Of a stretch of DNA of 64,000 nt, positions 1 to 64,000 are shown piece by piece. The stretch's first letter is position 1. Each line of letters starts with the position of its first letter. The DNA lies in contig DASCSS010000010.1 of the NCBI GenBank assembly GCA_034399535.1, forward strand, positions 2,096-66,095, written 5' to 3'. The position numbers were made by a program, and so were the translations under genes. Below the pieces are notes generated by a model that made no database searches, had not been told where the DNA came from, and saw only the letters and a list, made by a program, of their open reading frames with translations. This DNA is from Candidatus Thalassarchaeaceae archaeon (GTDB taxonomy: Archaea > Thermoplasmatota > Poseidoniia > Poseidoniales > Thalassarchaeaceae).

Positions 1-726
1 ACGAAGGAGGGGGACGAGTACGTGATCAACGGAAGCAAGATGTGGATCACTGGAGCCGGGTACGCAGATTGGTTCTTTGTACTAGGTTACACTGACCGCT
101 CTGCTGGATATAGGGGACTTAGTGGGTTCATCGTTGATGCCGACACACCTGGGGTGGAACTTGGGAAGAAAGAGGAGAACATGGGACAGAGGTGCTCTGA
201 CACCCGAGGCGTTACCTTCAACGACGCTAGGATTCCAGAGGAAAATCTAGTGGGCGGGGTTGAAGGAGGAGGCTGGATGAATGCAATGAAGGCCTTCGAT
301 CACTCTAGGCCGAGCGTGGCGTCACACGCGGTGGGAAACGCACAGGGGGCGATGGAGGAATCTTGGGCTTACGCAAAGGAGAGGTTCACCTTTGGGAAGC
401 CGATCTCCCAACACCAGTCGATATCATTCATGCTTGCAGACATGGCAACAAAGATTGAGGCTGCTAGACTTCTAACACTCAGCGCGGCCAGCGGTCTGGA
501 TAAGGGGGAGGGGGTCACACTGAGGGCAGCTCACGCGAAGAGATTCGCTGCCGACACATGTATGGAAGTAACCACAGACGCGGTACAGGTCCTAGGGGGA
601 TATGGGTACTCGGAAGAATACCCGCTTGCAAGAAGAATGAGGGGGGCGAAGATATACCAGATTTTCGAAGGTACGAGTCAGATCCAGAGGATGATAATCA
701 GTAGGGAGCTAGAGGGTTCCTTCTAG
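1..726 (+). CDS. Acyl-CoA dehydrogenase, C-terminal portion (5' end lies outside the window).
   Basis: The ORF is in frame with position 1. The translation carries the acyl-CoA dehydrogenase C-terminal helical domain (…[35 protein letters not shown]…, [21 protein letters not shown]). Confidence 0.8.
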
Positions 727-1544
727 TCGGCATTTCTTCGCTGGCGAAGAGCCTCTGCAGCCACCACTGCCATTGGTGCCTGAAGATTGTAAGAGGGCAC
801 GAACCCCGACATGGGGACTCGGATTACGGAGTCGGATTTCCCCAGTATCGAATCGGGAATGCCATCGCGCTCACCTCCTACGATCAAAAGAACGTCCCCT
901 GTCAGGACCTCCTCCCATGGCTCTATTTCACCACAGTCCTCTATAGAGACCACCCGGAATCCGGCTTCCTTGGCCCTACGGACGATGTCGTCCCCCTCCA
1001 CCCAGTGGACGGGCATGAATCGGTGGGCCTTCATCGAAGCACGCTTCGCAGCCTTCTTCTCTGTGTGACTAAGATCGCCATCGACGAAGACTGCGCTGGC
1101 CCCGCTGACCTCCGCAGTGCGGATGGTGAAACCTATGTTTACAGGGTAGCGGGCTCCAGCGAGAAGCCACGAAACACCTCCCGAGGCCAGAACATCATCT
1201 ACGCTTGCACTGGGATTCCGGCCGACCAAGGCCAATATTGGAGGTGGGGTCTGGTCTTCGTTAACGCGGGACATCCTCCACATGTCATTATTGGATGCCT
1301 CGAGAACAGGGATCCCCCTACTCTCGGCAGACTCCCGGAGGCGTACTGCTTCGGGGTCAAGGGAGTCCTTCAGGAATAGCACCAAGGAGACTTGCTCGTA
1401 GCCAAGGGCATGGGAAACTTCCTCCACCCCGCAGCGCTGCACATCTATTCCTCCACTGGGAGAAGGGCCTCGTTCCTTCTCATGAACAGATGAGGGGGGG
1501 TTGGATCGTCGTACACTGGCTCCTCGGAGTTCTCGGTCATCCAT
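723..1544 (-). CDS. SpoU/TrmH-family RNA 2'-O-methyltransferase (SPOUT).
   Basis: The C-terminal SPOUT motif block reads [47 protein letters not shown]. The gene is convergent with the upstream ORF and overlaps it by 4 nt. Confidence 0.65.
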
Positions 1545-1599
1545 CTCAGGAGAGGGTGTGCGGCTTTGATTTTATGACATAGTACTCTGTGGGTCGTTC

Positions 1600-2151
1600 A
1601 TGGAAGTGACTAGGCAGCTAGTTCTAGCATTCACCTTCGTTTTCGGACCCTTGGTCCTAGCCTCCTACGTTTACGGTTTGTCTCATGCTGAGAGTCCCCA
1701 TGATCTATGGGGAGGGGTCCCCAAAGCATGGAGGGCATACATAGTCCCATTCATGTTCGTAGCTGCACTCGGTTTCCTGATGTACTGGTACATCGTTTTC
1801 TTCCAGTTAGACGATGCGACGATGGGTTCCCTGAGGTGGCCCTGGGGGGATTCCGATGGGAAAGGTGCGACTAGGCTACTACTGGCCTATGCGTTGATTC
1901 TGATTCCCTCGGCGCTCTGGATAGAGAGCACAATCCTTCACATGGAGAATGACTTTACTTGGACCAAGACACTGGTAATTGGTACGCTGTTGCTTACTTC
2001 GATCGGGAATGTAATGCTTGGACTACTGGCCTTTGGTGCCCACCAGGATGGAATAGATGGATCTGTACTGATGATGGTCGGAGCGATCATGTTGGCGATT
2101 CAATGTATTCTGAATGACTTTGTAATCTGGGTATACAAGTTTCCATGGTGA
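1600..2151 (+). CDS. Hypothetical integral membrane protein (4-5 TM helices).
   Basis: ATG start. The protein is hydrophobic with repeated TM segments. No family was recognised. Confidence 0.5.
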   Translation: MEVTRQLVLAFTFVFGPLVLASYVYGLSHAESPHDLWGGVPKAWRAYIVPFMFVAALGFLMYWYIVFFQLDDATMGSLRWPWGDSDGKGATRLLLAYALILIPSALWIESTILHMENDFTWTKTLVIGTLLLTSIGNVMLGLLAFGAHQDGIDGSVLMMVGAIMLAIQCILNDFVIWVYKFPW

Positions 2152-2201
2152 TGAATGAGTTGTAACAGTCAATATAATGTCGTGCGCCCCTTGGCGCTGA
2201 C

Positions 2202-3833
2202 GTGTCGTCTGCTTGGATGATTGTCGGAGCATACGCCCTAGCCATGGTAGGATTCGCAGTTTGGGCTCGTCGAGATATTGGAAGAGAGGATGAGTCGTAT
2301 TACCTAGCCGGAAGGAGCCTCTCTGGGCCTGTCCTCCTAATCACGATGGCAGCTACGAACTTCAGTGCATTTACTGTCTACGGATCGAGTGGTGCTTCGT
2401 ACAAGATAGGTCTGTCATTCCTGCCGATAATGGCCTTCGGTACTGGTTTCATGGCAGTTTCGATGTACTTTCTGGGGAGGAAAGTGCGTTCCCGGTCAAT
2501 AGAGCACGGTGCAATGACTGCACCGGAGATGGTGAGGGGGCAAACGGGATCCAGGGGTGCGCAAGTCACCATGGCGACCGTGCTGATTCTGGCCACGATT
2601 CCTTATCTCGCACTACAACCTAGGGCAGCAGGAATTGTGGTCTCTGCACTCTTCGGGGGTGATGAGTGGATCGGAGCGGTTCTGGTTACGGCCCTAGTAG
2701 TCGCTTACACGCTCACTGGGGGCCTGAAAGCGGTTGTGAGGACGGACGCGGTGCAGGGTGCAATCGCATTGGGACTTCTGTGGCTCGGACTTGTAATGGT
2801 GATTAATGATGCTGGGGGGCTCGATGTCGCTATGGAAACAATCTCCTTGTCCGAGGAAAATTCGGGGCTACTGAGCAGGGAGGGGAACTACACACTTCTA
2901 ATTTGGACCAGTACAATGCTCCTTTGGCTATTCGCAGACCCCATGTTCCCCCAGCTATACCAGAGGCTGTGTGCCGCTGAGAGCGACTTGGCGATTGGGA
3001 GGATGGCGATCCTGTACCCGGCGGTTGCATGGTTGGCTTTCCTGCCTCCAATCTTGATCGGGACGATGGGTCACCTTAGTCACACTGGACTAGATAAGAC
3101 GGGATCGGACAACATTCTACCGACCATGATCATGGATGTCGGAGGTGAATGGCTAGGAGGACTCGTTCTAGTTGCGGGTCTTGCGGCATTGATGTCCACA
3201 ATGGATTCGCAGCTACTTGCAACGGGTTCCCTGGTTACTAGAGACCTGGTGCCTAAAGAAGCTCAAGGTAATTGGGGCAGGGAGTCAGTGATCGTCGCTC
3301 TGGCACTGCTTGGACTGATGCTTTCTCTTTGGTCGGATCTCTCGATACTAAACTTGGGGCTTCTTGCCTTCTCGATGTACGCGGTGATGTTCCCCTCCGT
3401 GTTTGCTGCAGCGCATTTCGACAGCATTGACGGGCGGGCGGTGATTGCCTCAATCGTTGCAGGGGAGGCAGTGGTGTTACTGGCCATATTCTCCCCCGAA
3501 TCATTCGACGGGTGGTGGGTGCAGCCTGTGAAGGGTGCGATGCCTACGGCAGTAATACCCTCAATTGTGGCTGCATTGGTTGCTTTGTTGTCAGCACAAT
3601 TTGCCTGCTCGAGAGAGGTGTCGATTGGTCAGTGGGATGGAATTGGTTACAGAGAAATTGTGCCCATGATCGGACTTGTGGCTGTGTTTGTTCTCGCTCA
3701 GGACTTTTGGTGGTGGAAGGAGGGTGAAGTGTGGGCATTTGGTCTGCCGATTTGGGTTTGGTGGGCTGCTGCATTATCAGTGGTGCAGACCTTGATTATG
3801 AGAAAGATGGTTGAGAACCTGGCGGCCCGTTAG
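2202..3833 (+). CDS. Sodium:solute symporter family (SSS) transporter.
   Basis: 543-aa polytopic protein with SSF-like N-terminal signature (MAATNFSAFTVYGSSGASYKIGLSF…) and about 13 TM helices. Start is GTG at 2202 or ATG at 2217. Confidence 0.75.
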   Translation: MSSAWMIVGAYALAMVGFAVWARRDIGREDESYYLAGRSLSGPVLLITMAATNFSAFTVYGSSGASYKIGLSFLPIMAFGTGFMAVSMYFLGRKVRSRSIEHGAMTAPEMVRGQTGSRGAQVTMATVLILATIPYLALQPRAAGIVVSALFGGDEWIGAVLVTALVVAYTLTGGLKAVVRTDAVQGAIALGLLWLGLVMVINDAGGLDVAMETISLSEENSGLLSREGNYTLLIWTSTMLLWLFADPMFPQLYQRLCAAESDLAIGRMAILYPAVAWLAFLPPILIGTMGHLSHTGLDKTGSDNILPTMIMDVGGEWLGGLVLVAGLAALMSTMDSQLLATGSLVTRDLVPKEAQGNWGRESVIVALALLGLMLSLWSDLSILNLGLLAFSMYAVMFPSVFAAAHFDSIDGRAVIASIVAGEAVVLLAIFSPESFDGWWVQPVKGAMPTAVIPSIVAALVALLSAQFACSREVSIGQWDGIGYREIVPMIGLVAVFVLAQDFWWWKEGEVWAFGLPIWVWWAAALSVVQTLIMRKMVENLAAR

Positions 3834-3863
3834 AGTCAAGTTCAGGACTGCTCTGAACGATTC

Positions 3864-4070
3864 ATGGGATTTGGGCGGGCAGTGCTTTTTGCCTTGCTGG
3901 CTACCGTGCCGGGAGTGATACTTGCCCTAGTCGGATGGGCAGTCAGTGGGAGTCCGGAAGAGTGGAACCACACTATGTGGCTGAGCTGCTATGCGCCATT
4001 CTTCGGATGCGTGATTGCCGGATTCATGATTGGTTTGAGAGGAGGGGGGGAATATGGGATGGAGGGCTGA
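3864..4070 (+). CDS. Small two-TM membrane protein, possible accessory subunit of the upstream symporter.
   Basis: 68 aa with two hydrophobic helices. Lies 30 nt downstream of the SSS transporter gene. It overlaps the 5' end of the nth ORF, so either this gene or the long form of the nth start is wrong. Confidence 0.3.
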   Translation: MGFGRAVLFALLATVPGVILALVGWAVSGSPEEWNHTMWLSCYAPFFGCVIAGFMIGLRGGGEYGMEG

Positions 4071-4720
4071 GATTGCGTCGGGCCGATAAGGCAGATAGGA
4101 TCGGCAAGAAGTTGGACGAGCTCTATCCGGAGACTCCCATTCCACTAAACCACTCCGACCCCTATTCTCTCCTTGTAGCAGTAATGCTATCTGCCCAGAC
4201 CACAGACAAAAAGGTCAACGAGGTCACTCCGAGATTGTTTGAGATTGCGGGTAATCCGGAGGAAATGGCCGCCCTGCATGCTGACGAGATTCACGAGATA
4301 ATCAGGGAGATCGGGCTGGCTCCGACGAAGGCCGGGAACCTCAAGAAGATGGCTGAGCAGATTATCGAAGACGGAAGTGGGATTCGTCCGGACTGGGATT
4401 TCCTGGAGTCGCTGGCCGGAGTGGGTCACAAGACAGCAAGTGTGGTGATGAGCCAGGCCTTCGGAATTCCTGCTTTCCCGGTTGATACTCACATACACAG
4501 GCTGGCAGCCAGATGGGGCTTATCGGATGGGAGGAACGTGACCAAGACTGAGAGAGACCTGAAAGCAGTCTTCCCGGAAGATTCCTGGAACAGGAGGCAT
4601 TTGCAGATCATCTACTTCGGAAGGGAGCACTGTCCGGCTCTAAGGCACGACCTGCGGGGGTGTCCGATTTGCTCCTGGGCATCGACAAAGAAGAGGATTA
4701 GGGAGGAGATGGGTGTTTGA
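3935..4720 (+). CDS. nth: Endonuclease III (Nth; HhH-GPD DNA glycosylase with [4Fe-4S] cluster).
   Basis: HhH-GPD motifs (LLVAVMLSAQTTDKKVNEVT…GVGHKTASVVMSQAFGIPAFPVDTHIHRLAARWGL) and a C-terminal C-X6-C-X2-C-X5-C cluster (CPALRHDLRGCPICSWAS). The true start is probably internal, for example TTG near 4073, giving about 215 aa. Confidence 0.8.
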   Translation: MGSQWESGRVEPHYVAELLCAILRMRDCRIHDWFERRGGIWDGGLRLRRADKADRIGKKLDELYPETPIPLNHSDPYSLLVAVMLSAQTTDKKVNEVTPRLFEIAGNPEEMAALHADEIHEIIREIGLAPTKAGNLKKMAEQIIEDGSGIRPDWDFLESLAGVGHKTASVVMSQAFGIPAFPVDTHIHRLAARWGLSDGRNVTKTERDLKAVFPEDSWNRRHLQIIYFGREHCPALRHDLRGCPICSWASTKKRIREEMGV

Positions 4721-5285
4721 AATGGACGTCTTCGTGGGGAGGATCACATCTACCGGTTTCTCTAGTGGAGATAGGATCGTAATCGGCGACTGGAAAGAGT
4801 CCCCTCTGGGCGGTTTCACGAATATTATGTGGGCCAAACATGACGGGACCAGAGTTCTTCTTTCTCCTTCGAAGAAGCATGCCGATTACGTTTCTGGACT
4901 ATACAGCTTCGAAGAGGTGCGCATTACCGAAATCGATGTGCTGAGATCGAAGGGGGAGGTTTCGGTGAAGGGAGGAGGCCTATCTGTTCGGATTTCGTGG
5001 GGAAGTGCCGTCCCCCTTCCCTTCTGGAGGCCACTATGGTTCGTTGCCAGTGTGGAGGCTGTCCTCGGAAGAGCAATCTTTGGTACCAAGACCTACGGTA
5101 GGACGAGGGATGATAGGAGGGGATGGTACTCCGTAAGGTCGATATCAAGGGTCCTGGAAGCCGAGGGCGACATCAATGGCAAGAAGCTCGGACAGAAGGA
5201 GAGGTTCCACACTACTGCATGCTTCGGTTTCAGTGAGCCACCCCCAATGCCAACATCTGTTACTCTGAAATCCTACATCCAGTAA
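4713..5285 (+). CDS. Hypothetical protein, translationally coupled to nth.
   Basis: The ATG overlaps the nth stop by 8 nt. 190 aa with no recognisable motif. Confidence 0.45.
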   Translation: MFEMDVFVGRITSTGFSSGDRIVIGDWKESPLGGFTNIMWAKHDGTRVLLSPSKKHADYVSGLYSFEEVRITEIDVLRSKGEVSVKGGGLSVRISWGSAVPLPFWRPLWFVASVEAVLGRAIFGTKTYGRTRDDRRGWYSVRSISRVLEAEGDINGKKLGQKERFHTTACFGFSEPPPMPTSVTLKSYIQ

Positions 5286-5322
5286 TGGTAGTCTTCATGA
5301 GTTAGGGTCGATACGAGGTTGC

Positions 5323-5799
5323 ATGACAACTGTGAAGCTTTCAATTGGGGACAGAGCTCCTGACTTCTATATGCCGATAACGGATGGTTCAACCGTCAAA
5401 CTCTCAGAAATCCTCTCTTCAGGGGAGAAGGTGATTCTGTACTTCTACCCCAGAGATAACACTCCTGGATGCACCACTCAGGCTTGCGACTTCAGGGATA
5501 ACTTCAGCAGATTGGCCGAGAGTGGTTGGCGTGTTCTGGGAGTTTCCACGGACAGTGCAAAATCCCATCAGAAGTTCATCGACAAGCATGAGTTGCCGTT
5601 CGATCTTATCGTGGACGAAGGGTCATCGCTCCACGAGGCCTATGGAACTTGGAGGGAGAAGAACATGTACGGCAAGACGTACATGGGAACCCTAAGGTCC
5701 ACTTTCGCAATCGGCTCCGACGGGACTATCGTCTGGGTGGGTTACGGTGTGAAGACAAAGGGTCACGTGGAATCACTAATGGAGTCGTTGAATGTCTAG
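5323..5799 (+). CDS. bcp: Peroxiredoxin of the Bcp type (AhpC/TSA family thiol peroxidase).
   Basis: Peroxidatic Cys context KVILYFYPRDNTPGCTTQACDFRD. Size of 158 aa is typical of Bcp. Confidence 0.85.
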   Translation: MTTVKLSIGDRAPDFYMPITDGSTVKLSEILSSGEKVILYFYPRDNTPGCTTQACDFRDNFSRLAESGWRVLGVSTDSAKSHQKFIDKHELPFDLIVDEGSSLHEAYGTWREKNMYGKTYMGTLRSTFAIGSDGTIVWVGYGVKTKGHVESLMESLNV

Positions 5800-6007
5800 T
5801 GAAAGTGTCTTGGAAGAAAGAAGGCGACTAGTCATTGGCTTCCTGCGACGCTGTGTGAGATACGCCAATGATTCGATCGAAAGGAAGAGGGAGCGAGGTG
5901 ATGACGAGGGGGACATAGCCAAGTGGCTAGCCTACAGGGACTTCACGGATCACGCGATCATGGAGGTCTCCAACGGGGACCTCGACTCGTGGCTAGAGGA
6001 CGAGTGA
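5792..6007 (+). CDS. Small acidic hypothetical protein (71 aa) coupled to bcp.
   Basis: The ATG lies inside the bcp stop region (…ATGTCTAGTGA…) and overlaps bcp by 8 nt. No homology recognised. Confidence 0.3.
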   Translation: MSSESVLEERRRLVIGFLRRCVRYANDSIERKRERGDDEGDIAKWLAYRDFTDHAIMEVSNGDLDSWLEDE

Positions 6008-6052
6008 ACCGTTGGACTGACTAGATCCCGCTTAGTCGATATTTCGCAATTT

Positions 6053-6538
6053 CTAGTCGCCTATTGCTCGGTCCAATGCAGGAGAGCCCAGTCTGTGCTT
6101 GTGTGTGTCGACTCTCATCATTGCCCCTGCGATCATCAGCAAGGTGTCAGACTCATTTAGTGCGAAAACTGGCAATCTCATCCGCTCTCCTAGCCCCTCT
6201 ACGCGCCTAGAGCAAACAGACTGTTGACTAGGCATGTGATTGAGAGAATTCAGATCGACGATTACCATGTCTCCCATCGAGAGGTTCTGCTCTGTGCCAT
6301 CGAGAGGGAGTCGGTGGAGATCGTCCGGTTCGAGATAGATAACTCGCCTACTTGGCCTCTCGGACATTCTCGATGTTCTCTCTGCCCACCTCGGTTCGCC
6401 TAAATCGTGGAACCGATTCCCGGCGCTGGGCCCAGGATCGACTGCCACCTTGCTTCTGCCCGCCCTCGTCTTGGGTGCGGCGTTCGGGTTGGGCAGACCA
6501 AGGAGCCGGAATAGATTGACCACGTCGGGCCCGAGCAC
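6053..6538 (-). CDS. Hypothetical protein, possibly SepF-like (DUF552) cell-division protein.
   Basis: The C-terminal segment RVIYLEPDDL…MVIVDLNSL…LPVFALNESDTLLMIAG resembles the SepF fold signature (…VvlePrsy…vvvNLerl…vyAlgG.i.rig.difL). GTG start overlaps the TAG stop of the upstream surface-protein gene by 1 nt. Weak call. Confidence 0.35.
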   Translation of the reverse strand: MLGPDVVNLFRLLGLPNPNAAPKTRAGRSKVAVDPGPSAGNRFHDLGEPRWAERTSRMSERPSRRVIYLEPDDLHRLPLDGTEQNLSMGDMVIVDLNSLNHMPSQQSVCSRRVEGLGERMRLPVFALNESDTLLMIAGAMMRVDTHKHRLGSPALDRAIGD

Positions 6539-9500
6539 TACTCCTCAAAGAGGGCTTCGATATCATCCAAGTCCAAGACGCCCTTTTCGACGGGTTCTGA
6601 AGAATCCGAGGATGGTACATGATCACTGGGTCCGCTGGAGGGCCTGCTACCTGTGAGCTCCGCCAATACATCATCAAGGCCATCGATGATATGCCTGGGC
6701 AACTTGGTTTCGGGTGTTTCTTCGGCGGGCGGTCGGATAGCGGCTTGGAGTTGGTGCCTCTCCTCGGAGGGGCCATCGAAGGCGTCATCGAAATCCAAGG
6801 GCTCCTCTTCCTTTGGTGGTTCTTTCCCCTTTGTTTGAGTTGTTCTAAGTACTAGGAAAACCGTACCGGCGATCCCCAATAATCCTATGATTACAAACAG
6901 AAGATTTGACTTCAATGATTCTGAAAGACTGAATGGTGCCTCTGCGACATGGATATCCATTGTTACGGAGTGGCTGGAACTCTCGTCGAGTACAGTGAGC
7001 TTGGCTTGCTTAGGCCCCTCGGAATCATAGGAAAACTCAATCCACCTCCCCGTATAATCTTCATCATTGGAGGGGTTTCCGTCTCCATCCGAGTCTTTTG
7101 TGATATCGATATCCCAGATGAACTGAAGCGAATCCATGTCAATCTGTGAATCGATTGTGCCATTAGCGGAAAGAACGATTTTGTCCCCCTCAGTGGGATT
7201 TACCACACTTGCTGATGCCATTGCAGCGGGTGGTGAGTTGATAACTTCGATTGGGATTTCCAAGTAATCCGAGTCGCCATCATCATCGGTAACATGGAAG
7301 ACAATGTGATTTGGGGCTGTCAAAGCATTGGGCCATGAGTGGACTAGGGTTCGGGAGGGGAAATCGCAGTCGTTATCTCCCAAACCGTCGGAGTCGGAGT
7401 CTTCCGATGGATCCAAATCGAAACAGTAGGATAGGGTGGGCAAGTCGTTGCTAGTATCGGAGACAATGACCTCGATGGTGATTTCTTCATCCTCCTCAAG
7501 CGTCTGAAGGTTTGAAATGGGGGAAATCGATGGTGGCAGATTGTTGACCTGGATTGGCACGATTAGGGCATCGGCCTGGGCCCCGTTGTCATCCGAAACC
7601 TGTAGAGTTGCTAGGTGCATCCCAGATGTGTTGAATCCATGGTCAAACACCGTGCTTATCCTCCCAACACTAGTGAAATTTAGTTCTGGATAGTACTCGG
7701 CATCTGGCCGCCATACATGGATGAGGGAATCCAAATCATTGCTAGAGTCTTCTGCTTGGCCCCAAAAAGAAATCTCCTCTCCCTCATCGACCACGAAAAC
7801 CCCCCTACTGTCAGGAAAAATTCTGGATTCGTCGATATACAGCTCTGCAATAGGGTTGCTCGGGGCTATGTTGGTCACGTTTACCACATACGTTGCTTGA
7901 GTGGTGGCGCCATCATCGTCCGTGGCTAGAATCTCAATTGCATACGCCCCTTCCACCATTGGAGTGACGGTGCAAGACTGACCCACCCTTCCCTCCTGGC
8001 AATCGGGGCCCCAGAGTAGCTCAACTGGTGCTGAAGGGTTCTGGGAGTCAATGTCGCTGCTTTCCACAACTTGGAAGGTAATAGGGTGTGTGACTACGAC
8101 CTCATCACTTTCTGCTCCGATTAGTATCTCAGGTGGGCGGTTGTGAACTGTGATTGACAGTTGCTCTTGGTCAATGTCATTCTCTTCGTCCGACACTATC
8201 AGGAAAACGTCGTACTCCCCTTCATCATCCCAACTCCACTCAAAAATGCAGTCTTGCTCGACTGATTCCAGTATGCTACCATCCACTTTCTCAACCCTGA
8301 AATTGCATACCAGGCCCCCTCCATCGGGATCAGATGAGAGGGTCCCATCAAAAGAGACTGGGTCCATGGTCGGGGTCTCGTTGATAGAGGAGAGTGAAGC
8401 AATAGGAATAGCACCGATGTACAGTAAGAATGAGCCGTGGTTGTTTGTGCGATTTCCGTCTTCGCTAATCTCCTCGTTTGGGTCTACGGAGAAATCGAAG
8501 TATACGTTACCATATGCCTGGGACGAAGGTACGGTCCAGTTTAGTTCGACCCTTGACTCCTGGAGGCTGGAAAGAGGAGGCACGATTCCGTTGACTGAAG
8601 TGCCATCTGGTGCAAGGATTGCCAATACGGAGGACGGGGACGAAATCAGCCCTCTGTTCAAAACGGGTATGGAGAAGGTCAGAGTATCCCCCTCAATCGC
8701 AGTGAACCCGATGCTGGGGTCTAATGTGATAGAGCCCCCAGTTGAGTATCTGTGCCTTTGTACGGTCACTCCCTCAGACCTAGCAACCAGATCTATCTCG
8801 TGAATATTGGAGTCGATTACCAAAGATCTGGCACCAATGACATCATCGGATCCGATCCATGCAATTAGGCCATGACTGCCCAGTTCCCCAGGTCCAACAG
8901 TGCTGTCGGCATTGTCTCCGGAATTGAAGATAAGGTGGTAGGAACCATTCGCATCAGTAGTTACGTTCTGGAATAGCTGTTCGGACTCGTACCTGAACTG
9001 TAGGTCCTGAGCGCCGACGGGCTGACCTTGGTTCGAAACATTGACCCACGCAGAGATATCTATGCCAATTGGTGACAAGGGGTACTCGATGTCGATCGAT
9101 ATCGATTTCCCCCTCTGAACGGGCTGGTAAGATGTGAGTTCGTGGACGGCCAGAAAGCCGAAACTCTGCACTACTGAGCTCTTAACTTCCCCTCGGATTG
9201 CGGGGCAGTACCAATTGTATCCCGCCTCATCACCATCCGAGTCGTAGTTGGTGACATTGTACGACTGATAGCATCCAGGGTAGGAGACTCCGGAGTTGCC
9301 TTGGCTGACGACAGCCCAGCTAGTCGTGTTCGAATCGCTAGTATCGTCGGGAATGTCAACATAATTGCTTGATCCACTGTAATCTGTATCCTGTTGGAAG
9401 TCCATTTCCCATGACTCCCCCACTCCCAACGGGAAATCGTAATTCTCCAGGGGTGGGTCATACGAGTTGTCTACGTTCAGAAGCCCGATGGTTTGTCTGA

Positions 9501-10011
9501 AAGACGACCAGCAGCTGCCGAATATTACCGGATCGAAGTAGACGTTGATTGCTGCATCCTGCGAGTGCGTGGCCATGTCAGAAGCCCGGATGATTTCCGT
9601 GGTCTCCATGTCCACATAGAGACACCCACTGGTACCGTCAATGCTGATGACTCCGTTGGATTCGTATGATCCTACCGATAGTACCTCATAGACCAGAGCC
9701 GAGTTGCCATCGATTTCGGCGAGATAGATGTCCGCGACCGTACGGTCCAAGGTCCCCTCCAAAGTCTCAACATTAGATTGGACCCCAGATTCGGCAACGA
9801 AATCTGCGACGTCCAGATACCCGTCATACATCCAATTATCATTTATCCGCCAATCGGCAACATCCACAGTGCTAGTCGTCCTGCCGGATACCCAGATCAC
9901 TTCGTCTCTCTGAAGCTCAGTATCCTGATTGTTAAGGCCTAACCACGCAAATGAGATTGATGATATGACCATCACTGCAACCAGAAGAGTGGCCGTGCAC
10001 CTCGTCCTCAT
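6538..10011 (-). CDS. Large cell-surface protein (1157 aa) with PKD/Ig-like repeats, C-terminal TM anchor and acidic cytoplasmic tail.
   Basis: N-terminal signal/TM (MRTRCTATLLVAVMVISSISFAWLG). Multiple beta-sandwich repeats with DxDxDG-like calcium motifs (DSDSDGLGDNDCD, DSDGDGNPSNDED). TM helix (LLFVIIGLLGIAGTVFLVL) followed by a Pro/Glu/Asp-rich tail ending DDIEALFEE. Confidence 0.75.
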   Translation of the reverse strand: MRTRCTATLLVAVMVISSISFAWLGLNNQDTELQRDEVIWVSGRTTSTVDVADWRINDNWMYDGYLDVADFVAESGVQSNVETLEGTLDRTVADIYLAEIDGNSALVYEVLSVGSYESNGVISIDGTSGCLYVDMETTEIIRASDMATHSQDAAINVYFDPVIFGSCWSSFRQTIGLLNVDNSYDPPLENYDFPLGVGESWEMDFQQDTDYSGSSNYVDIPDDTSDSNTTSWAVVSQGNSGVSYPGCYQSYNVTNYDSDGDEAGYNWYCPAIRGEVKSSVVQSFGFLAVHELTSYQPVQRGKSISIDIEYPLSPIGIDISAWVNVSNQGQPVGAQDLQFRYESEQLFQNVTTDANGSYHLIFNSGDNADSTVGPGELGSHGLIAWIGSDDVIGARSLVIDSNIHEIDLVARSEGVTVQRHRYSTGGSITLDPSIGFTAIEGDTLTFSIPVLNRGLISSPSSVLAILAPDGTSVNGIVPPLSSLQESRVELNWTVPSSQAYGNVYFDFSVDPNEEISEDGNRTNNHGSFLLYIGAIPIASLSSINETPTMDPVSFDGTLSSDPDGGGLVCNFRVEKVDGSILESVEQDCIFEWSWDDEGEYDVFLIVSDEENDIDQEQLSITVHNRPPEILIGAESDEVVVTHPITFQVVESSDIDSQNPSAPVELLWGPDCQEGRVGQSCTVTPMVEGAYAIEILATDDDGATTQATYVVNVTNIAPSNPIAELYIDESRIFPDSRGVFVVDEGEEISFWGQAEDSSNDLDSLIHVWRPDAEYYPELNFTSVGRISTVFDHGFNTSGMHLATLQVSDDNGAQADALIVPIQVNNLPPSISPISNLQTLEEDEEITIEVIVSDTSNDLPTLSYCFDLDPSEDSDSDGLGDNDCDFPSRTLVHSWPNALTAPNHIVFHVTDDDGDSDYLEIPIEVINSPPAAMASASVVNPTEGDKIVLSANGTIDSQIDMDSLQFIWDIDITKDSDGDGNPSNDEDYTGRWIEFSYDSEGPKQAKLTVLDESSSHSVTMDIHVAEAPFSLSESLKSNLLFVIIGLLGIAGTVFLVLRTTQTKGKEPPKEEEPLDFDDAFDGPSEERHQLQAAIRPPAEETPETKLPRHIIDGLDDVLAELTGSRPSSGPSDHVPSSDSSEPVEKGVLDLDDIEALFEE

Positions 10012-10054
10012 CGGCCATCATGGGGGCCAGCCCAATAATAGTGATTCGCACGGG

Positions 10055-10768
10055 TTAGAGAAGGTCCGCCAACTCATCCTTAATCTGCTCAACGGCCTCA
10101 AGGATCTCGTCTTTGTGCCTTGCTCCAGTTATTACCATCTTGCCGCTACCAAAAATTAGGCAAACGACACGCGGATAATCTAACCTGTAAATCAGTCCTG
10201 GGAATTGCTCTGGCTCGTACTCCACCTTGTCGAATGGAAGATGGAATGTCAAATTGTTCAGATTGAGCTTCCTTGGGAGGGCTGCCAAAGGCTCTCCCTT
10301 CAATATCCCGCGAATCCTGGGGTCCTCGTTCTCTACTTCCTCGTCTGTAGCCGCTCTGATTGCTCCATTGTCATCAATTACCTTGGTATTGATGTCATCC
10401 ATGCGAGCGACTTCCCCGTATTCCTCTGGATAGTACAAGGAATATGTTGCAACCATGTTCTGGACCTCAATTTCTACATCCTTCAGATCCCATGTCTCAA
10501 TCCCAGCAGCCCTAAGGTCACCAATCATCCTCTCGATGCCAGTGTGGATGTTATCCTCATTCTTCCCTCCTGTGCATACTGCCCTTCCAGACCTGAACAT
10601 CAGGATGGCGAGTTTTGGGTCAACTACCCTGTAAACGACACCCGGAAACTGCTCGGGCTCGTACTCACAATTGAGTTGAATCGCAATATCTGGTAGATCC
10701 AATTCCTCGGCAACTCTAGTTGAGGCCACTACATTGACTACTGTGAGTCTTTCTTCGTCACTTAGCAT
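10055..10768 (-). CDS. tbp: TATA-box-binding protein (TBP) with an insertion in repeat 2.
   Basis: Two TBP repeats each carrying EYEPEQFPG(V/L)(V/I)YR and a β1 strand (VVNVVAS / VQNMVAT). The spacing between β1 and EYEPEQFPG is 18 aa in repeat 1 but 74 aa in repeat 2. Confidence 0.9.
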   Translation of the reverse strand: MLSDEERLTVVNVVASTRVAEELDLPDIAIQLNCEYEPEQFPGVVYRVVDPKLAILMFRSGRAVCTGGKNEDNIHTGIERMIGDLRAAGIETWDLKDVEIEVQNMVATYSLYYPEEYGEVARMDDINTKVIDDNGAIRAATDEEVENEDPRIRGILKGEPLAALPRKLNLNNLTFHLPFDKVEYEPEQFPGLIYRLDYPRVVCLIFGSGKMVITGARHKDEILEAVEQIKDELADLL

Positions 10769-10832
10769 AGGTTGACGACCGAAGTCTCTCTTATAAATGG
10801 TAATATAAAGGAGAGTGGATTTTCCGAGGGAG

Positions 10833-11816
10833 TCAGTTTCCTAGAATTCGGACTCCATTGGCACCAAGTTTGCTCGTCAGTGGCCTTCCTCCAGCAACCT
10901 CAATCGCCTGGGAAACCCTTTCTGGATCCAGAGTCAATGCTACCATGCAACCCCCCCCTCCTGCTCCCGTGAGCTTGGTTCCCAGTGAGTGAGGGCGTGC
11001 CGCCTCAACTAAGCGGTCCAGTCTAGGGCTGCTGACCTCCAAGTTTTTTAGGCAGTCATGACATGCATCCATGGCTATCCCCAGACCCTCGAGATTGCCT
11101 GCTGAAAGAGCAGTCAATCCGGCTTTGGTAATATTGGCTATCGTTTCCAAATCGTTCATCCTTTCTGGGTTGCCCGAGACCAATTTGGCAACCTTCGCCA
11201 CCATCTTTCCGGTTGGAGAGCCCTTGCCAGTGAATCCGATGACTAGCCAAGCGTCGCTGACACCCTTGGGCACATCCACCGTATTGATTGACCAATCCCT
11301 CTTTCCCTCGGGAGTAACGAGACTGGTGTCGAAAACATGTCGAGTCCCTTCCACCCTTTGTCCCGAAACTACTACGAAACCGCCAAGAGCGCTAGTAGCG
11401 GTATCTGTTGGACTAGCCCTCCCCTTCTGAGCAGTCGCCTCGGCCGAATGGGCCATTCGTGCCAAATCTATGGGAATAAGTGGGTCTTCTGGTCTTAGGA
11501 AAGAATGCAGTGCGGCCCCAAAGGCATTGGAAAGGGCTGCAGAAGAGCCCATGCCAGCTGCAGAGAAAAGGGAGCTCTCGACATCGATGTTCAGTGGGGG
11601 GCCATCATATTGGAAGACACTCTGAATGATGTGGGAAATATGGGGATGTCGGGAGGGATCGAAGGATGCCCCTTCTAGGATCCAGCTTGGTGACTCCCTG
11701 ATGCTAACTCTGACTCCCTGGTCAATAGCTACTGCGACCGCAGGATGACCAAATACGACTGCATGCTCCCCAAAAAGGATGCACTTTCCCGGGGCGAATG
11801 CACTCGCCATGCCCAT
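10833..11816 (-). CDS. mvk: Mevalonate kinase (GHMP family).
   Basis: The PGKCILFGEHAVVFGHPAVAVAI motif is the MVK N-terminal signature, and a GHMP ATP loop is present (SAAGMGSSAAL). The longest ORF runs to 11996, but its 60-aa low-complexity N-terminus overlaps the divergent neighbour. ATG at 11816 (MGMASAF…) gives a typical 327 aa. Confidence 0.8.
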   Translation of the reverse strand: MGMASAFAPGKCILFGEHAVVFGHPAVAVAIDQGVRVSIRESPSWILEGASFDPSRHPHISHIIQSVFQYDGPPLNIDVESSLFSAAGMGSSAALSNAFGAALHSFLRPEDPLIPIDLARMAHSAEATAQKGRASPTDTATSALGGFVVVSGQRVEGTRHVFDTSLVTPEGKRDWSINTVDVPKGVSDAWLVIGFTGKGSPTGKMVAKVAKLVSGNPERMNDLETIANITKAGLTALSAGNLEGLGIAMDACHDCLKNLEVSSPRLDRLVEAARPHSLGTKLTGAGGGGCMVALTLDPERVSQAIEVAGGRPLTSKLGANGVRILGN

Positions 11817-11920
11817 AGGCTGGGTCAATAGGCCATGAGTGTTGGCATAATTAGGCGGTTGATTCAAGGGCGCTGGGCTGCTCGGACCTTGTACCGGGTA
11901 AGCCCGGTAGGAGGAAGTCT

Positions 11921-13918
11921 GTGGAACACCCACTTTTGGAATCTTACGGGCCGATGGAAGGGTGGCATATTCTCTTAGTGCTTGGAATGGTGTCAATAGG
12001 ATTCTTCACATATCAAGTTCAGAAGGCTACTCGCCTAGTCTTACTGGGGGCCCCGGATTCGAGATTTGACTCATGGGGCGTACGAATTCGGGAGTTCTTG
12101 GTTGGATGGCTGGGACAAAAGAAGGTTCTGCGGGACCGGGTTGCTGGGACAATGCACGTCCTGATGTTCTGGGGATTCCTAATGCTCGCCTCAGACATGC
12201 TAGATCTAGCTACTGCAAATGCATTCTCAAGAGAACTCTTACCCAGTTTTCTCAATGGCCCTTGGAATGGCATGGTCGAATTGGGATATGTGATGGCCCT
12301 GATTGGGTGCTTGGGTGCTCTAGTACGCCGTGTAGTCTTCACACCTGAGAAATTGAAAGGAAAGTCGCAATTTGAAGGGAATGTAATCCTATTCCTGATT
12401 TTCACCATTACGGCTACCTCCTTCGTTGTTGAGTCCAATGATGACCCCTCTCCTTTCTGGGAGCCAATCGGCCATATGGTATCAGAAATCGGTGTTTCGA
12501 ATGGAACCGTAATTGCTGCATACTGGTCCCACGTGCTCGCAATATCTGTTTTCCTATTCCTTATCCCAATGTCGAAACACATGCATCTGGTAATGGCGGT
12601 ACCAAACGTGTTCTTTCACGATACTGGACCGAAAGGCAGAATGCGGCCTCTGGAAGTTCGAGAGGACGGGGGGGCAGTCCCCTTGGACGAGCTAGATATC
12701 GACTCTTTCGGGGTCAGCACCTATGACCAATACACCTGGAGGCAGTTGATAGACGGATGGTCATGCACGTCATGTGCTAGATGCCAAGACGTCTGCCCTG
12801 CCTATGCATCGGGAAAGGGACTAAACCCTATGCAAGTGATTCATGATATTCGAAACTACGCAAATGAGCATGCGCCGATTTTGTTGTCCGGAAAGCAACC
12901 AGAAGAGACGGTGATCCAACGAATTACTGATGAAGCCGTATGGGCCTGTACAACATGCAACGCGTGCGTTGACGTGTGCCCCTTGTACATAGAGCACGTT
13001 CCTAAGCTCACAGATCTGCGTAGGAATGCAATGATGGAGACAATGGAGTACCCGGAGATTCTCAACACGGCGATGGGGAACATCGAGTCGGCATCCAATC
13101 CATATGGCTTCGGGGCCCACGAGAGAGCTGCCTGGGCTGCTGATTTGGATGTGAAAGTGGGGGAGCCTGCAGAGTACATCTACTTCGTTGGCTGTGCTGC
13201 AAGCTTTGATGAGAGGAACCAAAAGGTGGCAAGATCAACCATTTCATTGCTCAAGGAAGCAGGGCTAGACGTCGGAATACTAGGCATGCAGGAGGGATGC
13301 TCGGGTGACCCAGCAAGAAGAGCCGGGAACGAATACCTGTTCCAGATGCTTGCTGAGACAAATATGATGACATTCCAAGAACTGGGAGTCAAGAGGATTG
13401 TGGCGTCATGCCCTCATTGCTTCCACACGCTTGGCAAGGAATACGCAGATTATGGGGGAGAAGAATTAGAGGTCTTCCACCATTCAGAGATATTGGCACG
13501 TCTCCAGGAAGAAGGGAGCTTGCCCCAAATAGAAGAGAGGTCACGAAATTTAACATTCCATGATCCTTGCTACTTAGGGAGGATTGGGGGGATAATCGAT
13601 GAACCAAGAAATGTCATCGGAGGAGTGGATGTCGAGACTGAGAAGCATGGACAGGATTCGTTTTGCTGTGGTGCGGGTGGAGCACAGATGTGGATGGAAG
13701 AGGATTCGGACAAGCGCGTAAATGTGATCAGGGCCAAGGAGTTATCTGAGACGGGATGCGATACGGTCGCGGTCGGATGCCCCTTCTGCTCGGTTATGGT
13801 AAAGGATGGATTAGACGCCGTTGGTTCAGAAATGGAAGTGATGGACGTGGCAGAGATACTCTGGGAACAAATCATAGCTAGAGACGAAGAAATTCACAAG
13901 CATGCCGCCCAATCGTGA
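11921..13918 (+). CDS. Fused membrane cytochrome-b-like (NarI/HdrE/DsrM-type) domain plus HdrD/GlcF/DsrK-like Fe-S oxidoreductase with CCG domains.
   Basis: The N-terminal ~250 aa have 5 TM helices with conserved His. Two ferredoxin motifs follow (CTSCARCQDVCP and CTTCNACVDVCP), then two CCG-type Cys-rich domains (…FVGCAAS…CPHCFHTL…; …HDPCYLGR…FCCGAGG…GCPFCSVM). Confidence 0.75.
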   Translation: MEHPLLESYGPMEGWHILLVLGMVSIGFFTYQVQKATRLVLLGAPDSRFDSWGVRIREFLVGWLGQKKVLRDRVAGTMHVLMFWGFLMLASDMLDLATANAFSRELLPSFLNGPWNGMVELGYVMALIGCLGALVRRVVFTPEKLKGKSQFEGNVILFLIFTITATSFVVESNDDPSPFWEPIGHMVSEIGVSNGTVIAAYWSHVLAISVFLFLIPMSKHMHLVMAVPNVFFHDTGPKGRMRPLEVREDGGAVPLDELDIDSFGVSTYDQYTWRQLIDGWSCTSCARCQDVCPAYASGKGLNPMQVIHDIRNYANEHAPILLSGKQPEETVIQRITDEAVWACTTCNACVDVCPLYIEHVPKLTDLRRNAMMETMEYPEILNTAMGNIESASNPYGFGAHERAAWAADLDVKVGEPAEYIYFVGCAASFDERNQKVARSTISLLKEAGLDVGILGMQEGCSGDPARRAGNEYLFQMLAETNMMTFQELGVKRIVASCPHCFHTLGKEYADYGGEELEVFHHSEILARLQEEGSLPQIEERSRNLTFHDPCYLGRIGGIIDEPRNVIGGVDVETEKHGQDSFCCGAGGAQMWMEEDSDKRVNVIRAKELSETGCDTVAVGCPFCSVMVKDGLDAVGSEMEVMDVAEILWEQIIARDEEIHKHAAQS

Positions 13919-13949
13919 GCATCAAATGTGAGAGCCCTCTGGTGACATC

Positions 13950-14339
13950 ATGGACGACGAATTCACATATCTCAATTTGAATGTTCCAACTTTCACCAAA
14001 GTAACTGCTGCTGCTCTTGCGCTAATGGGTGCTGTGACGTACTTCGCGACCGGACAGGAGAGCGTGACAGCCCTAATTCCTACATTTGTTGCAATTCCAT
14101 TGTTCTTGATGGCTGTAGCGGCAGAGCAGTACCCAGAAAAGAGGGCTTTGGTAATGCATGTCGCTGTATTGCTGGGGTTATTCTGCATCTCTGGGGGTGC
14201 CATGGGGGTATCTGGACTAGCAAAAGGTGACGTCAGTGCTTCGGTAATCGAACAGCTTTCGATGATGATCGTGGGAATTTTTTACACCTACGTTTGTGTT
14301 TTATCATTTATCCATGCTAGGAATAACAGGGAAGATTGA
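13950..14339 (+). CDS. Hypothetical small membrane protein (4 TM).
   Basis: 129 aa, hydrophobic. The stop lies 1 nt before the ATG of the next gene. Confidence 0.45.
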   Translation: MDDEFTYLNLNVPTFTKVTAAALALMGAVTYFATGQESVTALIPTFVAIPLFLMAVAAEQYPEKRALVMHVAVLLGLFCISGGAMGVSGLAKGDVSASVIEQLSMMIVGIFYTYVCVLSFIHARNNRED

Positions 14340-14340
14340 C

Positions 14341-15036
14341 ATGTCGGATAGCCCCATTATTGGCATTACATGCTTCATCAGAGACGCAGTATATGGGAAC
14401 TGGCACAGAAATGCCGCCATTCTTCCTTCGGCGTACATCTCGGTAATCAATCGAGCGGGGGGAATTCCTCTGATTATCCCCCCCGCTGGAAATATGAATG
14501 ACACATTGGATTGTATCGATGGGTTAGTTGTATCTGGGGGTCCGGACATTTGTCCGACGAACTACAGTCAGGAAGCTGGGCCGATGAATGGAGAAGTATA
14601 TCCTGAACAGGACAAAACCGAGATGGCTCTAATCGGGGGTGCCTTGGAACGAGGAATCCCCTTCCTCGGAGTCTGCAGGGGAATGCAGATCCTCAGTGTC
14701 CTACATGGAGGGTCACTTCACCAGCATCTAGATACTACTCCCGGTCACGAGGGACATGGGGGATTCGATGGTGTCGAGACCGAGCATGGAGTTGATGTTG
14801 CAGAGGAATCTCTGCTGGCGAAATTGATGGGGACCACTTTTTCTGTGAACTCTACACATCATCAGGGCGTAGCTGACCCGGGTAGCCTTTCTGTTTCTGC
14901 TACAGCCAAACACGACGGCTTAATCGAGGCCGTAGAGAGGCCAGATCTAGGATTCTGCCTTGGCGTCCAATGGCACCCAGAACGAGCCGGACACGACCTA
15001 CTGTACTCTGGGCTTGTACAGGCAGCGAGAGATTGA
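14341..15036 (+). CDS. Class I glutamine amidotransferase-like hydrolase (peptidase C26 / PuuD-like gamma-glutamyl hydrolase family).
   Basis: Catalytic Cys context GVCRGMQIL and the HHQGV…VQWHPE His/Glu region. ATG at 14341 (MSDSPIIGITCF…) was preferred over the longer upstream ORF start at 14296. Confidence 0.7.
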   Translation: MSDSPIIGITCFIRDAVYGNWHRNAAILPSAYISVINRAGGIPLIIPPAGNMNDTLDCIDGLVVSGGPDICPTNYSQEAGPMNGEVYPEQDKTEMALIGGALERGIPFLGVCRGMQILSVLHGGSLHQHLDTTPGHEGHGGFDGVETEHGVDVAEESLLAKLMGTTFSVNSTHHQGVADPGSLSVSATAKHDGLIEAVERPDLGFCLGVQWHPERAGHDLLYSGLVQAARD

Positions 15037-15061
15037 TGACGGGTGAGCCTACCAGAAGCAT

Positions 15062-16447
15062 GTGCCTCTCGAGGTCTACGATACGAAATCTCGCTCGAAG
15101 CGTGAGTTCAAAACACTAGATGACGGCAAAGTTCGGATGTACGTTTGTGGGATTACCCCCTATTCCCCAAGTCACCTGGGCCATGCAAGGTGCTACGTCG
15201 CCTTCGATGTGGTCCATAGATGGCTGGAATCAGAGGGTTTTGAAGTCGATTATGTGCAAAACTTCACCGACATAGATGACAAGATTCTAGATATCTCCAC
15301 TTCAGAGGGAGTCGATTTCAGAGAAGTAGCAAATCGGAACATAGAGGAGTACTACGAAGTTATGGACAAGATGAACGTACTCAGGGCGGACCACTATCCC
15401 CGAGTAACGGAGACCATTCCCGAAATAATTGAGATGATTGGAATCCTGATTGGCAAGGGGCATGCATACCTAGCAGATGACGGAGTCTACTTCGAGATAG
15501 ACACGGCACCAGAGAAGTTTGGACTACTTACGGGACAGACACTTGAGATGGTTAGGTCGGGGGCCGGCGGAAGGGTTGAGAAAACTGGTTCCGGAAAGAA
15601 GGATCACAGGGACTTCGCTCTCTGGAAGCTGGCAAAACCGGACGAACCGTCATGGGAAAGCCCCTGGGGAGAAGGTAGGCCGGGCTGGCACATCGAATGC
15701 TCTGCGATGTCTATCAAGCACTTCGGGGCGAAATTTGACATCCACGGAGGAGGGCATGACCTCAGGTTCCCCCATCATGAGGCGGAAATCTTCCAATCCG
15801 AGTGTTCCACGGGTTCTGAGCCAGTTGTTGGGTTCTGGATGCATAATGGATTCGTCAATGTAGATGGCGAGAAGATGAGCAAGAGTCTTGGAAACTTCTG
15901 GACGCTGAGCGAGGCGTTTGAGCACCACCCTCCGCTAGCATTGAGGTATGCTCTTCTCAGCGTGCCATATCGGAACCCTATCGATCTTACGCCAGAGTTC
16001 CTCGATGAGGCGTCGTCGCACTATGGCAGATTGTTAACGGCATATTCCAAATCTCTTATTTCTGGAAAGTCCGGAATTGATCTAGAATCCGCCAGTAAGC
16101 GATTCACTGAGGCCATGGATGACGACTTCAACACTAGATCGGCAATTATAGAGGTCCAGGGAGTGGTAACGGCAGAGCCATCCGAAGAAGTGGCCTCCTG
16201 GCTGGAGGAAAATGCTGGAAGAGTTCTGGGTCTCCTTCCAACTCGAGAAGAGGTGGCCGCTGCTCGTGAGGAGGCAGGATCAGCTAGAGAGAAAGTTGCT
16301 GATGTCGTCGATTCTCTTTTGGCCGAAAGGGATGCGGCGAGAGGGGGAAAGGACTGGTCAAGGGCCGATGAAATAAGAGAAGAGTTGTCCTCAATGGGCG
16401 TAACTGTCGAAGATGGTCCTGAGGGTCCGACTTGGAGATTGGATTAA
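15062..16447 (+). CDS. cysS: Cysteinyl-tRNA synthetase.
   Basis: Class I HIGH-type motif (…[10 protein letters not shown]…) and KMSKS (KMSKSLGN). 461 aa. GTG start. Confidence 0.9.
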
Positions 16448-16493
16448 CACTGTTCGATGAAAGTGCGATATAGCCCCATATCTACGGGAGTTC

Positions 16494-17951
16494 GTGCAGC
16501 CCGTTGGAGCAAGGCGGACATTGGCGGCAATTTCCATTTCCCTGATAATGGTAATGTCAGGGTGTGTAGAAAAAAGTCAATCGACAGAAGAAGGTCCAGA
16601 TTGGGACTTGGAATACTATCTTATTGACCCACCTAGCAGCTACGAGGATGCACGGAACTTCACTGTTACTCACCCATCGGAAAACGTGACTTGGGGGAAC
16701 TCTTCGTGGTCTGTTTATGGAAATGAGCATGGGGGGAACTGCTGTGAGCATTACCTAGCGGCTACGAAAGAGGGCTGGATTCTAAATTTTGGAGGAGAAT
16801 ACCCGACTTGGTCCGAAGACAGGGGTCACTCATGGGAGGAGTATAGACCAACGATTTTCTCTCAGTTTGGTTGCATGGAACCTAAACCCACGGTTCCAGG
16901 TCAGGAAGGCTTGGGGGAGGGTAGCATAGTCCAAGCAACCAACGGGGACCTGATTTCAATGGGCTGGTTCCCTTACCCCAGCACAAGCGGGGCGGATCAG
17001 TTCTACGCTTTCTTCTACGATTCGGCGGATGAAGAGTGGAGCTGGTGCTTCAATCGCACGCCCGAGCCGTTCTATGATAGGTCCTGGCAAGTAGAGATAG
17101 TTGGCCCCATCAATGGAGGATTGTATGGCAATGGACCATGGGGGAGTCTAGTGATTTCTAACTTCTGGCACCAAGTCCAAAACATAGGAGGTCAGTTGTC
17201 AACTGATGGGCTGAACTATGACTACTTCGACTTCCCGGACAGAGACGATAGCCTAGACGTGATGGAAGTTGACCTCGATCCAGAGAGCCTTGGTCGTGAG
17301 TGGGACTACACCAAACCCCACAAAGAGATGAGGGCCTTTCCCGTACCATCTGGGGGACTGTACTTCCCAAATTACTTCATTGACGGCAGTGACGCATACC
17401 TCGATACTTCGTTAAATTGGTGGACTGGTGTGACCATGAATGGATCTTCTCTACCCTCGCAGTATTGCGCATTCGACTCTTCAACTGCACTTCACTGCGT
17501 ATTGGCCTCGGGTACCGAACTTTGGCATATGCTTTCATGGGACGGAGGTGAGACCTGGCAGAACCAGACCTACAACCTATCAGATAGGGCCTCGGAAATA
17601 GAAGAGTGGGAATTCCACGCAAACGGCGAGCACGACCTGTTTGTTCTGAACGTTAGATTTCAAAGTGCGGATGGTCCCGATGTTGACATCGCTTGGCACG
17701 TGAGGGACTTCTCAAACAGCCTCGAGCCGGATACTTTGACATATCTCGGACTGGGGGATTTGGACTCGACTTCGGGGGCAGGGAATGACATAAGATTCGA
17801 CTTCGCCAGTATGGGAATTCTTCCGGACGGGGGGTCCTTCATCGCCTACCACGACTCATCAGATGAAGACCCGCTATTTGGGGTTGAGTTGTTGATTCCT
17901 AATTCTTACATGCCAATAGCAAACCAGTACATGGTTGGCCATGACCACTGA
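16494..17951 (+). CDS. Exported BNR/Asp-box repeat protein, lipoprotein-like.
   Basis: Signal peptide with lipobox-like Cys (…LIMVMSGCVEKS). Two Asp-box motifs (SEDRGHSWEE and SWDGGETWQ). About 485 aa, probably a beta-propeller. Confidence 0.6.
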   Translation: MQPVGARRTLAAISISLIMVMSGCVEKSQSTEEGPDWDLEYYLIDPPSSYEDARNFTVTHPSENVTWGNSSWSVYGNEHGGNCCEHYLAATKEGWILNFGGEYPTWSEDRGHSWEEYRPTIFSQFGCMEPKPTVPGQEGLGEGSIVQATNGDLISMGWFPYPSTSGADQFYAFFYDSADEEWSWCFNRTPEPFYDRSWQVEIVGPINGGLYGNGPWGSLVISNFWHQVQNIGGQLSTDGLNYDYFDFPDRDDSLDVMEVDLDPESLGREWDYTKPHKEMRAFPVPSGGLYFPNYFIDGSDAYLDTSLNWWTGVTMNGSSLPSQYCAFDSSTALHCVLASGTELWHMLSWDGGETWQNQTYNLSDRASEIEEWEFHANGEHDLFVLNVRFQSADGPDVDIAWHVRDFSNSLEPDTLTYLGLGDLDSTSGAGNDIRFDFASMGILPDGGSFIAYHDSSDEDPLFGVELLIPNSYMPIANQYMVGHDH

Positions 17952-20900
17952 TCAGTTGGCTATCGAGAAGAAGACTGTTGTGCCATCAACCTCGAAAGAT
18001 TCAGCTCCAGATGGTCGTTTTCCTGAATTTAGGGAGGCCGTCCCGGTCCTTGTCTCTCTCTGAACGTGATTCCAGTCTTCTTCGGCTAATTTCAGGCCCT
18101 CGACCCAAACGGAAAGTTCGATTGTCGACTCAACATCCAAATCCAGTTCTTTGCGCTTGGCCTGGATCCTCCGAGTTATGTCCCTAGCTAGTCCCTTGGA
18201 AAGTAGGTCGGCGTCGAGATCCATGTCTAAGACAATGGAAACATCTCCCTCATCGAAAGATAGCGTCTGAGCGGCAAATCCTTGTTTCTCGACCCTGCGA
18301 ATCTCGATGTCGTCCTTTGTAATCTCATAACCTCCCAATGCAGCGATACCGGCTTCAATCTCTAGGAGGAGGGCTTCGGGATCGGCTAAGTCGAGTTGTG
18401 CTAGCACAGAGGGCAGGTCAGAACGGCACTTTGAACCGAGAGACTTCCTGTTCGGTTCTAGGACAATTCGCTGGAAGGCATCCAAGTCATCCCCAGTATC
18501 CAGCGACTCTACATTGAGTTCCTCTGCAAGTGTTTCGTGGAAATCGGCAAGATTGGGGCCGCCAACTATCCATCCAGTCCTGCATGGTAGTCTCTGACGA
18601 CGATTGGAATCGACACGGATGCGCCTTCCTGCTTCAGCAAGAGATCTGACCAACGCCATCTGTTGCTCGACCAATTTGTCCCTGGATGGCAATGTTCTGG
18701 GCACCAGGGATGAGCCTACTGGCCAGTCTGCGAGGTGGGCGGATGTTCCTGTCAGACCTCTGTGTATCTCATCGGGCATGAAGGGCGAAACTGGTGCCAT
18801 TAGTCTGCAAACAACTAGCAATACCTCGTGAAGTGTGTGCTGACATGCTCGTTTGTCGTTGCTATCGGCCTCATCCCAAAGACGTCTTCGTGAACGTCGG
18901 ACGTACCAGTTCGAGACGTCGTTGACGACGAAGTCCTCCAGGATTCTTCCCGCCTTATGAAAATCCCAGGAATCGAAGTTGGCACTATATTCATCGGCCA
19001 TCGCGGTCATTCTGGAGAGGACCCATCTATCCAGGGGACTTCTGTCGGATACGGCTACGAAGCCAGGTTCGTGTTCGGGATCGAATCCGTCGAGTGATGC
19101 ATAATCGGAATGAAATCGGTATACGTTCCAGAGTGTCAAGAACATCTTGGCATAGGACTCCCGGACGCCATTGGGGTCAAAGTTGGTTGGAGACCAAGGG
19201 GCACTTTGGGTGGTCATGTACCATCGAATTGAATCAGCTCCCTCCTTGTTGAAATGATCCCATGGATTGACTACATTGCCCCTAGACTTGCTCATCTTCT
19301 TGCCATCCTTATCCAGGATGTGCCCCAGGGATAGGCATCTTCGGAAGCATGGCTCGCCGAAAACCGTAGTTGCAACCGCAAGGAGGGAATAGAACCATCC
19401 TCTGGTCTGATCCACTGCCTCACAGATGTAGTCTACTGGGAATGAGCCGTCAAATTTGTCTTCGTTCTCGAAGGGATAGTGCCATTGTGCAAAGGATGCG
19501 CATCCGGAGTCAAACCAACAGTCCATGACATAAGGCTCCCTAATCATCTCTCCTGAGCATTCATCAGAAGGGCAATTGAGGCGAACCTCGTCGACGTATG
19601 GCCTATGCAATTCAGGAGGCATGGGGGATGATTCAGTCTTCATGGAGGACATCTCTCCTATACTGCCGACACAGTGCACTGTATCGCATTCAGAGCAAAT
19701 CCACACGGGAATTGGAGTCCCCCAGTATCGCTCTCTGCTAATTGCCCAGTCCTTGATATTTGACAGCCACTCCCCCATTCTCTTTGTCCCAGTCCACTCA
19801 GGAGCCCATTCAACACTGGCATTGTGAGTCAGAATCTCGTCCCGAACTGCAGTCATTCGAACGAACCAACTATCCATAGCGTAGTAGAGCAGAGGGTGAT
19901 CGGTTCGCCAACAGTGGGGGTAATCGTGAGTATATGTGTGCTCACGATACAGAAGACCTAATCCCTCCAGCAAATTGATTATGTCATCGTCGCAATCCTT
20001 GACATAACGCCCGTCAAGGAGGTCATGAACCCCTTCGACAAAAGCCCCATCCATTCCTACTGTATGTTGGGCGGGAAGGCCAACTTGCATTCCGAGTCTG
20101 TAGTCATCCTCGCCGTACATCACAGCAGTGTGAACGACCCCTGTGCCATCCGTAGTAGTGACGAAGTCAGCGGCTACTACGGTCCAAGCTGACACGGACT
20201 CCCCTCGCTCAATGGCTCCCGGGAACAGAGGAGAATACGCTTTGCCCACGAGTTTAGATCCGAGGAATTCATCCACAATCTCTGCTTGATTACGGAGAAC
20301 ATTGCCAATCAAATCCTTGGCGAGAATCAGTTCCTCTCCAATCTCTGCTCCTCCACGGCCTTCCCAGGAATTGGAGGGTGATTCTGTGATTCTGACGCGG
20401 CAGTAAGTCACATCTGGGCCTACGGCCAAGCCGACGTTCCCTGGGAGTGTCCAAGGTGTGGTTGTCCATGCAAGGATTGAGGCGTCATCATCCTCTAGCC
20501 TGAACTTTACGAATACAGCGGGCTCGGCCACCTCCTTGTACCCCAAAGAGACTTCATGGGTCGAGTAGCTCGTTCCGGTTTGGGGGCAATAGGGGAGTAC
20601 CTTGTGACCCTTGAAAAGAAGCCCTTTGTCGAACATCTGTTTCAGTGACCACCATGCCGATTCGATGTATTCATCATGCAGTGTAACGTACGGATCGTCC
20701 ATGTCGACCCAAAATGCCATCCTCTCTGTCATCTCCCTCCAAGCCTCTTCGTAGGTCCAGACGCTTTCCTTGCACTTCTGGTTGAATGCTTCCATTCCGT
20801 ACTCCTCAATCGCTTCGTTGGACATCAGATCGAGTCGTTTCTGCACTTCAATCTCCACTGGCAAACCATGAGTGTCCCAACCGCCCTTTCGCTCTACTAC

Positions 20901-21137
20901 ATATCCCTCCATTGCCTTCCAACGACAAACCATATCCTTGAACAGACGGGAAATGACGTGATGAATTCCGGGGCGACCGTTAGCAGTAGGAGGGCCTTCT
21001 AGAAATGTGAAGGGCGAGTTGTATTTTCTTCTGGACTCGATTGAATTGGAGAAGGTACCCTCTTCTTCCCATTTCCCCATAAGGGAGTTCTCTAGTGCCA
21101 CTGGGTCGAGTTCCCCTGGCGGACTTGGCACGCCCAT
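17952..21137 (-). CDS. ileS: Isoleucyl-tRNA synthetase.
   Basis: HIGH-region variant (GPPTANGRPGIHHV), KMSKS (KMSKSRGN), and a C-terminal zinc-binding/anticodon-binding region. Likely true start is the internal ATG at about 21080 (MGKWEEEGTF…). Confidence 0.9.
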   Translation of the reverse strand: MGVPSPPGELDPVALENSLMGKWEEEGTFSNSIESRRKYNSPFTFLEGPPTANGRPGIHHVISRLFKDMVCRWKAMEGYVVERKGGWDTHGLPVEIEVQKRLDLMSNEAIEEYGMEAFNQKCKESVWTYEEAWREMTERMAFWVDMDDPYVTLHDEYIESAWWSLKQMFDKGLLFKGHKVLPYCPQTGTSYSTHEVSLGYKEVAEPAVFVKFRLEDDDASILAWTTTPWTLPGNVGLAVGPDVTYCRVRITESPSNSWEGRGGAEIGEELILAKDLIGNVLRNQAEIVDEFLGSKLVGKAYSPLFPGAIERGESVSAWTVVAADFVTTTDGTGVVHTAVMYGEDDYRLGMQVGLPAQHTVGMDGAFVEGVHDLLDGRYVKDCDDDIINLLEGLGLLYREHTYTHDYPHCWRTDHPLLYYAMDSWFVRMTAVRDEILTHNASVEWAPEWTGTKRMGEWLSNIKDWAISRERYWGTPIPVWICSECDTVHCVGSIGEMSSMKTESSPMPPELHRPYVDEVRLNCPSDECSGEMIREPYVMDCWFDSGCASFAQWHYPFENEDKFDGSFPVDYICEAVDQTRGWFYSLLAVATTVFGEPCFRRCLSLGHILDKDGKKMSKSRGNVVNPWDHFNKEGADSIRWYMTTQSAPWSPTNFDPNGVRESYAKMFLTLWNVYRFHSDYASLDGFDPEHEPGFVAVSDRSPLDRWVLSRMTAMADEYSANFDSWDFHKAGRILEDFVVNDVSNWYVRRSRRRLWDEADSNDKRACQHTLHEVLLVVCRLMAPVSPFMPDEIHRGLTGTSAHLADWPVGSSLVPRTLPSRDKLVEQQMALVRSLAEAGRRIRVDSNRRQRLPCRTGWIVGGPNLADFHETLAEELNVESLDTGDDLDAFQRIVLEPNRKSLGSKCRSDLPSVLAQLDLADPEALLLEIEAGIAALGGYEITKDDIEIRRVEKQGFAAQTLSFDEGDVSIVLDMDLDADLLSKGLARDITRRIQAKRKELDLDVESTIELSVWVEGLKLAEEDWNHVQRETRTGTASLNSGKRPSGAESFEVDGTTVFFSIAN

Positions 21138-21186
21138 CGTTCAAGCGACCTAGGAGTTCGTCTTGAACTTGAGGGGGTTCCAGAGA

Positions 21187-21903
21187 ATGGAGGATTGGAA
21201 GTTTGCAAGACTTCAAATGCACTCGGCATTAGCTGGAAACGTGACGGAGACGATTCGCCTCGAGGTGGGGGGAATGACTTGTGACGGATGCGCCAGTCGG
21301 GTAAGAAATGCACTAGAGAGTGTACGAGGCGTATCTTCCGCTTCGGTAAGCCATATCGAAGGTAGTGCATTGATTGAGCATTCGGGTGCTTCCAGAGACC
21401 TCCTATCTGGTGCTATCAGAACGGTGGGCTATTCGGTTGATGGGATGGAAGAAGGATTCAACTGGGGAGACCGAGATGTTTGGAGGAAATCCGCCAACAA
21501 CACAAAGTGGTGTCTAATCGGCTGTTCCATGGGTGAGTTTGGTACCTTGGCGTACTACTCCTACTCGGGAATAACTGCCGGGCTCGAAATGTTCTCTATC
21601 ATTTGGTATTTCTACCTAATTTTACCACTCATCAATGGATTGGCAACAAGCGTGATGCTAGAAACCGCGATTTTAATGCGTGGTCAGATGAACTTCAATA
21701 ATGCTCTTTCAACGGCATTTGGAATGTCATTCATTTCAATGCTGATGATGGAAATAGCTATGGAAATCACTGACCTATTATTCACCCAAGGAGAACTGGG
21801 GATGAATCTAATTGCAATTCCATTCATGCTTGTAGTTGGTTTCCTAACCCCTTGGCCATACAACTATTGGAGGCTGAAGAAGTACGGAGTTGCATGTCAC
21901 TAA
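21187..21903 (+). CDS. Heavy-metal-associated (HMA) domain protein fused to a ~4-TM membrane domain.
   Basis: N-terminal ferredoxin-like HMA domain with GMTCDGC metal-binding motif, followed by hydrophobic helices. The ORF extends to 21163 from a TTG. ATG at 21187 is preferred. Confidence 0.6.
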   Translation: MEDWKFARLQMHSALAGNVTETIRLEVGGMTCDGCASRVRNALESVRGVSSASVSHIEGSALIEHSGASRDLLSGAIRTVGYSVDGMEEGFNWGDRDVWRKSANNTKWCLIGCSMGEFGTLAYYSYSGITAGLEMFSIIWYFYLILPLINGLATSVMLETAILMRGQMNFNNALSTAFGMSFISMLMMEIAMEITDLLFTQGELGMNLIAIPFMLVVGFLTPWPYNYWRLKKYGVACH

Positions 21904-21920
21904 TTGCGGGGGAAAGAACG

Positions 21921-22709
21921 ATGGAAGATTGGCATGAATTGGGAGAAGAGATTGCCGGATGGCTCAGAGATTATGCCGAAAGGAGCCGAATCACTACATT
22001 GGTCGTAGGAGTTTCTGGAGGGATTGACTCGTCAGTGACATCCACCCTATGTGCCAAGACTGGCTTGGACACCGTAGTCCTGAACATGCCCATTCATCAG
22101 GAAGCCGGACAATTTGATCGAGCAAATCTTCACATTAAGTGGCTAAAATCGAATTGGGCGAATGTTAGCGGCCATCTTGTTGAGCTTACCCAGACATACG
22201 ACAGCCTTTGTGAAAAGGAGCTCCGAGAGCATGCCCTATCCGATTTGGCGAAGGCAAATACCAGAGCCAGATTGAGGATGGCGACTTTGTACGCTATTGC
22301 GGGTTCTAATAACGGCATTGTTGTTGGTACTGGGAATAAGGTGGAAGATTTTGGAATTGGATTCTTCACAAAGTATGGCGACGGAGGAGTAGATATCTCC
22401 CCAATTGCGGATCTGTATAAGTCAGAAGTTTTTGCGCTTGCAGATGCATTGGAGATACTCGAAGAAATCCAAGAAGCAGCCCCCACTGATGGATTGTGGG
22501 ATGATGGGAGGACTGATGAAGAACAAATGGGGGCTACTTACGAAGAACTAGAGTGGGCCATGGAGGAAGTGGGAAATCAATCGAGTGATGGGTGGAATGA
22601 CAGAGAGAGAGAAGTAATGGAGATTTTTCAGAGGTTGAATAGCGATAATTCTCACAAAATGAGCCCGATTCCTGTATTTTTGATGAGTCGCGTCCATGCC
22701 GATGGCTAG
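21921..22709 (+). CDS. nadE: NH3-dependent NAD+ synthetase.
   Basis: PP-loop (VVGVSGGIDSSV). Size and motifs are typical (…GTGNKVEDFGIGFFTKYGDGG…). ATG at 21921 was chosen because it removes the overlap with the upstream gene. Confidence 0.85.
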   Translation: MEDWHELGEEIAGWLRDYAERSRITTLVVGVSGGIDSSVTSTLCAKTGLDTVVLNMPIHQEAGQFDRANLHIKWLKSNWANVSGHLVELTQTYDSLCEKELREHALSDLAKANTRARLRMATLYAIAGSNNGIVVGTGNKVEDFGIGFFTKYGDGGVDISPIADLYKSEVFALADALEILEEIQEAAPTDGLWDDGRTDEEQMGATYEELEWAMEEVGNQSSDGWNDREREVMEIFQRLNSDNSHKMSPIPVFLMSRVHADG

Positions 22710-22890
22710 GAGCCCCCCTGAATAAGGTGGTAATTTGGAAGAGGAAAGAAACCCCCCAGTATACGTCAGAAAGAATCGTGAATCTTACAGTGGGATGGTG
22801 CTAAACTCGATGTTTAGCTACCTCAGAAATGCGATAGTGATAGTGGTGATAATTGGGATTTTGGCCATGTTCGGGCCGTACATCTTCTGA

Positions 22891-23757
22891 CTATCTATCC
22901 CTGCGATCTTGGACCTTCTTCTTGTACGCCTTGTTAGAGTCCTCGGATGTCCAACCACTCAGATGCAATCCCCCTGACTTGTGCACACCGCCGCGGACGT
23001 TCCCCTTCTTGGGTTTGGTGAATAGGTCCCTAGTTGACTTATGCCGACTGAAGGCTTTCGGGAGCCCGTCATCACCTCGTTCGGTCTGAGTAAGCGCATA
23101 GGCCCTCCACTCTGCCTTTGTTCCGGCACCCTTGGTAACTGAGATTCCCGTCTCTTCCCCAAGGAGTAGCCCCAACACGGCACCTGCAAATAATAGAGCC
23201 ATCCCCCCACAGAATATCGTACGTCCCGTCCTCAACCCAGTAAGAAAACTGTCAACAATCTTGGTCAGGAAGGAGTCTCCATTTGATTGGGTCGATTCTT
23301 CCGAAAGGCGGACAAGACTGTCCGCTTCAATACTATAGTTTCCATCGACACAATTGGGACTCGAGGTGTCAGCTGGATTGTGACAAATCTGCCCAACGTA
23401 AATCATTCCTTCAACATCTTCCCTCCCATGGCCGATTTCACACAATTCGTAGTAGCTGTTGTTCTGATTGGTTTGCTCTGTACCATTGGTTGGGAAGACC
23501 TGAACCGAGGGGCAATCATCCCAGAAGCCATCTTCATCATCATCAAGATAGGTCCCATAGACGTACACAGCCCAACCTTGATCATTGTTCAAATTAGAAT
23601 AGGAAAGGTTGCCACTAACCCCATAGAACGAGAATTCTACTTCTGGCTCCTGCTCTTGTTCGAAAAATGGAAATTCGGTTCCAGTAAACATGAATAGGGT
23701 GCTAATGAAAATTAGCAATCCACCCGAAACGTAACTGATGATGAGGGGCACTCTCAT
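22891..23757 (-). CDS. Hypothetical membrane-anchored protein (N-terminal TM, extracellular acidic domain, second TM, basic cytoplasmic tail).
   Basis: Only hydropathy and charge distribution were used. No family recognised. Confidence 0.45.
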   Translation of the reverse strand: MRVPLIISYVSGGLLIFISTLFMFTGTEFPFFEQEQEPEVEFSFYGVSGNLSYSNLNNDQGWAVYVYGTYLDDDEDGFWDDCPSVQVFPTNGTEQTNQNNSYYELCEIGHGREDVEGMIYVGQICHNPADTSSPNCVDGNYSIEADSLVRLSEESTQSNGDSFLTKIVDSFLTGLRTGRTIFCGGMALLFAGAVLGLLLGEETGISVTKGAGTKAEWRAYALTQTERGDDGLPKAFSRHKSTRDLFTKPKKGNVRGGVHKSGGLHLSGWTSEDSNKAYKKKVQDRRDR

Positions 23758-23817
23758 TGGTCAACCAACTCTCGTAATTGTAGTACGCTCAAGCGAGTTT
23801 GGTTGTAAACCTGAGTC

Positions 23818-24222
23818 TCAGTTGAAAGAGATGTATATTGATGCGCCAACTAATCCTAGCAACCAGAGTTTTGCCGTTCTCTTACGTCGCCTAGTGGCTC
23901 TACTGGAAATTATCACCCTGAATAGAGCAAGGAAAGAAGCGGTAGAGAACCCGAATGTAGCGAAGAGTGCTCCGATACCCAAACCCCATTGAAAGCCATC
24001 TTCTGTGCCACTAGTTGGATTGGCCTCGACACCCGAGAAAAGCATCACCAAGGATGCAATGCTGGTTGCTTGACCAATTAGGAGTAAGGGCGATGCGGAG
24101 CCCTCCCTGACGTCTCGCCAATTGTGAATTCGGGGCCTCCAACCCGGGGATTTTTGGTCCTTGTTACTCTGATAAGAGGAGTCGTCTCGGTTTGACCAAC
24201 GTGACCTTGGAGAACTCCCCAT
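23818..24222 (-). CDS. Hypothetical membrane protein.
   Basis: 134 aa with a basic N-terminus and three hydrophobic helices. Confidence 0.4.
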   Translation of the reverse strand: MGSSPRSRWSNRDDSSYQSNKDQKSPGWRPRIHNWRDVREGSASPLLLIGQATSIASLVMLFSGVEANPTSGTEDGFQWGLGIGALFATFGFSTASFLALFRVIISSRATRRRKRTAKLWLLGLVGASIYISFN

Positions 24223-24294
24223 GGACCCCCCTCTGAGGTTTGTGATTTATTGGATTATTGATGGCAGAATCTACTCAAGCCGAGTCGTCCACGA

Positions 24295-24630
24295 GTGGTC
24301 GTGGAATACATTGGGATTCTAGAGTCGGGGTCACTTGGGCTTTGTAGTGTTGCGTTAATTCTATGGATGTCGATAGGGACTTTGTCTAAGACAAGGGAAG
24401 GGGAAATACTGGCTCAGAGGGTCATTGCCACTATGTGTTTTCTTTCGGGGGGGCTGCTCTTCGTCCTGCATTCCTCGGGAGGAGAATTGTGGGGTTCAAG
24501 AAACGTAGCAAGACCATTCGCGGTAGTAGCAATTATTGTCGGGTTAGCATCGGTCATGAACATCAAAGGAGAAGACATCCAAGGTGAGACTAATCCTCAC
24601 AAGATAATGAAGGCAAGAAAGGAAGAGTGA
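24295..24630 (+). CDS. Hypothetical small membrane protein.
   Basis: 111 aa with three TM helices. Confidence 0.4.
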   Translation: MVVEYIGILESGSLGLCSVALILWMSIGTLSKTREGEILAQRVIATMCFLSGGLLFVLHSSGGELWGSRNVARPFAVVAIIVGLASVMNIKGEDIQGETNPHKIMKARKEE

Positions 24631-24632
24631 AA

Positions 24633-24968
24633 CTAAGCAGAATTCAGCTTGTCATCTATGAATGAGCGCATATAGGCTGGTAACTCTCCGTTTACGAAAA
24701 CAACGTCGTGGACTTCTTCTAGCTTCATCAATGAGTAGTAAATCTGCATTGCAGTCATGGGTGTTGCACTGCATCCAGTGCACCCCCCTTCCAATGAAAT
24801 CATGATTACTCCGTCCGTAGTATCAACTACATTCACCACACCGTCATGAGCATCGAGAACGGCCTGAACCGGCCCTACCGAGTCGAGAATTAGTTGCTTA
24901 TCCACCATGCCAGACACAAATGCCTGATTAGCGGGGGTTTTCAAACAATTGCCTACTCGGAAAGTCAT
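24633..24968 (-). CDS. NifU-like (Nfu) Fe-S cluster scaffold domain protein.
   Basis: The motif …DGVIMISLEGGCTGCSATPMT… matches the Nfu C-terminal domain pattern (GACxSCPSSxxT). Confidence 0.55.
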   Translation of the reverse strand: MTFRVGNCLKTPANQAFVSGMVDKQLILDSVGPVQAVLDAHDGVVNVVDTTDGVIMISLEGGCTGCSATPMTAMQIYYSLMKLEEVHDVVFVNGELPAYMRSFIDDKLNSA

Positions 24969-25872
24969 GGGAGCAGATATTAGAATAATTTTGCTTGACC
25001 TATTGGTCGAGCGTTCGGAATTCGGACACGGGGGGAATCAAGAGATTATTGCTCCTATTTCGGAGTATGGGAGCGTTGAGGTCCTGCTAGTCACACCTCA
25101 GATGCAAACTATTGAAGCTGGAGATAGAGCACAGAAGGAAGGGATCGTCAGAATTTCCGAAGGGGATGTTCCCAACTGGGATTACGATTTCCCATTCTGG
25201 GAGGAATGTACCATGGAAATCTCTGGGAACGAAGTTCGGTTCAAGAGGATTGCCGTGCCCGTCCATGGAGATGATAGTCGGACTGCCATTTGGCTGGATG
25301 GCTTGAAGCCGGACGCTGTCGTATGCAGCGGTTCTCGCAAGAATGTCACAATGTGGGAGGAATGGATGGATAGCGGCGCATCTATTCTCAGGTGTTCAGC
25401 AAACATGGGCATCCCCACAATTGGAATCTGCTTTGGGCACCAGTTGCTTTGTAAAGCCCTGGGAGCCACTGTTGAGAGAGCTGATTCCCTATCCAATGGA
25501 GTATGGGATCTAAATCTCACAAACGATGGGGACGAAGATGAGATTTTCGCCTCTAGAAGAAGCGGTGCCGGTGATTCCCCGGTTGTCCTATTCACTCATC
25601 AGGATCATGTGATGTCAGTTCCAGATTGCTGTAACCTCCTCGGGTCTACCGTACACAACGGGGTCACGGCAGTGAGGGTTCTGGACGATGTGGGTTCACC
25701 ACTACCTGCATGGGGTGTGCAGTTCCATCCCGAAGCGGCAAAGGCGAGGGTCGAAAGAGCGTTCGAATGGGGCCACATTACCGAGGATGAGCTGGAGTCC
25801 TTCAGAAGGGAACATGATGGAGCTGGCATCCTTGGTTCTTTTGCTGCTGTAGTAATCAGAAATCAGGCCTAA
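24949..25872 (+). CDS. Class I glutamine amidotransferase family protein (GATase1).
   Basis: Nucleophile elbow IGICFGHQLL and a VQFHPE His/Glu pair. The N-terminal ~100 aa are unassigned and the start is uncertain. Confidence 0.65.
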   Translation: MPTRKVMGADIRIILLDLLVERSEFGHGGNQEIIAPISEYGSVEVLLVTPQMQTIEAGDRAQKEGIVRISEGDVPNWDYDFPFWEECTMEISGNEVRFKRIAVPVHGDDSRTAIWLDGLKPDAVVCSGSRKNVTMWEEWMDSGASILRCSANMGIPTIGICFGHQLLCKALGATVERADSLSNGVWDLNLTNDGDEDEIFASRRSGAGDSPVVLFTHQDHVMSVPDCCNLLGSTVHNGVTAVRVLDDVGSPLPAWGVQFHPEAAKARVERAFEWGHITEDELESFRREHDGAGILGSFAAVVIRNQA

Positions 25873-25921
25873 TGCACCGTGACTGAGTACACGGTGGATT
25901 TGGATTATATACGCGACCTAG

Positions 25922-28006
25922 GTGGGCGGTTCGACGGGTGAGAGCATGATTGAGAACATACCAGAAATAGGCATGGGAATGGCAGTAGTCGGTCTGGCTA
26001 TTGCACTATATCTCTACAGCCAGGTGCAAAAAATTGAGATTGAGAACGAAACGGTGGCCGACATCACTGAGCAGATTCAAGCCGGAGCGTTGGCTTTCCT
26101 GTATGCCGAATACAGATACCTGAGCGTCTTCATAGTAGTAGTCGCAGGTCTTCTCTTCTACGTAAATGACTTTGATTATCATACTCCAGCAGCTTTCCTT
26201 GCTGGGGCATTTTGTAGCGTGGCTGCTGGTTACTCGGGAATGAGGTCTGCAACAAGTGCTAACGGGAGAACCGCCATGGCTGCATCTAACGGGGGGCAGT
26301 CAGCGGCCCTGGAAGTTTCATTCAATGGTGGGGCCGTGATGGGCCTATCGGTCGGAGGGCTAGGGCTTCTGGGAATCTCATTGATGGCCTACTGGCTTGG
26401 AACAGGGGAAGAAGTCCAGAACGTTGCTGGTTTTGGCATGGGAGCCTCCTCGATTGCCCTATTCGCCAGAGTAGGCGGGGGGATTTACACCAAAGCAGCA
26501 GATGTCGGTGCCGACCTAGTTGGAAAGGTCGAGGCAGGCATCCCAGAGGATGACCCGAGAAACCCCGGTGTGATTGCAGACAACGTTGGGGACAACGTTG
26601 GGGACGTAGCTGGAATGGGGGCGGATATCTTCGAGTCTTTCGTTGGCTCGATAATCGCTGCTATGGTGATAGCACAAGCATCCCAAGAAATGAGCGCCGA
26701 CTATGTCACCTTGCCCATAATGCTGGGTCTCGTCGGTTATGCGGCTTCAATTGTTGGTGTTTTCAGCATGAAATTTCTGAAAGGGGGGGATCCCGCGGCC
26801 GCTCTGCGCAACACTACATTCATCGGAGCGGGTTTGTTCTGGGTTGGAGGTTGGTTTGGCATAGATTTCTTCGGACTAGATACTGGTACTGAGCCGATGA
26901 TGGCGGTGATCGCTGGATCATTGGTGGGGATACTAATTGGACTCGTTACTGAGTACTACACCGGAATAGAAGACGTCTTTGGTTTCAAAGTCAAGGCGAT
27001 ACCACATATTGGTGAGATGTCCAAGACCGGCCCTGCAACTAATGCAATTGCTGGACTATCAGTGGGAATGATGTCGACATTCTTCCCGATTCTACTCATT
27101 GCGGCTGGAATATATTCTGCTAACTGGGCTATGATGGAAACTCCCGGAGCAGTCGCTGAACACGGCCTGTATGGCATTGCAATGGCTGCAATGGGGATGC
27201 TAGCCACGGTTGGCGTAACTATGACGGTCGATGCCTATGGCCCGGTTGCAGATAATGCAGGTGGAATAGCTGAGATGGGGGAGCTTGGTTCAGAAGTAAG
27301 GGAAATCACGGACAGTCTTGACTCAATAGGCAATACCACGGCTGCGATTGGCAAGGGGTTCGCAATAGGTAGTGCAGCGCTGACAGCACTTGCTCTATTC
27401 GCCGCTTTCGGCACCGCTGCAGGCCTTCAGCCAGAGGACTTGGCTCTAACTGAACCAGAAGTGGTCATTGGGTTGCTAATCGGCGGCTCCCTGCCATTCG
27501 TCGTCGCCGCCATGACAATGACATCAGTCGGCAAGGCTGCGAATGACATGGTCGTTGAGATACGTCGACAATTCGCAGAAATTGATGGTCTGCTGGAAGG
27601 GCGTGAAGGCGTCAAGCCAGACAGCCAGAGATGCGTGGAAATCTCCACTGAGGCAGCTCTTCGGGAAATGATTCTGCCTGGAGTGGTCGCCATATCGGCG
27701 CCAATTATCGTTGGGATGGCAATAGGTGCTGAGGCACTTGGTGGACTCTTGGCTGGATCACTCGTTTCCGGGGTTCTGATGGCCCTATTCATGGCTAACG
27801 CCGGTGGAGCTTGGGACAACGCCAAGAAGGCAATCGAGCAGGGCCACATAGAGGGAGCGGCAAAGGGAGACTCTGCTCACGATGCCGCTGTAATAGGCGA
27901 TACCATTGGAGATCCATTCAAGGACACTAGTGGGCCGTCTCTGAACATCCTGATCAAGCTGATGTCGATAGTAGCAGTAGTGGGCGCCTCGAGTGGCCTG
28001 TTTTGA
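25922..28006 (+). CDS. hppA: Membrane-bound H+/Na+-translocating pyrophosphatase.
   Basis: Signature [19 protein letters not shown] and [21 protein letters not shown]. 694 aa with about 16 TM helices. Confidence 0.9.
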
Positions 28007-29019
28007 AGCGCGCGAGCAATCGTCAGACTCTTCATTGCCCCATGCTTGCGGTTGTCATGGGCGAGTACCGTGCATTGGCATTGGGTTTGCTCCTACTCAC
28101 TACGTCACTGTCCGGGTGCTCTGGACTATCGGACACCGAGGGGCCTAGTGGTTCTTCGCAATCGATGGAAGTCCCCGTCTGGGAAATAGGGGACTGGTGG
28201 CTATACACATTCTCCACCCCGGATTTCACCGATGACACCGCGAAGCTGGTCGTCGCCAGCACCAGCGAAGAGGGGGGTTCGGCGTATATGCTGGCCATTT
28301 CCAGTCTGACCGAAGCTAGAAGGCATGCCGTCCTAAACCATAACCCGTTCCTTGGAAGGATTACTCACTCTGATCTGAGTGCGTTTGAGAATGGCGTACC
28401 GGAAACGGTCATGAGCTTTCCACTTGAGGAGGGGGGCTCATGGGACTTCACGCTTTTCACGATGGAATGGACAGCATCCGTAACTGATACCTCGGGGGGT
28501 ACGGCAATCATTTCAGGGATCTCCGCTGATGGCTCTCGCTTGGACTACGTCTATGATGAAGGGGTCGGGTTCTTCTCAACGTTCATTTGGAAGGACTCCG
28601 CAGGCGTTGAGCAATTGAGGATGATGCTGTCAGATTGGGGAGAAGGGCATACCGGAGACGTCTACTTTGCCAGAGGGGGGGATCTGTTCAGTGACACCTG
28701 GGAAGACACGGGAACTGACTTCGAGTTCCGTGATACCTTCCTAGTTAGCAATCACCCAAGCGACGGGGAGTGGGATGAGATGATCTACTTCATCGATGCT
28801 GAGTGTGGCTCTGGCTCCACCATCTCCCTAACCTTGAGGGATCACCTCTCGGTATCGGCTCTCGAGCGAATATGGGGGCCGGGTTCTAGTGAGATGGGTA
28901 CGCTAGGAACGATTCCCTATCCATCCGGGGAATACACCCTCACGGCCACCTTCACAGGTAGCTCCACCTTCTTGAGAGTGTGGATAGCAGGTGGGATCAC
29001 TCAGTCATGGAGCCTCTAG
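28003..29019 (+). CDS. Exported hypothetical protein (lipobox-like signal, Ser/Thr/Gly-rich beta-rich domain).
   Basis: Signal …[16 protein letters not shown]. No catalytic motif recognised. Overlaps the hppA stop by 4 nt. Confidence 0.5.
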
Positions 29020-29300
29020 AGGTATTCCAAAAGGTGATCTGATCCTCCAACGAATATCGGGGCATCGCCACGCATGTCGAACACCACGGGGACGGTCCTG
29101 TGGCCGGTCTCCATGACCACGTCCTTCCTGAGTCCTACGAAGTTGTCCAGATTAACTTCCACATAGGTGAGGCCTTTCGAATCGAGGGTTCTGAAAGCCC
29201 GTGTGCAGTAAGGGCATACCGTCTGGGTGAAGACAAGGAAGTCTTCATCCGCACTCTGGATGATATCATGCAGCTGTGACAGAATCGCCGCCTCCTTCAT
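29016..29300 (-). CDS. Glutaredoxin-like protein.
   Basis: CPYC active site in the context FLVFTQTVCPYCTRAFRTL, plus the TVP…GG glutaredoxin fold motifs. ATG at 29300 (MKEAAIL…) is chosen, although the ORF is open to 29408. It overlaps the 3' end of the upstream S8-MFS gene by about 35 nt. Confidence 0.6.
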   Translation of the reverse strand: MKEAAILSQLHDIIQSADEDFLVFTQTVCPYCTRAFRTLDSKGLTYVEVNLDNFVGLRKDVVMETGHRTVPVVFDMRGDAPIFVGGSDHLLEYL

Positions 29301-32300
29301 CTTCCCACCAAGTGGACTCTCCCAAATCGGCGTCCATGATTTCGGCATCAATGACTTCTCCATTGTTGGATTTGTTCTCCAGCACCCTGTTACACTCCTC
29401 GGGATCAATGAAAATCAAGAAAACCACAGCGATCATCGTGAGGGCCGCACCGGTGTAGATTGCCGGGATGACGTCGTTGTCAAAGAATTCCAAGACCTGC
29501 CCTGTCTTGGAGAGTGCTATCACACCCCCTAAATTGAACATCGACATGTATGCAGTGAATTGAGTCCCTCCCACCTTGCTCCATGTCATTTTCATGCACA
29601 CAGCAACTACAGCGATGAAGGCGACGCCCGTGACGAAGCCTTTGATTAAAACGTATATCACCATGATTGGGGTGTTTGTCCAGAATGGTTCCAGGATGGC
29701 AAGCATGCCATTGCATATCGCTAGGCAGGTGAATCCAATCATTCCCATTCTCCTTACGCCAAATTTTTCCCCGAGGAAACCGCCCGAGATTTGGCCAAAC
29801 ATGGTTGCTAGGATACCACCCCCGCCCACGATCAAGCTGTACTTTGCATCCCCCCAACCAGACTGTACAACTAATATGTCAATGATAATAGGGTCAAGGA
29901 AGTAGTACATTTCGGTAAGAAGGCAGCAGAAAATCAGAAGGAAGGAAGACTTCAGATGGAATGCCTTGGTTAAGTTGAAACTAGTCTGAGCAAGAGTTCT
30001 CATGGAGGATTGCGGCAACAAAGAGAATGGATTGTTTACCTTGAGCAAAGAAGCATCCCCGTCATTACGTGAGCCTAATCTTTCGAGAAATGCTACAAAT
30101 ACTGCGAGGACTAAGCCTCCGAATGCGACTATCTTGGCCTTTGAGTAGAATGGCACTGTGAGATCCACTGATACGATGGCAAACACAAGGCCGGACACGA
30201 AGATAAAGATCGAGATTATCGTGATAAATGCTGGAACGGAAATTTTCTCTTCGAAGGTCGCCTTTCCCACTGCTACGGCAGCCCACCACCTAGATTCCTC
30301 CGGATCATCCCAGTAGAGCTTCTCATCCACTTCATCCGACTCCTCGAAGAGGCTGTCTTTCTCTGGCCCGGTAGACTCGGAAGTCCGGGTGGACCACGGG
30401 AATAGCCTAGTACCCGGCTTCTCGTATAGGAACATGGGCAGCACCATGATCAGAAGTAGTAGGGGGAGCTGGATAGCGAGCATCCCCCTGATACCAATTG
30501 TGCTGACCAAACTGCCAAGAACAGCCCCTCCAACTATCATCCCAGCCCTCTTTGATGCGAACATATATCCATTCACCTTCGAAACCTCGTGATCTTGCAA
30601 AACGTCGACTGCTAGAGCGTCAGTGCTGACGTCCTGAAGGGAAGCGAAGATGTTGTGGATGAACATGAGCGATATCACAATGTCGATCTGCTCGATCAGG
30701 TTAGGAACAAAGAGAATAATTCCGATGGTCACGGCCATTCCAAACTGAGAGAGGAGGACCCAAAGCCTTCGTTTTCCATAAATTGGGATGTTTAGTGTAT
30801 CGATTACAGGCCCCCATATCCATTTGAAGGTCCAGGGAAGAGCTATCGTGGCCAGAAGAGTTCCGGTTTGCCCTGCAGTGAAGCCATTTTCGGCCAAGTA
30901 TGCTACGAATGCAACTACGGCGAACCCCCATGGGAGGCCTTGAGCGAAGTATAGAATGCACAGGGAAACCATTCTTCTGAGCCTGTTGTCCGTTAGGCTC
31001 TCCCCATCGAACCACTCTTCAATCAGTCGTTCCCTGTGGAAAACCACGTACCCGAGCATCAAGGCAAACATCAGAGCTACTGCGATTACCAGAATTCTGG
31101 AAGCGCCCGAATCGTCGGACTCGTCGGCTACTTCTGGCATATCGAGTAGGATTACCCTTCGGGCGTCTACTGGGGAAATGTGTTCATCGTCGACTACCAG
31201 TCTGGCATAGATTGTCGAATTTCCAGATTCAACGTGTGGTTCCAATCGGATGCTCCAAAGGGCCCAGTTACCCAGTGGGGAGTCGTCCACGGCTTCCTTC
31301 CATTCTCCTCCTCCTACTCTAACCTCAACCCTCGTCTGGCTTCCAGGTTCTGATGATCCTGCCTTTGCTCCCAATGATGACCCATGTATGTTGCTCTCAT
31401 TGAGTACCTCTCCCATAGTGGAAATCTCCATCGAAATATTCAGGGAGCGGTCAATGCTGCCTGCAGCCTCAACGAATGCAGTTGGATCCGCCTGCCCGTA
31501 GCCAAACTCATTGTCGGGTCGAGTTTCTAGAATGCTGCAGTCGTTGAAACCAGGATCATCCAGCAATTGGATGTCGCGCTCGATGGAATGGGCGCCAATG
31601 ATGTCTTTGAACTCAGTCGGGGTTAGGTCGGGATTTGCCTGCACCATCAACGCTGCAATCCCTGCCATCAGTGGGGTGGCCATGCTGGTTCCAGATTTGC
31701 TCACGTATCCGTCCTGTGTTGCAGCATCGGGAGCCATGATGTCTGAGCCAATGGTTGCCACGTCGGGCTTAACCCTGAGGTCAGATGTGTATCCCCGACT
31801 GCTGTAGATTGCCAAGCCCAAATCCTTGTCCAGGCTTGCAACAGTGACCGGGAGTCTGGCATCCCCCGGGCTGTCAATCGTGTTGCAACCCGCTATCGTG
31901 AGTCCGCCAAATTCGTTTCCGGCCGAGAGAGTGGTGATAATGCCCGCTTCGACAACCATGTCCATCTGGCGGCTCCATGCGGAGTTGCCATCGTTGTCAA
32001 CGTGAATCTCGAACTGCTGCTCTCCCAATGAAGAGGTTACGATGTCAATACCATACTTGTCCTTGTTGTCTATGGCCCACTGGGCCCCTTGCATCACATC
32101 CTCAATGTCACCGTCACAGCATCCGAGGATGTTGATCAGGTGGGCACCGGGTGCTGCTCCGATGTAACGGAGCCCGGTTTCAGGATCAGTCTGGCCGCCT
32201 CCTGTCCCAGCTGCTATCCCTGCAACATGACTGCCATGGGTCCCAGAGTCGTATGAGGACGAGGGGTCCTGCTCTTCGTCAGTGAATACCGCATCATAGA

Positions 32301-33030
32301 AGGCGATTATTTTGGGATCGCAGTCCGAAGGAATGGGATCTGGGTCAGGATCAAATGGATCTGGATCAGGAGGTTCGTCGAAGCAGGTGAATGGGTCATC
32401 GTCCATGTCGTTGAGTCCCTCGTGATCTCCTCGTACTCCCGTATCCAGAACGGCAATTACAGCACCAGTTCCATCGAATCCGAAATCTTGCCATACCGCG
32501 TCGACCCCCATATTGGGGACTGCCTCGTGCATGTTCGTTTCGGCGAGGCCTAGGTCTTCGACCATAACGATTCCAGGCAATGCTCTGATTTCCTCGGGGT
32601 CCAGAATTGAAGCAAGGGGGGCAGTAGCTGACAGCGTGTCCAAATATGCGAAACGGAAAGTCACTTCCACACCTAGAGCTTCTAACGATTCCACGTCTGC
32701 ATCGGTGGGATGATGATCGTAATCCAAGAAGATCCTCGCGCTTCCGGTTGGTGCCCTCCTCCACCAGTCCCTCTGAGTCTCATCCGGCTGCTCCATGAGC
32801 CACTCAAGCCGATCATCCAAGGAGTCGTGATCCTTGTCCCGGCTCCAATGAGTCCACCATTCTGAATGAATCTCTAGCTCGACGCTCGGCGACCAAATTC
32901 CTTCTGCATCGAGTCCTCCTCGAGGACTCTCTTCAGGAGAGATAGAAGATGCAGCGAGAGGTGTAGCGAGAGCCAAAATCAGAAAGCAAGCTAGGGTGCC
33001 CTTGCGTATGCCCATGGCCCTACGGGCCAC
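29266..33030 (-). CDS. Fusion protein: secreted subtilisin-like serine protease (S8, with I9-like propeptide) – single TM anchor – MFS permease domain (AmpG/folate-biopterin-transporter-like).
   Basis: Signal peptide (MARRAMGIRKGTLACFLILALATPLAASS). Catalytic triad contexts VIAVLDTGV (D196), SGTHGSHVAG (H265), GTSMATPLMAG (S449) and oxyanion N in LSAGNEFG. TM anchor at aa 645-664. The C-terminal ~540 aa hold 12 predicted TM helices with LYFAQGLPWGF near TM1 and a long acidic central loop. One uninterrupted ORF. Confidence 0.75.
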   Translation of the reverse strand: MARRAMGIRKGTLACFLILALATPLAASSISPEESPRGGLDAEGIWSPSVELEIHSEWWTHWSRDKDHDSLDDRLEWLMEQPDETQRDWWRRAPTGSARIFLDYDHHPTDADVESLEALGVEVTFRFAYLDTLSATAPLASILDPEEIRALPGIVMVEDLGLAETNMHEAVPNMGVDAVWQDFGFDGTGAVIAVLDTGVRGDHEGLNDMDDDPFTCFDEPPDPDPFDPDPDPIPSDCDPKIIAFYDAVFTDEEQDPSSSYDSGTHGSHVAGIAAGTGGGQTDPETGLRYIGAAPGAHLINILGCCDGDIEDVMQGAQWAIDNKDKYGIDIVTSSLGEQQFEIHVDNDGNSAWSRQMDMVVEAGIITTLSAGNEFGGLTIAGCNTIDSPGDARLPVTVASLDKDLGLAIYSSRGYTSDLRVKPDVATIGSDIMAPDAATQDGYVSKSGTSMATPLMAGIAALMVQANPDLTPTEFKDIIGAHSIERDIQLLDDPGFNDCSILETRPDNEFGYGQADPTAFVEAAGSIDRSLNISMEISTMGEVLNESNIHGSSLGAKAGSSEPGSQTRVEVRVGGGEWKEAVDDSPLGNWALWSIRLEPHVESGNSTIYARLVVDDEHISPVDARRVILLDMPEVADESDDSGASRILVIAVALMFALMLGYVVFHRERLIEEWFDGESLTDNRLRRMVSLCILYFAQGLPWGFAVVAFVAYLAENGFTAGQTGTLLATIALPWTFKWIWGPVIDTLNIPIYGKRRLWVLLSQFGMAVTIGIILFVPNLIEQIDIVISLMFIHNIFASLQDVSTDALAVDVLQDHEVSKVNGYMFASKRAGMIVGGAVLGSLVSTIGIRGMLAIQLPLLLLIMVLPMFLYEKPGTRLFPWSTRTSESTGPEKDSLFEESDEVDEKLYWDDPEESRWWAAVAVGKATFEEKISVPAFITIISIFIFVSGLVFAIVSVDLTVPFYSKAKIVAFGGLVLAVFVAFLERLGSRNDGDASLLKVNNPFSLLPQSSMRTLAQTSFNLTKAFHLKSSFLLIFCCLLTEMYYFLDPIIIDILVVQSGWGDAKYSLIVGGGGILATMFGQISGGFLGEKFGVRRMGMIGFTCLAICNGMLAILEPFWTNTPIMVIYVLIKGFVTGVAFIAVVAVCMKMTWSKVGGTQFTAYMSMFNLGGVIALSKTGQVLEFFDNDVIPAIYTGAALTMIAVVFLIFIDPEECNRVLENKSNNGEVIDAEIMDADLGESTWWEDEGGGDSVTAA

Positions 33031-33057
33031 TAGTCATGTTTGAGGATTCGGACTAGG

Positions 33058-33927
33058 CTATTCACCCGTGATTGTGAATCCTTGCTCGTCGTAGTCCCAA
33101 TCAATGACCTGCCAACCGGCCTCCTCGACGCTTGAGCTGACTTCTTCCCTGATATTGGGGGCACAAAGAAGTCCTGCACATCCCCCTCCTCCGGCCCCTA
33201 AGGCCTTCCATGCGACTACTTGCCCGCTAGAAATTAGTGGCCCGACTACCTCTCGGAAGGGGTCATGGATCGTGCGATCGATCATGTCAACACCTTCGCA
33301 GACCTCTTTTAGTGAGTTGACAACCATATCCCTCCTATCTTGCTGAAGACCATTTGCCATTGGTCTTGCAGCGGCCCTAATCCTATGGAGTCCATCGATA
33401 ACTGATTGATCTCCTTCGGAGTATCTCTTCCAGACCTTTTCCTGCATTTCCCCCGAATTTCGACTCTCACCGGAATAGGCCAAGAGAAGGTGCTTGCGAA
33501 GCCACATCTTTGCTGACCTCATTGGTTCGAAGGGAATCACCTCTACTGAATCACCGATGAAGAGTAGGTGGTTGAAGCCCCCTCTTGCCGATGCCCACTG
33601 GTCCTGCCTCCCACATACCATCCCATCTCTTGACTCCAGTTCGAAGGCCAGCTCAGCTAATTCTTCTGGGATTTCAGTAGAATCGGAAAGTAGGCCTGCA
33701 ATTGCCACGTTCATTGCACTGCTAGTCCCCAATCCAGAACCTCTGGGTGTTTCAAAGTTCAATACGATGTCATCTGGCCCTGAGTCCCCTCCAACTGCTG
33801 TAACCCTACGATTAATTGCGAAGTTCACGACTTCTCCGCCAAAATCTCTAGGATAAGGTCCTACATCGGTCCAGCCTCCTGCCAAATCAACTCGGACCGG
33901 GGCCGAGGCCTGTCTCCTTTCTGCCAC
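33058..33927 (-). CDS. GHMP-family kinase of the sugar-kinase / heptose-7-P-kinase-like subgroup (substrate unresolved).
   Basis: N-terminal PVRVDLAGGWTDVGPYPRDFGGEVVNFAI resembles the R-x-sF-GGGTD…fGG-V motif of the HddA/fucokinase subgroup. GHMP ATP loop TPRGSGLGTSSAMNVA. 289 aa. Confidence 0.65.
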   Translation of the reverse strand: MAERRQASAPVRVDLAGGWTDVGPYPRDFGGEVVNFAINRRVTAVGGDSGPDDIVLNFETPRGSGLGTSSAMNVAIAGLLSDSTEIPEELAELAFELESRDGMVCGRQDQWASARGGFNHLLFIGDSVEVIPFEPMRSAKMWLRKHLLLAYSGESRNSGEMQEKVWKRYSEGDQSVIDGLHRIRAAARPMANGLQQDRRDMVVNSLKEVCEGVDMIDRTIHDPFREVVGPLISSGQVVAWKALGAGGGGCAGLLCAPNIREEVSSSVEEAGWQVIDWDYDEQGFTITGE

Positions 33928-33986
33928 GTCCTTGGCATCACTGCCCGAGTCATCATTGTTACTGGGACCGAAAATAACGGGTACTT

Positions 33987-34718
33987 GTGACCCCTCCGGG
34001 TGACATGGACCCTAGCGTGGAGGCTGCAGTTGCCGCTTTCTCAAGGGGAGAGCCGGTGATGATATTCGACTCGGCCTATCGCGAGAGGGAGACAGACCTT
34101 CTCTGGCCTGCTGCCGCTGCCTCACCAGAAGTGATGCGCAGGCTGCGGAAGGATTGTGGGGGACTTCTATTTCTGGCGATTGGAAATGAGGTGGGGGAGA
34201 AGTTCGGGCTACCCTGGCTACAGGATATCCACACCCATCCTTCATTATTGGAGGAAAATCCTGTACTTGGTCACCTGATTACCAATGACCTGCAGTACGA
34301 CAATAGATCTGCCTTCACGGTATCATTGAACCATCGCGATACCTATACTGGAATCACAGACAGGGATAGGTCCCTGACAACTAGGAGGTTTGGAGAACTG
34401 ACCATGGAGGCCTTCGAGAATGATTTGGGTTTCAATGAGGCTATTGCGGCATTGGGAGTAGAATTCAGAACACCGGGTCACATTCCAGTTTGCAGGGAAT
34501 CCCCAGGGGGTTTGACTACACGACAGGGTCACACCGAACTGGCCGTTGCAATCGCAAGGTTAGCTGGATTGGTCCCATGTACCATAGGGGCAGAAATGCT
34601 TGAGCCGGATGGAGACGGTGCCCTCTCCGTAGATGAAGCAATGAAGTATGCTTTCAAACATGGAATTCCCATGATTACTGGAGAGGAAATCACTTCCGCA
34701 ATGGAAGAAAAAGATTAG
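33987..34718 (+). CDS. ribB: 3,4-dihydroxy-2-butanone 4-phosphate synthase.
   Basis: Archaeal-type RibB motifs …GEPVMIFDSAYRERETDLLWPAAA… and …TPGHIPVCRE…. Confidence 0.8.
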   Translation: MTPPGDMDPSVEAAVAAFSRGEPVMIFDSAYRERETDLLWPAAAASPEVMRRLRKDCGGLLFLAIGNEVGEKFGLPWLQDIHTHPSLLEENPVLGHLITNDLQYDNRSAFTVSLNHRDTYTGITDRDRSLTTRRFGELTMEAFENDLGFNEAIAALGVEFRTPGHIPVCRESPGGLTTRQGHTELAVAIARLAGLVPCTIGAEMLEPDGDGALSVDEAMKYAFKHGIPMITGEEITSAMEEKD

Positions 34719-34745
34719 GCGGGACTGTCTTCTAGGGGTTCTAAC

Positions 34746-35204
34746 ATGGTTCGAGTGATGGCAGTGGGAATCTTCGATCTTCTCCATGCGGGACATCTCC
34801 ATTACGTCGAGCAGGCCAAAACATTGGGAGATGAACTCGTTGTCGTAATAGCTCACGATGAAACGGTTCGATTGCAGAAGCACGAGCCTGTCACTGGTCA
34901 AGAGTTACGTAGGAGGATGGTAGAGGGGCTTAAGCCAGTAGATACTGCAATCATTGGCAACCCCCCCGGAGTACCAATTTTTGAGATTCTGAAGACGATT
35001 GAACCTGACATAATCGCTCTCGGATACGACCAGAAGCACTCAATTGATTCCATTAAAGAGGGAATGGAAAAACACGGATTCGGACATGTCAGAGTGATGC
35101 GTGTAGAGGGCCTCTCAGACGATCTAGACGGAACAAGAAAGATCATTTCGAGGATCTTAGACCTTTGGCCGAGTTCAGAGGGTGGACCTTACGAGGAAGA
35201 CTAG
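34746..35204 (+). CDS. ribL: FAD synthetase, archaeal CTP-dependent RibL (cytidylyltransferase-like).
   Basis: N-terminal MVRVMAVGIFDLLHAGHLHYVEQA (HxGH nucleotidyltransferase motif). About 150 aa. Sits in the rib cluster. Confidence 0.75.
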   Translation: MVRVMAVGIFDLLHAGHLHYVEQAKTLGDELVVVIAHDETVRLQKHEPVTGQELRRRMVEGLKPVDTAIIGNPPGVPIFEILKTIEPDIIALGYDQKHSIDSIKEGMEKHGFGHVRVMRVEGLSDDLDGTRKIISRILDLWPSSEGGPYEED

Positions 35205-35808
35205 TATGTATACCGGAATTGTTGCCGGGACTGCCCCTGTATCAGAAATAAAGGAGGGCGAGGGCGTTCGTACGCTATCTATTGATCTTGATGGATACTC
35301 AGATGGACTGGAGGTTGGCGCAAGTGTTGCACTCGATGGGGTTTGCATGACGGTGGTTTCAATGGAAGGCACGGAGGTTCAATTCGATGCCATAGAAGAA
35401 ACACTGCAAAGAACCACACTGGGTGAGATTACGTCGGGAGAGGTTGTGAACGTCGAACGGTCGTTGAGGGTTGGAGACGAGATAGGGGGTCACATTCTGT
35501 CAGGTCACATAATGACGACTGCGAAGATTGCTAGAAAGGAGAATCGGGGAGAAGGATTGGATATTATAGTGGAGAATCCTGACAGGGCTCGGCCCTTCAT
35601 TTTGGAAAAGGGATTCATTGGTATCGATGGCATGTCTCTGACAATTGGCGAGGTATCGGAAGAGGAGTTCGCACTGCATATCATCCCCGAGACCCTAAGA
35701 ATCACGACAATTGGCCTCAAGGAAGTTGGGGACAGAGTAAATTTGGAGGTTGACTCGCACACCCAAGCAGTGGTCGAGACGATGTTGAGGATGGAGGGGG
35801 GATTGTGA
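35182..35808 (+). CDS. Riboflavin synthase, bacterial-type (alpha chain with two lumazine-binding repeats).
   Basis: MYTGIVAGTAPVSEI…LDGVCMTVV and a second repeat …GHIMTTAKIA…GIDGMSLTIGEV. Overlaps ribL by about 23 nt. Confidence 0.8.
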   Translation: MDLTRKTSMYTGIVAGTAPVSEIKEGEGVRTLSIDLDGYSDGLEVGASVALDGVCMTVVSMEGTEVQFDAIEETLQRTTLGEITSGEVVNVERSLRVGDEIGGHILSGHIMTTAKIARKENRGEGLDIIVENPDRARPFILEKGFIGIDGMSLTIGEVSEEEFALHIIPETLRITTIGLKEVGDRVNLEVDSHTQAVVETMLRMEGGL

Positions 35809-36200
35809 ATCTAGGAATTGTCTGTGGTTCGTTTCATCGCAAGGAAATAGAAATAATGCTCGAATATGCAAAAGAAGAAGCTGCTGAAAAAAACTGGGAG
35901 GTTGCCGATGTAGTGTGGGTCCCGGGTTCGATGGAAGCCCCTCTGGCCCTTGATAGGTTGCTGCAGAGGGAAGGAATCCAGGGTGCGGTTGTGTTGGGAA
36001 TAATTGAACGTGGGGAAACCGATCACGGGCTCGTAATGGGACAATCAGTAACTAGAGCCGTAATTGAAATTCAGATTAAGCACAACAAGCCGATTGGACT
36101 AGGGATTATCGGTCCGGGAGCGGAACCAGAGCACATCGGCCCTCGTTTAGAACCCCATGCCAGAGCTGCAGTCGGTGCTGTTGCCGCTATGGCAAAGTAA
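35805..36200 (+). CDS. ribH: 6,7-dimethyl-8-ribityllumazine synthase.
   Basis: 131 aa with …VVWVPGSMEAPLAL…GAVVLGIIERGETDHGLVMGQ… typical of lumazine synthase. Overlaps the upstream gene by 4 nt. Confidence 0.85.
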   Translation: MNLGIVCGSFHRKEIEIMLEYAKEEAAEKNWEVADVVWVPGSMEAPLALDRLLQREGIQGAVVLGIIERGETDHGLVMGQSVTRAVIEIQIKHNKPIGLGIIGPGAEPEHIGPRLEPHARAAVGAVAAMAK

Positions 36201-36207
36201 TCGCTAT

Positions 36208-36531
36208 TCACTGTCCTGGAAGCCTGAAATTTCCTAGATCAGCACTAGTAATCTTATCCATCTCCTCCACAGAAATGAGGGGGGTTAGTTTTCCATTGAA
36301 TACTCCTGAAGCCCCAACGGCAAGGGAGAAGGCAGTAATCTTGACATTGTCCGGAACATCCATGATGCACATGAAATCTTTTTCTCCATAACACCAGTAG
36401 TACGCTTCGAGCGTACCTCCAAATGATTCCGCGATTCTCACGGCCTCATCCCTACGAGCTGTTCCACCTTCCTTTAGGAGACCTGCAGCACCTTCAGCAG
36501 TATAGCTTCCTGAAAACATGAATTTGGGCAT
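36208..36531 (-). CDS. GYD-domain protein.
   Basis: MPKFMFSGSYTAEG…EAYYWCYGEKDFMCIMDVPDN… matches the GYD family (YGEYD). ATG at 36531 gives 107 aa. The longer ORF runs to 36609. Confidence 0.6.
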   Translation of the reverse strand: MPKFMFSGSYTAEGAAGLLKEGGTARRDEAVRIAESFGGTLEAYYWCYGEKDFMCIMDVPDNVKITAFSLAVGASGVFNGKLTPLISVEEMDKITSADLGNFRLPGQ

Positions 36532-36641
36532 AAAATGGACAGTTTTTGATTGATATATTACTATTTTGGACGGTTTTCGGATAGGAAATATTGATTTCAT
36601 CACGGTCAAGATTCAAAGGATGCCGAGTCTCACGATAAGAT

Positions 36642-37571
36642 ATGGGAGAAGCGGCTAGGAGAGTTGTCATCATTGGCTCGGGACCTGCAGGTTATACTGC
36701 TGGCCTATATGCAGCTAGAGCTCTGCTTGAACCGCTAATGTTTGCCGGGTACATGTCAGGAGGTCAGCTAATGCTAACTTCAGATGTGGAGAATTTTCCA
36801 GGATACCCTCAAGGTGTTGAAGGCCCCGCGATGATGGTACACATGAGAGATCAGGCAGAGAGATTTGGTCTCGAGATTCAAGACAAGAATGTGGAGCGAG
36901 TAGATCTCTCAGAGCGTCCATTCGGAGTTTGGGTAGAAGGAGAAGAGTTCCGTGCAGAGAGTCTGATAATTTGTACTGGGGCCGAAGCGATATGGCTAGG
37001 GGCAGAGGGCGAAGATGAGCAGAAGGGGAGGGGAATTTCCACATGTGCAACCTGTGATGGCGCATTCTTCCGGGATGAGGAGATTATTGTAATAGGTGGA
37101 GGAGATTCTGCGATGGAAGAGGCCATCTTCCTAACCAGATTTGCAAGCAAGGTGACCATAATCCATCGTAGAGATGTTTTCAGATCATCAAAAGTGATGT
37201 ACGAAAGGGCTGCTAAACATCCGAAAATAGAAATCAAAACATTCCGACAAGTGAAGAAATGGATGGCCAATTCAGATGGCCTTACTGGAGCTCTGCTTGA
37301 AGATCCAAGAGACGGTTCGGAAGAGGAAATAGGATGTTCTGGTGCATTTATTGCAATTGGCCACAAGCCAATTACAAACTTCCTAGAGGGACAATTGAAG
37401 ACTGACGGAGAAGGGTACCTGATGCATGTTGACAATACTATGACGAACGTAGCCGGAGTCTTCGCTGCTGGTGATGTCGTCGATAAGAGATACCGGCAGG
37501 CAATAACTGCTGCAGGAATGGGTTGCCAGGCGGCCATAGATGCAGAAAGATGGTTGGAAGATCAGCGCTGA
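36642..37571 (+). CDS. trxB: Thioredoxin-disulfide reductase.
   Basis: FAD motif VVIIGSGPAGYTAGLYAAR, redox-active CATCDG, NADPH motif VIGGGDSAMEEA. 309 aa. Confidence 0.9.
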   Translation: MGEAARRVVIIGSGPAGYTAGLYAARALLEPLMFAGYMSGGQLMLTSDVENFPGYPQGVEGPAMMVHMRDQAERFGLEIQDKNVERVDLSERPFGVWVEGEEFRAESLIICTGAEAIWLGAEGEDEQKGRGISTCATCDGAFFRDEEIIVIGGGDSAMEEAIFLTRFASKVTIIHRRDVFRSSKVMYERAAKHPKIEIKTFRQVKKWMANSDGLTGALLEDPRDGSEEEIGCSGAFIAIGHKPITNFLEGQLKTDGEGYLMHVDNTMTNVAGVFAAGDVVDKRYRQAITAAGMGCQAAIDAERWLEDQR

Positions 37572-37697
37572 GACCTGCCCATGTTCAGCCCCATGGTGTT
37601 CGAAGTTCGGTAAACCTCGGGTTAATTGTCCGAGATTACCCTTGAAAGAAGTGCCTTGACCGAAGGGCACTTGTCATCTATCCCTTCTCGCAGAACC

Positions 37698-38801
37698 ATG
37701 AAGGGCGGCCTGAGTGATGACCAGATGGAGCGATATGCCCGACACATCTCTCTTCCGGGGGTTGGTGAGGAAGGCCAGTTGTTAATGCTGAGTTCCTCGG
37801 TGTTAGTCATTGGAGCAGGAGGTTTGGGTTCGCCTGCCCTACTATATCTCTCTGCAGCGGGTGTGGGAAAAATTGGAGTAATGGATCATGACTCAGTTAG
37901 CCTGTCAAACCTACAGAGGCAGGTGATTCACTCAAATGCGGCGATTGGTGAATCGAAGGCCATCTCTGCTGCACGAAGAATTTCGGAACTCAATCCTGAT
38001 GTGGAAGTCGTTGCAATAGGTGAAAAACTGACTCATGAAAATGCAATTGATATTTTCGAAGATTTTGACGTTATATTGGACGGAACTGATAATTTTGAAA
38101 CTAGATATCTGATTGGGGACGTTTGTGAAGTTCTAGAAAAGCCATGGGTTTTCGGAAGCATACACAGATTCGAGGGGCAGGTATCGACATTCAATCTCAA
38201 GGGTGGGCCCAACTACAGGGACCTGTTTCCCCAGTCCCCTCCACCAGAACTTGCACCCAATTGCGCCGAAGCCGGCGTTCTTGGGGTCCTTCCTGGCATT
38301 GTAGGAACGATTCAAGCCACTGAGGCATTAAAGATAATTCTGAATATTGGAGAAACATTAGATGGGAATCTGCTAACAATTAATGCAAAAGACATGGATA
38401 TGAGAAAGCTGTCATTCAACTTGGATGCTAGTAGAGAACGTGTGAGTTCTACAAATTTCCCAACGCAAGTGAGTTTCGCAGAAATCAGTCCAATTGACTT
38501 CGTAGAACGCTCCAATGACGGTTGGGCGCCATTTCTGCTGGATGTTAGAGGGGCAGAGGAAGAGCAGATCACCACATTAGATGGGACAGATTTGCGTATT
38601 CAGCATCTCCAGGTCCCCTCAAGAATTCATGAAATCCCTCAAAACAAAGACATCGTAGTGTATTGCAGGATTGGTAGCAGATCTGCTGCTATTGCCAGAT
38701 TACTAGTTGAGTCAGGAAGACCCCCTGAGAGCATCTACAACCTATTCGGGGGAATTCACCTATGGGCCGACACGGTAGATTCTTCAATAATTAAATACTA
38801 A
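37698..38801 (+). CDS. ThiF/MoeB-family E1-like adenylyltransferase with C-terminal rhodanese domain (MoeB/UbaA-like).
   Basis: …RYARHISLPGVGEEGQLLMLSSSVLVIGAGGLGSPALLYLSAAGVGKIGVMDHDSVSLSNLQRQ… and a rhodanese active-site Cys in VVYCRIGSRS. The ORF is open from a TTG at 37626. ATG at 37698 is preferred. Confidence 0.8.
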   Translation: MKGGLSDDQMERYARHISLPGVGEEGQLLMLSSSVLVIGAGGLGSPALLYLSAAGVGKIGVMDHDSVSLSNLQRQVIHSNAAIGESKAISAARRISELNPDVEVVAIGEKLTHENAIDIFEDFDVILDGTDNFETRYLIGDVCEVLEKPWVFGSIHRFEGQVSTFNLKGGPNYRDLFPQSPPPELAPNCAEAGVLGVLPGIVGTIQATEALKIILNIGETLDGNLLTINAKDMDMRKLSFNLDASRERVSSTNFPTQVSFAEISPIDFVERSNDGWAPFLLDVRGAEEEQITTLDGTDLRIQHLQVPSRIHEIPQNKDIVVYCRIGSRSAAIARLLVESGRPPESIYNLFGGIHLWADTVDSSIIKY

Positions 38802-38938
38802 TTGTGGTAAAAAGTTATTTAATTACTGTTTTTATTGTGGTATATTAGACATATTTGGCAATAGATTCGTGAAAATTCTCAATACTATCATTAAATGTGG
38901 TAATTTACTAATCAGTATACCGAATAATTGTTGTACTA
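38802..38938. promoter_or_regulatory. Strongly AT-rich intergenic island carrying three TGTGGTA repeats and TATA-like elements, immediately upstream of the fused E1 gene.
   Basis: About 22% GC against about 52% for the window. TGTGGTA occurs at 38803-38809, 38836-38842 and 38896-38902. TTTACTAA and AGTATAC lie about 20-35 nt upstream of the ATG at 38939. Confidence 0.4.
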
Positions 38939-41839
38939 ATGTTTGTTATCAGTACTATGTTCAATGGACGTCATGGAGTATGGGGGTGCCCCCATTGCAA
39001 TTTTCATCAGACTTGGAAAACTAGATCACAAAGGTCTAGCAAACTAGACAGGAAATGTGGAAAATGCGGAGAAAGGGCCAGGGTTACCCTCGATAGGTCC
39101 ATTTCAGGGAAGGGTCGTACCAGGAAGGTCCGGATATGGGAGAGGCCGCTGTCATGCAGTATGGAGCAGTTAGAAAAAGAGGCGAGGAGGAGGAACTCAG
39201 ACGATGGAATTGTCAAAAAAAGTGGAAGTGATCATGTTGAAGATATGGAAAATGGGAAAACACAAGCAGACCTTCCTCCAATCTGGGGTGCTGGTTGGTG
39301 GCCAAAAGAATCCCTTGATTTTCCAACTCCCTTAGATCTCAACGGAGTTAGGACAGAACTGCTCAGGTTCGTGACAGAAAGGAATGATGGACATCTTGAA
39401 ACTGTAGTCAAATGCTGGGATTCAATGGATCAAGAAAGATCTTTGGGTGGCTCTGAATTTCATATATTTTCCAAGAAATTACTTCTGGAAATTGAAAAAT
39501 GTCTCGAGGAGCGGATGCTTGGTCCCGACTTTTCGCCATTGATGGAAGAGGAAATAATTCCAAGGAGGTCTGGAGGGGCATACTTGAGCAGGCGTGCAGT
39601 TAGATTTCTGATTGATGTGTCTCTATGCTTACGGAGAATTGCCTACTACGCTTCAATCTCGCTGGATCTTAGAGAACAATGGCAAAGATGGATGACTCGA
39701 ACCCGATTAGTAGATGAACAACTCAAGGAGCTGTTCGCATCAGGACTACCTACGCCGGATGGTGGGAGTTTTGGAGGGAAAGGCTTCAGATCCACTTGGC
39801 AAGAGGGGATAGTGTCCTGTGCATCGTCCATGAGTAGATCCGTTGATTTGCCATCTGAAGAGAGGCATCGTGCAGACATAGTGGCCCCAATGATCAGAGA
39901 TATGGGGCTTGCAATTGCTATGGGGCAGACGCCAGAAGAGGTTTTTGCAGCGCAAATGGGGAAATCGGAATCAAATATGAATGGTGGAAATCATGGCTGT
40001 GGGGGGAGGGACCTTCACATCGGGAATTGGGAGAAGAGAGTCCTTCCACCGACTGCCCCCCTGCCTATAGCCAGTGCGACAACCACTGGATTAGCATTGG
40101 CAGCAAAAAGATTGGGGATTGATAGATTTCACCTTGCACCTGTAGGAGAAGGGTGCAGCAGCAGTGGAGAGTTTTGGGAGGCAATGAACTTCGCAGGGGT
40201 TCGGGGGCTCCCGATATGTTTCATGATTCAGAATAACCAAATTGCCCTGGACACCTTTGCATCTGTTCAGTCGGCAGCAGAAACATTCGGTGACAAGGGG
40301 ATCGCAATGGGGATCCCATCATGGACAATCGATGGTTCCGATCCGGCCATGTTCTACAGCTCAACATCTGTTGCAAGGGAGTTTGCACGAGGGGGCGGAG
40401 GAGCGACACTGATTCATGTAGAGACGATGCGTGGATGCGGACATGCACATCATCACGATGACTTGTATCTTGGAGCGTCCAGCGGAAACCCCCCTGGATA
40501 CGTCGACAGGGATTTGTTGTCTTACTGGGCCAAAAAGGACCCGCTTCCAAACCATAGGGAACTATTGATTCAACTAGGTTCAAATGAGGCTTCAATCGCA
40601 AGAATGGAGAAATCCGAAGAGGAGATGGTGGAAGGGGCTAGAAGGGCGGTTGAGGAGATGGAGTGGCCAGAGGGACACTCTGTTACGCGGGGAGTGACTT
40701 CTCTGCACGATGCCCCATCACACGAGCAGCAACTATTGAGGATTGATTCGGGTTCGGGAGGGGGAGATTCCCCCTTACTTCCGGGCAAGATGTCGATTAG
40801 TTTCTCGGATTTGCCAGGTTCTTGGACATATAGCAAGGCAATTCAAAATGGTCTGGCTGCATTGGCTGACAAGTATGGTGAGGAGATTGTTTTCATGGGG
40901 GAGGACATGGAAATAGCTGGAGCATTCGGAATGAATCTACCATTGAAAGCAAAGGGGCATCAGGAAAAATTGCTAGACATGCCATTGTCAGAGTCAATCA
41001 TAATCCACTCGGCTACCGGTGCGGCCCTAGGAGGGATGAGACCCGTTGCTGAAATTCAGTTCGGGGGGTTTGCATCTCTAGCTATGAATCCACTAATCAA
41101 CAATGCGGCTCAACTCAGATGGAGGTGGGGAGCAGACGTGCCAATGACAGTTAGAATCCCACTTGGAGCAAAGACTCGGAGTGGCCCCTTCCACGCGAAC
41201 ATGATTGAATCGTGGTTTGCCAATGACCCGGGTCTAGTAATCGTGGCACCTAGTACTCCGCAGGATGCCTATGACTTGCTAATTGAGGCCCATGAACTAC
41301 CCGATCCAGTTATCTTCCTGGAGCATATTGGACTGTATGGCCTAAGAGGGGGAAATACTGGTTGGGGGAATTCAATAAACCAACTGGTTGATTCCGATGC
41401 TGTCCATGAAAGACTCAGTGAGGGTTTGAATTCAATCGGTGAGGCACGAATAATTCGTGGGGGGAGGGATCTAACAATTGTGACTTGGGGGGCCATGGTC
41501 CACGTCGCTATCGAAGCGGCAATGAACGCATCAAAGAAGGGTTTGGAGGTGGAAATTATTGACCTGAGAACGCTTATTCCGATGGATTCGCAAACGTGTG
41601 TGGAATCAGTCCTAAGAACGGGGAAGCTACTTGTTCTTCAGGAAGCCCAATGGACAGGTGGAATCGGTCACACGGTTTGTAGCAGGATAATTGAGGAGGC
41701 ATTCTGGAGCCTTGATTCGCCCCCAATAGTAATTGGAGCTCTTGACACCCCCGTTCCATTCTCGCCCACCTTGGAAGACTATACCGTCCCTTCAGCATCC
41801 TTGGTGTCCCGTCACATAGAGAGGGCTTGCATGCAATAG
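38939..41839 (+). CDS. Fused 2-oxoacid dehydrogenase E1 component (TPP-dependent E1 alpha followed by E1 beta) with a ~190-aa N-terminal extension containing a zinc ribbon.
   Basis: Zn ribbon CPHC-X17-CGKC at aa 17-43. E1 alpha-like region with …GGNHGCGGRDLHIG… and TPP motif …PVGEGCSSSGEFWEAMNFAGVRGLPICFMIQNNQIALDT…. E1 beta-like region from about aa 618 (…GEDMEIAGAFGMNLPL…LLDMPLSESIIIHSATGAALGGMRPVAEIQF…). Single ORF. Alternative internal start ATG at 39515 (MLGPDFSPL…). Confidence 0.75.
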   Translation: MFVISTMFNGRHGVWGCPHCNFHQTWKTRSQRSSKLDRKCGKCGERARVTLDRSISGKGRTRKVRIWERPLSCSMEQLEKEARRRNSDDGIVKKSGSDHVEDMENGKTQADLPPIWGAGWWPKESLDFPTPLDLNGVRTELLRFVTERNDGHLETVVKCWDSMDQERSLGGSEFHIFSKKLLLEIEKCLEERMLGPDFSPLMEEEIIPRRSGGAYLSRRAVRFLIDVSLCLRRIAYYASISLDLREQWQRWMTRTRLVDEQLKELFASGLPTPDGGSFGGKGFRSTWQEGIVSCASSMSRSVDLPSEERHRADIVAPMIRDMGLAIAMGQTPEEVFAAQMGKSESNMNGGNHGCGGRDLHIGNWEKRVLPPTAPLPIASATTTGLALAAKRLGIDRFHLAPVGEGCSSSGEFWEAMNFAGVRGLPICFMIQNNQIALDTFASVQSAAETFGDKGIAMGIPSWTIDGSDPAMFYSSTSVAREFARGGGGATLIHVETMRGCGHAHHHDDLYLGASSGNPPGYVDRDLLSYWAKKDPLPNHRELLIQLGSNEASIARMEKSEEEMVEGARRAVEEMEWPEGHSVTRGVTSLHDAPSHEQQLLRIDSGSGGGDSPLLPGKMSISFSDLPGSWTYSKAIQNGLAALADKYGEEIVFMGEDMEIAGAFGMNLPLKAKGHQEKLLDMPLSESIIIHSATGAALGGMRPVAEIQFGGFASLAMNPLINNAAQLRWRWGADVPMTVRIPLGAKTRSGPFHANMIESWFANDPGLVIVAPSTPQDAYDLLIEAHELPDPVIFLEHIGLYGLRGGNTGWGNSINQLVDSDAVHERLSEGLNSIGEARIIRGGRDLTIVTWGAMVHVAIEAAMNASKKGLEVEIIDLRTLIPMDSQTCVESVLRTGKLLVLQEAQWTGGIGHTVCSRIIEEAFWSLDSPPIVIGALDTPVPFSPTLEDYTVPSASLVSRHIERACMQ

Positions 41840-41845
41840 GCATGA

Positions 41846-42850
41846 ATGTACGGAAGAGTCATCAGTACTCTTCTCTGGGGGGAAAACGTGAATGACGGAT
41901 TAATCGATGTCGCATACATCTTAGTTGGTTTCATATTCCTAATGACAGGTGGAGAGGGGCTGGTCCAGGGGGCCGTGAGGATTTCTGGGAAGCTCCAAAT
42001 TCCTCCACTACTAGTTGGGTTTACCGTCGTGGCAATTGGTACCTCGTTACCAGAGTTGGCTGTGGCCCTCCAGGCAGTGAGTAGTGGTTCAGAGGAAATA
42101 GCCGTGGGAGGGGTTCTAGGTTCGAACGTGGCAAATGTAATGCTGGTTCTCGGAAGTGCGGCTTTACTGGGCGCATGTTCAGAACCCGACAAAGGAACGG
42201 GAAGAGACTCAATAGCAGTAATGGTATGTACAACATTCTTACTTTTCTTCGTTCTTTTGGGGGAGATTCCCCTCTTAGGAGGGGTAGTAATGGTAATCGG
42301 GCTAGTGGGATACTACTGGTACGCGTACAGGGATGCTAGGAAATCTGGGGAACAGATAGAGCTAGCAGATTCTTGGCTTCCGGATAAGTTGACATTGGCG
42401 GTTCCAACATGCATATTGGGGGGATTAATGATTTGGCAAGGAGCAGTACTTCTGGTCGAAGGAGCCACGGGGGTAGCGACAAAGTACGATATCCCCGAAG
42501 ATGTGATTGGCCTGACGTTGGTTGCACTGGGGACGTCGCTTCCGGAATTAGCAGTAACCCTTGTCGCTGGACTACGAGGGCAAGGTGGGGTGGCCATCGG
42601 AAACGTTCTCGGCTCCAATGTGATGAATATCCTCGGTATCTTGGGCACAGCGGCGATTTACGCCCCGGGAGGAGGTTTGGAGATAGCTGGAGAGTTTGCA
42701 AGCAGGGACATCTGGGTTGTAATGGCCACTTCGGGATTCATTGCCTGGATGCTCCTGTCGGGAAGGGATATTGACAAGAGATCTGGATTTGCAATGATTT
42801 GCACATACCTGGTATACATGGGATACTTAGGATACGTTGGAATTGTATAG
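41846..42850 (+). CDS. Na+/Ca2+ exchanger family (CaCA, YrbG-like) membrane protein.
   Basis: Two alpha-repeat signatures GTSLPELAV(A/T)L, one in each half of a ~10-TM protein. Confidence 0.8.
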   Translation: MYGRVISTLLWGENVNDGLIDVAYILVGFIFLMTGGEGLVQGAVRISGKLQIPPLLVGFTVVAIGTSLPELAVALQAVSSGSEEIAVGGVLGSNVANVMLVLGSAALLGACSEPDKGTGRDSIAVMVCTTFLLFFVLLGEIPLLGGVVMVIGLVGYYWYAYRDARKSGEQIELADSWLPDKLTLAVPTCILGGLMIWQGAVLLVEGATGVATKYDIPEDVIGLTLVALGTSLPELAVTLVAGLRGQGGVAIGNVLGSNVMNILGILGTAAIYAPGGGLEIAGEFASRDIWVVMATSGFIAWMLLSGRDIDKRSGFAMICTYLVYMGYLGYVGIV

Positions 42851-42879
42851 CACTATTACCTCCCTCCAAGTCCGAGTTC

Positions 42880-43467
42880 GTGTCAACAGTCTGTTGCGTT
42901 GTCCTAGCAGCAGGATTCAGTGAGAGGCTTGGTGAAGAAAAGGCCTTGTTGGAAACTGGGCAAGGGCCACTAGTTGGTTGGTTGGTAAGTAGATTAGTAA
43001 GTCATGGCATAAACCCTGTAGTGGTTACTAGAAGAGGCATTGCATCAGAAGTGGAGAGTTCTGTGCTTCCCTGTGAAGTTGTTGTTAATCAAATTCCTGA
43101 AGACGGTAGGACGGGAAGTATCATTGTTGGTATTTCGAAGCTCGATCGGGATTTTGGTGAAGGGTACAGGCTACTGGTAGTACCGGTTGACAGACCTGGT
43201 TTCTCTGATTCTACTTTGATGAGGTTAATCAGTTCAGAGGTAACTTGTTGCCCCTCTAAAGACGGCAGGGGAGGGCATCCCATCCTCCTCTCCAAGCGAG
43301 ACGTGGAAATAATTAGGAGTGCCCCCCATGATGCCCCCTTGCGGTCCATTATTTCGAAAGAAAGATTCCAAGTGAACGATCGATTTCTTCATTTGAATAT
43401 CGATTCTACGGAAGATTTGGAGGACTTTAGGGAATTAATGGAAAACATGGAGGAATCCGGAGTTTGA
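42880..43467 (+). CDS. MobA-like nucleotidyltransferase (molybdenum cofactor guanylyl/cytidylyl-transferase; possibly MocA given neighbouring XDH-family genes).
   Basis: N-terminal VVLAAGFSERLGEEKALL matches the MobA LAGGxSxRMGxDK motif. The ORF is open from 42799, overlapping the upstream gene. GTG at 42880 is preferred. Confidence 0.55.
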   Translation: MSTVCCVVLAAGFSERLGEEKALLETGQGPLVGWLVSRLVSHGINPVVVTRRGIASEVESSVLPCEVVVNQIPEDGRTGSIIVGISKLDRDFGEGYRLLVVPVDRPGFSDSTLMRLISSEVTCCPSKDGRGGHPILLSKRDVEIIRSAPHDAPLRSIISKERFQVNDRFLHLNIDSTEDLEDFRELMENMEESGV

Positions 43468-43489
43468 GAATCTATTTACGGAAAGGGAT

Positions 43490-44320
43490 GTGCCCTCGCA
43501 CATGGACATCATTGACCTGATTAGTGGTTTGGGTCCAGTTCAGCAAGCATTTGTTGCCGGACTTTTTACCTGGTTCATGACAGCTGCCGGAGCTGGTCTA
43601 GTTATTCTGTTCAATGAAATTGATAGGAAGTTGCTAGATGCAATGCTTGGATTCGCTGCTGGGGTAATGATTGCAGCCAGTTTCTGGTCTCTTCTTTCCC
43701 CCTCTCTAGAAATGTCCGAAGGAAAGGATTTACCTGTTTGGTTTCCGGCATTGGTTGGTTTCCTATTGGGGGGAGTAGGCATGAGATCAATCGATATGTT
43801 CCTCCCTCACCTCCATCCAGGTGCTCCTCCTGAAGAGGCTGAGGGAGTAAAGACCTCGTGGCACAGAAGCATGCTCCTTGTATCGGCAATCACCCTCCAT
43901 AATGTACCGGAGGGCTTGGCCATTGGAGTGGCATTCGGGGCTGCAGCTTCTGGATTTGAGGGAGCCACAATTGGGGCTGCTGTTGCCCTTGCAATAGGGA
44001 TTGGTATCCAAAACTTTCCGGAAGGTGCTGCAGTGTCCCTTCCTCTGAGAAGAGAGGGTTTGTCCAAAAGATCAAGCTTCCTATGGGGTCAACTATCGGC
44101 AACTGTAGAGCCCGTAGCAGCTGTATTGGGCGCAGCCCTAGTGATGGCCATGGAGCCAATTCTTCCTTACGCTCTGGCATTTGCTGCTGGAGCAATGATT
44201 TTCGTGGTTGTTGAAGAGTTGGTTCCCGAAGCCCATAGAGGGGGGAATGGGGATATTGCCACAATGGGGGTCATGTTAGGTTTCTCTATCATGATGGTTC
44301 TAGACGTCGCTTTCGGTTGA
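43490..44320 (+). CDS. zupT: ZIP-family zinc/metal transporter (ZupT-like).
   Basis: Signature HNVPEGLAIGVAFGAA and QNFPEGAAVS. About 8 TM helices. 276 aa. Confidence 0.8.
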   Translation: MPSHMDIIDLISGLGPVQQAFVAGLFTWFMTAAGAGLVILFNEIDRKLLDAMLGFAAGVMIAASFWSLLSPSLEMSEGKDLPVWFPALVGFLLGGVGMRSIDMFLPHLHPGAPPEEAEGVKTSWHRSMLLVSAITLHNVPEGLAIGVAFGAAASGFEGATIGAAVALAIGIGIQNFPEGAAVSLPLRREGLSKRSSFLWGQLSATVEPVAAVLGAALVMAMEPILPYALAFAAGAMIFVVVEELVPEAHRGGNGDIATMGVMLGFSIMMVLDVAFG

Positions 44321-44365
44321 TGGGGTTAAGCGTAACCACAAAGGTGAGAGCCCGTTCACAGGATC

Positions 44366-45211
44366 GTGACTCGTGCAGTACTGGAATGGGTGCTGGAACA
44401 GTTGAGCGGAGGGGAGAGGGTGGGTCTTGCCTCAGTAATAGAAGCAAGTGGGAGCGTTCCAGGGAAGCCTGGGGCTAGAATGGCAATCTCATCTGCAGGG
44501 TCAAGGTACGGCACCGTTGGGGGTGCAGGACTTGAGAAATCCGTAGAAGACTCACTAAGAATTATGCTTGAGTCAGAGGACCGTAATTCTAGAAAGAAGG
44601 GGGGCAGGGTAGAGAGCTACATTCTCCATCGAGAGAGGTTGGGGAAGGAAGAAACTGCTTTGGACAGCCTCTGTGGTGGAAAGGTCACGGTTACCATGGA
44701 AATTCTCGAGCCCCTCCCTCACGTATTGATTGCCGGCGGGGGCCATGTTGGTCGCTGTATTGCGATTGTGTGCGATACTCTTGGATGGTCCCATAGCGTG
44801 TATGATGTTCGGGAGGAATTCGCAAATGAAGAGAGGTTCCCCTTCGCAAGCGAATTGCATTCTAGTGAGGTAGAAGAATTCCTCACCATAGAAGGCATAG
44901 AGAACCTGAAGCGTTTTTCTGATGTCCTTCTGTTGAGTCATGACTGGTCTGTGGATGAGAATTTACTAATCCGTTTGCTTGACCAAAGAGGTGATGCCAG
45001 GAGACCCAGAATTGGTGCCATAGGTTCGAAATCCAAGTGGGCATCATTCCGAAAATCGGCAATTGATTCGGGCATTCCGGTAGAAGATGTTGAATCCGTC
45101 AGATGTCCAATCGGCTTGAATATCGGAGCTGACTCCCCTGAAGAAATCGCACTCGCTGTTTGTTCGGAGATTCTTTCACTCGATAAGGGAGTCAATCTCT
45201 CCGAAGACTGA
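44366..45211 (+). CDS. XdhC/CoxI-family molybdoenzyme maturation factor.
   Basis: N-terminal XdhC_CoxI domain (…LASVIEASGSVPGKPGARMAI…YGTVGGAGLE…) and a C-terminal Rossmann-like domain (VLIAGGGHVGRCIA). Confidence 0.7.
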   Translation: MTRAVLEWVLEQLSGGERVGLASVIEASGSVPGKPGARMAISSAGSRYGTVGGAGLEKSVEDSLRIMLESEDRNSRKKGGRVESYILHRERLGKEETALDSLCGGKVTVTMEILEPLPHVLIAGGGHVGRCIAIVCDTLGWSHSVYDVREEFANEERFPFASELHSSEVEEFLTIEGIENLKRFSDVLLLSHDWSVDENLLIRLLDQRGDARRPRIGAIGSKSKWASFRKSAIDSGIPVEDVESVRCPIGLNIGADSPEEIALAVCSEILSLDKGVNLSED

Positions 45212-45236
45212 AATTAACCGACAAGTCCGGAATGAC

Positions 45237-46454
45237 ATGAGATTGGCTCCGGCTATGCTGTCAATCCTCTTGGTTCTGGCCCCTTCCAGTGGTTGCCTTT
45301 CCAATGAAGACGTGGGTGGCCAAGAAGAAATCGATGAGGTTCCTGTTTTCGGCCCGTTCAGCGTTGTTGCGCCAATCGATACAGGAATAAACGTCTATCA
45401 CAACCACTTCGTAATGAATGAATCCTATCCACAGTGGTTGCTTGATCAACTTGGAGTGAACCTTGTTTGTGAAATCAGCACCAATGGAACGTGGCAAGAG
45501 CGCTATGATGCTGACAAAGAGAATTGTTGGGACATTATCGTCGCAGGGGACATAGTTTGGTTCAAGGGGACCAAGATTATTGGGACTAGCCCAGATGATG
45601 ATACAGACATTCCAATCCTAGACGATCCCCAAGACGGACATGGGACGGCAGTTACTGGAGCGGTGTTGAACGCTAATCCAAATGCTGTAATTTTCTTTGT
45701 AGAAGGATTCAGTGACGCAGCAGTTTTAGCTGCGGCAAATCAGCCTTTAGTTGACATAATTACGACAAGTTTCGGTCCAATCCTATCCGTCCCCGTCCCG
45801 GGAATTGAAGATGCGACAAAGGTTGCTGTAGTTGAAAAGAAGAAGATTCATACTGGAGCTGCGGACAATTCCCCATCCCCTGCAATACAGGACTCTACCG
45901 CTGGCCCTCCTTGGAGCATAGGCATATCCGGCTATGCCGAAGAGGACGACGACCAGAAGGAAACGATGAGTGGCTCTTACCCGGATGTAGCGGCCGATTG
46001 GACACAAGTTCTTCCCAATCACGATGACATTGATGGTTATCACCAAACCTCTGGGACTTCTTTTGCAACTCCCCGGACTGCGGGTCTCCTGTCCGAAGTC
46101 CTGGAGACACTAAGAAATGAGTTTGGGGACGTGTCTTCGGGTGCTGATCCAATTAATCGTCTCGGCAAGCTGGTTAATGGTACCAATTTCACCCTAACGA
46201 ATGACGAATTACGTGATGCCTTGAACCTCTCTGCTTGGTATCCATCTTTTTCCACCTGGGACCCCCTATCGGGAACGACTCCCGTATCTCCGATTTTGCC
46301 GTGCACCCAACTGGGTTGGGGAGTAGTTAACAAGAGCAATGTCATCCCGATCATTGAGCATCTGAATGGGACATCACAAATCCCCCAGAGGCCTAGTGAT
46401 GTGGTAATGTGCATGGAAACCAATCAAGCAATTCGGGAAGCCTACTGGGGATAA
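45237..46454 (+). CDS. Secreted subtilisin-like serine protease (S8), lipoprotein-like signal.
   Basis: Signal …LLVLAPSSGCLSNED. Catalytic contexts VVAPIDTGIN (Asp), DGHGTAVTGAV (His) and SGTSFATPRTAGLL (Ser). Confidence 0.75.
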   Translation: MRLAPAMLSILLVLAPSSGCLSNEDVGGQEEIDEVPVFGPFSVVAPIDTGINVYHNHFVMNESYPQWLLDQLGVNLVCEISTNGTWQERYDADKENCWDIIVAGDIVWFKGTKIIGTSPDDDTDIPILDDPQDGHGTAVTGAVLNANPNAVIFFVEGFSDAAVLAAANQPLVDIITTSFGPILSVPVPGIEDATKVAVVEKKKIHTGAADNSPSPAIQDSTAGPPWSIGISGYAEEDDDQKETMSGSYPDVAADWTQVLPNHDDIDGYHQTSGTSFATPRTAGLLSEVLETLRNEFGDVSSGADPINRLGKLVNGTNFTLTNDELRDALNLSAWYPSFSTWDPLSGTTPVSPILPCTQLGWGVVNKSNVIPIIEHLNGTSQIPQRPSDVVMCMETNQAIREAYWG

Positions 46455-46480
46455 TTTTTCGACGGGTTGAATATCAATGA

Positions 46481-47143
46481 ATGGATGCGGGGAGTATGAG
46501 GAAGGTACTCCTGAGATGGAAGGTTTCCTCGCTTGGCGGACTAAAAGAAATCGGCAGATTGCTAGAAATTGTTGAGAGGATAGAAGTCCTTGGTCACCTT
46601 TCCTTTGGAGAAGAGGGGGTTACTCAGCTAGTGGAGTTAAAGCTGCGTCCAGGACACGAAATAAATGAGATTTCTGAGATGGAAAATTTTGAGTTTATTG
46701 AGATTCATGAGGAAGATGAGAATGGAATATTGGCCAGTATATTGTGCACCCACCCACTTGCCAGGACGGCCATAGAATTGTCAAACATTTACGTAAATCC
46801 GCCTTATGGAATTGATTCAGAGAGGGGAATGGAAATTCGCATGTACGGCCTTTCCGATTCCATCCGTAGGTTAATTGGACTTGTGAGGGCATTGATGCCT
46901 CCAGACAGCATTAGTGTTCAGACATTCAAAACTAACGGATTCTCAGACTATGATTTCCTAACTGAAAAGCAGAGGGATGCCCTAGAGCTCGCCGTTAGGA
47001 GGGGTTACTACGACGAAGACTCCAGCGTCACTCTGAAACAACTAGCAGATGAAATGGGAATTGCCAGAAGCACTATCGGGGAGCACCTCAAAAGGGTAGA
47101 GACGCAAATCATGAAGAAGGCTGGAGAGGAGCTGTCGTCATAA
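46481..47143 (+). CDS. HTH_10 (bacterio-opsin-activator-type) transcriptional regulator.
   Basis: C-terminal …LTEKQRDALELAVRRGYYDEDSSVTLKQLADEMGIARSTIGEHLKRVETQIMKK matches the Bat-type HTH_10 DNA-binding domain. Confidence 0.65.
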   Translation: MDAGSMRKVLLRWKVSSLGGLKEIGRLLEIVERIEVLGHLSFGEEGVTQLVELKLRPGHEINEISEMENFEFIEIHEEDENGILASILCTHPLARTAIELSNIYVNPPYGIDSERGMEIRMYGLSDSIRRLIGLVRALMPPDSISVQTFKTNGFSDYDFLTEKQRDALELAVRRGYYDEDSSVTLKQLADEMGIARSTIGEHLKRVETQIMKKAGEELSS

Positions 47144-47195
47144 TTGTTGTACTGAACCGAATGCTCAAAGGATGACTCTGCTTGTGTCGGTATGA

Positions 47196-47768
47196 ATGGT
47201 GCAGTACCGGCTACCGATGCTCCCGCATCCAAAGGAAGAAAGCTGGGGGGCCGAAGTCAATGGAGTTGCAGTCAATGCCGCAATAGAGAGTAATGCGATT
47301 CTTCTAGATGTCCTGAGGGATCAGGTGGGGAGCCTGGGTACCAAGAGAGGATGCGATTTGGGCACCTGCGGTTGCTGCTCCGTGCTAGTTAATGGTAAAC
47401 CGAGATTATCCTGCCTTACGCTGGCCACTGAAGTAAACGGATCAAATATAACCACGGTTGAAGGCCTTTCAGATGGTCATCATTTACATCCCATCCAAGA
47501 GACATTCACTGAGTACGGTGGAAGCCAGTGTGGCTTCTGTACCCCTGGATTCCTAGTCGTCATTTCTTCACTCCTTGAAGAGAATCAAGCGCCTACAGAC
47601 AAGGAAATAAAATCTGCAATAGAGGGAAATTTGTGCCGGTGCACTGGGTTTCAACAAATCGTAGATTCGGTTAGAGCGGCATCAGAAATTCTGGTTTCGG
47701 GGACCAACATAGTGGACTCCACAGCACCGAAGAGTGACCCTCACCCTGGTTTTGAAGGAGATACATAA
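47196..47768 (+). CDS. [2Fe-2S]-binding small subunit of xanthine dehydrogenase / CO dehydrogenase family molybdoenzyme.
   Basis: Plant-type ferredoxin cluster …CDLGTCGCCSV… and a second cluster …CGFCTPGF…CRCTGF…. Confidence 0.85.
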   Translation: MVQYRLPMLPHPKEESWGAEVNGVAVNAAIESNAILLDVLRDQVGSLGTKRGCDLGTCGCCSVLVNGKPRLSCLTLATEVNGSNITTVEGLSDGHHLHPIQETFTEYGGSQCGFCTPGFLVVISSLLEENQAPTDKEIKSAIEGNLCRCTGFQQIVDSVRAASEILVSGTNIVDSTAPKSDPHPGFEGDT

Positions 47769-50548
47769 TGTCGTCAGAAGAAGAAGAGATGGTTGGGTAT
47801 AGGCAGCAACCAGGGAAATTGCCATTCTCAAAACCTGGTTCTGGTGGAAGTGATAGATTCTCAAAAAAATTCGACCCCAAAATGATTCCGGAATCCGAAG
47901 GAGGGGGGTTGGCGCAACCATGGGGGCCACATCGTCACGATGAGTTGGTAACTGGGCAAGTAATAGGCAAACCAACATCATTGGTCGACGGAAAATGGAA
48001 GGTAACCGGTCAGGCACACTACGGGGACGATGTGCGAATCGCCGGAGAGCTGATCGGTCGAATTGTTCGCTCTCCCCATCATTATGCCAGAGTTCTCTCC
48101 GTTGATTGTACAAAGGCACTGGAATTACCAGGCGTAGTCGCAGTGGCTACTGGCCAAGATGCTGCTACCAAATTCGGAGTGTTGCCAGTAACAAAAGATG
48201 AGCATGCAATGGCCGTCGACAAGGTAAGACATGCGGGAGACTTAGTTGCTTGCGTCGCCGCTGAAGACGAGGCTACCGCCAGAGAGGCTGAGAGGCTGAT
48301 AGAGGTCGAATATGAAATTCTCGACCCGATCCACGACATGAGAGATGGTTTGGAAGACAGTGAGAATCCAATCCATGATCGGGGAGATTATCACATAGGA
48401 GAGTCAAATATTCAGAAGAGGGTTTTCCAAGAGTTTGGCGATGTGAAAGGAATGTCCGATTCAGCGATCGCGAGCCACAAAGGGGATTGGTATTTTTCCG
48501 GAGTCAATCACGGATTTACTGAACCTCATGCAGTTGTAGCACACTGGGATCCAACTGGGAGGCTGACTCTCTATACTCCTCAACAAGTCCCACATTACGT
48601 CCACAGGGCGCTGGCGGACGTGCTGGAAATTCCCATGCATCAAATCAATGTTCACAGAACTTTCGTAGGAGGGGGATTTGGAGGGAAATCGGACCCGTTT
48701 CCTCATGAAATGTGTGCTGCTATTCTAGCTAGGAAATCGGGTAGACCCGTCAGGATTACCTTCGATCGAGAGGAAGTTTTCTGGGTCAACAGAGGCCGTC
48801 ACCCATCCCATATCGAAATGAACCTGCATTCCGATTCGGAGGGAAGGATATGTGGGATAGAAACCGATGCACTGATTGATGGGGGAGCATTTGCTTCATT
48901 CGGACATGTGACCACATACTACAATGGCGTCCTCCACACTGCTCCGTACGAAATTGGGGCTTTCCATTACACAGGGGCAAGGGTGTGGACCAACAAACCA
49001 GCTAGTGGCGCAATGAGGGGGCATGGTGCAGTAAACTCGAGATGTGCTGTAGAGGTTGGTTTAGATGATTTATCAGAGAAGCTCTCCGTAGATCCAATTA
49101 CGTTCCGGCTAGCTAATCTTCTACCTCCGCATTCGGCTACAATTACTGGATTTAGGGTCACTAGCATAGGTATGAGGGAGTGCCTAGAGAGAGTAAAGGA
49201 AGCTAGTGGATGGGAGGGGAAATTCAGAAAAATGCCTCTAGGGAAGGGAATAGGGGTCGGTTGTGGCTTCTTCATCTCAGGGAGTGGCCTCCCAATTCAT
49301 TGGGACCCAAACAAATTCCCCCATGCAACAGTCCATCTCAAGATTGACATGGACGGAGGGGTGACAATTCATACTGGTGCTGCAGACATTGGGCAGGGAT
49401 CTGATACAGTAATAGCCCAATCGGTTGCTGAAGTTCTAGGCCTCCCACTTGACATGACAAGGGTCAAATCCAGAGACTCCGATACCTCTCCGGTTGACTT
49501 AGGTTCATATTCCTCACGAGTTACTTTCATGAATGCAAACGCGGCAATTTCCGCTGCAATGGAGATTCGCAATGAGTTGTTAGAAGCGACCGCAGAGATA
49601 ACTGGTGCGAACAAAGAAGCCCTAGTTATCGGGGATCGTCGAATTTTCAAGAAGGGTGACCCTGCAGTAGGAGTGTCATATCTTGAAGCCCTGCATAAAG
49701 CACAAGAAGACAGGGGGGCACTAGTCTCTTCCGGATCATATAGGACACCCCCAATGGGCAGAACTCACAAAGGAGCTGCGGCTGGATTGGCTCCCGCATA
49801 TTCATTCTCTGCATACGTGGCTGAGGTGTCTGTTGACATCGAGACTGGAAGAACTCAAGTTGATAGGGTCTGGGCAGCTCATGATTGTGGTAAGGCGCTA
49901 AACCCCCTCTCTGTCAAGGGCCAGATCATTGGTTCTTGTCACATGGGGATGGGACAAGTGCTGTCAGAAGAAATGAGGTACGGACGAAGTGGACATCTGT
50001 TGAATCCGGACCTATTGGATTACAAAATTCCCAGCATTCACGAAATGCCGGAAGTGATTCCAATTATTGTGGAGTCAAACGATCCGGAGGGCCCGTTTGG
50101 TGCTAAAGAGGCGGGTGAGGGGCCCCTTCTACCAATTCTGCCAGCAGTTTGTAACGCTGTGTACGATGCAATCGGGGTGAGGACCTCTGAATTACCGATA
50201 ACCCCGGATAGGCTTCACAAAGAGATTGAGAAGAAGTGCAGGGAAATGGGCTTGGGGGATCCTCTCGAACTAGAACCGCCGCTGTTGGAATACTCCGAAT
50301 TACAAGAAAGGCTTGAGGAGAGGGCTTCAGAACACTCAGAAAGGGACAGGCGCAGAAGGCTAGACGAAAGTAGAGGATCATATCACAACGGAGCACTGTT
50401 TGGCCTCGACCCAGAAGTCCCTCCGGACGAGGTTGATCCTCGTTGGTCGGTAAGTGTCACCCCCGATGAGGAGTACCTAGAATCCACCCGACTTGCAGGC
50501 AGGGCATGGAAGCACCAAGAAAGGAGGGAAGGGGGTAGTGCCAGATGA
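47768..50548 (+). CDS. Molybdopterin-binding large subunit of a xanthine dehydrogenase family enzyme, with a charged C-terminal extension.
   Basis: Ald_Xan_dh-type domains including GGGFGGK. About 926 aa, against about 780 aa for the typical fold. The last ~140 aa are Glu/Arg/Asp-rich. The start overlaps the upstream stop by 1 nt (TAATG). Confidence 0.85.
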   Translation: MSSEEEEMVGYRQQPGKLPFSKPGSGGSDRFSKKFDPKMIPESEGGGLAQPWGPHRHDELVTGQVIGKPTSLVDGKWKVTGQAHYGDDVRIAGELIGRIVRSPHHYARVLSVDCTKALELPGVVAVATGQDAATKFGVLPVTKDEHAMAVDKVRHAGDLVACVAAEDEATAREAERLIEVEYEILDPIHDMRDGLEDSENPIHDRGDYHIGESNIQKRVFQEFGDVKGMSDSAIASHKGDWYFSGVNHGFTEPHAVVAHWDPTGRLTLYTPQQVPHYVHRALADVLEIPMHQINVHRTFVGGGFGGKSDPFPHEMCAAILARKSGRPVRITFDREEVFWVNRGRHPSHIEMNLHSDSEGRICGIETDALIDGGAFASFGHVTTYYNGVLHTAPYEIGAFHYTGARVWTNKPASGAMRGHGAVNSRCAVEVGLDDLSEKLSVDPITFRLANLLPPHSATITGFRVTSIGMRECLERVKEASGWEGKFRKMPLGKGIGVGCGFFISGSGLPIHWDPNKFPHATVHLKIDMDGGVTIHTGAADIGQGSDTVIAQSVAEVLGLPLDMTRVKSRDSDTSPVDLGSYSSRVTFMNANAAISAAMEIRNELLEATAEITGANKEALVIGDRRIFKKGDPAVGVSYLEALHKAQEDRGALVSSGSYRTPPMGRTHKGAAAGLAPAYSFSAYVAEVSVDIETGRTQVDRVWAAHDCGKALNPLSVKGQIIGSCHMGMGQVLSEEMRYGRSGHLLNPDLLDYKIPSIHEMPEVIPIIVESNDPEGPFGAKEAGEGPLLPILPAVCNAVYDAIGVRTSELPITPDRLHKEIEKKCREMGLGDPLELEPPLLEYSELQERLEERASEHSERDRRRRLDESRGSYHNGALFGLDPEVPPDEVDPRWSVSVTPDEEYLESTRLAGRAWKHQERREGGSAR

Positions 50549-51528
50549 AGATGCCACCTTTCCAAGTTTATTCGCCTACTACTCTGGAAGAAGCCATGAC
50601 TAAGGCTTCGGAACTGTCTGACTCTGGAAATGAGTTCGACTGGATAGCAGGTGGGACTGACCTTCTGCCGAATTACAAATGGCACATCAATGTCAAGAAG
50701 CATGTTATTTCTCTTGCTGCAATCAATGAATTGCATAAGCTCTCCGGAACCCACATAGGGGCAATGGTAAGGATACACGATTTGGCCAGCTCAGAGAATA
50801 CTCACAGTGTTCTAGCCAAGGCTGCTGACTCCATAGCAAGTGTTATGATCAGACGTTCTGGTACTGTCGGGGGAAACATTTGCCTGGACACAAGATGTTA
50901 TTGGTTCAACCAATCAGAAACCTGGAGGGAGTCGATAGATTGGTGCCACAAATGCGACTGTGGCACAGAAGCTGATTGCAGGGTCATTCCAAATCAAAAC
51001 ACTCTTTGTGTAGCGACGTATCAGGCAGATCTGGCTCCAGTTCTATTGTGTCTGGATGCCACAATTCACCTTGCCTCACCCTCTGGAACTCGTTCATTGC
51101 CCCTGGAAGATTTCTTCGAGCTAGATGGGATGACTAGGAATGTCCTAGGAAACGACGAGCTTGTTACTCACGTTACCCTTCCAGATGATTCCGGGGAATG
51201 GGATGGGGACTATCAGAAACTGAGGCAGAGAGAGTCTTGGGACTTCCCGGAAGCAGGGGTTGCTGTTCTATGGAAGAGCGATGGGGATGGAATTCCATCG
51301 GCCCTAAGGGTGGCCACAACTGGTCTGGAGTCAGTACCTGGGATTCACACACAAGCGGCTGAGGCTGCAATTTCAGACTGGAAAGGTGGGGAGTCAATAG
51401 ATGAACTCGCAGAATCGGTCAGGAAGTCCGTGAAGCCCGTCCAGAACACATGGTTCTCCCCTTCGTATAGACGAAAGATGGTGAAGGTCTTAACGAGGCG
51501 TGCTTGCAGGGGTCTACTGGTGAGGTAG
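50545..51528 (+). CDS. FAD-binding medium subunit (CoxM/XdhB-like) carrying a Cys-rich insertion.
   Basis: FAD_binding_5 motifs (…DWIAGGTDLLP…, …SGTVGGNIC…). After GGNIC there is an inserted segment, LDTRCYWFNQSETWRESIDWCHKCDCGTEADCRVIPNQNTLC, with 7 Cys. Overlaps the upstream gene by 4 nt. Confidence 0.8.
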   Translation: MKMPPFQVYSPTTLEEAMTKASELSDSGNEFDWIAGGTDLLPNYKWHINVKKHVISLAAINELHKLSGTHIGAMVRIHDLASSENTHSVLAKAADSIASVMIRRSGTVGGNICLDTRCYWFNQSETWRESIDWCHKCDCGTEADCRVIPNQNTLCVATYQADLAPVLLCLDATIHLASPSGTRSLPLEDFFELDGMTRNVLGNDELVTHVTLPDDSGEWDGDYQKLRQRESWDFPEAGVAVLWKSDGDGIPSALRVATTGLESVPGIHTQAAEAAISDWKGGESIDELAESVRKSVKPVQNTWFSPSYRRKMVKVLTRRACRGLLVR

Positions 51529-52481
51529 TGGTTCGGAAAGTAAATTCCCTAGTCATTAGACTGGTCGTGCTGTCCATTATAATCCCATCAACTATTTCAC
51601 TTGGACAGGAAATTGATGCTTGGGAATTGGGTATTGAGTATCCCAATGAAGATGCATCAAATCCATTTGAGATTTCCAAAGATGGAAAGGTAAAGGTGGA
51701 GTTCTTCGTAGATAATTCTGGATTCGTCGAGATCACAGTTGAGTTTGCATATGAAATCCCATTCGGAGGAGAGGCTGACGGACCGGAAGGAGAGACTGTT
51801 CCCGCGGGTTCTAACGAGTCTTTTGAACTAGAAATCTCAGGGATTGATGTTTTCGACTTCGAAGCTAGGAAAACTGAGGCATTCTCGATTACTGCGACTG
51901 TGACGGCTAGACAGGGCGTCCCTGATCCCTTGAACCCGCAGCAAAAGAAGGAGGGGGACCTCCTCATCCCGACCATCTACGACATGAGAATAGAAGTTTC
52001 GGATCCTGTGGGGCCGATGAATGCTGGCTCCGACACAATCCTCAGGGTAATGGTAACTAACACAGGGAATGTGCAGGATAAGGTTGGAGACGTACAGATA
52101 ACTGATGACTGCCCCCTTCTCACGACCGACAATGGTTTGGACGGCTTGATGGTAGGAAGCATTGCACCGGGAAACACTGCCGAGGCTGATTTGAGGGCAA
52201 CAGCTTCTGAGAGTCATCCTCGACGACATTGCGATATTACGGTGACAGTGTCTTCTAACGGAGCAATGAACACGGGGGGGAGCGTCGTAGTGAGTGATGA
52301 GGCTAGGGTCTCAGTGGAACCTCCTCAAAAAGAGGCAGAGGATGATGGATCGTCCAATCAGAATGATGACCCAGTGGAATCGGTCAAGTCGAATCTCCCT
52401 AGCCCGGGTGGGTTTGCAACCATGTTAACAATGGTAATCGCATCTGCAGTTTTTTCGCCCAGAAAAAAATATTGGAGTTGA
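51504..52481 (+). CDS. Exported hypothetical protein with N-terminal TM/signal, Ig-like domains and C-terminal PGF-CTERM-like TM anchor.
   Basis: N-terminal hydrophobic segment LVIRLVVLSIIIPSTISLG. C-terminus …PSPGGFATMLTMVIASAVFSPRKKYWS (PGF-like motif, TM helix, basic tail). Confidence 0.5.
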   Translation: MQGSTGEVVVRKVNSLVIRLVVLSIIIPSTISLGQEIDAWELGIEYPNEDASNPFEISKDGKVKVEFFVDNSGFVEITVEFAYEIPFGGEADGPEGETVPAGSNESFELEISGIDVFDFEARKTEAFSITATVTARQGVPDPLNPQQKKEGDLLIPTIYDMRIEVSDPVGPMNAGSDTILRVMVTNTGNVQDKVGDVQITDDCPLLTTDNGLDGLMVGSIAPGNTAEADLRATASESHPRRHCDITVTVSSNGAMNTGGSVVVSDEARVSVEPPQKEAEDDGSSNQNDDPVESVKSNLPSPGGFATMLTMVIASAVFSPRKKYWS

Positions 52482-52561
52482 ACAACCAAGATTTTGGAAA
52501 ACCACGATGCGCACTATGCTCAGGAACATATAATCGTGAAGCAATTGTCGCAGCGATATTG

Positions 52562-52578
52562 TTTGGGCCGTAGGCCCA
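52562..52578. other. Perfect 7-bp-arm hairpin (TTGGGCC-GTA-GGCCCAA) in the intergenic region upstream of the DUF4350 gene.
   Basis: The palindrome was read directly. It lies about 22 nt upstream of the ATG at 52601. Confidence 0.3.
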
Positions 52579-52600
52579 ATGAATTGGATAGGGTGAAGAC

Positions 52601-54190
52601 ATGCCTGAAGAGTCTGATTTCGAAAGCCGATTCAACAGGAACATTACGCTTTCATTAATTGGGACTTCGATATTGCTTCTCATTATGCCCATGTTCTTCG
52701 TAGTTGGAAAGGATACCGCTTATTCGGCATATGAGACTGGAGAGGACTACCAAGTCAATAAGATGAGGGACTCATTCGATTATGACGAGGGGTACTATGT
52801 CGCCAATACAATGTCAACTCCAATGCTAGTTAATGACTGGAAGGACCCCCATAGGACGTTGTTGGCAGTTATTGGCCCAGAGAAGCCAATTGACGACACA
52901 GAGGCACAAGAAATATACAAATTCGTTACGGAGAAAGGGGGCAAGGTGATAGTTGCAGCCGACAACACCAATGCAAACAGGCTTGCTGTATTGTTTGGGG
53001 TCAGATACTTCAACTCACCAATGCTGGATGAGAAGCAACATTTCGTTGTCAATGATCAAGAAAATTCAATCTCATGGAAGAATGTGTGGACGGCTGCTTC
53101 AGTGGGACAAGACGTCGACCAAATGTCACCTGGGGCGCTGATGCAAGGTTGCTCGACTTTCCAAATAGAAAATCCGGATGGCCTCAATGATTGTAGGTTA
53201 CCAGTAATGTTCAGAGCGCCGACAGCTCTGAAATTTGAACCTCTGTTGAAAGATGCAACTCATCCCGACCACAGAGAGATAATGACATTGGGCAAAGCCT
53301 CATCGTCTGCATTCATTGACGTTGCAAATGACCAAGACCCAACCAATCTAGAGAATCCCGCACCTGGCGACCTCAGGCTAATCATGAGATTTGACTATCC
53401 AGGGATTACTGTCTTCGACGAGCTTCCAAACGAAGGGCGCGGGGCCTTTTCTTCGGGCGTAGGGGAGCTGGAGGTTACGGGAAGTATTGTTTTCGTCGCT
53501 GATGAAGAAGCGTTCTCCAATATGCTATGGGATCAGAGTATTGCATTAGAGAAGGGACTCAATAGCGATTGTCAGTCTGTCGCTGGATACACTCTGAATA
53601 ACTGCTGGACGAAGGAGATCCTGAACAACAACGAATGGGCTGGAAACGAAAGATTCTTCAAGATATTAGTTCATGACATGATGGAGTTCGATAATGCAAA
53701 TCTCTCGGCCCAGATAAAGAACGACAAGAGTAACTTCCAAGTTGTATTTGACGAAAGCAGGCACATCACGGGCCTCATTTCTGCACCGTTCGTTGAGACA
53801 ATGGGAACAGTTGTACTACTAACTTCAAATCAGTTTCTGAAATGGCTTGTAGTCCTGAACGTTGGACTACTGCTACTTGTGGCAATGATGGTGGTTCCGG
53901 AGAAAGAGAACTGGAGGCACGTTTTCGATCTGACAAAATTCAATCAACGGCCGAATAAGTTGAATCCCGGGGAATACAGGAACAGAGTTCGTAGGGCCCT
54001 AATGACAAAGGTCAGGATTCACCATGATTTAACGCGGGATGAGATGGCTGGAATGCTCCCTCCCGAAGTTCAGGCGATGATCGGCGATCCCCGCCTTGTG
54101 GAATTGGCTTATAGCCAAAGCCGCTCGTACTCACCCCAAGAGTTGCGCAAGTTGATGCAAGCCATTAGGCGATGGGGAAAGAATAACTGA
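52601..54190 (+). CDS. DUF4350-like membrane-anchored protein, first gene of the MoxR/DUF58 operon.
   Basis: N-terminal TM, extracytoplasmic domain containing …TLLAVIGPEKPIDDTEAQEIYKFVTEKGGKVIVAADN… (DUF4350-like), and a C-terminal TM with basic tail. Confidence 0.55.
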   Translation: MPEESDFESRFNRNITLSLIGTSILLLIMPMFFVVGKDTAYSAYETGEDYQVNKMRDSFDYDEGYYVANTMSTPMLVNDWKDPHRTLLAVIGPEKPIDDTEAQEIYKFVTEKGGKVIVAADNTNANRLAVLFGVRYFNSPMLDEKQHFVVNDQENSISWKNVWTAASVGQDVDQMSPGALMQGCSTFQIENPDGLNDCRLPVMFRAPTALKFEPLLKDATHPDHREIMTLGKASSSAFIDVANDQDPTNLENPAPGDLRLIMRFDYPGITVFDELPNEGRGAFSSGVGELEVTGSIVFVADEEAFSNMLWDQSIALEKGLNSDCQSVAGYTLNNCWTKEILNNNEWAGNERFFKILVHDMMEFDNANLSAQIKNDKSNFQVVFDESRHITGLISAPFVETMGTVVLLTSNQFLKWLVVLNVGLLLLVAMMVVPEKENWRHVFDLTKFNQRPNKLNPGEYRNRVRRALMTKVRIHHDLTRDEMAGMLPPEVQAMIGDPRLVELAYSQSRSYSPQELRKLMQAIRRWGKNN

Positions 54191-54200
54191 CAAATGGAGA

Positions 54201-55274
54201 GTGGAAAAGATGAGTGAAACAATACCAGCAGGAGGGATGCCATCACCCGGTCAGGGTGGACATAATGCGGCCTTAGCAAAGAAGGCTGAGGCGGCGCGGG
54301 GTTCGGGCAAGATTGACGAAGTCCTAACGGCAACGGGAGCAATGGGCCAGGCAATTAGCACTGAAGTCCAGAAGGTAATCATCGGAAAGGAACACGTGAT
54401 TGACAACGTAATGGTGGACATTCTGTCCAACGGAAACCTTCTCTTTGAGGATTTCCCTGGTCTTGCAAAGACGCTAATGACAAATACTTTCGCAGATGCT
54501 CTTGGTTGCGATTTCAAGCGTGTCCAATTCACCCCCGATCTGCTGCCCGCAGATATCACTGGGACGAACATCTACGATGCAAAGAAGGGAGAGTTCAGCT
54601 TCAAACCTGGACCGATTTTCTGTAACTTACTTCTTTCTGACGAGATCAACAGGGCGCCTCCAAAGACCCAAGCTGCACTTCTGGAGGCCATGCAGGAAAA
54701 GCAAGTTACTATTGGAGTAGTGACACACAAACTTCCTGCTCCGTTCCTAACTATGGCCACGCAGAACCCGGTTGAACAAGAGGGGACATATCCCCTTCCC
54801 GAAGCACAACTTGACAGGTTCATGATGAAGATGATGGTCGGATACCCGGATAGGGCGGATGAGAACGAGATCCTACAGAGAAGGATAGATCGGAAGAAGG
54901 ACGAGGTCGAGGTCAACAAGGTAACCGATCCTAGCATTGTCGTGAAGATGCAGCAGTCCTGTGAAGAAGTGTATGTAGACAGGTCCGTCAGAGAGTACAT
55001 GGTTGACATAGTGGCCAGAACGAGGGAAGACCCTCGTGTTCTGGTAGGTTCCTCCCCTCGTGGTTCTCAGGCTCTGCTAAAGACGAGTAGAGCCGTAGCA
55101 GCAATGAGAGGAAGGGACTTCGTAACCCCTGACGATGTGAAATCAGTAGCCGAACTGGCCGTTGCACACAGATTAATACTCAAGCCCGAGCATCAAATCA
55201 AAGGTCTAGAAAACGGAGAAGTGGTCAGAGACATCCTACATGGGAAGAATGCCGCAAACGTTCCGACTGTCTGA
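54201..55274 (+). CDS. MoxR-family AAA+ ATPase.
   Basis: Walker A region …FEDFPGLAKTLM…. Walker B/sensor LLSDEINRAPPKTQAALLEAMQEKQVTIG. 357 aa. Confidence 0.9.
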   Translation: MEKMSETIPAGGMPSPGQGGHNAALAKKAEAARGSGKIDEVLTATGAMGQAISTEVQKVIIGKEHVIDNVMVDILSNGNLLFEDFPGLAKTLMTNTFADALGCDFKRVQFTPDLLPADITGTNIYDAKKGEFSFKPGPIFCNLLLSDEINRAPPKTQAALLEAMQEKQVTIGVVTHKLPAPFLTMATQNPVEQEGTYPLPEAQLDRFMMKMMVGYPDRADENEILQRRIDRKKDEVEVNKVTDPSIVVKMQQSCEEVYVDRSVREYMVDIVARTREDPRVLVGSSPRGSQALLKTSRAVAAMRGRDFVTPDDVKSVAELAVAHRLILKPEHQIKGLENGEVVRDILHGKNAANVPTV

Positions 55275-55294
55275 CCAATGCGAGGTAGAAAGCA

Positions 55295-56614
55295 ATGGCT
55301 TGGAGCCGTAAGTCAGCGATGTTCGCGTCCCTGTCAATTGCGATGTATCTGCTGGGCCTAGTTCTACGCAATCAGCAACTCGTGACTGTTGCAGTCGTTC
55401 TTCTATCATTTCTGACTTGGGCGGCCCTGAGAGCTGCTCATGGCGATGTAGCCTCAACCGGAAGAAGAATGGAGGACGCCGTAATGGACGAGGGAAACCA
55501 ACTCCAAAGTATTGTTGCGATGCGGAAGACCTCTTCCTCCCGCGTTTTCGAGGATGGCGAGATTGACGTGACCCTGAGGATTCAGAATCGGTCTGGAGTT
55601 GCCAAGGTACTGGAACTCCGGGACCGCGTCCCCGAAGTAATGAGGATAAAGAAGGGCGCAAATTACGTTCTCATGGAGATTGGCCCAAAGAGGGAGACGG
55701 AGATTTCCTACACCATCGAGACTCCGCTAAGGGGATTCTACACCATCGGCCCCGTGTGCATAAGGGTGCAGGATGAGCTGGGCCTATTCCATAATGAGAA
55801 GGAGATCCTACTCTACGATGATTTCCTAGTTTTCCCAAAGATGGAAGACATCAAGGATGCGATGATAAAGAGCAGGGTCCCAAAGATTTTCACCGGTGCG
55901 GTGAACATCAGGAACCCTGGAGAGGGGTCCAACTTCTACAACCTGAGAGAGTATATCCCAGGCGACCCCATGAAGAAGGTAAACTGGAATGCTACTGCCA
56001 GGCAAGATGGCAAGATGATGGTAAACGAATACGAGAGGGACGCAGTTAGTGACGTAATTCTGATCGTTGATAGCAGAGCCGTTAGCGAGACGGGCCCTGT
56101 AAGTCGAAACTCTTTGGTTTATAGCACCAGAGCAGCGGCAAGCCTTACCCAATACTTTCTCTCTAGAAGGGATTCTGTTGGCCTTGTCGTATATGGCGAT
56201 GAAATTGTCTCAGTGGATAGGGACACCGGCAAGAAGCAGTTGTACATTATTCTAACAAAGCTTGCTGGTGCAATGGCAAAGGGCAATACTCCCCTAAAGA
56301 TAGTGACAAACAGAATTATGCCACATATTCACCGAGGGAGTCCAATCATCATCCTCTCACCACTAGAGGATGACCCCACAATAATAGAGGCAGTTAGGGA
56401 CCTGAGAGCCAGGAATTTCGAGGTGACAGTGCTCTCCCCTAGCAGTCTTGAATTCGAATTCGATGCAAGGAGAATAGACAGAACTGGATATGAAGTGCTG
56501 AAGACTGAGAGGGATATCCTGATGACTGAGCTCAGAGGTCTGGGGGCATATGTGATGGACTGGGAGCCTGACATGTTGCTGTTCACGGCCTTGACCGGGG
56601 CAAGGGGTTTCTGA
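55295..56614 (+). CDS. DUF58-family protein (VWA-like), MoxR partner.
   Basis: DUF58 signature …REYIPGDPMKKVNWNATARQDGKMMVNEYERD…. N-terminal TM helices. Confidence 0.8.
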   Translation: MAWSRKSAMFASLSIAMYLLGLVLRNQQLVTVAVVLLSFLTWAALRAAHGDVASTGRRMEDAVMDEGNQLQSIVAMRKTSSSRVFEDGEIDVTLRIQNRSGVAKVLELRDRVPEVMRIKKGANYVLMEIGPKRETEISYTIETPLRGFYTIGPVCIRVQDELGLFHNEKEILLYDDFLVFPKMEDIKDAMIKSRVPKIFTGAVNIRNPGEGSNFYNLREYIPGDPMKKVNWNATARQDGKMMVNEYERDAVSDVILIVDSRAVSETGPVSRNSLVYSTRAAASLTQYFLSRRDSVGLVVYGDEIVSVDRDTGKKQLYIILTKLAGAMAKGNTPLKIVTNRIMPHIHRGSPIIILSPLEDDPTIIEAVRDLRARNFEVTVLSPSSLEFEFDARRIDRTGYEVLKTERDILMTELRGLGAYVMDWEPDMLLFTALTGARGF

Positions 56615-56620
56615 GGTGAA

Positions 56621-57553
56621 GTGATGGCTGAAGAAAGTGGCAAGGGTCCGGTAGATACGTCTCACCTGTACGATGGGAAAGTTGTCAGATCATCGGCACC
56701 CAGTAGGAAAAGAGCTGCTGGTACCCTAAAGAGGGACTCTGCAATACCTGACGATGCAGTCCCGGAAGTGGAGATTCCTGGATGGATTGAGACGATTTTC
56801 GGGGGACCGGTATTATCCACTCGCAAGTTCCTACCACCAGACAGGATGGTCGTCTCACTGCAAATCTGGTCTTCAGCGACTCTGCTAGCCTTGGTTTTCC
56901 TTACGTTCATGCTCACCCCGGTGTCAGGAACAGCATGGTTCTCGATCTCAAATTTCATTGGAATGGGGGTTCTCGGAGTAATTGTACACTGGGGGCTTAT
57001 GCTGATTGGGCTTTTCGGGGGTTTCTTTGGAGTCTCACAGAGAGATCAGCGTGCACTATTGGCTTCCTACATTGCATTGATTTTGGTGACGGTCAGATTC
57101 GCTGGCAGTAAGGTAGAGTATGGCTTGAGCTTCCTTCCAGAAGACGAGACCGTCCAGAAGCTACTTCTAATCATCTACGCAGTCCTTCTGGTGATGTACG
57201 TTGAGATTTCCAGCGGGATAATCAGGTTCTCGATGCTCGATACGTCAATCAGGACTGGCGAGGTCTACGTGATGAACGTGAACGCGATTTCTCGCAGGTA
57301 TAGCCGTGCTCTAGGGATCACCCCCGCAATTGCTGGCTTCGTTGCCTTGCTGACGCTTTTCATCAATCTGATTATTCCTGCTTTCGTGGGCATTCTCGAT
57401 CCTGTGGCTGCGAACAGGCTCAAAGAAAGTGTGGAGTTGACTAGCGTCTACGGTGTAGCCCTGGGAACAATCCTGGTTTTCATCATCATTGCTTCGATGT
57501 TTGCAATTAACCTGCCATTGCGCATCCAGCAGTACATTGAGCGTCAGGCTTGA
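56621..57553 (+). CDS. Polytopic membrane protein, terminal gene of the MoxR/DUF58 operon.
   Basis: About 7 TM helices. No catalytic motif recognised. Confidence 0.5.
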   Translation: MMAEESGKGPVDTSHLYDGKVVRSSAPSRKRAAGTLKRDSAIPDDAVPEVEIPGWIETIFGGPVLSTRKFLPPDRMVVSLQIWSSATLLALVFLTFMLTPVSGTAWFSISNFIGMGVLGVIVHWGLMLIGLFGGFFGVSQRDQRALLASYIALILVTVRFAGSKVEYGLSFLPEDETVQKLLLIIYAVLLVMYVEISSGIIRFSMLDTSIRTGEVYVMNVNAISRRYSRALGITPAIAGFVALLTLFINLIIPAFVGILDPVAANRLKESVELTSVYGVALGTILVFIIIASMFAINLPLRIQQYIERQA

Positions 57554-58650
57554 TCTCCAAGGAAGCCCCCCATCAGCCCCAGATCACAAATCACCAGCAT
57601 AGCTACTGCTTCGACTACCGGTGCTGCGCGTGGGCCTATCACTGGGTCATGTCGGCCTCCTACCTTTAGGGAGCGAATCTCATTACTGGGCAGATGCAAA
57701 GTCAATTGCTCCCTTGGAAGGCTACTGGGAGGTTTAAAGTGGATTAAAACACGTATAGGAGCTCCGGTTGACCTCCCTCCTAGGGACCCATCGGCAGAGC
57801 CGGATTCTGAGCCTTCCAAAGTTGGTGAATCGGGGCTGGGCAACCACATGTCATTATGCTCAGAGCCACGCATCAGGGATGAAGCCGCCCCATGTGAAAA
57901 TTCAACCGCCCTAGCACCTGGAATAGACATTAATCCCCTAGCTAGAGATGGCTCAATTCCATCGAACCAAGGCTCGCCAACGCCAATTGGGAGACCCTGA
58001 ATCAGGAGCTCGACGGACGAACCTATGGTGTCTTTGTCCTTCCTAACAGAATCGATATGTTCCGACATTGCTGATGCGGCTTCTGGATCGAGGCAATTTA
58101 GCCTTATCATGTCAGATTCGAATGCCGCTGTAGAATTTTCGCCCAATTCCATGAGAGGTCGGGCGGAGATATTCCCAACGCTATGCAAGTGAGCCCTGCA
58201 GGTCCATCCAGATTTGTCAAGTAGGGCACGTGCTTGACTACCTGCTGCAACCAAGCCAAGTGTGAGTCTCGCTGATTGGGAGCCTCCGCCTCGGGGATCA
58301 TTATGTCCTTCGGAACGAATCATCTCCACCATGTCTGCATGTCCAGGACGAGGATGGTCTGGGAGAAACGAGTAATCGGAAGATTTGGCATCGTTATTCC
58401 TGGATAGCAACAGGATTGGCCAACCAGTGGCCTTTCCCTCGTGCATTCCAGATAGTATCTCACAATCATCGAGCTCGGAGCGAGATGAAAGTCCCCGCCT
58501 TCCTGGCTTCCTCAAAGAAAGGTCCCTGGCTAGGGCCTGTGAATCAATTGGGGTCCCTGGTGGGATTCCTTCCACGAGGGCACCCACACAATTCCCATGA
58601 CTCTCACCGAATATTGTGACCTTGAGGTTGTCACCCAGGTTCATCCCCAT
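57544..58650 (-). CDS. aroC: Chorismate synthase.
   Basis: N-terminal LKVTIFGESHGNCVGALVEGIPPG and conserved …LSLRKPGRRGLSSRSELD… motifs. Confidence 0.9.
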   Translation of the reverse strand: MGMNLGDNLKVTIFGESHGNCVGALVEGIPPGTPIDSQALARDLSLRKPGRRGLSSRSELDDCEILSGMHEGKATGWPILLLSRNNDAKSSDYSFLPDHPRPGHADMVEMIRSEGHNDPRGGGSQSARLTLGLVAAGSQARALLDKSGWTCRAHLHSVGNISARPLMELGENSTAAFESDMIRLNCLDPEAASAMSEHIDSVRKDKDTIGSSVELLIQGLPIGVGEPWFDGIEPSLARGLMSIPGARAVEFSHGAASSLMRGSEHNDMWLPSPDSPTLEGSESGSADGSLGGRSTGAPIRVLIHFKPPSSLPREQLTLHLPSNEIRSLKVGGRHDPVIGPRAAPVVEAVAMLVICDLGLMGGFLGDQA

Positions 58651-59510
58651 TAGTAGGCCTCCTCAATAACAGATTCAGGAGCAGAGAAGTGGGTAATTAT
58701 CACATCCATTTCCATATCTGAAAGGACTGCGTGCAAAGCTTCCCTGTCAGCCTCATAGCATACTAATGCAATCGCGGGACCCGAACCACTTACTCCAGCG
58801 GCGATTGCTCCCGATGCAATGGACAAGTTGCTAATCCTAAGACCTTTGAAGTCATCTGTAGCAGCAGAAACTGCCATTCCATTTACAGAAAGTGCTTCTA
58901 GTGGGGAGCCGTTGATTATGGAAGCCATGGCCCTTTCAAAGAGTTGAGATTGGGCTAAGAATGCAGCTCGGGATACTTCCAAATCTCTCCTTCCACGTAG
59001 CCCTATCAGAACTGCCATCCCCAAATCCATTTCCCCTTCTAGCAATATCGATTCCGTGGCTGTCTTTTCTGGGTCAACTAGTTTCCATCCATGACTAAGT
59101 GAGGCCCATACATCATCCAAGCTACCCGTCACAGTGCAATTTGCTACCCTCTGTGCTTGGACTGCTAAATCTGCAATCTCGAAATCTGATAGCCCGGTCC
59201 ATGCGAAATTGTTCAATGCTCTCATTGCTGCACAGGATAACGCTGAGCTTGACTTGAGTCCCTGGCCTATGGGAATCTCGCTTTCTACTTCCCAAAAGAA
59301 ATTTTTCGGAGGAGGGAATCCCTCGGAAATCCAGGTTGATAACACCGCTTCTAAAAGGCCATGCTTATCATCTGGGACCTCTGATGGCTCTCCTTCAACA
59401 ATAGAGGCCTTTGTGCCAATTTCCAAACCAACTGAACAGCCCTTGCCCAATCCCAACGCATGTAGGATGGAGATTGCGCCATTCGCCCTCCCATAACCTA
59501 GAATCGTCAT
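58650..59510 (-). CDS. aroK: Shikimate kinase, archaeal GHMP-kinase type.
   Basis: N-terminal RANGAISILHALGLGKGCSVGLE, GHMP loop PIGQGLKSSSALSCAAM, and …AGVSGSGPAIAL… parallel archaeal shikimate kinase (MJ1440-like). Overlaps aroC by 1 nt. Confidence 0.75.
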   Translation of the reverse strand: MTILGYGRANGAISILHALGLGKGCSVGLEIGTKASIVEGEPSEVPDDKHGLLEAVLSTWISEGFPPPKNFFWEVESEIPIGQGLKSSSALSCAAMRALNNFAWTGLSDFEIADLAVQAQRVANCTVTGSLDDVWASLSHGWKLVDPEKTATESILLEGEMDLGMAVLIGLRGRRDLEVSRAAFLAQSQLFERAMASIINGSPLEALSVNGMAVSAATDDFKGLRISNLSIASGAIAAGVSGSGPAIALVCYEADREALHAVLSDMEMDVIITHFSAPESVIEEAY

Positions 59511-60442
59511 TTTTCGGACATCCTCCCGTCAATTGGGAGTCCGATGTGTCTTGCTCGATTATCCCTGAAAACTGATATTTCATCTCCCGAATTTGCCTCA
59601 GTCACCGATAAATGGCTGCCATCAGGTGTGACAAATCGAACTGTTTCGGCATGCTGCACGGTTGTCTGGCCTTCATCTATGTCACCTTGGAATCTGACCA
59701 GTAGAAGTGGTCGGACCTCTATCTTCAAACGCCCAATTATCGCGCTTCCCTCGATACCCGAACATGAGAGTATTGCAACTTCGTCCCCGGAAGAAAGCTC
59801 GTGGAGGTACTTTGTTTTCCCATCGGCCATCAACACATAGGAATGGATGGCTCCTGCATTCACTCTGAAAGGCCTAGTTGGAACAAATTCGGATGGGACT
59901 GTCTCGCCGTGTATGATGCAAAGCATCCCTGCGATTGAGCCAATTGCCATTCCTTGTCCTTTCTCCAATCGTCGAGTAAGATCGATGCAGACTCGCTCAC
60001 CAATTCCTCCGTTAACTACTGAGGATATTTGCGCGACCTCAGAATAGTCTGACATCTGCTTATCAGTCCCGGATATTGGGTTCTTGTCGCCCGCAATCGT
60101 TGTTGCAGCTTCAAGCAAATCTTCTCCAACCAAAATGGCATCAGCTCCGAATTCAAGTGCAAAGGCCGCCCCGTTGAGATCCATCTCTGCATTCACTTCG
60201 ACTGCAATCCTAGTTCCGGAGTCCCTTGATGAAGCCACGAGGTTTTCCAATGGGATCATTCGCCAATCCGAGCACTTGGCCAATACCCATGGAACCATTC
60301 CCATCATTGAAATGGCCTCGTCCTGACTCCTATGATCTCCCATATCAACTACGGCAACATCCGGAGCCTTGCCCGTCCATATCCGATCGACATACGTATC
60401 TACGGCAGTATTGCCGTTCTCTGAGTTCAACCAAACCTCCAT
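59507..60442 (-). CDS. 3-dehydroquinate synthase II (archaeal AroB').
   Basis: Strong resemblance to the MJ1249 family: …WRMIPLENLVAS…, …ERVCIDLTRRLEKGQGMAIGS…, …TRPFRVNAGAIHSYVLMADGKTKYLHELSSGDEVA…, …IGRLKIEVRPLLLV…. Confidence 0.85.
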   Translation of the reverse strand: MEVWLNSENGNTAVDTYVDRIWTGKAPDVAVVDMGDHRSQDEAISMMGMVPWVLAKCSDWRMIPLENLVASSRDSGTRIAVEVNAEMDLNGAAFALEFGADAILVGEDLLEAATTIAGDKNPISGTDKQMSDYSEVAQISSVVNGGIGERVCIDLTRRLEKGQGMAIGSIAGMLCIIHGETVPSEFVPTRPFRVNAGAIHSYVLMADGKTKYLHELSSGDEVAILSCSGIEGSAIIGRLKIEVRPLLLVRFQGDIDEGQTTVQHAETVRFVTPDGSHLSVTEANSGDEISVFRDNRARHIGLPIDGRMSEK

Positions 60443-60445
60443 GTT

Positions 60446-61264
60446 TCACTCCAGATACCGACAGGCTTCGGACGCAGTGGCGCCATCATGAACGATTGCC
60501 CTAAGTGCCCTGACATGAGAGACCGGGTCTTCAGTTCCGAAAACATGCCGTCCAATACAAACACCGGAGCCCCCGGCAATGATTGAGCTCTCGACCATTT
60601 CTAGTAGAGTAGGGAAGGGTTCATTCTTCGGCCCGCCAGAAACCAATACAGGAATTGGAACCGCAGAAGAGACGAGTCGGAAGGAGTCCTCGGAACCAGT
60701 CCAAGGAACCTTGACCACGTTGCACCCCAGCTCCCACGCGAGGCGTGCAGCATGGGCGATTCCCATTGTAGAGTCAGAGGGATCAGTTGAGAGGTTTTCC
60801 CCCCGGGGGTAAAACATCCCCAAAACAGGAATGCCATGCTCGTGAGACTCGGAGGTTATTCTAGAGAATCGCTCAATCATTTCAGGCTCTGCGGCATCCC
60901 CAAGATTGACTTGCGCAGAAACCCCCAAAGCCCCTCTTGCTAAGCACTCCGAAGCGCTCGCAACGAGAACCTTGTCCTGAATTCGGGGACCTCCATGGAT
61001 GGTTGAGACAGATACGTGACACACGAATCGTCCCCAACCAGTCCTTGCCACGTGGTGGGTAACTGCCCCCTTATGCAGAACTATGGCATCGGCACCACCT
61101 TCTATCGCTGCGTCCACAGCGATATTGACATCTTCCAACCCTCGGACGGGGAATTCTGATGCACCATGGTCCATAGGAATCCAAACTCCTTTTCCTCCGG
61201 GGAGGAGGGTCTCCAACCTACCCGCTAGGACTTCGGCCATGCATGCTCGCCGGTGTTCCATCAC
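60446..61264 (-). CDS. Class I aldolase-family ADH synthase (AroA', 2-amino-3,7-dideoxy-D-threo-hept-6-ulosonate synthase) or FBP-aldolase paralogue.
   Basis: DeoC/FbaB-type TIM barrel with Schiff-base Lys context (…GCNVVKVPWTG…). Directly upstream of DHQ synthase II in the same operon. Confidence 0.7.
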   Translation of the reverse strand: MMEHRRACMAEVLAGRLETLLPGGKGVWIPMDHGASEFPVRGLEDVNIAVDAAIEGGADAIVLHKGAVTHHVARTGWGRFVCHVSVSTIHGGPRIQDKVLVASASECLARGALGVSAQVNLGDAAEPEMIERFSRITSESHEHGIPVLGMFYPRGENLSTDPSDSTMGIAHAARLAWELGCNVVKVPWTGSEDSFRLVSSAVPIPVLVSGGPKNEPFPTLLEMVESSIIAGGSGVCIGRHVFGTEDPVSHVRALRAIVHDGATASEACRYLE

Positions 61265-61318
61265 TTGAAAGGTCTCGTTTTCCCCCTTCTGTGGAATTTC
61301 CGCTCCCGTAGGGAGCGG

Positions 61319-62101
61319 TCAGAAGTCCATGTCCACAATCACGGGTGCGTGGTCGGAGACAACTAGACCACCCTCACGCATTACCTCTGCAGATTTCATC
61401 ATGGACCTAGCTATTGGATTTGCTAGAATGTAATCTATCCTCCATCCTCTGTCTCTCTCCCTAGCTCGACGAAAGTTCGACCACCAGGAATAGGGGCCTT
61501 TCATTGCGCCAACGTGGATTCGCAGCAAATCGTGCCAACCGCTTGCCAGCATTCGATCGAACCACTCTCTTTCGTGCTCAAGGAAACCCGATGTGCGCTT
61601 ATTCCCAACTGGGTCCCAAATGTCATCCTCAGTATGAGCAATGTTCAGGTCTCCACACAGTAAGGCAGGATCTGGAGATTTGACAAATTGCTGACTCCAG
61701 AGGAGCATGTCCTCGAGCCATTGATCCTTGTACTGCTGGCGCTCATCTCTGGAGGAACCGTTCGGCAGGTACATGTTGATGCAACTCAAGCTATCGTGCT
61801 TGGTCACCAAGACTCTGCCTTCTGGATCTCGAGACTCATCGAGGTCAGTGTCTATCCCCCTCCCGATCTCGGACATCCCAATCCTGGAACATGACATTAC
61901 GCCCGAATACCCCTTCTTTTGTGCGGGGTGCCAAATTACCTCATAACCCTCTGGCTGGGGCCAATCCTTCGGCATCTGCTCAGGCAGGGCTCGGACTTCC
62001 TGGAAGAGCATGACATCGGCATCGATACGCTCAATGAACTCAACAAGCCCCTTTCGATGGGCGGCCCGAATCCCATTCAGGTTCCAAGTGACGACTCGCA
62101 C
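61319..62101 (-). CDS. xth: Exodeoxyribonuclease III / AP endonuclease (EEP family).
   Basis: MRVVTWNLNGIRAA…DADVMLFQEVRA… and a C-terminal …SDHAPV… motif. GTG start. Confidence 0.85.
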   Translation of the reverse strand: MRVVTWNLNGIRAAHRKGLVEFIERIDADVMLFQEVRALPEQMPKDWPQPEGYEVIWHPAQKKGYSGVMSCSRIGMSEIGRGIDTDLDESRDPEGRVLVTKHDSLSCINMYLPNGSSRDERQQYKDQWLEDMLLWSQQFVKSPDPALLCGDLNIAHTEDDIWDPVGNKRTSGFLEHEREWFDRMLASGWHDLLRIHVGAMKGPYSWWSNFRRARERDRGWRIDYILANPIARSMMKSAEVMREGGLVVSDHAPVIVDMDF

Positions 62102-62110
62102 GGGGGGGGC

Positions 62111-64000
62111 TCACTGAGAGAGGTCTTTGACTTTCTCGACTAGATCCATCCTGCTGATTCTCCACATTCCGTATGGAGTGAGAAATACTGAGATGAGAAC
62201 AACGATGCCGACAAGTTGTGCTGCAACCATGAAATCAGACTTCACAGTGAGATAGAATGCCCATTGGACAAATGTAGAGATTAATGCTTGAGTGCCAAAT
62301 ATGGTGAAAATGGTGGCGAGAATGCCGCCTATCAAACCAATAGCGATATGTTCGCCCAACATCATCCCACCTATTCTGTTGATTGGAGCACCAAGCACTC
62401 TTAGTGTCGCAATCTCTACGTCTCGTTCTGCAAGATTCATGATCAGAGTATTGAATAAAACAACAATTGCAATGATTATTCCAAGCGCAAGAATTGAATG
62501 GAACATTGCTTTTTGCTGTTCTAGAATAGACTCAAAGGCTTTGATTAAGTCCTCTTTTTGAGTAACTCCGAGTGAGATTTCACCCAATTCACTGTCGACT
62601 TCGACTCCCTCCGGCAAATCAATCAAAACAGAGGTCGCTTCGATTCCCACTACGGGTACTAAATCTTGACGATGGAAGTATACGGTTCGCGACACTTCCC
62701 CTTGAGTGATGCCGGTTATCTCAATATCCAACGAAGTTGAGCCAAACATAATCGTCTGAGTTTGTCCAATTTGCCAGTCGAGGAAGTGTTGTAATCCCTC
62801 ATCAACCAGTACCTGTGTGACTTCAGAATTAGCAACAGGGAGTGCACCTTCTTTGAGATCTAAAACTATCATGGAATTATCATTAGTAGATACCGTATCC
62901 AAACCATAGGTCAAGAGGTACCTCATATCTCCCTCTGGGTTAGCTGGGAAAACTAGCATCGACTCATGAGATGCACCTCTCTCATCAGCCCATTCATTCA
63001 CTGCCTCCTCTCCTCCAAAGGGAACAACAACTTGAGCGTCCCAATTCTGGTTATTCTCAACATTGCCAACTACAGCATCTTCCATTGTACCAAGCATCAG
63101 TGTCATACTGCCAAAGATTAGCATTGACAGGCCGACAGAAATGAATGTGAAGGCTAGTCTAGTTGGTTTTCTGATGCTGGACCTGATAGTTAGGCCTACT
63201 GTGGAAGGTAATCTCGAAGTTAACTTCTGTAGGCCTCGAGACGAGAGCCTGATCTGGTGTTGGCCTCGCATGATTTCCAGAGGTTGTAGTCTAGAGGCTT
63301 GTATCGCTGGAAGAATCCCAGAAAACAAAACAATTAACATCGCGATTCCAGAAATTTGCAGTAGGATTGGCGTGACATCTGCAGGTTCAATAATTGGAAT
63401 CCCCAGTATTCTTTCATACATACTCAGCATGGCTGGAGCGCCCAGAAATACTCCAAGGATTGTACCAAATAAGCATCCTATCGAACCTATGATGATGGGC
63501 ATCAAGATGTATCCCGGAATAATCGCATTTCGTGGGATCCCAAGTGTTCGCAATATTGCAATCTCTCTAGCCTGAGATTGTACCAATCTCTGAAGGCTCA
63601 AGAAGATGGTTATTCCAGCAACTATTGCGATCATTGCAGTAACTGGAACATACATCGACATCGCACCTTCGGCATCGGTACGAAGCAATTCTACAGATTC
63701 GAGTCCTGAACGACTGTAAACCAATGAGGGTGAATCATCGATTTCTTGCATGGTGGAGTCGATATTTCCGATAATTGAACTGAGTTCTTCACCTTCGACT
63801 TCAGTGGTAGTCTGTGAGTCATATTCCGGGGTCCCAACTATGTCGATGAGTAGAAGATTGGCCGAACCTGAACTGAGGTTTCCTAACCTCTCAAGGCCCC
63901 CTGCAGTCAAATATCCAGTAGCAAATGTTCCGGGTTCGGAGGGAAATAATGAGCCACTCTGGGCAAAGTACAGATGATTTGAATGGAGACCAATCCCCAC
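62111..64000 (-). CDS. FtsX-like ABC transporter permease (MacB-type, two permease repeats with large extracytoplasmic domain); N-terminus lies outside the window.
   Basis: Four-TM FtsX permease repeats (…ILRTLGIPRNAII…, …LRVLGAPINRIGGMMLGEHIAIGLIGGILA…). The ORF runs off the window end. Confidence 0.75.
   Translation of the reverse strand: MGIGLHSNHLYFAQSGSLFPSEPGTFATGYLTAGGLERLGNLSSGSANLLLIDIVGTPEYDSQTTTEVEGEELSSIIGNIDSTMQEIDDSPSLVYSRSGLESVELLRTDAEGAMSMYVPVTAMIAIVAGITIFLSLQRLVQSQAREIAILRTLGIPRNAIIPGYILMPIIIGSIGCLFGTILGVFLGAPAMLSMYERILGIPIIEPADVTPILLQISGIAMLIVLFSGILPAIQASRLQPLEIMRGQHQIRLSSRGLQKLTSRLPSTVGLTIRSSIRKPTRLAFTFISVGLSMLIFGSMTLMLGTMEDAVVGNVENNQNWDAQVVVPFGGEEAVNEWADERGASHESMLVFPANPEGDMRYLLTYGLDTVSTNDNSMIVLDLKEGALPVANSEVTQVLVDEGLQHFLDWQIGQTQTIMFGSTSLDIEITGITQGEVSRTVYFHRQDLVPVVGIEATSVLIDLPEGVEVDSELGEISLGVTQKEDLIKAFESILEQQKAMFHSILALGIIIAIVVLFNTLIMNLAERDVEIATLRVLGAPINRIGGMMLGEHIAIGLIGGILATIFTIFGTQALISTFVQWAFYLTVKSDFMVAAQLVGIVVLISVFLTPYGMWRISRMDLVEKVKDLSQ

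What the first reader, a model, noticed from the sequence alone, without database searches (positions are those of the whole stretch)
29266..33030. Single-polypeptide fusion of a secreted S8 subtilase to an AmpG/FBT-like MFS permease
A 1254-codon ORF with no internal stops encodes a signal peptide, an I9-like propeptide and a complete subtilase catalytic domain. The triad contexts VIAVLDTGV, SGTHGSHVAG and GTSMATP lie at about nt 32445, 32238 and 31686. A beta-sandwich spacer follows, then exactly one TM helix (aa 645-664, nt about 31039-31098), then a roughly 540-aa 12-TM MFS-type domain (nt about 29356-30978). That domain carries the AmpG/folate-biopterin-family motif LYFAQGLPWGF after its first helix and a long acidic central loop. 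The topology is self-consistent: protease outside, one TM, MFS N-terminus in. A protease covalently tethered to a permease would couple extracellular proteolysis to uptake of the products, for example oligopeptides. This would suit an organism that also encodes two further S8 proteases, PKD surface proteins and BNR proteins in the same window. I do not know of this architecture being described.
Basis: partly seen in the sequence, partly recalled or inferred. Interest (0 to 1): 0.8.

Follow-up and report, generated by a model that had tools for sequence, protein, structure and literature searches.

The report
Surface protease fused to nutrient permease
A core gene of the abundant ocean archaea Marine Group II joins an outward-facing protein-cutting enzyme to a membrane importer in one polypeptide, probably so that digestion products are taken up before they diffuse away in sea water.

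Summary
ORF 29266-33030 (-) encodes 1254 aa: signal peptide, pro-region, a complete S8 subtilase (D196/H265/N372/S449), a beta-sandwich, one extra TM helix (TM0), then an AmpG/PAT-like MFS permease. It is not a chimera. The identical protein lies on 23+ independent contigs, and 79 of 80 GTDB species loci (single-cell genomes included) have one uninterrupted ORF; the exception is a run of N. 187 species representatives matched, all named ones Poseidoniales/Thalassarchaeaceae. A 46%-identical version occurs in Marine Group III. Every region where dS is measurable is under purifying selection.

New here: the gene sits in a fixed neighbourhood (RibC-RibL-RibB-GHMP-[gene]-grx-320aa-H+-PPase). In other lineages that slot holds an M28 aminopeptidase-TM0-permease or an unknown beta-domain-TM0-permease. 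Paralogues carry a cupredoxin. An unfused S8-TM-anchor protein also exists. In the window, the beta-sandwich/TM0/permease/grx segment was recently exchanged between species.

The likeliest function is tethered proteolysis coupled to proton-driven uptake (about 0.5). AmpG's proton-coupling residues are kept, but its sugar-binding Tyr152 is not. I found no paper describing this architecture; databases annotate it only automatically.

The parts
29266..33030 (-). Whole fusion ORF, 1254 aa (GTG start; an ATG five codons downstream gives the 1249-aa database form P0001).
32941..33030 (-). Sec-type signal peptide, aa 1-30 (MARRAMGIRKGTLACFLILALATPLAASSI).
   Evidence: Hydropathy peak at aa 12-30. A basic n-region and a small-residue c-region are read directly from the sequence. 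No dedicated predictor was run.
32551..32940 (-). Pro-region, aa 31-160. It is conserved within the family, and the mid-confidence AF2 region shows a beta-alpha-beta pattern. It is the fastest-evolving part (dN about 0.24).
   Evidence: There is no Pfam hit, so the 'I9' label is not supported.
31495..32472 (-). Peptidase_S8 catalytic domain, aa 187-512, with D196, H265, N372 and S449.
   Evidence: The nearest solved structure is Tk-SP (3afg) of Thermococcus kodakarensis, E 1.5e-35.
32269..32412 (-). Acidic, Pro-rich insert flanked by two Cys, between the catalytic Asp and His (aa 207-254, ...DDPFTCFDEPPDPDPFDPDPDPIPSDCDPK...). It is absent from Tk-SP and subtilisin.
31135..31440 (-). Beta-sandwich spacer, aa 531-632.
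   Evidence: AF2 strands with pLDDT about 70-83. No Pfam family. Tk-SP and the unfused relative P0130 also have beta domains after S8.
31039..31107 (-). TM0, the extra N-out/C-in helix, aa 642-664.
   Evidence: It is present in all ectodomain variants. In the unfused P0121 it is the C-terminal anchor.
30985..31038 (-). Short cytoplasmic linker, aa 665-682. Its length varies (18 to about 90 aa) among homologues.
30430..30984 (-). MFS N-bundle, TM1-6, aa 683-867. It carries the AmpG-type extended motif A (FKWIWGPVID...GKRRLW) and the TM4 acidic pair (LQDVSTDALAVDVL).
30238..30429 (-). Acidic central cytoplasmic loop, aa 868-931.
30067..30237 (-). Internal helix hairpin TM-A/TM-B, aa 932-988. It lies between the two bundles and is absent from the clade-B relatives.
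   Evidence: [quoted passage not shown]
29410..29952 (-). MFS C-bundle, TM7-12, aa 1027-1207.
29269..29409 (-). Acidic cytoplasmic C-terminal tail, aa 1208-1254.
29016..29300 (-). Glutaredoxin-like gene. It overlaps the 3' end of the fusion ORF by about 35 nt on the same strand. It lies downstream in 74 of 80 loci and is included in the recombinant block.
28900..31600 (.). Recently exchanged segment. Nucleotide identity to L005/L001/L062 is 0.90-0.94 here, against 0.60-0.75 for the rest of the locus. It covers the beta-sandwich, TM0, the permease and grx. Boundaries are approximate (300-nt windows).

Best explanation
The gene encodes a single membrane protein of Thalassarchaeaceae (Marine Group IIb).

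Shown:
- The order is signal peptide, pro-region, catalytically complete S8 endopeptidase, beta-sandwich, one extra helix (TM0), then an AmpG/PAT-type MFS transporter.
- The protease is placed outside the cell, and both ends of the permease lie in the cytoplasm.
- Both halves are conserved and under purifying selection.
- The fusion is vertically maintained in a fixed chromosomal slot.

Inferred:
- The mature protease stays tethered above the permease and cuts dissolved or particulate protein at the cell surface.
- The permease takes up the resulting small products (peptides or modified peptides) by proton symport. It keeps AmpG's motif-A latch and the Lys/Asp/Asp cluster of the N-bundle.
- The cell has no periplasm or outer membrane and lives in a very dilute medium, so tethering would reduce diffusive loss of products.

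Evolution:
- The protein is one member of a modular family, 'ectodomain-TM0-permease'. The ectodomain is exchangeable: S8, M28 aminopeptidase, an unknown beta domain, or cupredoxin.
- The family probably arose by joining a C-terminally TM-anchored ectoenzyme to a downstream permease.
For: Architecture and topology.

Not an artefact:
- 79 of 80 loci have a single ORF, and the exception is an N-run.
- The identical protein is on 23+ contigs.
- Single-cell genomes AG-422-I18, AG-422-I22 and AG-343-E09 carry it.

Both halves functional:
- The triad and the oxyanion Asn are invariant.
- dN/dS is 0.01-0.13 for the permease bundles. The S8 domain has dN 0.04-0.085 with saturated dS.
- AmpG residues K62, W65, P67, D70, R80/R81, W83, D125, D129 and D134 are conserved across the whole family (roles from PMC11568325).
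- AmpG structures are the best sequence and fold matches.

Link between peptidase and permease:
- An M28 aminopeptidase-like ectodomain is fused to a related TM0-permease. It forms about 57 clusters, on contigs up to 157 kb.
- It sits in the same slot, next to orthologues of grx, the 320-aa protein, H+-PPase and GATase.
- Its H+-PPase is up to 89% identical to those of S8-bearing genomes.
- S08A and M28 are the dominant, highly transcribed extracellular peptidases of MGII (PMC4660358; PMC6864105; 'subtilase' highly transcribed in PMC9723583).

Origin: the unfused P0121 is S8, beta-sandwich and a C-terminal TM anchor.

Other AmpG-like permeases carry fused extracytoplasmic-type domains, for example 3-keto-disaccharide hydrolase.
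Against: - No result here shows what the permease carries or in which direction.
- AmpG's substrate-binding Tyr152 is replaced by Lys and Lys132 by Ala. The C-bundle cluster K235/D238/E336 is not kept, although that part of the alignment is weak.
- The protein scores far below the AmpG family cut-off, 104 against 350 bits. Specificity therefore cannot be transferred from AmpG.
- The same chromosomal slot holds a non-peptidase-looking beta domain in some lineages.
- Paralogous permeases carry a cupredoxin whose sequence has the type-1 copper ligand pattern.
- The S8 ectodomain also exists unfused. The permease may therefore be a general scaffold and the pairing with a peptidase not mechanistically required.
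- The M28 gene has a clade-B permease, 39-42% identical and lacking the hairpin. The slot saw a whole-gene replacement, not a clean ectodomain swap.
- The relative orientation of the protease and the permease mouth could not be modelled; the S8 part of the AF2 model has pLDDT below 50.
- Post-translational cleavage between the halves cannot be excluded.
Confidence: 0.5

Rival explanations
1. Co-localisation without channelling. The MFS module is an independent transporter of unknown substrate that also serves as a membrane anchor or scaffold displaying assorted ectodomains. Protease and permease act on unrelated substrates, and fusion only secures co-expression, stoichiometry or surface retention.
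For: - Ectodomains on closely related permeases are very diverse: S8, M28, cupredoxin and two unknown beta domains.
- Unknown-domain genes are nested inside the S8-type permease clade at the same locus.
- The S8 ectodomain works with a plain TM anchor in P0121 and P0130.
- The permease half diverges much faster than the protease core, median 49% against 85% identity.
Against: - A 600-aa, 14-helix transporter is a costly anchor when a single helix suffices (P0121).
- The transport residues are invariant and under strong purifying selection.
- Two unrelated peptidase families recur on this permease family and in the same slot.
Confidence: 0.25
2. Envelope turnover. By analogy with AmpG's role in cell-wall recycling, the protease trims the cell's own surface (S-layer or other glycoproteins), and the permease re-imports the glycopeptide fragments.
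For: - The closest characterised relatives are AmpG muropeptide importers.
- AmpG's disaccharide-contacting K62, D125 and D129 are conserved.
- It is a core, syntenic, housekeeping-like locus among riboflavin, H+-PPase and tRNA-synthetase genes.
Against: - The essential sugar-binding Tyr152 is not conserved.
- Archaea of this group have no murein.
- The alternates at the slot (M28 aminopeptidase, unknown domain) do not obviously fit a dedicated recycling role.
- There are no glycan-processing genes at the locus.
Confidence: 0.1
3. Export and maturation. The MFS exports a precursor that the external S8 domain processes, as LanP-type subtilases do for lanthipeptides or the peptidase domains of PCAT ABC exporters do for bacteriocins.
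For: Peptidase-transporter fusions of the PCAT type are known, and S8 proteases mature exported peptides (both from my own knowledge). MFS direction cannot be read from sequence.
Against: - No biosynthetic or precursor genes are in the conserved neighbourhood.
- The nearest characterised MFS relatives include importers, AmpG and the RhtX/FptX family.
- The interchangeable M28, cupredoxin and unknown ectodomains do not fit a leader-peptidase role.
Confidence: 0.04
4. Artefact. The long ORF is an assembly chimera or hides a sequencing frameshift, and the two halves are really separate genes.
For: The window comes from uncultured-organism (metagenome-type) data. One locus, L065, appeared split.
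Against: - L065 is interrupted by 231 N.
- 79 of 80 species-level loci, three single-cell genomes included, have one ORF.
- The identical protein is on 23+ contigs from different samples and assemblers.
- Purifying selection runs through the junction; TM0 plus linker has dN/dS 0.12-0.33.
Confidence: 0.01

Closest known systems
AmpG anhydromuropeptide permease (PAT family, TC 2.A.1.25; PDB 9c3f, 8zbb, 8zgz, 9j9z)
   Same: - It is the best sequence and fold match for the permease half.
- It shares the extended motif A (W-x-P-x-x-D...RR-x-W) and the Lys62/Asp125/Asp129/Asp134 cluster.
- It has 12 + 2 helices, with the extra pair placed internally as in P. aeruginosa AmpG (PMC11568325).
   Different: - Identity is only 16-18%, and the score is far below the family cut-off.
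- Tyr152, Lys132 and the C-bundle cluster are not kept.
- It has an extra N-terminal helix (TM0) and a 640-aa external protease.
- The host is an archaeon without murein.
Tk-SP, subtilisin-like protease of Thermococcus kodakarensis (PDB 3afg)
   Same: It is the closest solved relative of the ectodomain (E 1.5e-35). I recall it as a propeptide, S8 domain and C-terminal beta-jelly-roll; the search output does not show this. That is the same order of modules as aa 31-632 here.
   Different: To my knowledge Tk-SP is a soluble secreted enzyme. It lacks the acidic Pro-rich insert (aa 207-254), the TM helix and the permease.
Peptidase-containing ABC transporters (PCATs; C39 peptidase fused to an ABC exporter)
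   Same: It is the classical case of a peptidase and a transporter in one polypeptide, acting on the same cargo (my own knowledge, not tested here).
   Different: The peptidase family is different (cysteine C39) and lies on the cytoplasmic side. The transporter class is different (ABC) and exports. There is no sequence relationship.
Surface hydrolase plus importer assemblies of Bacteroidota (SusCD-type 'utilisomes', 'selfish' uptake)
   Same: It shares the proposed logic: hydrolysis at the cell surface is physically coupled to import so that products are not lost (my own knowledge).
   Different: Those are non-covalent outer-membrane complexes of separate proteins with TonB-dependent transporters. 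Here the link is covalent and uses a cytoplasmic-membrane secondary transporter in a cell without an outer membrane.
Sister fusions found here: M28-TM0-MFS (P0128 family), cupredoxin-TM0-MFS (P0127/P0403), unknown-domain-TM0-MFS (P0123, P0125, P0129, P0360)
   Same: They share the layout of signal peptide, ectodomain, TM0, acidic linker and AmpG-like permease. Some occupy the same chromosomal slot.
   Different: The ectodomains differ. Clade-B permeases lack the internal hairpin and are 37-42% identical to the window's permease.

Membership tests
Peptidase S8 (subtilases) | Match to PF00082 above the gathering score | tested here: met
   145.2 bits against 21.8, covering model positions 1-288 of 288.
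Peptidase S8 (subtilases) | Catalytic triad in the order Asp-His-Ser, plus the oxyanion Asn | tested here: met
   D196 (VLDTG), H265 (THGSHVAG), N372 (SAGNE) and S449 (GTSMATP) are invariant in 34 homologues and present in the MGIII form.
Peptidase S8 (subtilases) | N-terminal I9-type inhibitor propeptide | tested here: not met
   There is no Pfam hit for aa 31-160 at E<=10. A conserved pro-region with a beta-alpha-beta pattern is present, so a propeptide is likely, but the I9 assignment is unsupported.
Peptidase S8 (subtilases) | Proteolytic activity | not testable with these tools
   This needs an enzyme assay.
Major facilitator superfamily | Match to PF07690 above the gathering score | tested here: met
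   92.6 bits against 33.4.
Major facilitator superfamily | Two six-helix bundles with both termini cytoplasmic | tested here: met
   The AF2 membrane part has pLDDT about 70-90. Foldseek gives probability 1.0 to many MFS structures. Positive-inside count is 16 against 0.
Major facilitator superfamily | Motif A between TM2 and TM3 (Asp plus Arg/Lys pair) | tested here: met
   GPVID...GKRRLW; the D and the RR are invariant in 23 family members.
AmpG / PAT family (TIGR00901, TC 2.A.1.25) | Score above the NCBIfam family cut-off | tested here: not met
   104 bits against a cut-off of 350, although the alignment covers positions 4-413 of 417.
AmpG / PAT family (TIGR00901, TC 2.A.1.25) | AmpG-specific extension of motif A (Trp65, Pro67, Trp83) and Lys62 | tested here: met
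   These are aligned and invariant (FKWIWGP...RRLW). Residue roles are from PMC11568325.
AmpG / PAT family (TIGR00901, TC 2.A.1.25) | TM4 carboxylate pair Asp125/Asp129, and Asp134 | tested here: met
   LQDVSTDALAVDVL; D125 and D129 are invariant, and D134 is Asp or Glu.
AmpG / PAT family (TIGR00901, TC 2.A.1.25) | Sugar-binding Tyr152 (required for AmpG activity), and Lys132 | tested here: not met
   Tyr152 aligns with a nearly invariant Lys (ASKR), and Lys132 with an invariant Ala.
AmpG / PAT family (TIGR00901, TC 2.A.1.25) | C-bundle titratable cluster Lys235/Asp238/Glu336 | tested here: inconclusive
   These align with Glu, Tyr and Lys/Arg/Gln, which may be a charge-swapped pair. The C-half alignment is weak, 3-8 bits.
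AmpG / PAT family (TIGR00901, TC 2.A.1.25) | Two extra helices forming a lateral vestibule | tested here: inconclusive
   An internal hairpin at aa 932-988 is predicted at the position seen in P. aeruginosa-type AmpG. Its packing was not examined, and clade-B relatives lack it.
AmpG / PAT family (TIGR00901, TC 2.A.1.25) | Proton-driven import of GlcNAc-anhydroMurNAc(-peptide) | not testable with these tools
   This needs a transport assay. It is unlikely on biological grounds, since the host has no murein and Tyr152 is lost.
Peptidase-containing ABC transporters (PCAT) | C39 cysteine peptidase domain fused to an ABC exporter | tested here: not met
   No C39 or ABC domain is present; the domains are S8 and MFS. 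The resemblance is conceptual only.

The most novel reading that the evidence does not exclude
Poseidoniia archaea possess a modular 'ectoenzyme-permease' system.
- An added N-terminal helix (TM0) lets an AmpG-type proton symporter carry interchangeable extracellular modules: S8 endopeptidase, M28 aminopeptidase, cupredoxin and unknown beta domains.
- These modules hand their products directly to the transporter.
- One conserved chromosomal slot acts as a cassette site, where ectodomain-permease combinations are replaced by recombination between species.
- This would be a covalent, single-polypeptide solution to the product-loss problem of extracellular hydrolysis in free-living, periplasm-less plankton, and a main route of protein-derived carbon and nitrogen into one of the most abundant archaeal groups of the surface ocean.
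Probability: 0.35. Interest if true: 0.85.

Novelty: new variant of a known kind. Interest (0 to 1): 0.72.

Why it matters
Marine Group II archaea are among the most abundant uncultured heterotrophs of the surface ocean. They are thought to live on proteins and peptides, but how they capture hydrolysis products without a periplasm is unknown. The transporter surveys I read could not assign substrates (PMC6864105).

A conserved, syntenic core gene that welds the dominant extracellular peptidase type to a secondary importer gives a concrete, testable mechanism. It is one clonable polypeptide, which suits transport assays and cryo-EM.

The interchangeable ectodomains at one locus also offer a natural experiment. 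It shows how enzyme-transporter coupling evolves and how niche differences between MGII lineages may be encoded.

For transporter biology, an MFS with an extracellular enzyme fused through an extra N-terminal helix is an unusual architecture. It could be copied in engineering.

Tried and rejected
1. My first synteny script used an out-of-frame 'MFS' query. Those MFS columns are invalid, and I redid them in frame.
2. AF2 on aa 40-1235 with a 34-sequence alignment modelled the S8 domain poorly (pLDDT below 50). I could not assess the position of the protease relative to the permease mouth.
3. A single-sequence AF2 run on the unknown ectodomain of P0534 gave pLDDT 41. It is unusable, so I made no fold search and the domain remains unidentified. 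Pfam at E<=10 also gave nothing for it, for the MGIIa ectodomain, the pro-region, the beta-sandwich or the 338-aa neighbour.
4. The exact 1254-aa sequence is not in the contig index because databases use the ATG start five codons later. The look-up succeeded with P0001.
5. I first read the M28 gene as a pure ectodomain swap on an orthologous permease. The permease tree shows a clade-B permease, so it is a whole-gene replacement in the same slot. True ectodomain replacement on S8-type permeases is shown by P0123 and P0125 instead.
6. I first took '14 helices as in E. coli AmpG' at face value. E. coli has its extra pair at the C-terminus, and only P. aeruginosa-type AmpG has it internally.
7. 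Seven full-text literature searches found no description of the fusion. TCDB, InterPro architectures and subscription journals could not be searched.
8. The family-level taxonomy of the M28-bearing contigs could not be named directly. I could only infer nesting among S8-bearing genomes from H+-PPase identity, which recombination could confound.

Full report
**1. The observation**

The window carries an uninterrupted 1254-codon ORF at 29266-33030 on the minus strand.
- Pfam finds a full-length Peptidase_S8 domain at aa 187-512 (E 3.4e-42). It finds MFS_1, BT1 and Acatn matches from aa 690 onward.
- NCBIfam aligns the AmpG-family model TIGR00901 end to end over aa 685-1205, but at 104 bits this is well under its 350-bit cut-off.
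They are invariant in a 34-sequence family alignment.
- Hydropathy and an AlphaFold2 model (membrane part pLDDT about 70-90) give a signal peptide, a 610-aa external region, and one helix (TM0, aa 642-664). An 18-aa cytoplasmic linker then leads to six helices, an acidic loop, a helix hairpin (aa 932-988) and six more helices.
- Loops assigned to the cytoplasm hold 16 Lys/Arg and external loops hold none. So the topology 'protease out, permease termini in' is self-consistent.
The 'I9' label for the pro-region has no HMM support.

**2. It is not an artefact**

- A word-indexed search found 2548 homologues. The best 120 are all 1166-1317 aa with both Pfam domains, down to 58% identity, and come from NCBI, JGI, ENA, Tara and Logan assemblies.
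- A scan of one genome per GTDB species found 187 species encoding a relative. The 80 loci kept are Poseidoniales or Thalassarchaeaceae wherever a name is informative, and they include three single-cell genomes.
- In 79 of the 80, the S8 and MFS parts lie in one ORF of 1173-1353 aa. The exception, L065, is broken by a 231-base run of N.
- The identical protein, starting at the ATG five codons in, is on at least 23 contigs from different samples and assemblers, with the same neighbours.
- Against all 1.84 billion 50%-identity representatives, only two clusters plus fragments match both halves. These are the MGIIb family and a 46%-identical family. The latter is labelled Marine Group III / Poseidoniia, and UniRef calls it 'MFS transporter'.
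- So the fusion is confined to the class Poseidoniia but is old and stable there.

**3. Both halves look functional**

- Nei-Gojobori estimates against eight orthologues give dN/dS of 0.01-0.13 for the two permease bundles. The values are 0.05-0.17 for the beta-sandwich and 0.12-0.33 for TM0 plus linker.
- The S8 domain has dN of only 0.04-0.085 while its synonymous sites are saturated.
- Across species the S8 core is much more conserved than the permease, median 85% against 49% identity.

**4. What the halves resemble**

- The ectodomain's nearest solved relative is the archaeal subtilase Tk-SP (3afg, E 1.5e-35). I recall Tk-SP as having the same propeptide, S8 and beta-domain order; that is from my own knowledge, not from the search output.
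- The window protein adds an acidic, proline-rich, Cys-flanked insert between the catalytic Asp and His.
- The permease's nearest solved relatives are the AmpG muropeptide importers and the acetyl-CoA transporter AT-1 by sequence. AmpG is also the top fold match.
- I mapped residues using the roles defined in the AmpG cryo-EM paper (PMC11568325).
  - Kept: the AmpG-specific extended motif A (Trp65, Pro67, Asp70, Arg80/81, Trp83), Lys62, and the TM4 carboxylates Asp125, Asp129 and Asp134.
  - Not kept: the sugar-binding Tyr152 (now Lys) and Lys132 (now Ala). The C-bundle cluster Lys235/Asp238/Glu336 also appears changed, though that alignment is weak.
- The internal helix hairpin lies where P. 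aeruginosa-type AmpG has its extra pair.
- I therefore place the permease in the AmpG/PAT neighbourhood as a probable proton symporter. It is not an AmpG orthologue, and its substrate is unknown.

The gene lies in a conserved neighbourhood: RibC, RibL, RibB, (GHMP kinase), [gene], glutaredoxin-like, a 320-338-aa secreted protein, H+-PPase, GATase, NifU. The nearest permease relatives all share the layout of signal peptide, ectodomain, TM0, acidic linker and permease. Their ectodomains differ.
- (a) A Peptidase_M28 domain, closest to Vibrio leucyl aminopeptidase, heads a family of about 57 clusters of 844-960 aa, on contigs up to 157 kb.
  - It sits in the same slot, beside orthologues of grx (45%), the 320-aa protein (58%), H+-PPase (73%) and GATase.
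  - Its H+-PPase is up to 89% identical to those of S8-bearing genomes.
- (b) A ~230-aa Cys-rich all-beta domain of unknown function heads P0123 and P0125, also in the same slot. Their permeases nest inside the S8-type clade.
- (c) A cupredoxin domain heads a 660-aa form at another locus, on contigs up to 1.2 Mb. By eye its sequence shows a type-1 copper ligand pattern.
- (d) Poseidoniaceae (MGIIa) have a 703-aa lipoprotein-type form next to the SUF operon.
- (e) An unfused S8, beta-sandwich and C-terminal TM-anchor protein, 65-70% identical to the window's ectodomain, exists at an unrelated locus with no permease nearby.

A neighbour-joining tree of 445 permease columns separates three groups.
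- Clade A holds the S8-type permeases and the nested unknown-domain types, all with the hairpin.
- Clade B holds the M28, cupredoxin and other unknown-domain types. These are about 60% identical to one another and lack the hairpin.
- The MGIII S8 form is a third branch.

So ectodomains and permeases have been recombined repeatedly. The M28 case is a whole-gene replacement in the slot, not a simple domain swap. Elsewhere, AmpG-like permeases carry C-terminal 3-keto-disaccharide-hydrolase or FG-GAP domains.

**6. A recombination mosaic in the window itself**

- Against three species representatives (L005, L001, L062), nucleotide identity is 0.60-0.75 across 15 kb. It rises to 0.90-0.94 from about nt 31,300-31,600 down to about 28,900-29,200.
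- In that block dS is 0.2-0.4, whereas it is saturated in the propeptide and S8 part.
- The block covers the beta-sandwich, TM0, the whole permease and the glutaredoxin gene.
- The permease-plus-grx module was therefore exchanged recently between otherwise distant species, with a breakpoint near the domain boundary.

**7. How it most likely works**

Shown: an outward-facing, catalytically complete subtilase is covalently tied through one helix to a conserved AmpG-type MFS, in a core gene of MGIIb.

Inferred (confidence about 0.5):
- The mature protease remains tethered and degrades external protein.
- The permease imports the small products by proton symport.
- Tethering limits diffusive loss in a cell without a periplasm.

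Support comes from the recurrence of a second, unrelated peptidase on this permease family in the same slot. It also comes from reports that S08A and M28 are the dominant, highly transcribed extracellular peptidases of MGII (PMC4660358, PMC6864105, PMC9723583).

Against it are the non-peptidase ectodomains, the unfused protease, the loss of AmpG's substrate-binding Tyr, and the complete lack of transport data.

Rivals:
- Independent functions with the permease as scaffold (0.25).
- Envelope-fragment recycling in analogy to AmpG (0.1).
- Export plus maturation (0.04).
- Artefact (0.01).

**8. Novelty**

The parts are known families. The architecture, an extracellular hydrolase fused through an added helix to a secondary transporter, is already visible to automatic annotation. 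I found no paper describing it in seven full-text searches. The MGII genomics papers I read list the peptidases and transporters separately. I rate it a new variant of a known kind, of high interest because of the ecological weight of the host group and because it is directly testable.

Noticed in passing
window ~28900-31600 (compared with L005, L001, L062): There is a recombination mosaic. A 2.3-2.7-kb block covering the beta-sandwich, TM0, the permease and the glutaredoxin gene is 90-94% identical to three otherwise distant species (60-75% elsewhere). dS is 0.2-0.4 inside the block and saturated upstream.
   Followed up: yes
L085 8001-10610; L086 4662-7271: A Peptidase_M28-TM0-AmpG-like permease fusion (869 aa) occupies the same chromosomal slot as the S8 fusion, next to grx, the 320-aa protein, H+-PPase, GATase and NifU.
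   Followed up: yes
L088 8001-10313; L089 1672-4320: In some lineages the same slot holds a permease of the S8-type clade headed by a ~230-aa Cys-rich all-beta domain. It has no Pfam match, and its structure could not be predicted with confidence.
   Followed up: partly
L087 8001-9983 (P0403/P0127): A cupredoxin (Copper-bind) domain is fused to a related TM0-permease. Its sequence shows a His...Cys-x2-His-x4-Met pattern that looks like a type-1 copper site. It lies on contigs up to 1.2 Mb, between acyl-CoA dehydrogenase and 3-hydroxyacyl-CoA dehydrogenase genes.
   Followed up: partly
L081 9001-11112 (P0360): Poseidoniaceae (MGIIa) carry a 703-aa form: lipobox signal peptide, ~200-aa unknown ectodomain, TM0 and a 12-helix permease without the hairpin. 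It lies directly after the SUF Fe-S assembly operon.
   Followed up: partly
L091 1437-3455 (P0121): This is an unfused relative of the ectodomain (65-70% identity). It ends in a single TM anchor and a short basic tail, at an unrelated locus without a permease. It suggests that TM0 began as the protease's own C-terminal anchor.
   Followed up: yes
window 29016-29408 (-): A glutaredoxin-like gene overlaps the 3' end of the fusion ORF by about 35 nt. It is downstream in 74 of 80 loci (inverted at the M28 locus) and travelled with the permease in the recombinant block. A role in reducing disulfide-linked imported peptides is only a guess.
   Followed up: partly
window 32269-32412 (-), aa 207-254: A conserved acidic, proline-rich insert bracketed by two cysteines lies between the catalytic Asp and His of the S8 domain. 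It is absent from Tk-SP and the subtilisins, and its function is unknown.
   Followed up: no
window 28003-29019 (+): A 338-aa protein has a hydrophobic N-terminal segment followed by Cys and no Pfam match. It is syntenic in 70 of 80 loci and also at the M28 and unknown-domain loci.
   Followed up: partly
L066 (NZWI01000049.1): A contig binned as 'Candidatus Neomarinimicrobiota bacterium' carries this archaeal gene with its archaeal riboflavin and GHMP neighbours. It is probably a mis-binned Poseidoniales contig.
   Followed up: partly
P0184 (840 aa), P0223 (1080 aa): AmpG-like permeases elsewhere carry C-terminal 3-keto-disaccharide-hydrolase or FG-GAP repeat domains. This MFS family seems prone to fusions with extracytoplasmic-type modules. 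The source organisms are unknown.
   Followed up: no
I found one further weak S8 gene (33.7 bits) and one PKD/CARDB surface protein. No BNR domain appeared among the 20 larger ORFs scanned.
   Followed up: partly
P0047, P0090, P0063, P0084 (linker after TM0): One subgroup of the S8 fusions has a linker of about 90 aa after TM0, with a moderately hydrophobic segment (for example SFFVGFIIGGIMAFIQTLGAFV). If that segment spanned the membrane the topology would be inverted. It is more likely an amphipathic interfacial helix.
   Followed up: no

Follow-up and report, generated by a model that had tools for sequence, protein, structure and literature searches.

A conserved single-chain 2-oxoacid dehydrogenase E1 with a modular N-terminus in Marine Group II archaea

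The locus and its reading frame

On the plus strand of the analyzed stretch of DNA (64,000 nucleotides from a Candidatus Thalassarchaeaceae archaeon, hereafter the window), translation reveals a 966-aa ORF at 38939..41839, with the stop codon at 41837-41839. A database protein, P0001, is 100% identical to it. The initial annotation had described this ORF, including its first residues MFVIST, as a zinc-ribbon extension fused to E1 alpha and E1 beta parts. The ORF is indeed present in one frame, without a frameshift, and its translation contains GGNHGCGGRDLHIG, PVGEGCSSSGEFWEAMNFAGVRGLPICFMIQNN and ESIIIHSATGAALGGMRPVAEIQF, the motifs that had been quoted. The neighbors also agree with that description: upstream lies a gene for a ThiF + rhodanese (MoeB/UBA4-like) protein (37626..38801, +), and downstream a gene for a CaCA (Na_Ca_ex) antiporter (41846..42850, +), whose synteny is kept in MGIIa and MGIIb. 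Conserved synteny is also what is observed for the ThiF-rhodanese neighbor. In both groups the neighborhood is rich in molybdenum-cofactor genes (ThiF-rhodanese, MobA-like, XdhC). An XDH-family operon is located 5-8 kb downstream of the fused E1 gene and, in some genomes, an acyl-CoA dehydrogenase two genes downstream.

The three-part architecture is borne out. Across at least 80 species-level Thalassarchaeaceae (MGIIb) genomes the long form is the rule, and the whole protein, including the ribbon, is kept at 64-77% identity. All of the best 120 matches (120/120) have the long form, and the uninterrupted alpha-beta frame is conserved in at least 74 genomes. Segment-wise dN/dS indicates strong purifying selection over the E1 modules and the ribbon (74 genomes for the cysteines). 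The fused architecture is far beyond chance, and in Marine Group II archaea the gene is genuine and conserved.

The most likely true CDS is 38957..41839 (+), encoding 960 aa from a conserved ATG (Met7). An ATG is located 3-6 codons ahead of a G(I/V/L)W-C motif in 76 of 78 genomes, whereas ATG 38939 has no counterpart in other genomes and, in the window, adjoins a conserved DNA box. From this comparison we favor ATG 38957, and not 38939, as the conserved start. GGAG is found ~10 nt 5' of the conserved ATG in most species; in the window itself, ATG 38957 is preceded by no obvious Shine-Dalgarno motif. A leaderless transcript from ATG 38939 had been proposed, but the GGAG before the conserved ATG, together with the lack of conservation of ATG 38939, makes a short leader more likely than a leaderless mRNA.

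The E1 modules and the N-terminal extension

The Pfam profiles suggested as a check of the E1 assignment were all matched, in the order E1_dh (aa 311-574, 3.2e-38, 131.8 bits vs a cut-off of 22), Transket_pyr (aa 630-800, 4.1e-23, 82.4 bits vs 27) and Transketolase_C (aa 834-953, 3.3e-31, 108.2 bits vs 25.9), all in one frame without a frameshift. Together with alignments, these matches delimit a divergent E1alpha module, predicted to bind ThDP/Mg (aa 205-600; 39551..40738, +), a linker between the Pfam domains that connects alpha and beta (aa 601-628; 40739..40822, +), and an E1beta module formed by Transket_pyr and Transketolase_C, with E685 as the predicted catalytic Glu (40823..41836, +; Pfam and 3duf_B). 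Their dN/dS values are 0.044, 0.165 and 0.038, respectively.

The closest solved structure is the pyruvate dehydrogenase (PDH) E1 of Geobacillus stearothermophilus (1w85/3duf; beta chain E = 4e-54, alpha chain E = 6e-28); the fused protein aligns with it in its catalytic Glu, its NN motif and its loop His. The counterpart of E685 in 3duf_B is the Glu of LAESGI, and the active-site-loop His, H502 (CGH), aligns with the GPH of 1w85_A; E685 and H502 are both invariant in the family. The Geobacillus enzyme differs in being a heterotetramer of separate chains, with a GDG motif, without a 9-residue insertion and without N-terminal domains. In favor of the E1 reading, the solved structures nearest to the fused protein are alpha and beta chains of heterotetramer-type E1s.

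The alpha module departs from the canonical motifs. Instead of GDG-X(24-27)-NN, it has GEG-X26-NN at aa 403-433, in which Glu (E404, nt 40148-40150) stands in place of the metal-binding Asp and the NN is retained; E404 is invariant throughout the family, in MGIIa and MGIIb alike. The YR-x-HG motif of E1alpha reads IRDMG, with only the Arg and Gly retained. Aligned to 1w85_A and to a bacterial single-chain E1, the module further shows GGRDLH instead of GGSMH, and a 9-aa His-rich insertion in the active-site loop. The scores are far below the NCBIfam equivalog cut-offs for PDH E1 (TIGR03181, 144.5 vs 411 bits; TIGR03182, 104.8 vs 394 bits; NF008854, 193.6 vs 454 bits), so that a PDH E1 name is unsuitable. 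Given these scores and the GEG, IRDMG and loop insertion, cofactor binding or chemistry could differ from that of a canonical E1.

Judged by its sequence, the protein is a heterotetramer-type 2-oxoacid dehydrogenase E1 of the single-chain alpha-beta subtype (K11381), and JGI and KEGG-based pipelines already assign a K11381/'bkdA'-type name to it. The alpha-beta fusion, first presented as a novelty, is thus an established architecture. A bacterial single-chain E1 (K11381 'bkdA'; RefSeq 'dehydrogenase E1 component subunit alpha/beta') from Fuscovulum blasticum, WP_228156887.1, has the three domains in the same order and aligns end to end (32% identity, 708 columns, E = 4e-79, BLASTP). It has 697 aa and no N-terminal extension, whereas the MGII protein has ~204 extra residues; it carries canonical GDG, HRGHG and GGSMH motifs, in contrast to GEG, IRDMG, GGRDLH and the loop insertion; and its gene is immediately followed by a lipoyl-E2 gene, whereas the MGII gene has no E2 in cis. 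What is new here is the modular N-terminus; the enzyme itself is a variant of a known enzyme, not a new kind of system.

The part beyond a normal E1alpha spans about aa 1-204, rather than the ~190 aa first estimated, and consists of three parts: a ribbon with a helix, an acidic linker, and a helical domain. The first is a basic four-cysteine module at aa 8-69 (38960..39145, +), a predicted zinc ribbon with five predicted beta-strands (pLDDT 85.7) and two CxxC knuckles on beta-hairpins. The initial annotation had placed the ribbon correctly at nt 38987-39067 (C17-P-H-C20 ... C40-G-K-C43), but had given its spacer as 17 residues; direct counting on the translation gives 19. The resulting CPxC-X19-CxxC is invariant in 74 of 74 genomes, and the dN/dS of the ribbon is 0.065, which bears out that the long form is translated. 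With a charge of +10 and a pI of 10.9, the ribbon stands within an otherwise acidic protein. A predicted helix, LExEAxRRN (aa 70-86; 39146..39196, +; dN/dS 0.20), belongs to the same module, as it aligns with standalone homologues up to an invariant Asn. The acidic linker (aa 87-108; 39197..39262, +) is variable and predicted to be disordered, with a pLDDT below 50 in the predicted structure, a dN/dS of 0.46, 12% pairwise identity and a net charge of -2.7. The helical N-domain (aa 109-204; 39263..39550, +; LPxIWGAGWxP ... ERHDGH) is Poseidoniales-specific and has a dN/dS of 0.11. It is common to MGIIa and MGIIb, whereas the basic ribbon module is found only in MGIIb; the MGIIa orthologues at the same syntenic locus begin at the helical domain.

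As for zinc-ribbon models, the extension matched no Pfam zinc-ribbon or other family: there was no Pfam match within aa 1-300, and none in Pfam and PHROGs scans of both N-terminal segments. A profile of the aligned ribbons had no significant hit in the PDB, structural matches to DNA-binding ribbons all stayed below significance, and no described zinc-ribbon family in Pfam or PDB fits. By fold or by sequence, no relatives of known function were found for the ribbon or the helical domain. The charge of the ribbon, zinc-ribbon precedent and the mobile-element homologues described below are the lines of evidence that suggest a role, which would most likely be nucleic-acid or partner tethering.

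Ribbon relatives and upstream boxes

Homologues of aa 8-86 (profile E-values 1e-14 to 1e-4) are standalone basic zinc-ribbon proteins of 86-180 aa, for example P0210, P0176 and P0171, encoded by ~4.6-kb circular elements. A gapless alignment of 25 sequences shows shared G, four Cys, R, G-R and N positions. Both the standalone proteins and the MGIIb ribbon are strongly basic, yet the former are free-standing, have 'ERPSYMP' instead of 'IWER', and carry their own C-terminal tails. Foldseek against BFVD gave a viral-structure match (E = 2.7e-5, TM 0.73), and the unnamed viral proteins A0A345N471 and A0A345N4I4 are among the ribbon relatives. At the sequence level, two of the standalone proteins had no relatives in scans of IMG/VR, and an INPHARED tblastn search gave no match. 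The circular replicons also carry methylases and ORFans; Pfam and PHROGs searches with the neighbors of the standalone ribbon genes gave no match. On these tiny replicons, the ribbon-type small basic protein occurs without any other recognizable DNA-binding protein. Because the ribbon is homologous to a protein of such elements, its capture from one of them in MGIIb is the most likely direction of transfer.

In the upstream region of the fused gene, of which 78 examples were aligned, four boxes lie on the plus strand. A distal GTGGT box, TGTGGTAAAA (38803..38812), forms a phased pair with a second one, TGTGGTATAT (38836..38845), 33 nt apart. These are followed by the proximal box A, TGTGGTAATT (38896..38905), whose A/T-rich half is a candidate TATA box, and by box B, TTGTTGTACTA (38928..38938), a conserved gene-specific element that likely marks the TSS/leader region or an operator. 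The motif TGTGGTAWWW occurs three times in the 137-nt spacer and four times in the whole 64 kb (expected 0.45). Phased GTGGT pairs precede the E1 gene in 73 of 79 genomes, with 13 found elsewhere in 1.5 Mb. Box A is located 30-32 nt 5' of box B in 69 of 76 genomes, and in 61 of 76 the start of box B, of which the window contains a single exact copy, is at -28 to -30 relative to the conserved ATG. The composite of both boxes occurs once per locus, before the E1 gene in 76 of 77. Judging from this distribution, the GTGGT boxes and the TTGTTGTAC box are a gene-specific upstream array.

An Rfam scan for an RNA element in the spacer and 5' region was empty. A second copy of a box B 14-mer, at 47141-47154 ahead of the XDH-family operon, prompted the idea of a wider regulon, which was rejected, as other genomes do not conserve the 14-mer there. 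The array is absent from all three available ribbon-less MGIIa loci, two of which have a loosely box-B-like TTGCGTYTGTATG in their promoters. In the circular elements examined, box B is absent and GTGGT is unenriched, which leaves a co-acquisition of the promoter with the ribbon unsupported.

Partner genes and proposed function

The initial annotation had noted that no E2 or E3 gene lies nearby. This was borne out by scans with regular expressions for hallmark motifs, rather than with profiles: the 64-kb window has no E2, E3 or lipoyl hallmark motifs, and none were found within 10 kb of the fused gene in 92 related loci (1.58 Mb in total). A hidden E2/E3 in cis was therefore rejected. The further suggestion, that for lack of partners the enzyme works outside a classical complex, is unsupported, as a Thalassarchaeaceae MAG with the fused gene (bkdA/K11381, then CaCA) also encodes lipA-E1alpha-E1beta-E2-E3-lipB elsewhere (PMC9723583 supplement). 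The E2/E3 operon is documented for the related MGIIb genus O1 and for MG2 (MGIIa), that is, in genomes other than that of the window. The co-occurrence in one MAG indicates that the fused gene encodes a second, paralogous E1, for which related genomes provide partners in trans. Transcription of pdhA/pdhC is on record, and some transcripts were recruited in the MGIIb MAG that has both the operon and the fused gene (PMC9723583 supplement).

The classical split archaeal E1alpha and E1beta (Thermoplasma-type; MG2_0836-0840) belong to the same superfamily, with the same presumed chemistry. They are encoded by separate genes, co-operonic with E2, E3 and lipoylation genes, and have no ribbon or helical N-domains, whereas the fused MGII gene is unlinked to that operon and has its own promoter array. 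Archaeal 2-oxoacid dehydrogenase complexes depend on lipoylation (PMC3904984), and in Haloferax volcanii, three clusters show that one archaeon can have several paralogous E1 sets, the substrates of which are distinct or obscure (PMC3235422). The haloarchaeal E1s differ from the fused protein in their split alpha and beta genes and in having no zinc-ribbon or helical N-domains. Two of the three Haloferax volcanii clusters reportedly (van Ooyen and Soppa, 2007) lack an E2/E3 of their own.

We consider it reasonably probable that the fused protein is a second, paralogous Poseidoniales E1 that uses a lipoyl-E2 encoded in trans, with the basic ribbon as a tether. It would form a homodimer equivalent to an alpha2-beta2 tetramer and decarboxylate a 2-oxoacid. 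The substrate is likely amino-acid-derived, given that the group's lifestyle is based on peptides and amino acids and that some genomes have an acyl-CoA dehydrogenase two genes downstream. The acyl group would be passed to the trans-encoded lipoyl-E2, with E2/E3 shared with the classical E1, and the fused E1 may supply a different substrate range or a different regulation. The helical domain would have been added in all Poseidoniales, and the ribbon and helix, on their flexible acidic tether, in MGIIb only. There the ribbon may serve as a non-catalytic tethering or regulatory module for a polyanionic partner, most likely nucleic acid, and expression would be controlled by the dedicated array of phased GTGGT boxes and the TTGTTGTAC box.

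It is less likely, though still worth weighing, that the protein acts alone, as a free ThDP decarboxylase, a carboligase or an acceptor-dependent oxidoreductase without any lipoyl-E2. Its aldehyde product might then feed the nearby molybdenum (XDH/aldehyde-oxidase family) enzyme or another acceptor. The fused gene never adjoins E2/E3 in the 92 loci, the motifs of the alpha module are divergent with scores below the equivalog cut-offs, and the molybdenum-cofactor gene neighborhood is conserved in MGIIa and MGIIb, but this synteny may be mere genome collinearity within one order, and the 14-mer shared with the XDH-family operon is unconserved in other genomes. A PICRUSt-based survey also lists gut taxa with K11381 and without the K09699 E2 (PMC11815872). 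Against a solitary enzyme speak the active-site-loop His, which is retained, the bacterial single-chain homologue, which is operonic with E2, and the E2/E3/lipoylation set in a genome carrying the fused gene. Furthermore, the E1beta C-terminal domain forms the E2-binding site in known E1s, and the fused protein retains this domain in full, at a dN/dS of 0.038.

Improbable, in our view, is a trigger enzyme whose ribbon binds DNA or RNA and regulates its own or other genes via the GTGGT/TTGTTGTAC array, which would couple substrate or cofactor state to expression. The strongly basic ribbon (+10) on a flexible tether, its homologues on replicons without another recognizable DNA-binding protein, and a phased array that is specific to the E1 gene in ribbon-bearing genomes and missing from the three ribbon-less MGIIa loci would all fit. 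However, the MGIIa sample comprises three promoters only, two of them with the box-B-like TTGCGTYTGTATG, the circular elements are without the motifs, an unrelated transcription factor could bind the array, and the ribbon has no significant structural match to a DNA-binding ribbon. Slightly more doubtful still is the fuller scenario in which the MGIIb ancestor captured a DNA-binding ribbon protein of a tiny circular virus or plasmid, fused it to its E1 and thereby turned that enzyme into a nucleic-acid-binding trigger enzyme that senses 2-oxoacid/ThDP and controls its own promoter or other targets.

Marine Group II archaea, still uncultured, rank among the most abundant archaea of the plankton, and inferences on their carbon and amino-acid catabolism draw on annotation alone. 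They have two E1 systems. In the second, the cofactor site is divergent and two N-terminal domains are lineage-specific; one of these, in the MGIIb E1, is a strongly constrained and strongly basic ribbon in common with an unrecognized family of ~4.6-kb circular elements. Should the ribbon tether the enzyme to nucleic acid or to a partner, it would be a clear example of a mobile-element protein that was domesticated to serve a core metabolic enzyme as its regulatory appendage, and would also offer a handle on the biology of these elements. Even without such a role, the corrections to start codon and domain map stand, and the case for an E2-less E1 pathway is weakened.

The fused gene is routinely labeled 'bkdA' or 'TPP-dependent enzyme', and gene callers often cut its N-terminus. 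That the ribbon is instead a separate small upstream ORF or untranslated, or that translation begins internally (ATG 39515, Met75), is extremely improbable: public calls with downstream starts do exist (892-aa and 893-aa versions; NCBI record HJM13067.1 starts at Met75), and the window has no obvious Shine-Dalgarno motif before ATG 38957, but the frame from ribbon to E1 is continuous and stop-free in at least 74 genomes, a conserved ATG lies directly 5' of the ribbon, linker lengths differ only by multiples of three nucleotides, and dN/dS is low in both the ribbon (0.065) and the helical domain (0.11). The 893-aa call, P0132, was considered as a ribbon-less protein and turned out to be a gene-calling artifact, an in-frame GTG start downstream of an intact ribbon.

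Architecture and conservation of the fused E1

The initial annotation of the fused E1, a single-chain alpha-beta 2-oxoacid dehydrogenase E1 component with an N-terminal zinc ribbon, is confirmed as an observation and partly supported as an interpretation: its three-part architecture and long-form translation hold, but its view of the fusion as unusual, and of the enzyme as non-classical for want of partners, does not. New are a basic zinc-ribbon module specific to MGIIb (Thalassarchaeaceae) and its kinship with circular elements of about 4.6 kb, a Poseidoniales-specific helical domain, divergent cofactor-site motifs and a gene-specific promoter array.

The plus-strand ORF at 38939-41839 translates into 966 aa, and a Pfam scan of the protein confirmed the alpha-beta E1 domains, with E1_dh (aa 311-574), Transket_pyr (aa 630-800) and Transketolase_C (aa 834-953) all well over the gathering score, and no Pfam match for aa 1-300. 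Every peptide motif quoted in the initial annotation was found in the protein. The zinc ribbon, with C17/C20 and C40/C43 as read from the plus-strand translation, lies where it had been placed (nt 38987-39067), with a spacer of 19 rather than 17 residues. The expected neighbours, a MoeB-rhodanese upstream and a CaCA exchanger downstream, are present as ThiF plus rhodanese and Na_Ca_ex. Residue 46 of a bacterial single-chain E1 aligns to aa 250, so the extension past a normal E1alpha covers about aa 1-204.

The protein is 100% identical to a database entry found on nine contigs, whose cluster at 90% bears the name Candidatus Thalassarchaeaceae archaeon. Almost all of the best 120 homologues from a database search are 950-1000 aa long, with 67-77% identity over 99% of the query, and the named ones among them all belong to Poseidoniales/Thalassarchaeaceae, i.e. 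Marine Group II archaea. A scan with one genome per species detected relatives in 204 genomes; in the best 80 of these, leaving aside two clipped by contig ends, the match begins at query residue 1-11 and reaches the end. Two MAGs labelled “Candidatus Neomarinimicrobiota bacterium” (loci L034 and L085) hold the archaeal locus at 68-71% identity, and are probably a case of binning contamination, with mis-binned archaeal contigs.

The ribbon consensus, MxxGRxGIWxCPxCxxHQxWKTR...LDRxCxxCxxRxRVTLDRSxSGxGRxRxVEIWER, is conserved in an alignment of 19 sequences. Nei-Gojobori dN/dS values, from 74 genes of species genomes (98 pairs with dS 0.05-1.2), were 0.065 for the ribbon (aa 8-69), 0.044 for E1alpha and 0.038 for E1beta, and the four ribbon cysteines were invariant in 74/74 genomes, indicating that the constraint on the ribbon almost equals that on the catalytic core. 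Values were 0.20 for the helix after the ribbon (aa 70-86), 0.46 for the acidic linker (aa 87-108), 0.11 for the helical domain (aa 109-200), 0.077 for aa 201-240, and 0.165 for the alpha-beta linker. The ribbon constraint bears out translation of the long form and, on evolutionary grounds, rules out the internal ATG 39515 as a start. AlphaFold predicts a five-stranded ribbon and a helix (pLDDT 85.7, pTM 0.71), followed by a disordered linker and then the helical domain.

Some public gene calls are shorter. The call for P0336/HJM13067.1 (892 aa), a near-identical or related protein, starts at Met75, and that for P0132 (893 aa; DNA at L010 7930-8070) uses an internal GTG; both omit the ribbon, which is intact and in frame in the DNA behind them. 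On L093, a 1.2-Mb long-read contig of MGIIa (Poseidoniaceae), the fused E1 (10001-12609) and several neighbours are broken into two or three ORFs, a pattern typical of indel errors and no evidence for a split gene.

The ribbon module and its homologues on small circular elements

A set of 1.84 billion representative proteins, searched with a profile built from aa 7-238, gave 116 matches, most of them fragments of the same Poseidoniales protein. The MGIIa orthologues, which share a syntenic locus (rib genes, TrxR, ThiF-rhodanese ... CaCA, acyl-CoA dehydrogenase), begin with MxQGxLPPIxGxxWxP, aligning to about aa 108 of the window protein. At one MGIIa locus, only 34 nt separate the end of an upstream MFS gene from the fused E1, which leaves no space for a ribbon. 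The starts of these orthologues indicate that the helical domain is order-wide, and that only MGIIb has the ribbon-helix-linker module.

Next among the matches came complete proteins of 86-180 aa with the same ribbon and helix. Over about 80 residues these standalone ribbon proteins can be aligned gaplessly, and G7, the four cysteines, R40, R47, G53-R54 and N80 are common to them. In about 15 clusters of them, the maximum lengths of the encoding contigs fall close together, at 4.2-4.9 kb. Three of the contigs (L094, L095 and L097) are rotated copies of one another at 100% identity, with terminal overlaps and a unit of 4,642 nt, a fourth (L098) is a concatemer with a period of 4,624 nt, and terminal overlaps are also found in L005 and L006. 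Together, these features show that the contigs represent circular replicons of about 4.6 kb, which encode the ribbon protein and, on the other strand, six small ORFans, and in some cases Dam and C5 DNA methylases. Such elements (L094-L098, L005-L007) recur in many metagenomes, and their GC content of 36-59% suggests that their hosts are probably diverse. Their other genes match no PHROG or Pfam family, and neither the elements nor their ribbon proteins have a close match in IMG/VR or any in INPHARED. As far as the searched libraries go, the elements thus appear to be previously uncharacterised. Among predicted viral structures, Foldseek significantly matched the ribbon to A0A345N471 (E = 2.7e-5, TM 0.73, 30% identity) and to A0A345N4I4 (E = 1.3e-3).

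The ribbon of the E1 family is strongly basic, with a mean net charge of +10 and a pI of 10.9, in an otherwise acidic enzyme; the standalone ribbon proteins carry net charges of +10 to +19. We propose that the ribbon, attached through a flexible acidic tether, would bind a polyanionic partner, and would serve in localisation or regulation rather than in catalysis. The partner would most likely be nucleic acid, as suggested by the charge of the ribbon and by what its homologues probably do in replicons where no other DNA-binding protein is recognisable. If the ribbon gives a core metabolic enzyme nucleic-acid binding or autoregulation, the finding would be considerably more interesting.

Catalytic modules and the acyl acceptor

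The alpha-beta fusion, initially considered unusual, is an established architecture. Single-chain E1 has a KEGG orthologue of its own, K11381 (PMC11815872), and database names for the MGII proteins are “alpha-ketoacid dehydrogenase subunit alpha/beta” or “2-oxoisovalerate dehydrogenase E1 component”. A 697-aa “dehydrogenase E1 component subunit alpha/beta” of Fuscovulum blasticum is 32% identical over the whole core, and its gene is immediately followed by one for a dihydrolipoamide acetyltransferase.

The closest solved chains are of the heterotetramer type, namely the E1beta (E = 4e-54) and E1alpha (E = 6e-28) of Geobacillus stearothermophilus PDH. The beta-module glutamate E685, the NN pair and the active-site-loop histidine H502 are all kept. 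GDG is near-universal in the ThDP/Mg motif, yet the fused E1 has GEG (G403-E404-G405, window 40145-40153), which replaces the Mg-ligand Asp by Glu, and IRDMG (I319-R-D-M-G323, window 39863-39877) in place of YRxHG. Neither motif varies in MGIIa or MGIIb, and both may reflect a change in metal or cofactor binding. The alpha module also has GGRDLH instead of GGSMH. From window 40439-40465 (aa 501-509) onwards, the active-site loop is His-rich (GHAHHHDD) and contains an insertion of 9 residues (HHDDLYLGA) that the G. stearothermophilus E1alpha does not have; the loop is invariant in the family. Because scores fall far under the NCBIfam PDH E1 equivalog cut-offs, pyruvate should not be named as the substrate; “bkdA / 2-oxoisovalerate dehydrogenase E1” is a pipeline label only.

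The lack of E2 and E3 genes in cis was borne out, as the window and 92 related loci (1.58 Mb in total) contain no hallmark motif for an E2 catalytic domain, a lipoyl domain or an E3 disulfide. The non-classical enzyme deduced from it does not follow, because a related MGIIb MAG that carries the fused E1, SIMO Bin 19-2 of genus O1, has E2 and E3 in trans (annotation table in Damashek et al. 2021, supplementary file 4; PMC9723583). Its contig 1 encodes, consecutively, lipB, dihydrolipoyl dehydrogenase, a lipoyl-E2 (K09699, PF00364), E1beta (K00167), E1alpha (K00166) and lipA, orthologous to MG2_0836-0840 of the MGIIa genome MG2, and on another contig, genes for a CaCA antiporter, an acyl-CoA dehydrogenase and an S8 peptidase come after “bkdA K11381”, whose orthologue is MG2_0557 (PMC9723583). 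This latter gene order equals the synteny of our loci L002-L004. Transcripts of pdhA and pdhC have been reported (PMC9723583). With the lipoate-dependent operon and bkdA in the same MAG, the fused E1 is a second, paralogous E1 in genomes with a complete lipoate-dependent complex. The presence of the operon in MGIIa and MGIIb suggests that the window genome has it too. Haloferax volcanii provides a precedent for an archaeon with several paralogous clusters of 2-oxoacid dehydrogenase genes (PMC3235422).

We picture the fused E1 as a homodimer equivalent to alpha2-beta2, which would decarboxylate an amino-acid-derived 2-oxoacid with ThDP and hand the acyl group over to the shared lipoyl-E2. The main rival explanation is that so divergent an E1 works without E2, for example by feeding the nearby molybdenum oxidoreductase. 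Against this stand the E1beta C-terminal domain, kept and strongly constrained, the retained active-site-loop histidine, and the bacterial E1-E2 operon of F. blasticum.

Translation start and upstream array

An ATG lies 3-6 codons ahead of the G(I/V/L)W-C motif in 76/78 genomes, and its window counterpart is nt 38957 (Met7); ATG 38939 has no counterpart among the 78 genomes compared. Upstream DNA was aligned by anchoring on the conserved ATG. In 61/76 genomes the first base of box B, TTGTTGTA(C/T)(T/A)A, is at -28 to -30, and box A, nGTGGTn, lies 30-32 nt upstream of box B in 69/76; in the window they occupy 38928-38938 and 38896-38905, respectively. Further GTGGT boxes occur near -121 and -154, 33 nt apart (window 38836 and 38803). 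The window thus has, at 38803-38938, three TGTGGTA boxes spaced 33 and 60 nt and then the TTGTTGTACTA box. The composite of boxes A and B occurs once per locus, invariably before the fused E1 (76/77), and phased GTGGT pairs are found at most 320 nt upstream of it in 73/79 genomes, compared with 13 pairs at other sites in 1.5 Mb. About 75 Thalassarchaeaceae genomes have this putative cis-regulatory array in a conserved position, and it is gene-specific, occurring nowhere but ahead of the fused E1. Rfam gave no RNA family in the upstream and start region.

If the A/T-rich half of box A is a TATA box, transcription would start on box B and give a leader of about 28 nt. This geometry, and the GGAG found about 10 nt before the conserved ATG in many species, make the leaderless transcript initially suggested for ATG 38939, which directly adjoins box B, unlikely.

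A 14-mer identical to the box B core, ATAATTGTTGTACT, recurs at 47141-47154, just past an HTH_10 gene and 42 nt before an XDH-family operon. In other genomes this site shows no conservation of the 14-mer, which is probably due to chance or lineage-specific. The HTH_10 gene and the operon belong to a cofactor-related neighbourhood around the fused E1 (window 33987-38801 and 42799-52481) that is kept in MGIIa and MGIIb. Upstream, it comprises the riboflavin/FAD genes ribB, RibL-like, riboflavin synthase and lumazine synthase, a thioredoxin reductase and the ThiF-rhodanese, and downstream, a MobA-like transferase, a ZIP transporter, XdhC, the HTH_10 regulator and the three-gene XDH/aldehyde-oxidase-family operon.

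Follow-up and report, generated by a model that had tools for sequence, protein, structure and literature searches.

Sequence comparison and a predicted structure indicate that the cysteine-rich segment at positions 50872 to 51054 is probably a [4Fe-4S]-binding loop in the FAD subunit of a Poseidoniales molybdoenzyme. This cytoplasmic enzyme has three subunits, resembles 4-hydroxybenzoyl-CoA reductase (HCR, HcrABC), and would have a one-electron carrier as its partner. The coordinates of the operon and its flanking genes in the window, the whole 64,000-nucleotide stretch of DNA that was analyzed, are collected in Table 1. When its codons were checked against the DNA, the segment was found to encode residues 110-170 of the FAD subunit (beta), and the length of this protein was also returned by a gene caller run on the source contig. 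The arrangement of 2Fe-2S, Mo, and FAD genes described in the original prediction was found to be correct from the open reading frames and Pfam domains, with the alpha gene overlapping both of its neighbors through ATGA. This gene order was kept in 80 of 80 loci. The scan recovered approximately 50 Poseidoniales loci from species-representative genomes, and the operon was present in every one, with an alpha identity of 68-85% across both Marine Group II (MGII) families. The motifs for FAD, 2Fe-2S, and the Mo site are all intact. Every MGII sequence shares with HcrA three residues of the Mo site, Gln (TPQQ), Arg (AMRGHG), and catalytic Glu (AGEGP), which together with the XdhC-family maturation gene indicate an enzyme of the general xanthine-oxidase-family type, the sulfurated Mo-pterin hydroxylases. 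The MobA-like gene is syntenic upstream in MGIIb and also adjoins the operons of Thermoplasmata, while the position of the HTH_10 gene is conserved in MGIIb loci, and its product may control the operon.

Table 1. Features of the molybdoenzyme operon, its flanking genes, and the cysteine-rich loop (positions are those of the window).
Feature	Position	Strand	Details
MobA-like nucleotidyltransferase, candidate molybdopterin cytidylyltransferase (specific function putative)	42799..43467	+	Pfam NTP_transf_3, 9.9e-25
XdhC-family Moco insertion/sulfuration chaperone	44366..45211	+	Pfam XdhC_CoxI and XdhC_C; syntenic in MGIIb loci
HTH_10 transcription regulator, gene immediately preceding the operon	46481..47143	+	Pfam HTH_10, 9.8e-18
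Small subunit (gamma), 190 aa, two [2Fe-2S] motifs	47196..47768	+	Pfam Fer2_2 (6.8e-30), Fer2/Fer2_3
Molybdopterin subunit (alpha), 926 aa	47768..50548	+	Pfam Ald_Xan_dh_C, MoCoBD_1, MoCoBD_2
FAD subunit (beta), HcrABC-like xanthine-oxidase-family molybdoenzyme	50545..51528	+	327 aa; Pfam FAD_binding_5 (1e-33) and CO_deh_flav_C
Inserted loop, residues 114-160, predicted [4Fe-4S]-binding subdomain, HcrB type	50884..51024	+	Spacing C-x15-C-x10-C-x9-C
Cys118 codon, predicted cluster ligand 1	50896..50898	+	Aligns with HcrB Cys122 (DTRC motif)
Cys134 codon, predicted cluster ligand 2	50944..50946	+	Aligns with HcrB Cys138
C137-D-C139, Poseidoniales-specific part of the loop	50953..50961	+	C139 order-invariant; C137 = C/A/E
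Cys145 codon, predicted cluster ligand 3	50977..50979	+	Aligns with HcrB Cys146
Cys155 codon, predicted cluster ligand 4	51007..51009	+	Aligns with HcrB Cys155

The translated FAD subunit contains nine Cys residues (113, 118, 134, 137, 139, 145, 155, 169, and 321), seven of which are crowded into 43 of the 327 residues (binomial probability approximately 2e-5 for a fixed window). When homologs that lack the loop were aligned to the subunit by HMMER (glyceraldehyde oxidoreductase 4zoh_B, CO dehydrogenase CutM/CoxM, nicotinate dehydrogenase, and others), the alignments stopped at query residue ~113 and restarted at ~154-167, while the alignments of HcrB, PaoB, and 5y6q_B in the HMMER comparison with the PDB ran unbroken across the loop. 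The Cys-rich insertion that the original prediction described is thus real, and it is absent from the loop-less CoxM/XdhB-type subunits. All seven of the cysteines that had been counted are present where they were placed, including C113 (codon 50881-50883), C137 (50953-50955), and C139 (50959-50961); however, only C118, C134, C145, and C155 were found to be held family-wide. These four residues were invariant in 128 representatives, in a 100-sequence alignment of diverse homologs, and in 80 genome loci, and were unchanged across sequences just 30-45% identical. In the 100-sequence alignment, for which the mean column identity was 35%, they made up four of only eight invariant columns. C113 was variable among homologs, and C139 falls in a three-residue insertion missing from Thermoplasmata, bacteria, and HcrB, with the motif HK[CAE]DC[GD]T detected in all of the approximately 50 Poseidoniales loci. 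Judged by this conservation, which is a stronger argument for the loop than the Cys-crowding statistic, four and possibly five cysteines appear to be under functional constraint, not seven. Of the best 150 cluster representatives, 128 were full-length, and every one of these carried the loop, which is the hallmark of a large, already recognized enzyme subfamily rather than a rare feature.

The best PDB sequence match of the FAD subunit was HcrB (1rm6_B, E-value 6.4e-44), followed by PaoB (E-value 3e-23). The resemblance to the HcrB [4Fe-4S] loop that had been proposed was borne out by alignment, in which the Cys residues of the HcrB loop matched C118, C134, C145, and C155 one-to-one, with no other Cys in the HcrB insertion; the spacing is of the HcrB type, although with intervals of x15/x10/x9 compared with x15/x7/x8. 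An additional [4Fe-4S] cluster in HCR is named in the title of the paper on its structure. The AlphaFold model of the FAD subunit had a pLDDT of 94.7, with values of 79-91 in the loop and the lowest at residues 130-150 (79-83). The top Foldseek match of this model was again 1rm6_B (TMq 0.90, rmsd 2.0 Å), compared with a TMq of ~0.76 for loop-less subunits. Both the alignment and the model support the homology of the loop with the [4Fe-4S] loop of HcrB and an HcrB-like fold of the modeled subunit. It is highly improbable that the Cys-rich loop is purely structural, forming disulfides or a Zn site with no Fe-S cluster, given the one-to-one match with the four insertion cysteines of HcrB, the absolute conservation of these residues at such low sequence identity, and the cytoplasmic location of the protein, which makes disulfides unlikely. 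When read by eye from the translation, the N-terminus of the small subunit, MVQYRLPMLPHPKEESWGAE, was found to have neither a twin-arginine motif nor a hydrophobic h-region.

Within Poseidoniales, the ligand set could differ from that of HcrB, since the exact spacing differs from that of HcrB and the order-invariant Cys139 lies as a fifth cysteine between ligands 2 and 3. Cys139 might replace or supplement a canonical ligand, for example through a ligand swap or as a thiol with a protective or redox-sensing role in oxygen tolerance, and such an arrangement would fit either direction of electron flow. The invariance of C139 in an insertion absent elsewhere and the minimal model confidence around it are consistent with this alternative; however, the four canonical cysteines are invariant in Poseidoniales too, such that no ligand has been lost, and the adjacent C137 is freely swapped for Ala or Glu. 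We consider this altered mode of cluster binding to be improbable. In the HcrB-like arrangement that we favor, Cys118, Cys134, Cys145, and Cys155 would hold one [4Fe-4S] cluster on a subdomain of ~47 residues beside the FAD, and the cluster would be one added station on the usual wire of Mo-pterin, [2Fe-2S], [2Fe-2S], and FAD. In place of NAD+ or O2, this station would have as its partner a one-electron carrier from outside the enzyme, for which ferredoxin is the most plausible candidate. Occupancy of the cluster site, the role of ferredoxin, and the direction of electron flow are inferences; no ferredoxin gene was found adjacent to the operon.

With regard to the direction of flow, the original prediction held HcrB to be the only characterized family member with such an insertion and the loop to mark a reductive rather than an oxidizing enzyme. 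Neither claim survived comparison with E. coli PaoABC, an oxidizing aldehyde oxidoreductase that has an extra [4Fe-4S] cluster in its FAD subunit (PMC5270733; bioRxiv 10.64898/2026.07.15.738685). As PaoB and 5y6q_B also align through the loop, its presence alone is no proof of reductive flow.

The subunits were next compared with HCR itself. In a comparison of the large subunit with the PDB, HcrA was by far the closest solved enzyme to alpha (1rm6_A, E-value 5.8e-190; next best 8e-79). The best NCBIfam model was that of HCR for alpha and beta, and for gamma the HCR model was second (171.1 bits vs 172.7 bits for the glyceraldehyde-dehydrogenase gamma model). A genuine HCR-type enzyme, in which electrons from reduced ferredoxin would pass through the [4Fe-4S] cluster, FAD, and two [2Fe-2S] clusters to Mo for the reductive dehydroxylation of 4-hydroxybenzoyl-CoA, or of a comparable phenolic acyl-CoA, to benzoyl-CoA, would be consistent with HcrA and HcrB being the closest characterized homologs by wide margins and with a Cys spacing of the HcrB rather than the PaoB type; the automatic annotation of JGI, moreover, already calls homologs HCR beta. 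Counter to this explanation, all three subunits missed the NCBIfam equivalog cut-offs for HCR (TIGR03193 gamma, 171.1 of 257.8 bits; TIGR03194 alpha, 814.3 of 994.55 bits; and TIGR03195 beta, 242 of 404.55 bits), whereas the alpha subunit of Acidobacteriota, used as a calibration, passed TIGR03194 with 1042.1 vs 994.55 bits. In a neighbor-joining tree of alpha, a distance method applied with a single characterized HCR sequence, HcrA grouped with the Acidobacteriota operons in 50 of 50 bootstraps and MGII with KSB1/Planctomycetota in 50 of 50, while a grouping of MGII with HcrA was recovered in 0 of 50. By this analysis, the MGII alpha, just 44% identical to HcrA, belongs to a clade that is sister to that of HcrA and not to the HcrA clade itself. 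Since the NCBIfam scores are below the cut-offs and the tree separates the two, the enzyme is judged to be a paralog, and not a demonstrable ortholog, of 4-hydroxybenzoyl-CoA reductase. Comparison of the active-site motifs was not discriminating, as even the alpha subunits of Acidobacteriota that pass the cut-off deviate from HcrA where the MGII sequences do.

The gene neighborhoods bear on the same question. Neither the 64-kb window nor the ±10 kb around the approximately 50 Poseidoniales loci contained an aromatic-CoA gene (4-hydroxybenzoate-CoA ligase, benzoyl-CoA reductase, or Box genes), a local absence that would count against a genuine HCR. The MGII and Thermoplasmata neighborhoods were uninformative, the latter consisting of housekeeping genes, as was that of the nearest non-MGII relative, which lies on a 1.6-kb contig. 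Related bacterial operons, with FAD subunits only 38-43% identical, were found to sit in acyl-CoA clusters (ECH, thiolase, ACAD, 3HCDH, ALDH, and a BoxB-like protein), and based on these neighbors the substrate is possibly an aromatic or alicyclic acyl-CoA. The Acidobacteriota operons with a cut-off-passing alpha adjoin genes for a BoxB-like protein, enoyl-CoA hydratases, and an aldehyde dehydrogenase, which suggests that HCR-type enzymes may feed an aerobic benzoyl-CoA route; in support of a genuine HCR, boxB was also reported among the highly expressed MG-II genes in one metatranscriptome (PMC5069720). Against it stand the use of the loop by the oxidizing PaoABC and the lifestyle of the Marine Group II host, an aerobic surface-ocean heterotroph (PMC6461757). 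Literature searches tying an HCR-like enzyme to MGII, or furoyl-CoA dehydrogenase to HCR, returned nothing; HmfABC is a candidate oxidizing acyl-CoA member of the HCR-like clade. Overall, a genuine HCR is considered unlikely.

A PaoABC-like hydroxylase or dehydrogenase of an aldehyde, N-heterocycle, or acyl-CoA, with the [4Fe-4S] cluster as the exit to oxidized ferredoxin or another carrier and from there to the respiratory chain, is a serious contender, although we would put it at somewhat below even chances. The extra cluster of PaoABC, the alignment of PaoB and 5y6q_B through the loop, and the aerobic host are in accord with this role, and the presence of the operon in all recovered Poseidoniales loci with a well-conserved alpha fits a core catabolic function. 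The Gln/Arg/Glu triad at the Mo site is typical of hydroxylases; however, HCR shares this triad, which therefore does not discriminate. The relationship to PaoABC is also remote in sequence (NF041671 PaoC, 326 of 1180 bits; NF008514 PaoA, 128.6 of 322 bits; PaoB E-value 3e-23 vs 6e-44 for HcrB), the small subunit has no Tat signal, and the Cys spacing is of the HcrB type. Because the host is an aerobic archaeon, we lean slightly and tentatively, on the basis of habitat and family priors, toward an oxidative hydroxylase from which electrons exit via the [4Fe-4S] cluster, and rank HCR-like reductive dehydroxylation below it as rather unlikely. As a separate observation, the nearest characterized homolog is a reductase, which counts against the oxidative lean.

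Candidates that were tried and rejected include (i) aerobic CO dehydrogenase (CoxMSL), as the VAYRCSFR loop is missing, with GAMRGHGAV in the query compared with GVAYACSFR in mycobacterial CoxL, and the FAD subunit has the insertion; (ii) xanthine dehydrogenase, as a Ser occupies the position of bovine Glu802 in a hand alignment and the XdhA models scored 515-522 bits against cut-offs of 780-916; and (iii) orthology with PaoABC, on the NF041671 and NF008514 scores and a small subunit devoid of a twin-arginine motif.

No planktonic archaea are more abundant in oxic surface waters of the ocean than Poseidoniales, and reductive dehydroxylases of the HCR type are considered characteristic of the anaerobic degradation of aromatic compounds. 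The loop is already known as standard for its subfamily, the member described here being from a marine planktonic archaeon. Identification of the substrate would extend the carbon turnover credited to a globally abundant group by one reaction, and would also caution against taking automatic "4-hydroxybenzoyl-CoA reductase" labels in oxic-ocean metagenomes as a sign of anaerobic aromatic degradation. Surveys of MGII report complete molybdenum-cofactor biosynthesis with nitrate reductase as the sole named user, in three genomes (PMC6461757), and retention of the cofactor by these streamlined archaea may well be explained chiefly by the operon described here. A bolder proposal, which we regard as a long shot, is that Poseidoniales run an HCR-type ferredoxin-driven dehydroxylase that channels phytoplankton-derived phenolic acids such as 4-hydroxybenzoate, as CoA esters, into an aerobic Box-type benzoyl-CoA pathway, with the Cys139 insertion and the alpha extensions as adaptations to air. 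If true, aerobic Acidobacteriota, in which HCR-like operons lie beside a BoxB-like gene, would use this hybrid route as well.

Among known systems, HcrABC of Thauera aromatica (PDB 1RM6/1SB3; HbaBCD in Rhodopseudomonas palustris) is alike in having a gamma subunit with two [2Fe-2S] clusters, a Mo alpha, and an FAD beta that are encoded together, and in a beta insertion of ~40-47 residues with four aligned cysteines, the cluster of the archaeal enzyme being predicted from sequence and model. The HCR insertion reportedly carries the extra [4Fe-4S] cluster, with figures of 40 residues and 16.5 Å ascribed to Unciuleac et al. in 2004. The systems differ in sequence (32% identity for beta, in addition to the low identity of alpha); in spacing, which is C-x15-C-x7-C-x8-C in HcrB compared with the Poseidoniales pattern and its extra Cys139; in the Poseidoniales-specific extensions of alpha (~65 aa N-terminal and ~105 aa C-terminal); and in the host, here an aerobic planktonic archaeon with no aromatic-CoA genes nearby. 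CoxM/CutM, XdhB, the glyceraldehyde oxidoreductase beta subunit (4ZOH), and QorM share the FAD_binding_5 and CO_deh_flav_C fold and the FAD motifs AGGTDL and T-x-GGN, but have nothing equivalent to residues 114-160 and align in two stretches. The aldehyde oxidase of Methylobacillus sp. KY4400 (PDB 5Y6Q), whose structure presumably contains a [4Fe-4S] cluster, has a medium subunit that aligns through the loop with four loop cysteines (TMq 0.83), but at an E-value of only 1.7e-19, and its large subunit is distant (E-value 1.3e-52). PaoABC (PDB 5G5G/5G5H) is distant as well (PaoC E-value 4e-69), with a PaoB Cys spacing, read from the alignment, of C-x9-C-x8-C-x18-C, and is periplasmic, PaoA bearing a Tat signal, unlike the query small subunit. 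Nonetheless, it is likewise a xanthine-oxidase-family heterotrimer with a [4Fe-4S] cluster on an inserted loop of the FAD subunit, and illustrates how this loop can serve as the electron exit of an oxidizing enzyme.

When the FAD-subunit sequence was searched against all PDB chains, the top match was HcrB, the FAD (beta) subunit of 4-hydroxybenzoyl-CoA reductase (HCR) of Thauera aromatica (1rm6_B, E-value 6.4e-44), with an alignment unbroken across the Cys-rich loop (residues 114-160). The HcrB insertion has just four cysteines (122, 138, 146, and 155, alignment numbering), and these corresponded to C118, C134, C145, and C155 of the query. PaoB of the Escherichia coli aldehyde oxidoreductase PaoABC (5g5g_B, E 3e-23) and the medium subunit of a Methylobacillus aldehyde oxidase (5y6q_B, E 2e-19) were likewise aligned across the loop region; loop-less subunits, 4zoh_B, CutM/CoxM, and nicotinate dehydrogenase among them, gave two-piece alignments that broke at about residue 113 and restarted at about 154-167, so the loop is an insertion that they lack. 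An AlphaFold2 model built from a 100-sequence alignment (mean pLDDT 94.7; loop 79-91) was superposed best on 1rm6_B when compared with the PDB by Foldseek (TMq 0.90, rmsd 2.0 Å, vs about 0.76 for loop-less subunits). Homology of the query loop to the HcrB [4Fe-4S] loop is strongly supported by both alignment and model.

Translation confirmed the peptide of the original prediction and its seven cysteines (113, 118, 134, 137, 139, 145, and 155), with two more at 169 and 321; these seven were found to be unequally constrained. When the FAD subunit was searched exhaustively by HMMER against 1.84 billion cluster representatives, 9861 relatives reached E ≤ 1e-3, 307 of them E ≤ 1e-30, and each of the 128 full-length sequences in the top 150 representatives had the loop with its four cysteines. 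In an alignment of 100 sequences (30-93% identity to the query), only eight columns were invariant: G37, G110, C118, C134, C145, C155, R229, and D233. C113 and C137 were not conserved. C139 was invariant only in Poseidoniales (all ~50 loci; loop consensus DTRC[FY]W[FYI]NQxExWRxSI[DE][WY]C[HY]K[CAE]DC[GD]TxxDCRV[IV][PA]NQNxxC), within a 3-residue insertion that is missing from Thermoplasmata, bacterial, and HcrB loops. Given this insertion and the spacing of the four cysteines (C-x15-C-x10-C-x9-C in the query, C-x15-C-x7-C-x8-C in HcrB, and C-x9-C-x8-C-x18-C in PaoB), the loop is HcrB-type, slightly elaborated in an order-specific way.

The loop alone is not proof of reductive electron flow, since PaoABC is an oxidising enzyme with an additional [4Fe-4S] cluster in its FAD subunit (PMC5270733; bioRxiv 10.64898/2026.07.15.738685). 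Thus, the view of HcrB as the sole characterised Fe-S insertion is outdated. That the enzyme is reductive and of low potential, and not a hydroxylase, is not established. The xanthine-oxidase-type Mo site of HCR is able to run in reverse (PMC10420851), so the enzyme may still work reductively. In either direction, the loop implies a one-electron partner, e.g., ferredoxin, docking near the FAD. From sequence and model, the enzyme is an HcrABC-like molybdoflavoenzyme, probably coupled to ferredoxin, with a conserved HcrB-type predicted [4Fe-4S] loop.

The expected Pfam domain sets were found for all three subunits, and gene calls on the source metagenome contig (ENA, 100.8 kb) gave identical 926-aa and 327-aa products. 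Both operon junctions are ATGA start/stop overlaps, with the three genes translationally coupled. The purine-rich AAAGGAGGGA, 16-25 nt 5′ of the FAD-subunit start and still in the last part of the Mo-subunit coding sequence, resembles an internal Shine-Dalgarno-type site and would fit coupled translation.

Features of the operon and its surroundings in the window
Feature	Position	Strand	Remark
HdrD/GlpC-like iron-sulfur oxidoreductase	11921-13918		665 aa; two CCG cysteine-rich domains, 4Fe-4S dicluster domain
ThiF + rhodanese (MoeB-like) protein	37626-38801		upstream of operon
MobA-like nucleotidyltransferase	42799-43467		upstream of operon
XdhC	44366-45211		upstream of operon
2x[2Fe-2S] (gamma) subunit	47196-47768	+	190 aa; first gene
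Molybdopterin (Mo, alpha) subunit	47768-50548	+	926 aa; middle gene
Mo-subunit N-terminal extension	47768-47960		residues ~1-65; conserved in MGIIa and MGIIb
Mo-subunit C-terminal extension	50230-50548		residues ~822-926; conserved in MGIIa and MGIIb
AAAGGAGGGA	50520-50529		putative Shine-Dalgarno-type site
FAD (beta) subunit	50545..51528	+	327 aa; third and last gene
Loop region	50872-51054		FAD-subunit residues 110-170
Downstream block	51504-57553		two unannotated proteins (325, 529 aa), MoxR AAA+ ATPase, DUF58 protein, further unannotated protein

Scanning a single genome for each GTDB species gave 80 loci, all of which kept the gene order FeS-Mo-FAD. FAD-subunit identity to the query was 62-78% in Thalassarchaeaceae (MGIIb), 54-59% in Poseidoniaceae (MGIIa), 40-44% in Thermoplasmata, and 38-43% in KSB1, Planctomycetota, and Acidobacteriota. 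These values assign the window to a Marine Group II (MGII) archaeon, probably of MGIIb; the enzyme is universal in Poseidoniales (~50 loci from the scan). More than 3900 of the candidates scored by a word-index protein search were relatives with E ≤ 1e-10, and the 120 matches listed were nearly all metagenome-derived, with named organisms Poseidoniales or Euryarchaeota and several carrying the JGI label "4-hydroxybenzoyl-CoA reductase subunit beta". MGIIa-type loci were also found on contigs labelled Verrucomicrobiales (L042, NZEQ01000021.1; FeS-Mo-FAD and two downstream hypothetical genes, to the locus edge) and Salinimicrobium (L045, CAXRAI010000016.1; complete set of FeS-Mo-FAD, then a hypothetical gene, MoxR with 81% identity, DUF58, and chorismate synthase); both contigs are probably archaeal and were wrongly binned into bacterial MAGs. 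Upstream in MGIIb lie an HTH_10 regulator, XdhC, and the MobA-like nucleotidyltransferase. Molybdenum-cofactor-related genes (MoeB-like, MobA-like, XdhC) cluster there in the window, interrupted by 2-oxoacid dehydrogenase E1-like, Na/Ca exchanger, ZIP transporter, and S8 peptidase genes. Apart from the operon products, the HdrD/GlpC-like protein is the one evident Fe-S redox protein of the window, and its gene does not adjoin the operon. Downstream, a hyp-hyp-MoxR-DUF58 block was found at all MGII loci, its order and strand kept in essentially all Poseidoniales loci (MoxR 77-93% identical), which may reflect functional linkage or simply conserved gene order.

The Mo subunit matched HcrA (E 5.8e-190) ahead of the next structure (8e-79), which makes HCR the closest characterised enzyme by far, and the Mo-site Gln (TPQQ), Arg (AMRGHG), and Glu (AGEGP) are kept. 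Membership in HCR nonetheless fails by profile score and by phylogeny. All three subunits score below the NCBIfam equivalog cut-offs (gamma 171/257.8, alpha 814/994.55, and beta 242/404.55 bits), while an Acidobacteriota alpha clears its cut-off at 1042 bits; alpha identity to HcrA is 44% for the query and 49-53% for Acidobacteriota. In a neighbour-joining alpha tree (CoxL root, 50 bootstraps), HcrA grouped with Acidobacteriota (50/50) and MGII, apart from that clade, with KSB1/Planctomycetota (50/50). Aryl-CoA ligase, benzoyl-CoA reductase, and Box genes were not found in the 64-kb window or within ±10 kb of the Poseidoniales loci.

Substrate hints came from bacterial operons, the MGII and Thermoplasmata neighbourhoods being uninformative. 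Acidobacteriota operons with an alpha over the cut-off (L070:1146-11852, also L067, L073, L074, L078, and L080) have as neighbours two enoyl-CoA hydratases, a TetR regulator, an aldehyde dehydrogenase, a rhodanese, an amidohydrolase (amidohydrolase_2), and a diiron protein whose only NCBIfam match is benzoyl-CoA 2,3-epoxidase BoxB (231 bits, below the 499 cut-off), which suggests that soil Acidobacteriota link HCR with an oxygen-dependent acyl-CoA epoxidase in a hybrid route. Among bacteria, the alphas nearest to that of MGII are those of KSB1 and an unclassified bacterium, where the neighbours are two aldehyde dehydrogenases, enoyl-CoA hydratase, thiolase, acyl-CoA dehydrogenase, and 3-hydroxyacyl-CoA dehydrogenase. 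These genes suggest that the wider family acts on CoA thioesters and that HCR-like enzymes operate alongside oxygen-dependent CoA pathways. In a Red Sea metatranscriptome study, boxB is reported as one of the MG-II genes with high expression (PMC5069720). The KSB1 acyl-CoA dehydrogenase has MGII homologues of 52-64% identity (window 22-726; L051:340-1473, L011:671-1804, L019:1-1116, L043:57-1190), ~8-9 kb upstream of the operon in several genomes and 47 kb away in the window; in NCBIfam it comes closest to the models for acryloyl-CoA reductase and cyclohexane-1-carbonyl-CoA dehydrogenase, scoring below cut-off with both.

MGII surveys report molybdenum-cofactor biosynthesis without a widespread user (PMC6461757), and the HcrABC-like enzyme is a candidate principal molybdoenzyme of this globally abundant archaeal group. 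It matters chiefly for ecology and annotation, and it is also a warning that automatic HCR labels in oxic metagenomes should not be trusted as they stand. Two small lineage-specific features stand out in the sequences: the C139 insertion and the conserved Mo-subunit extensions (N-terminal GYRQQPGK..PGSGGS..IPES.GG..QP.G.H.HD; C-terminal Y.NG.LFG.DP..P..E..W...LAG.AW..E.RH). These extensions, ~65 and ~105 aa, distinguish the query alpha from HcrA and are likewise missing from Thermoplasmata, KSB1, and Acidobacteriota; by sequence, the enzyme is best described as an HCR paralogue.
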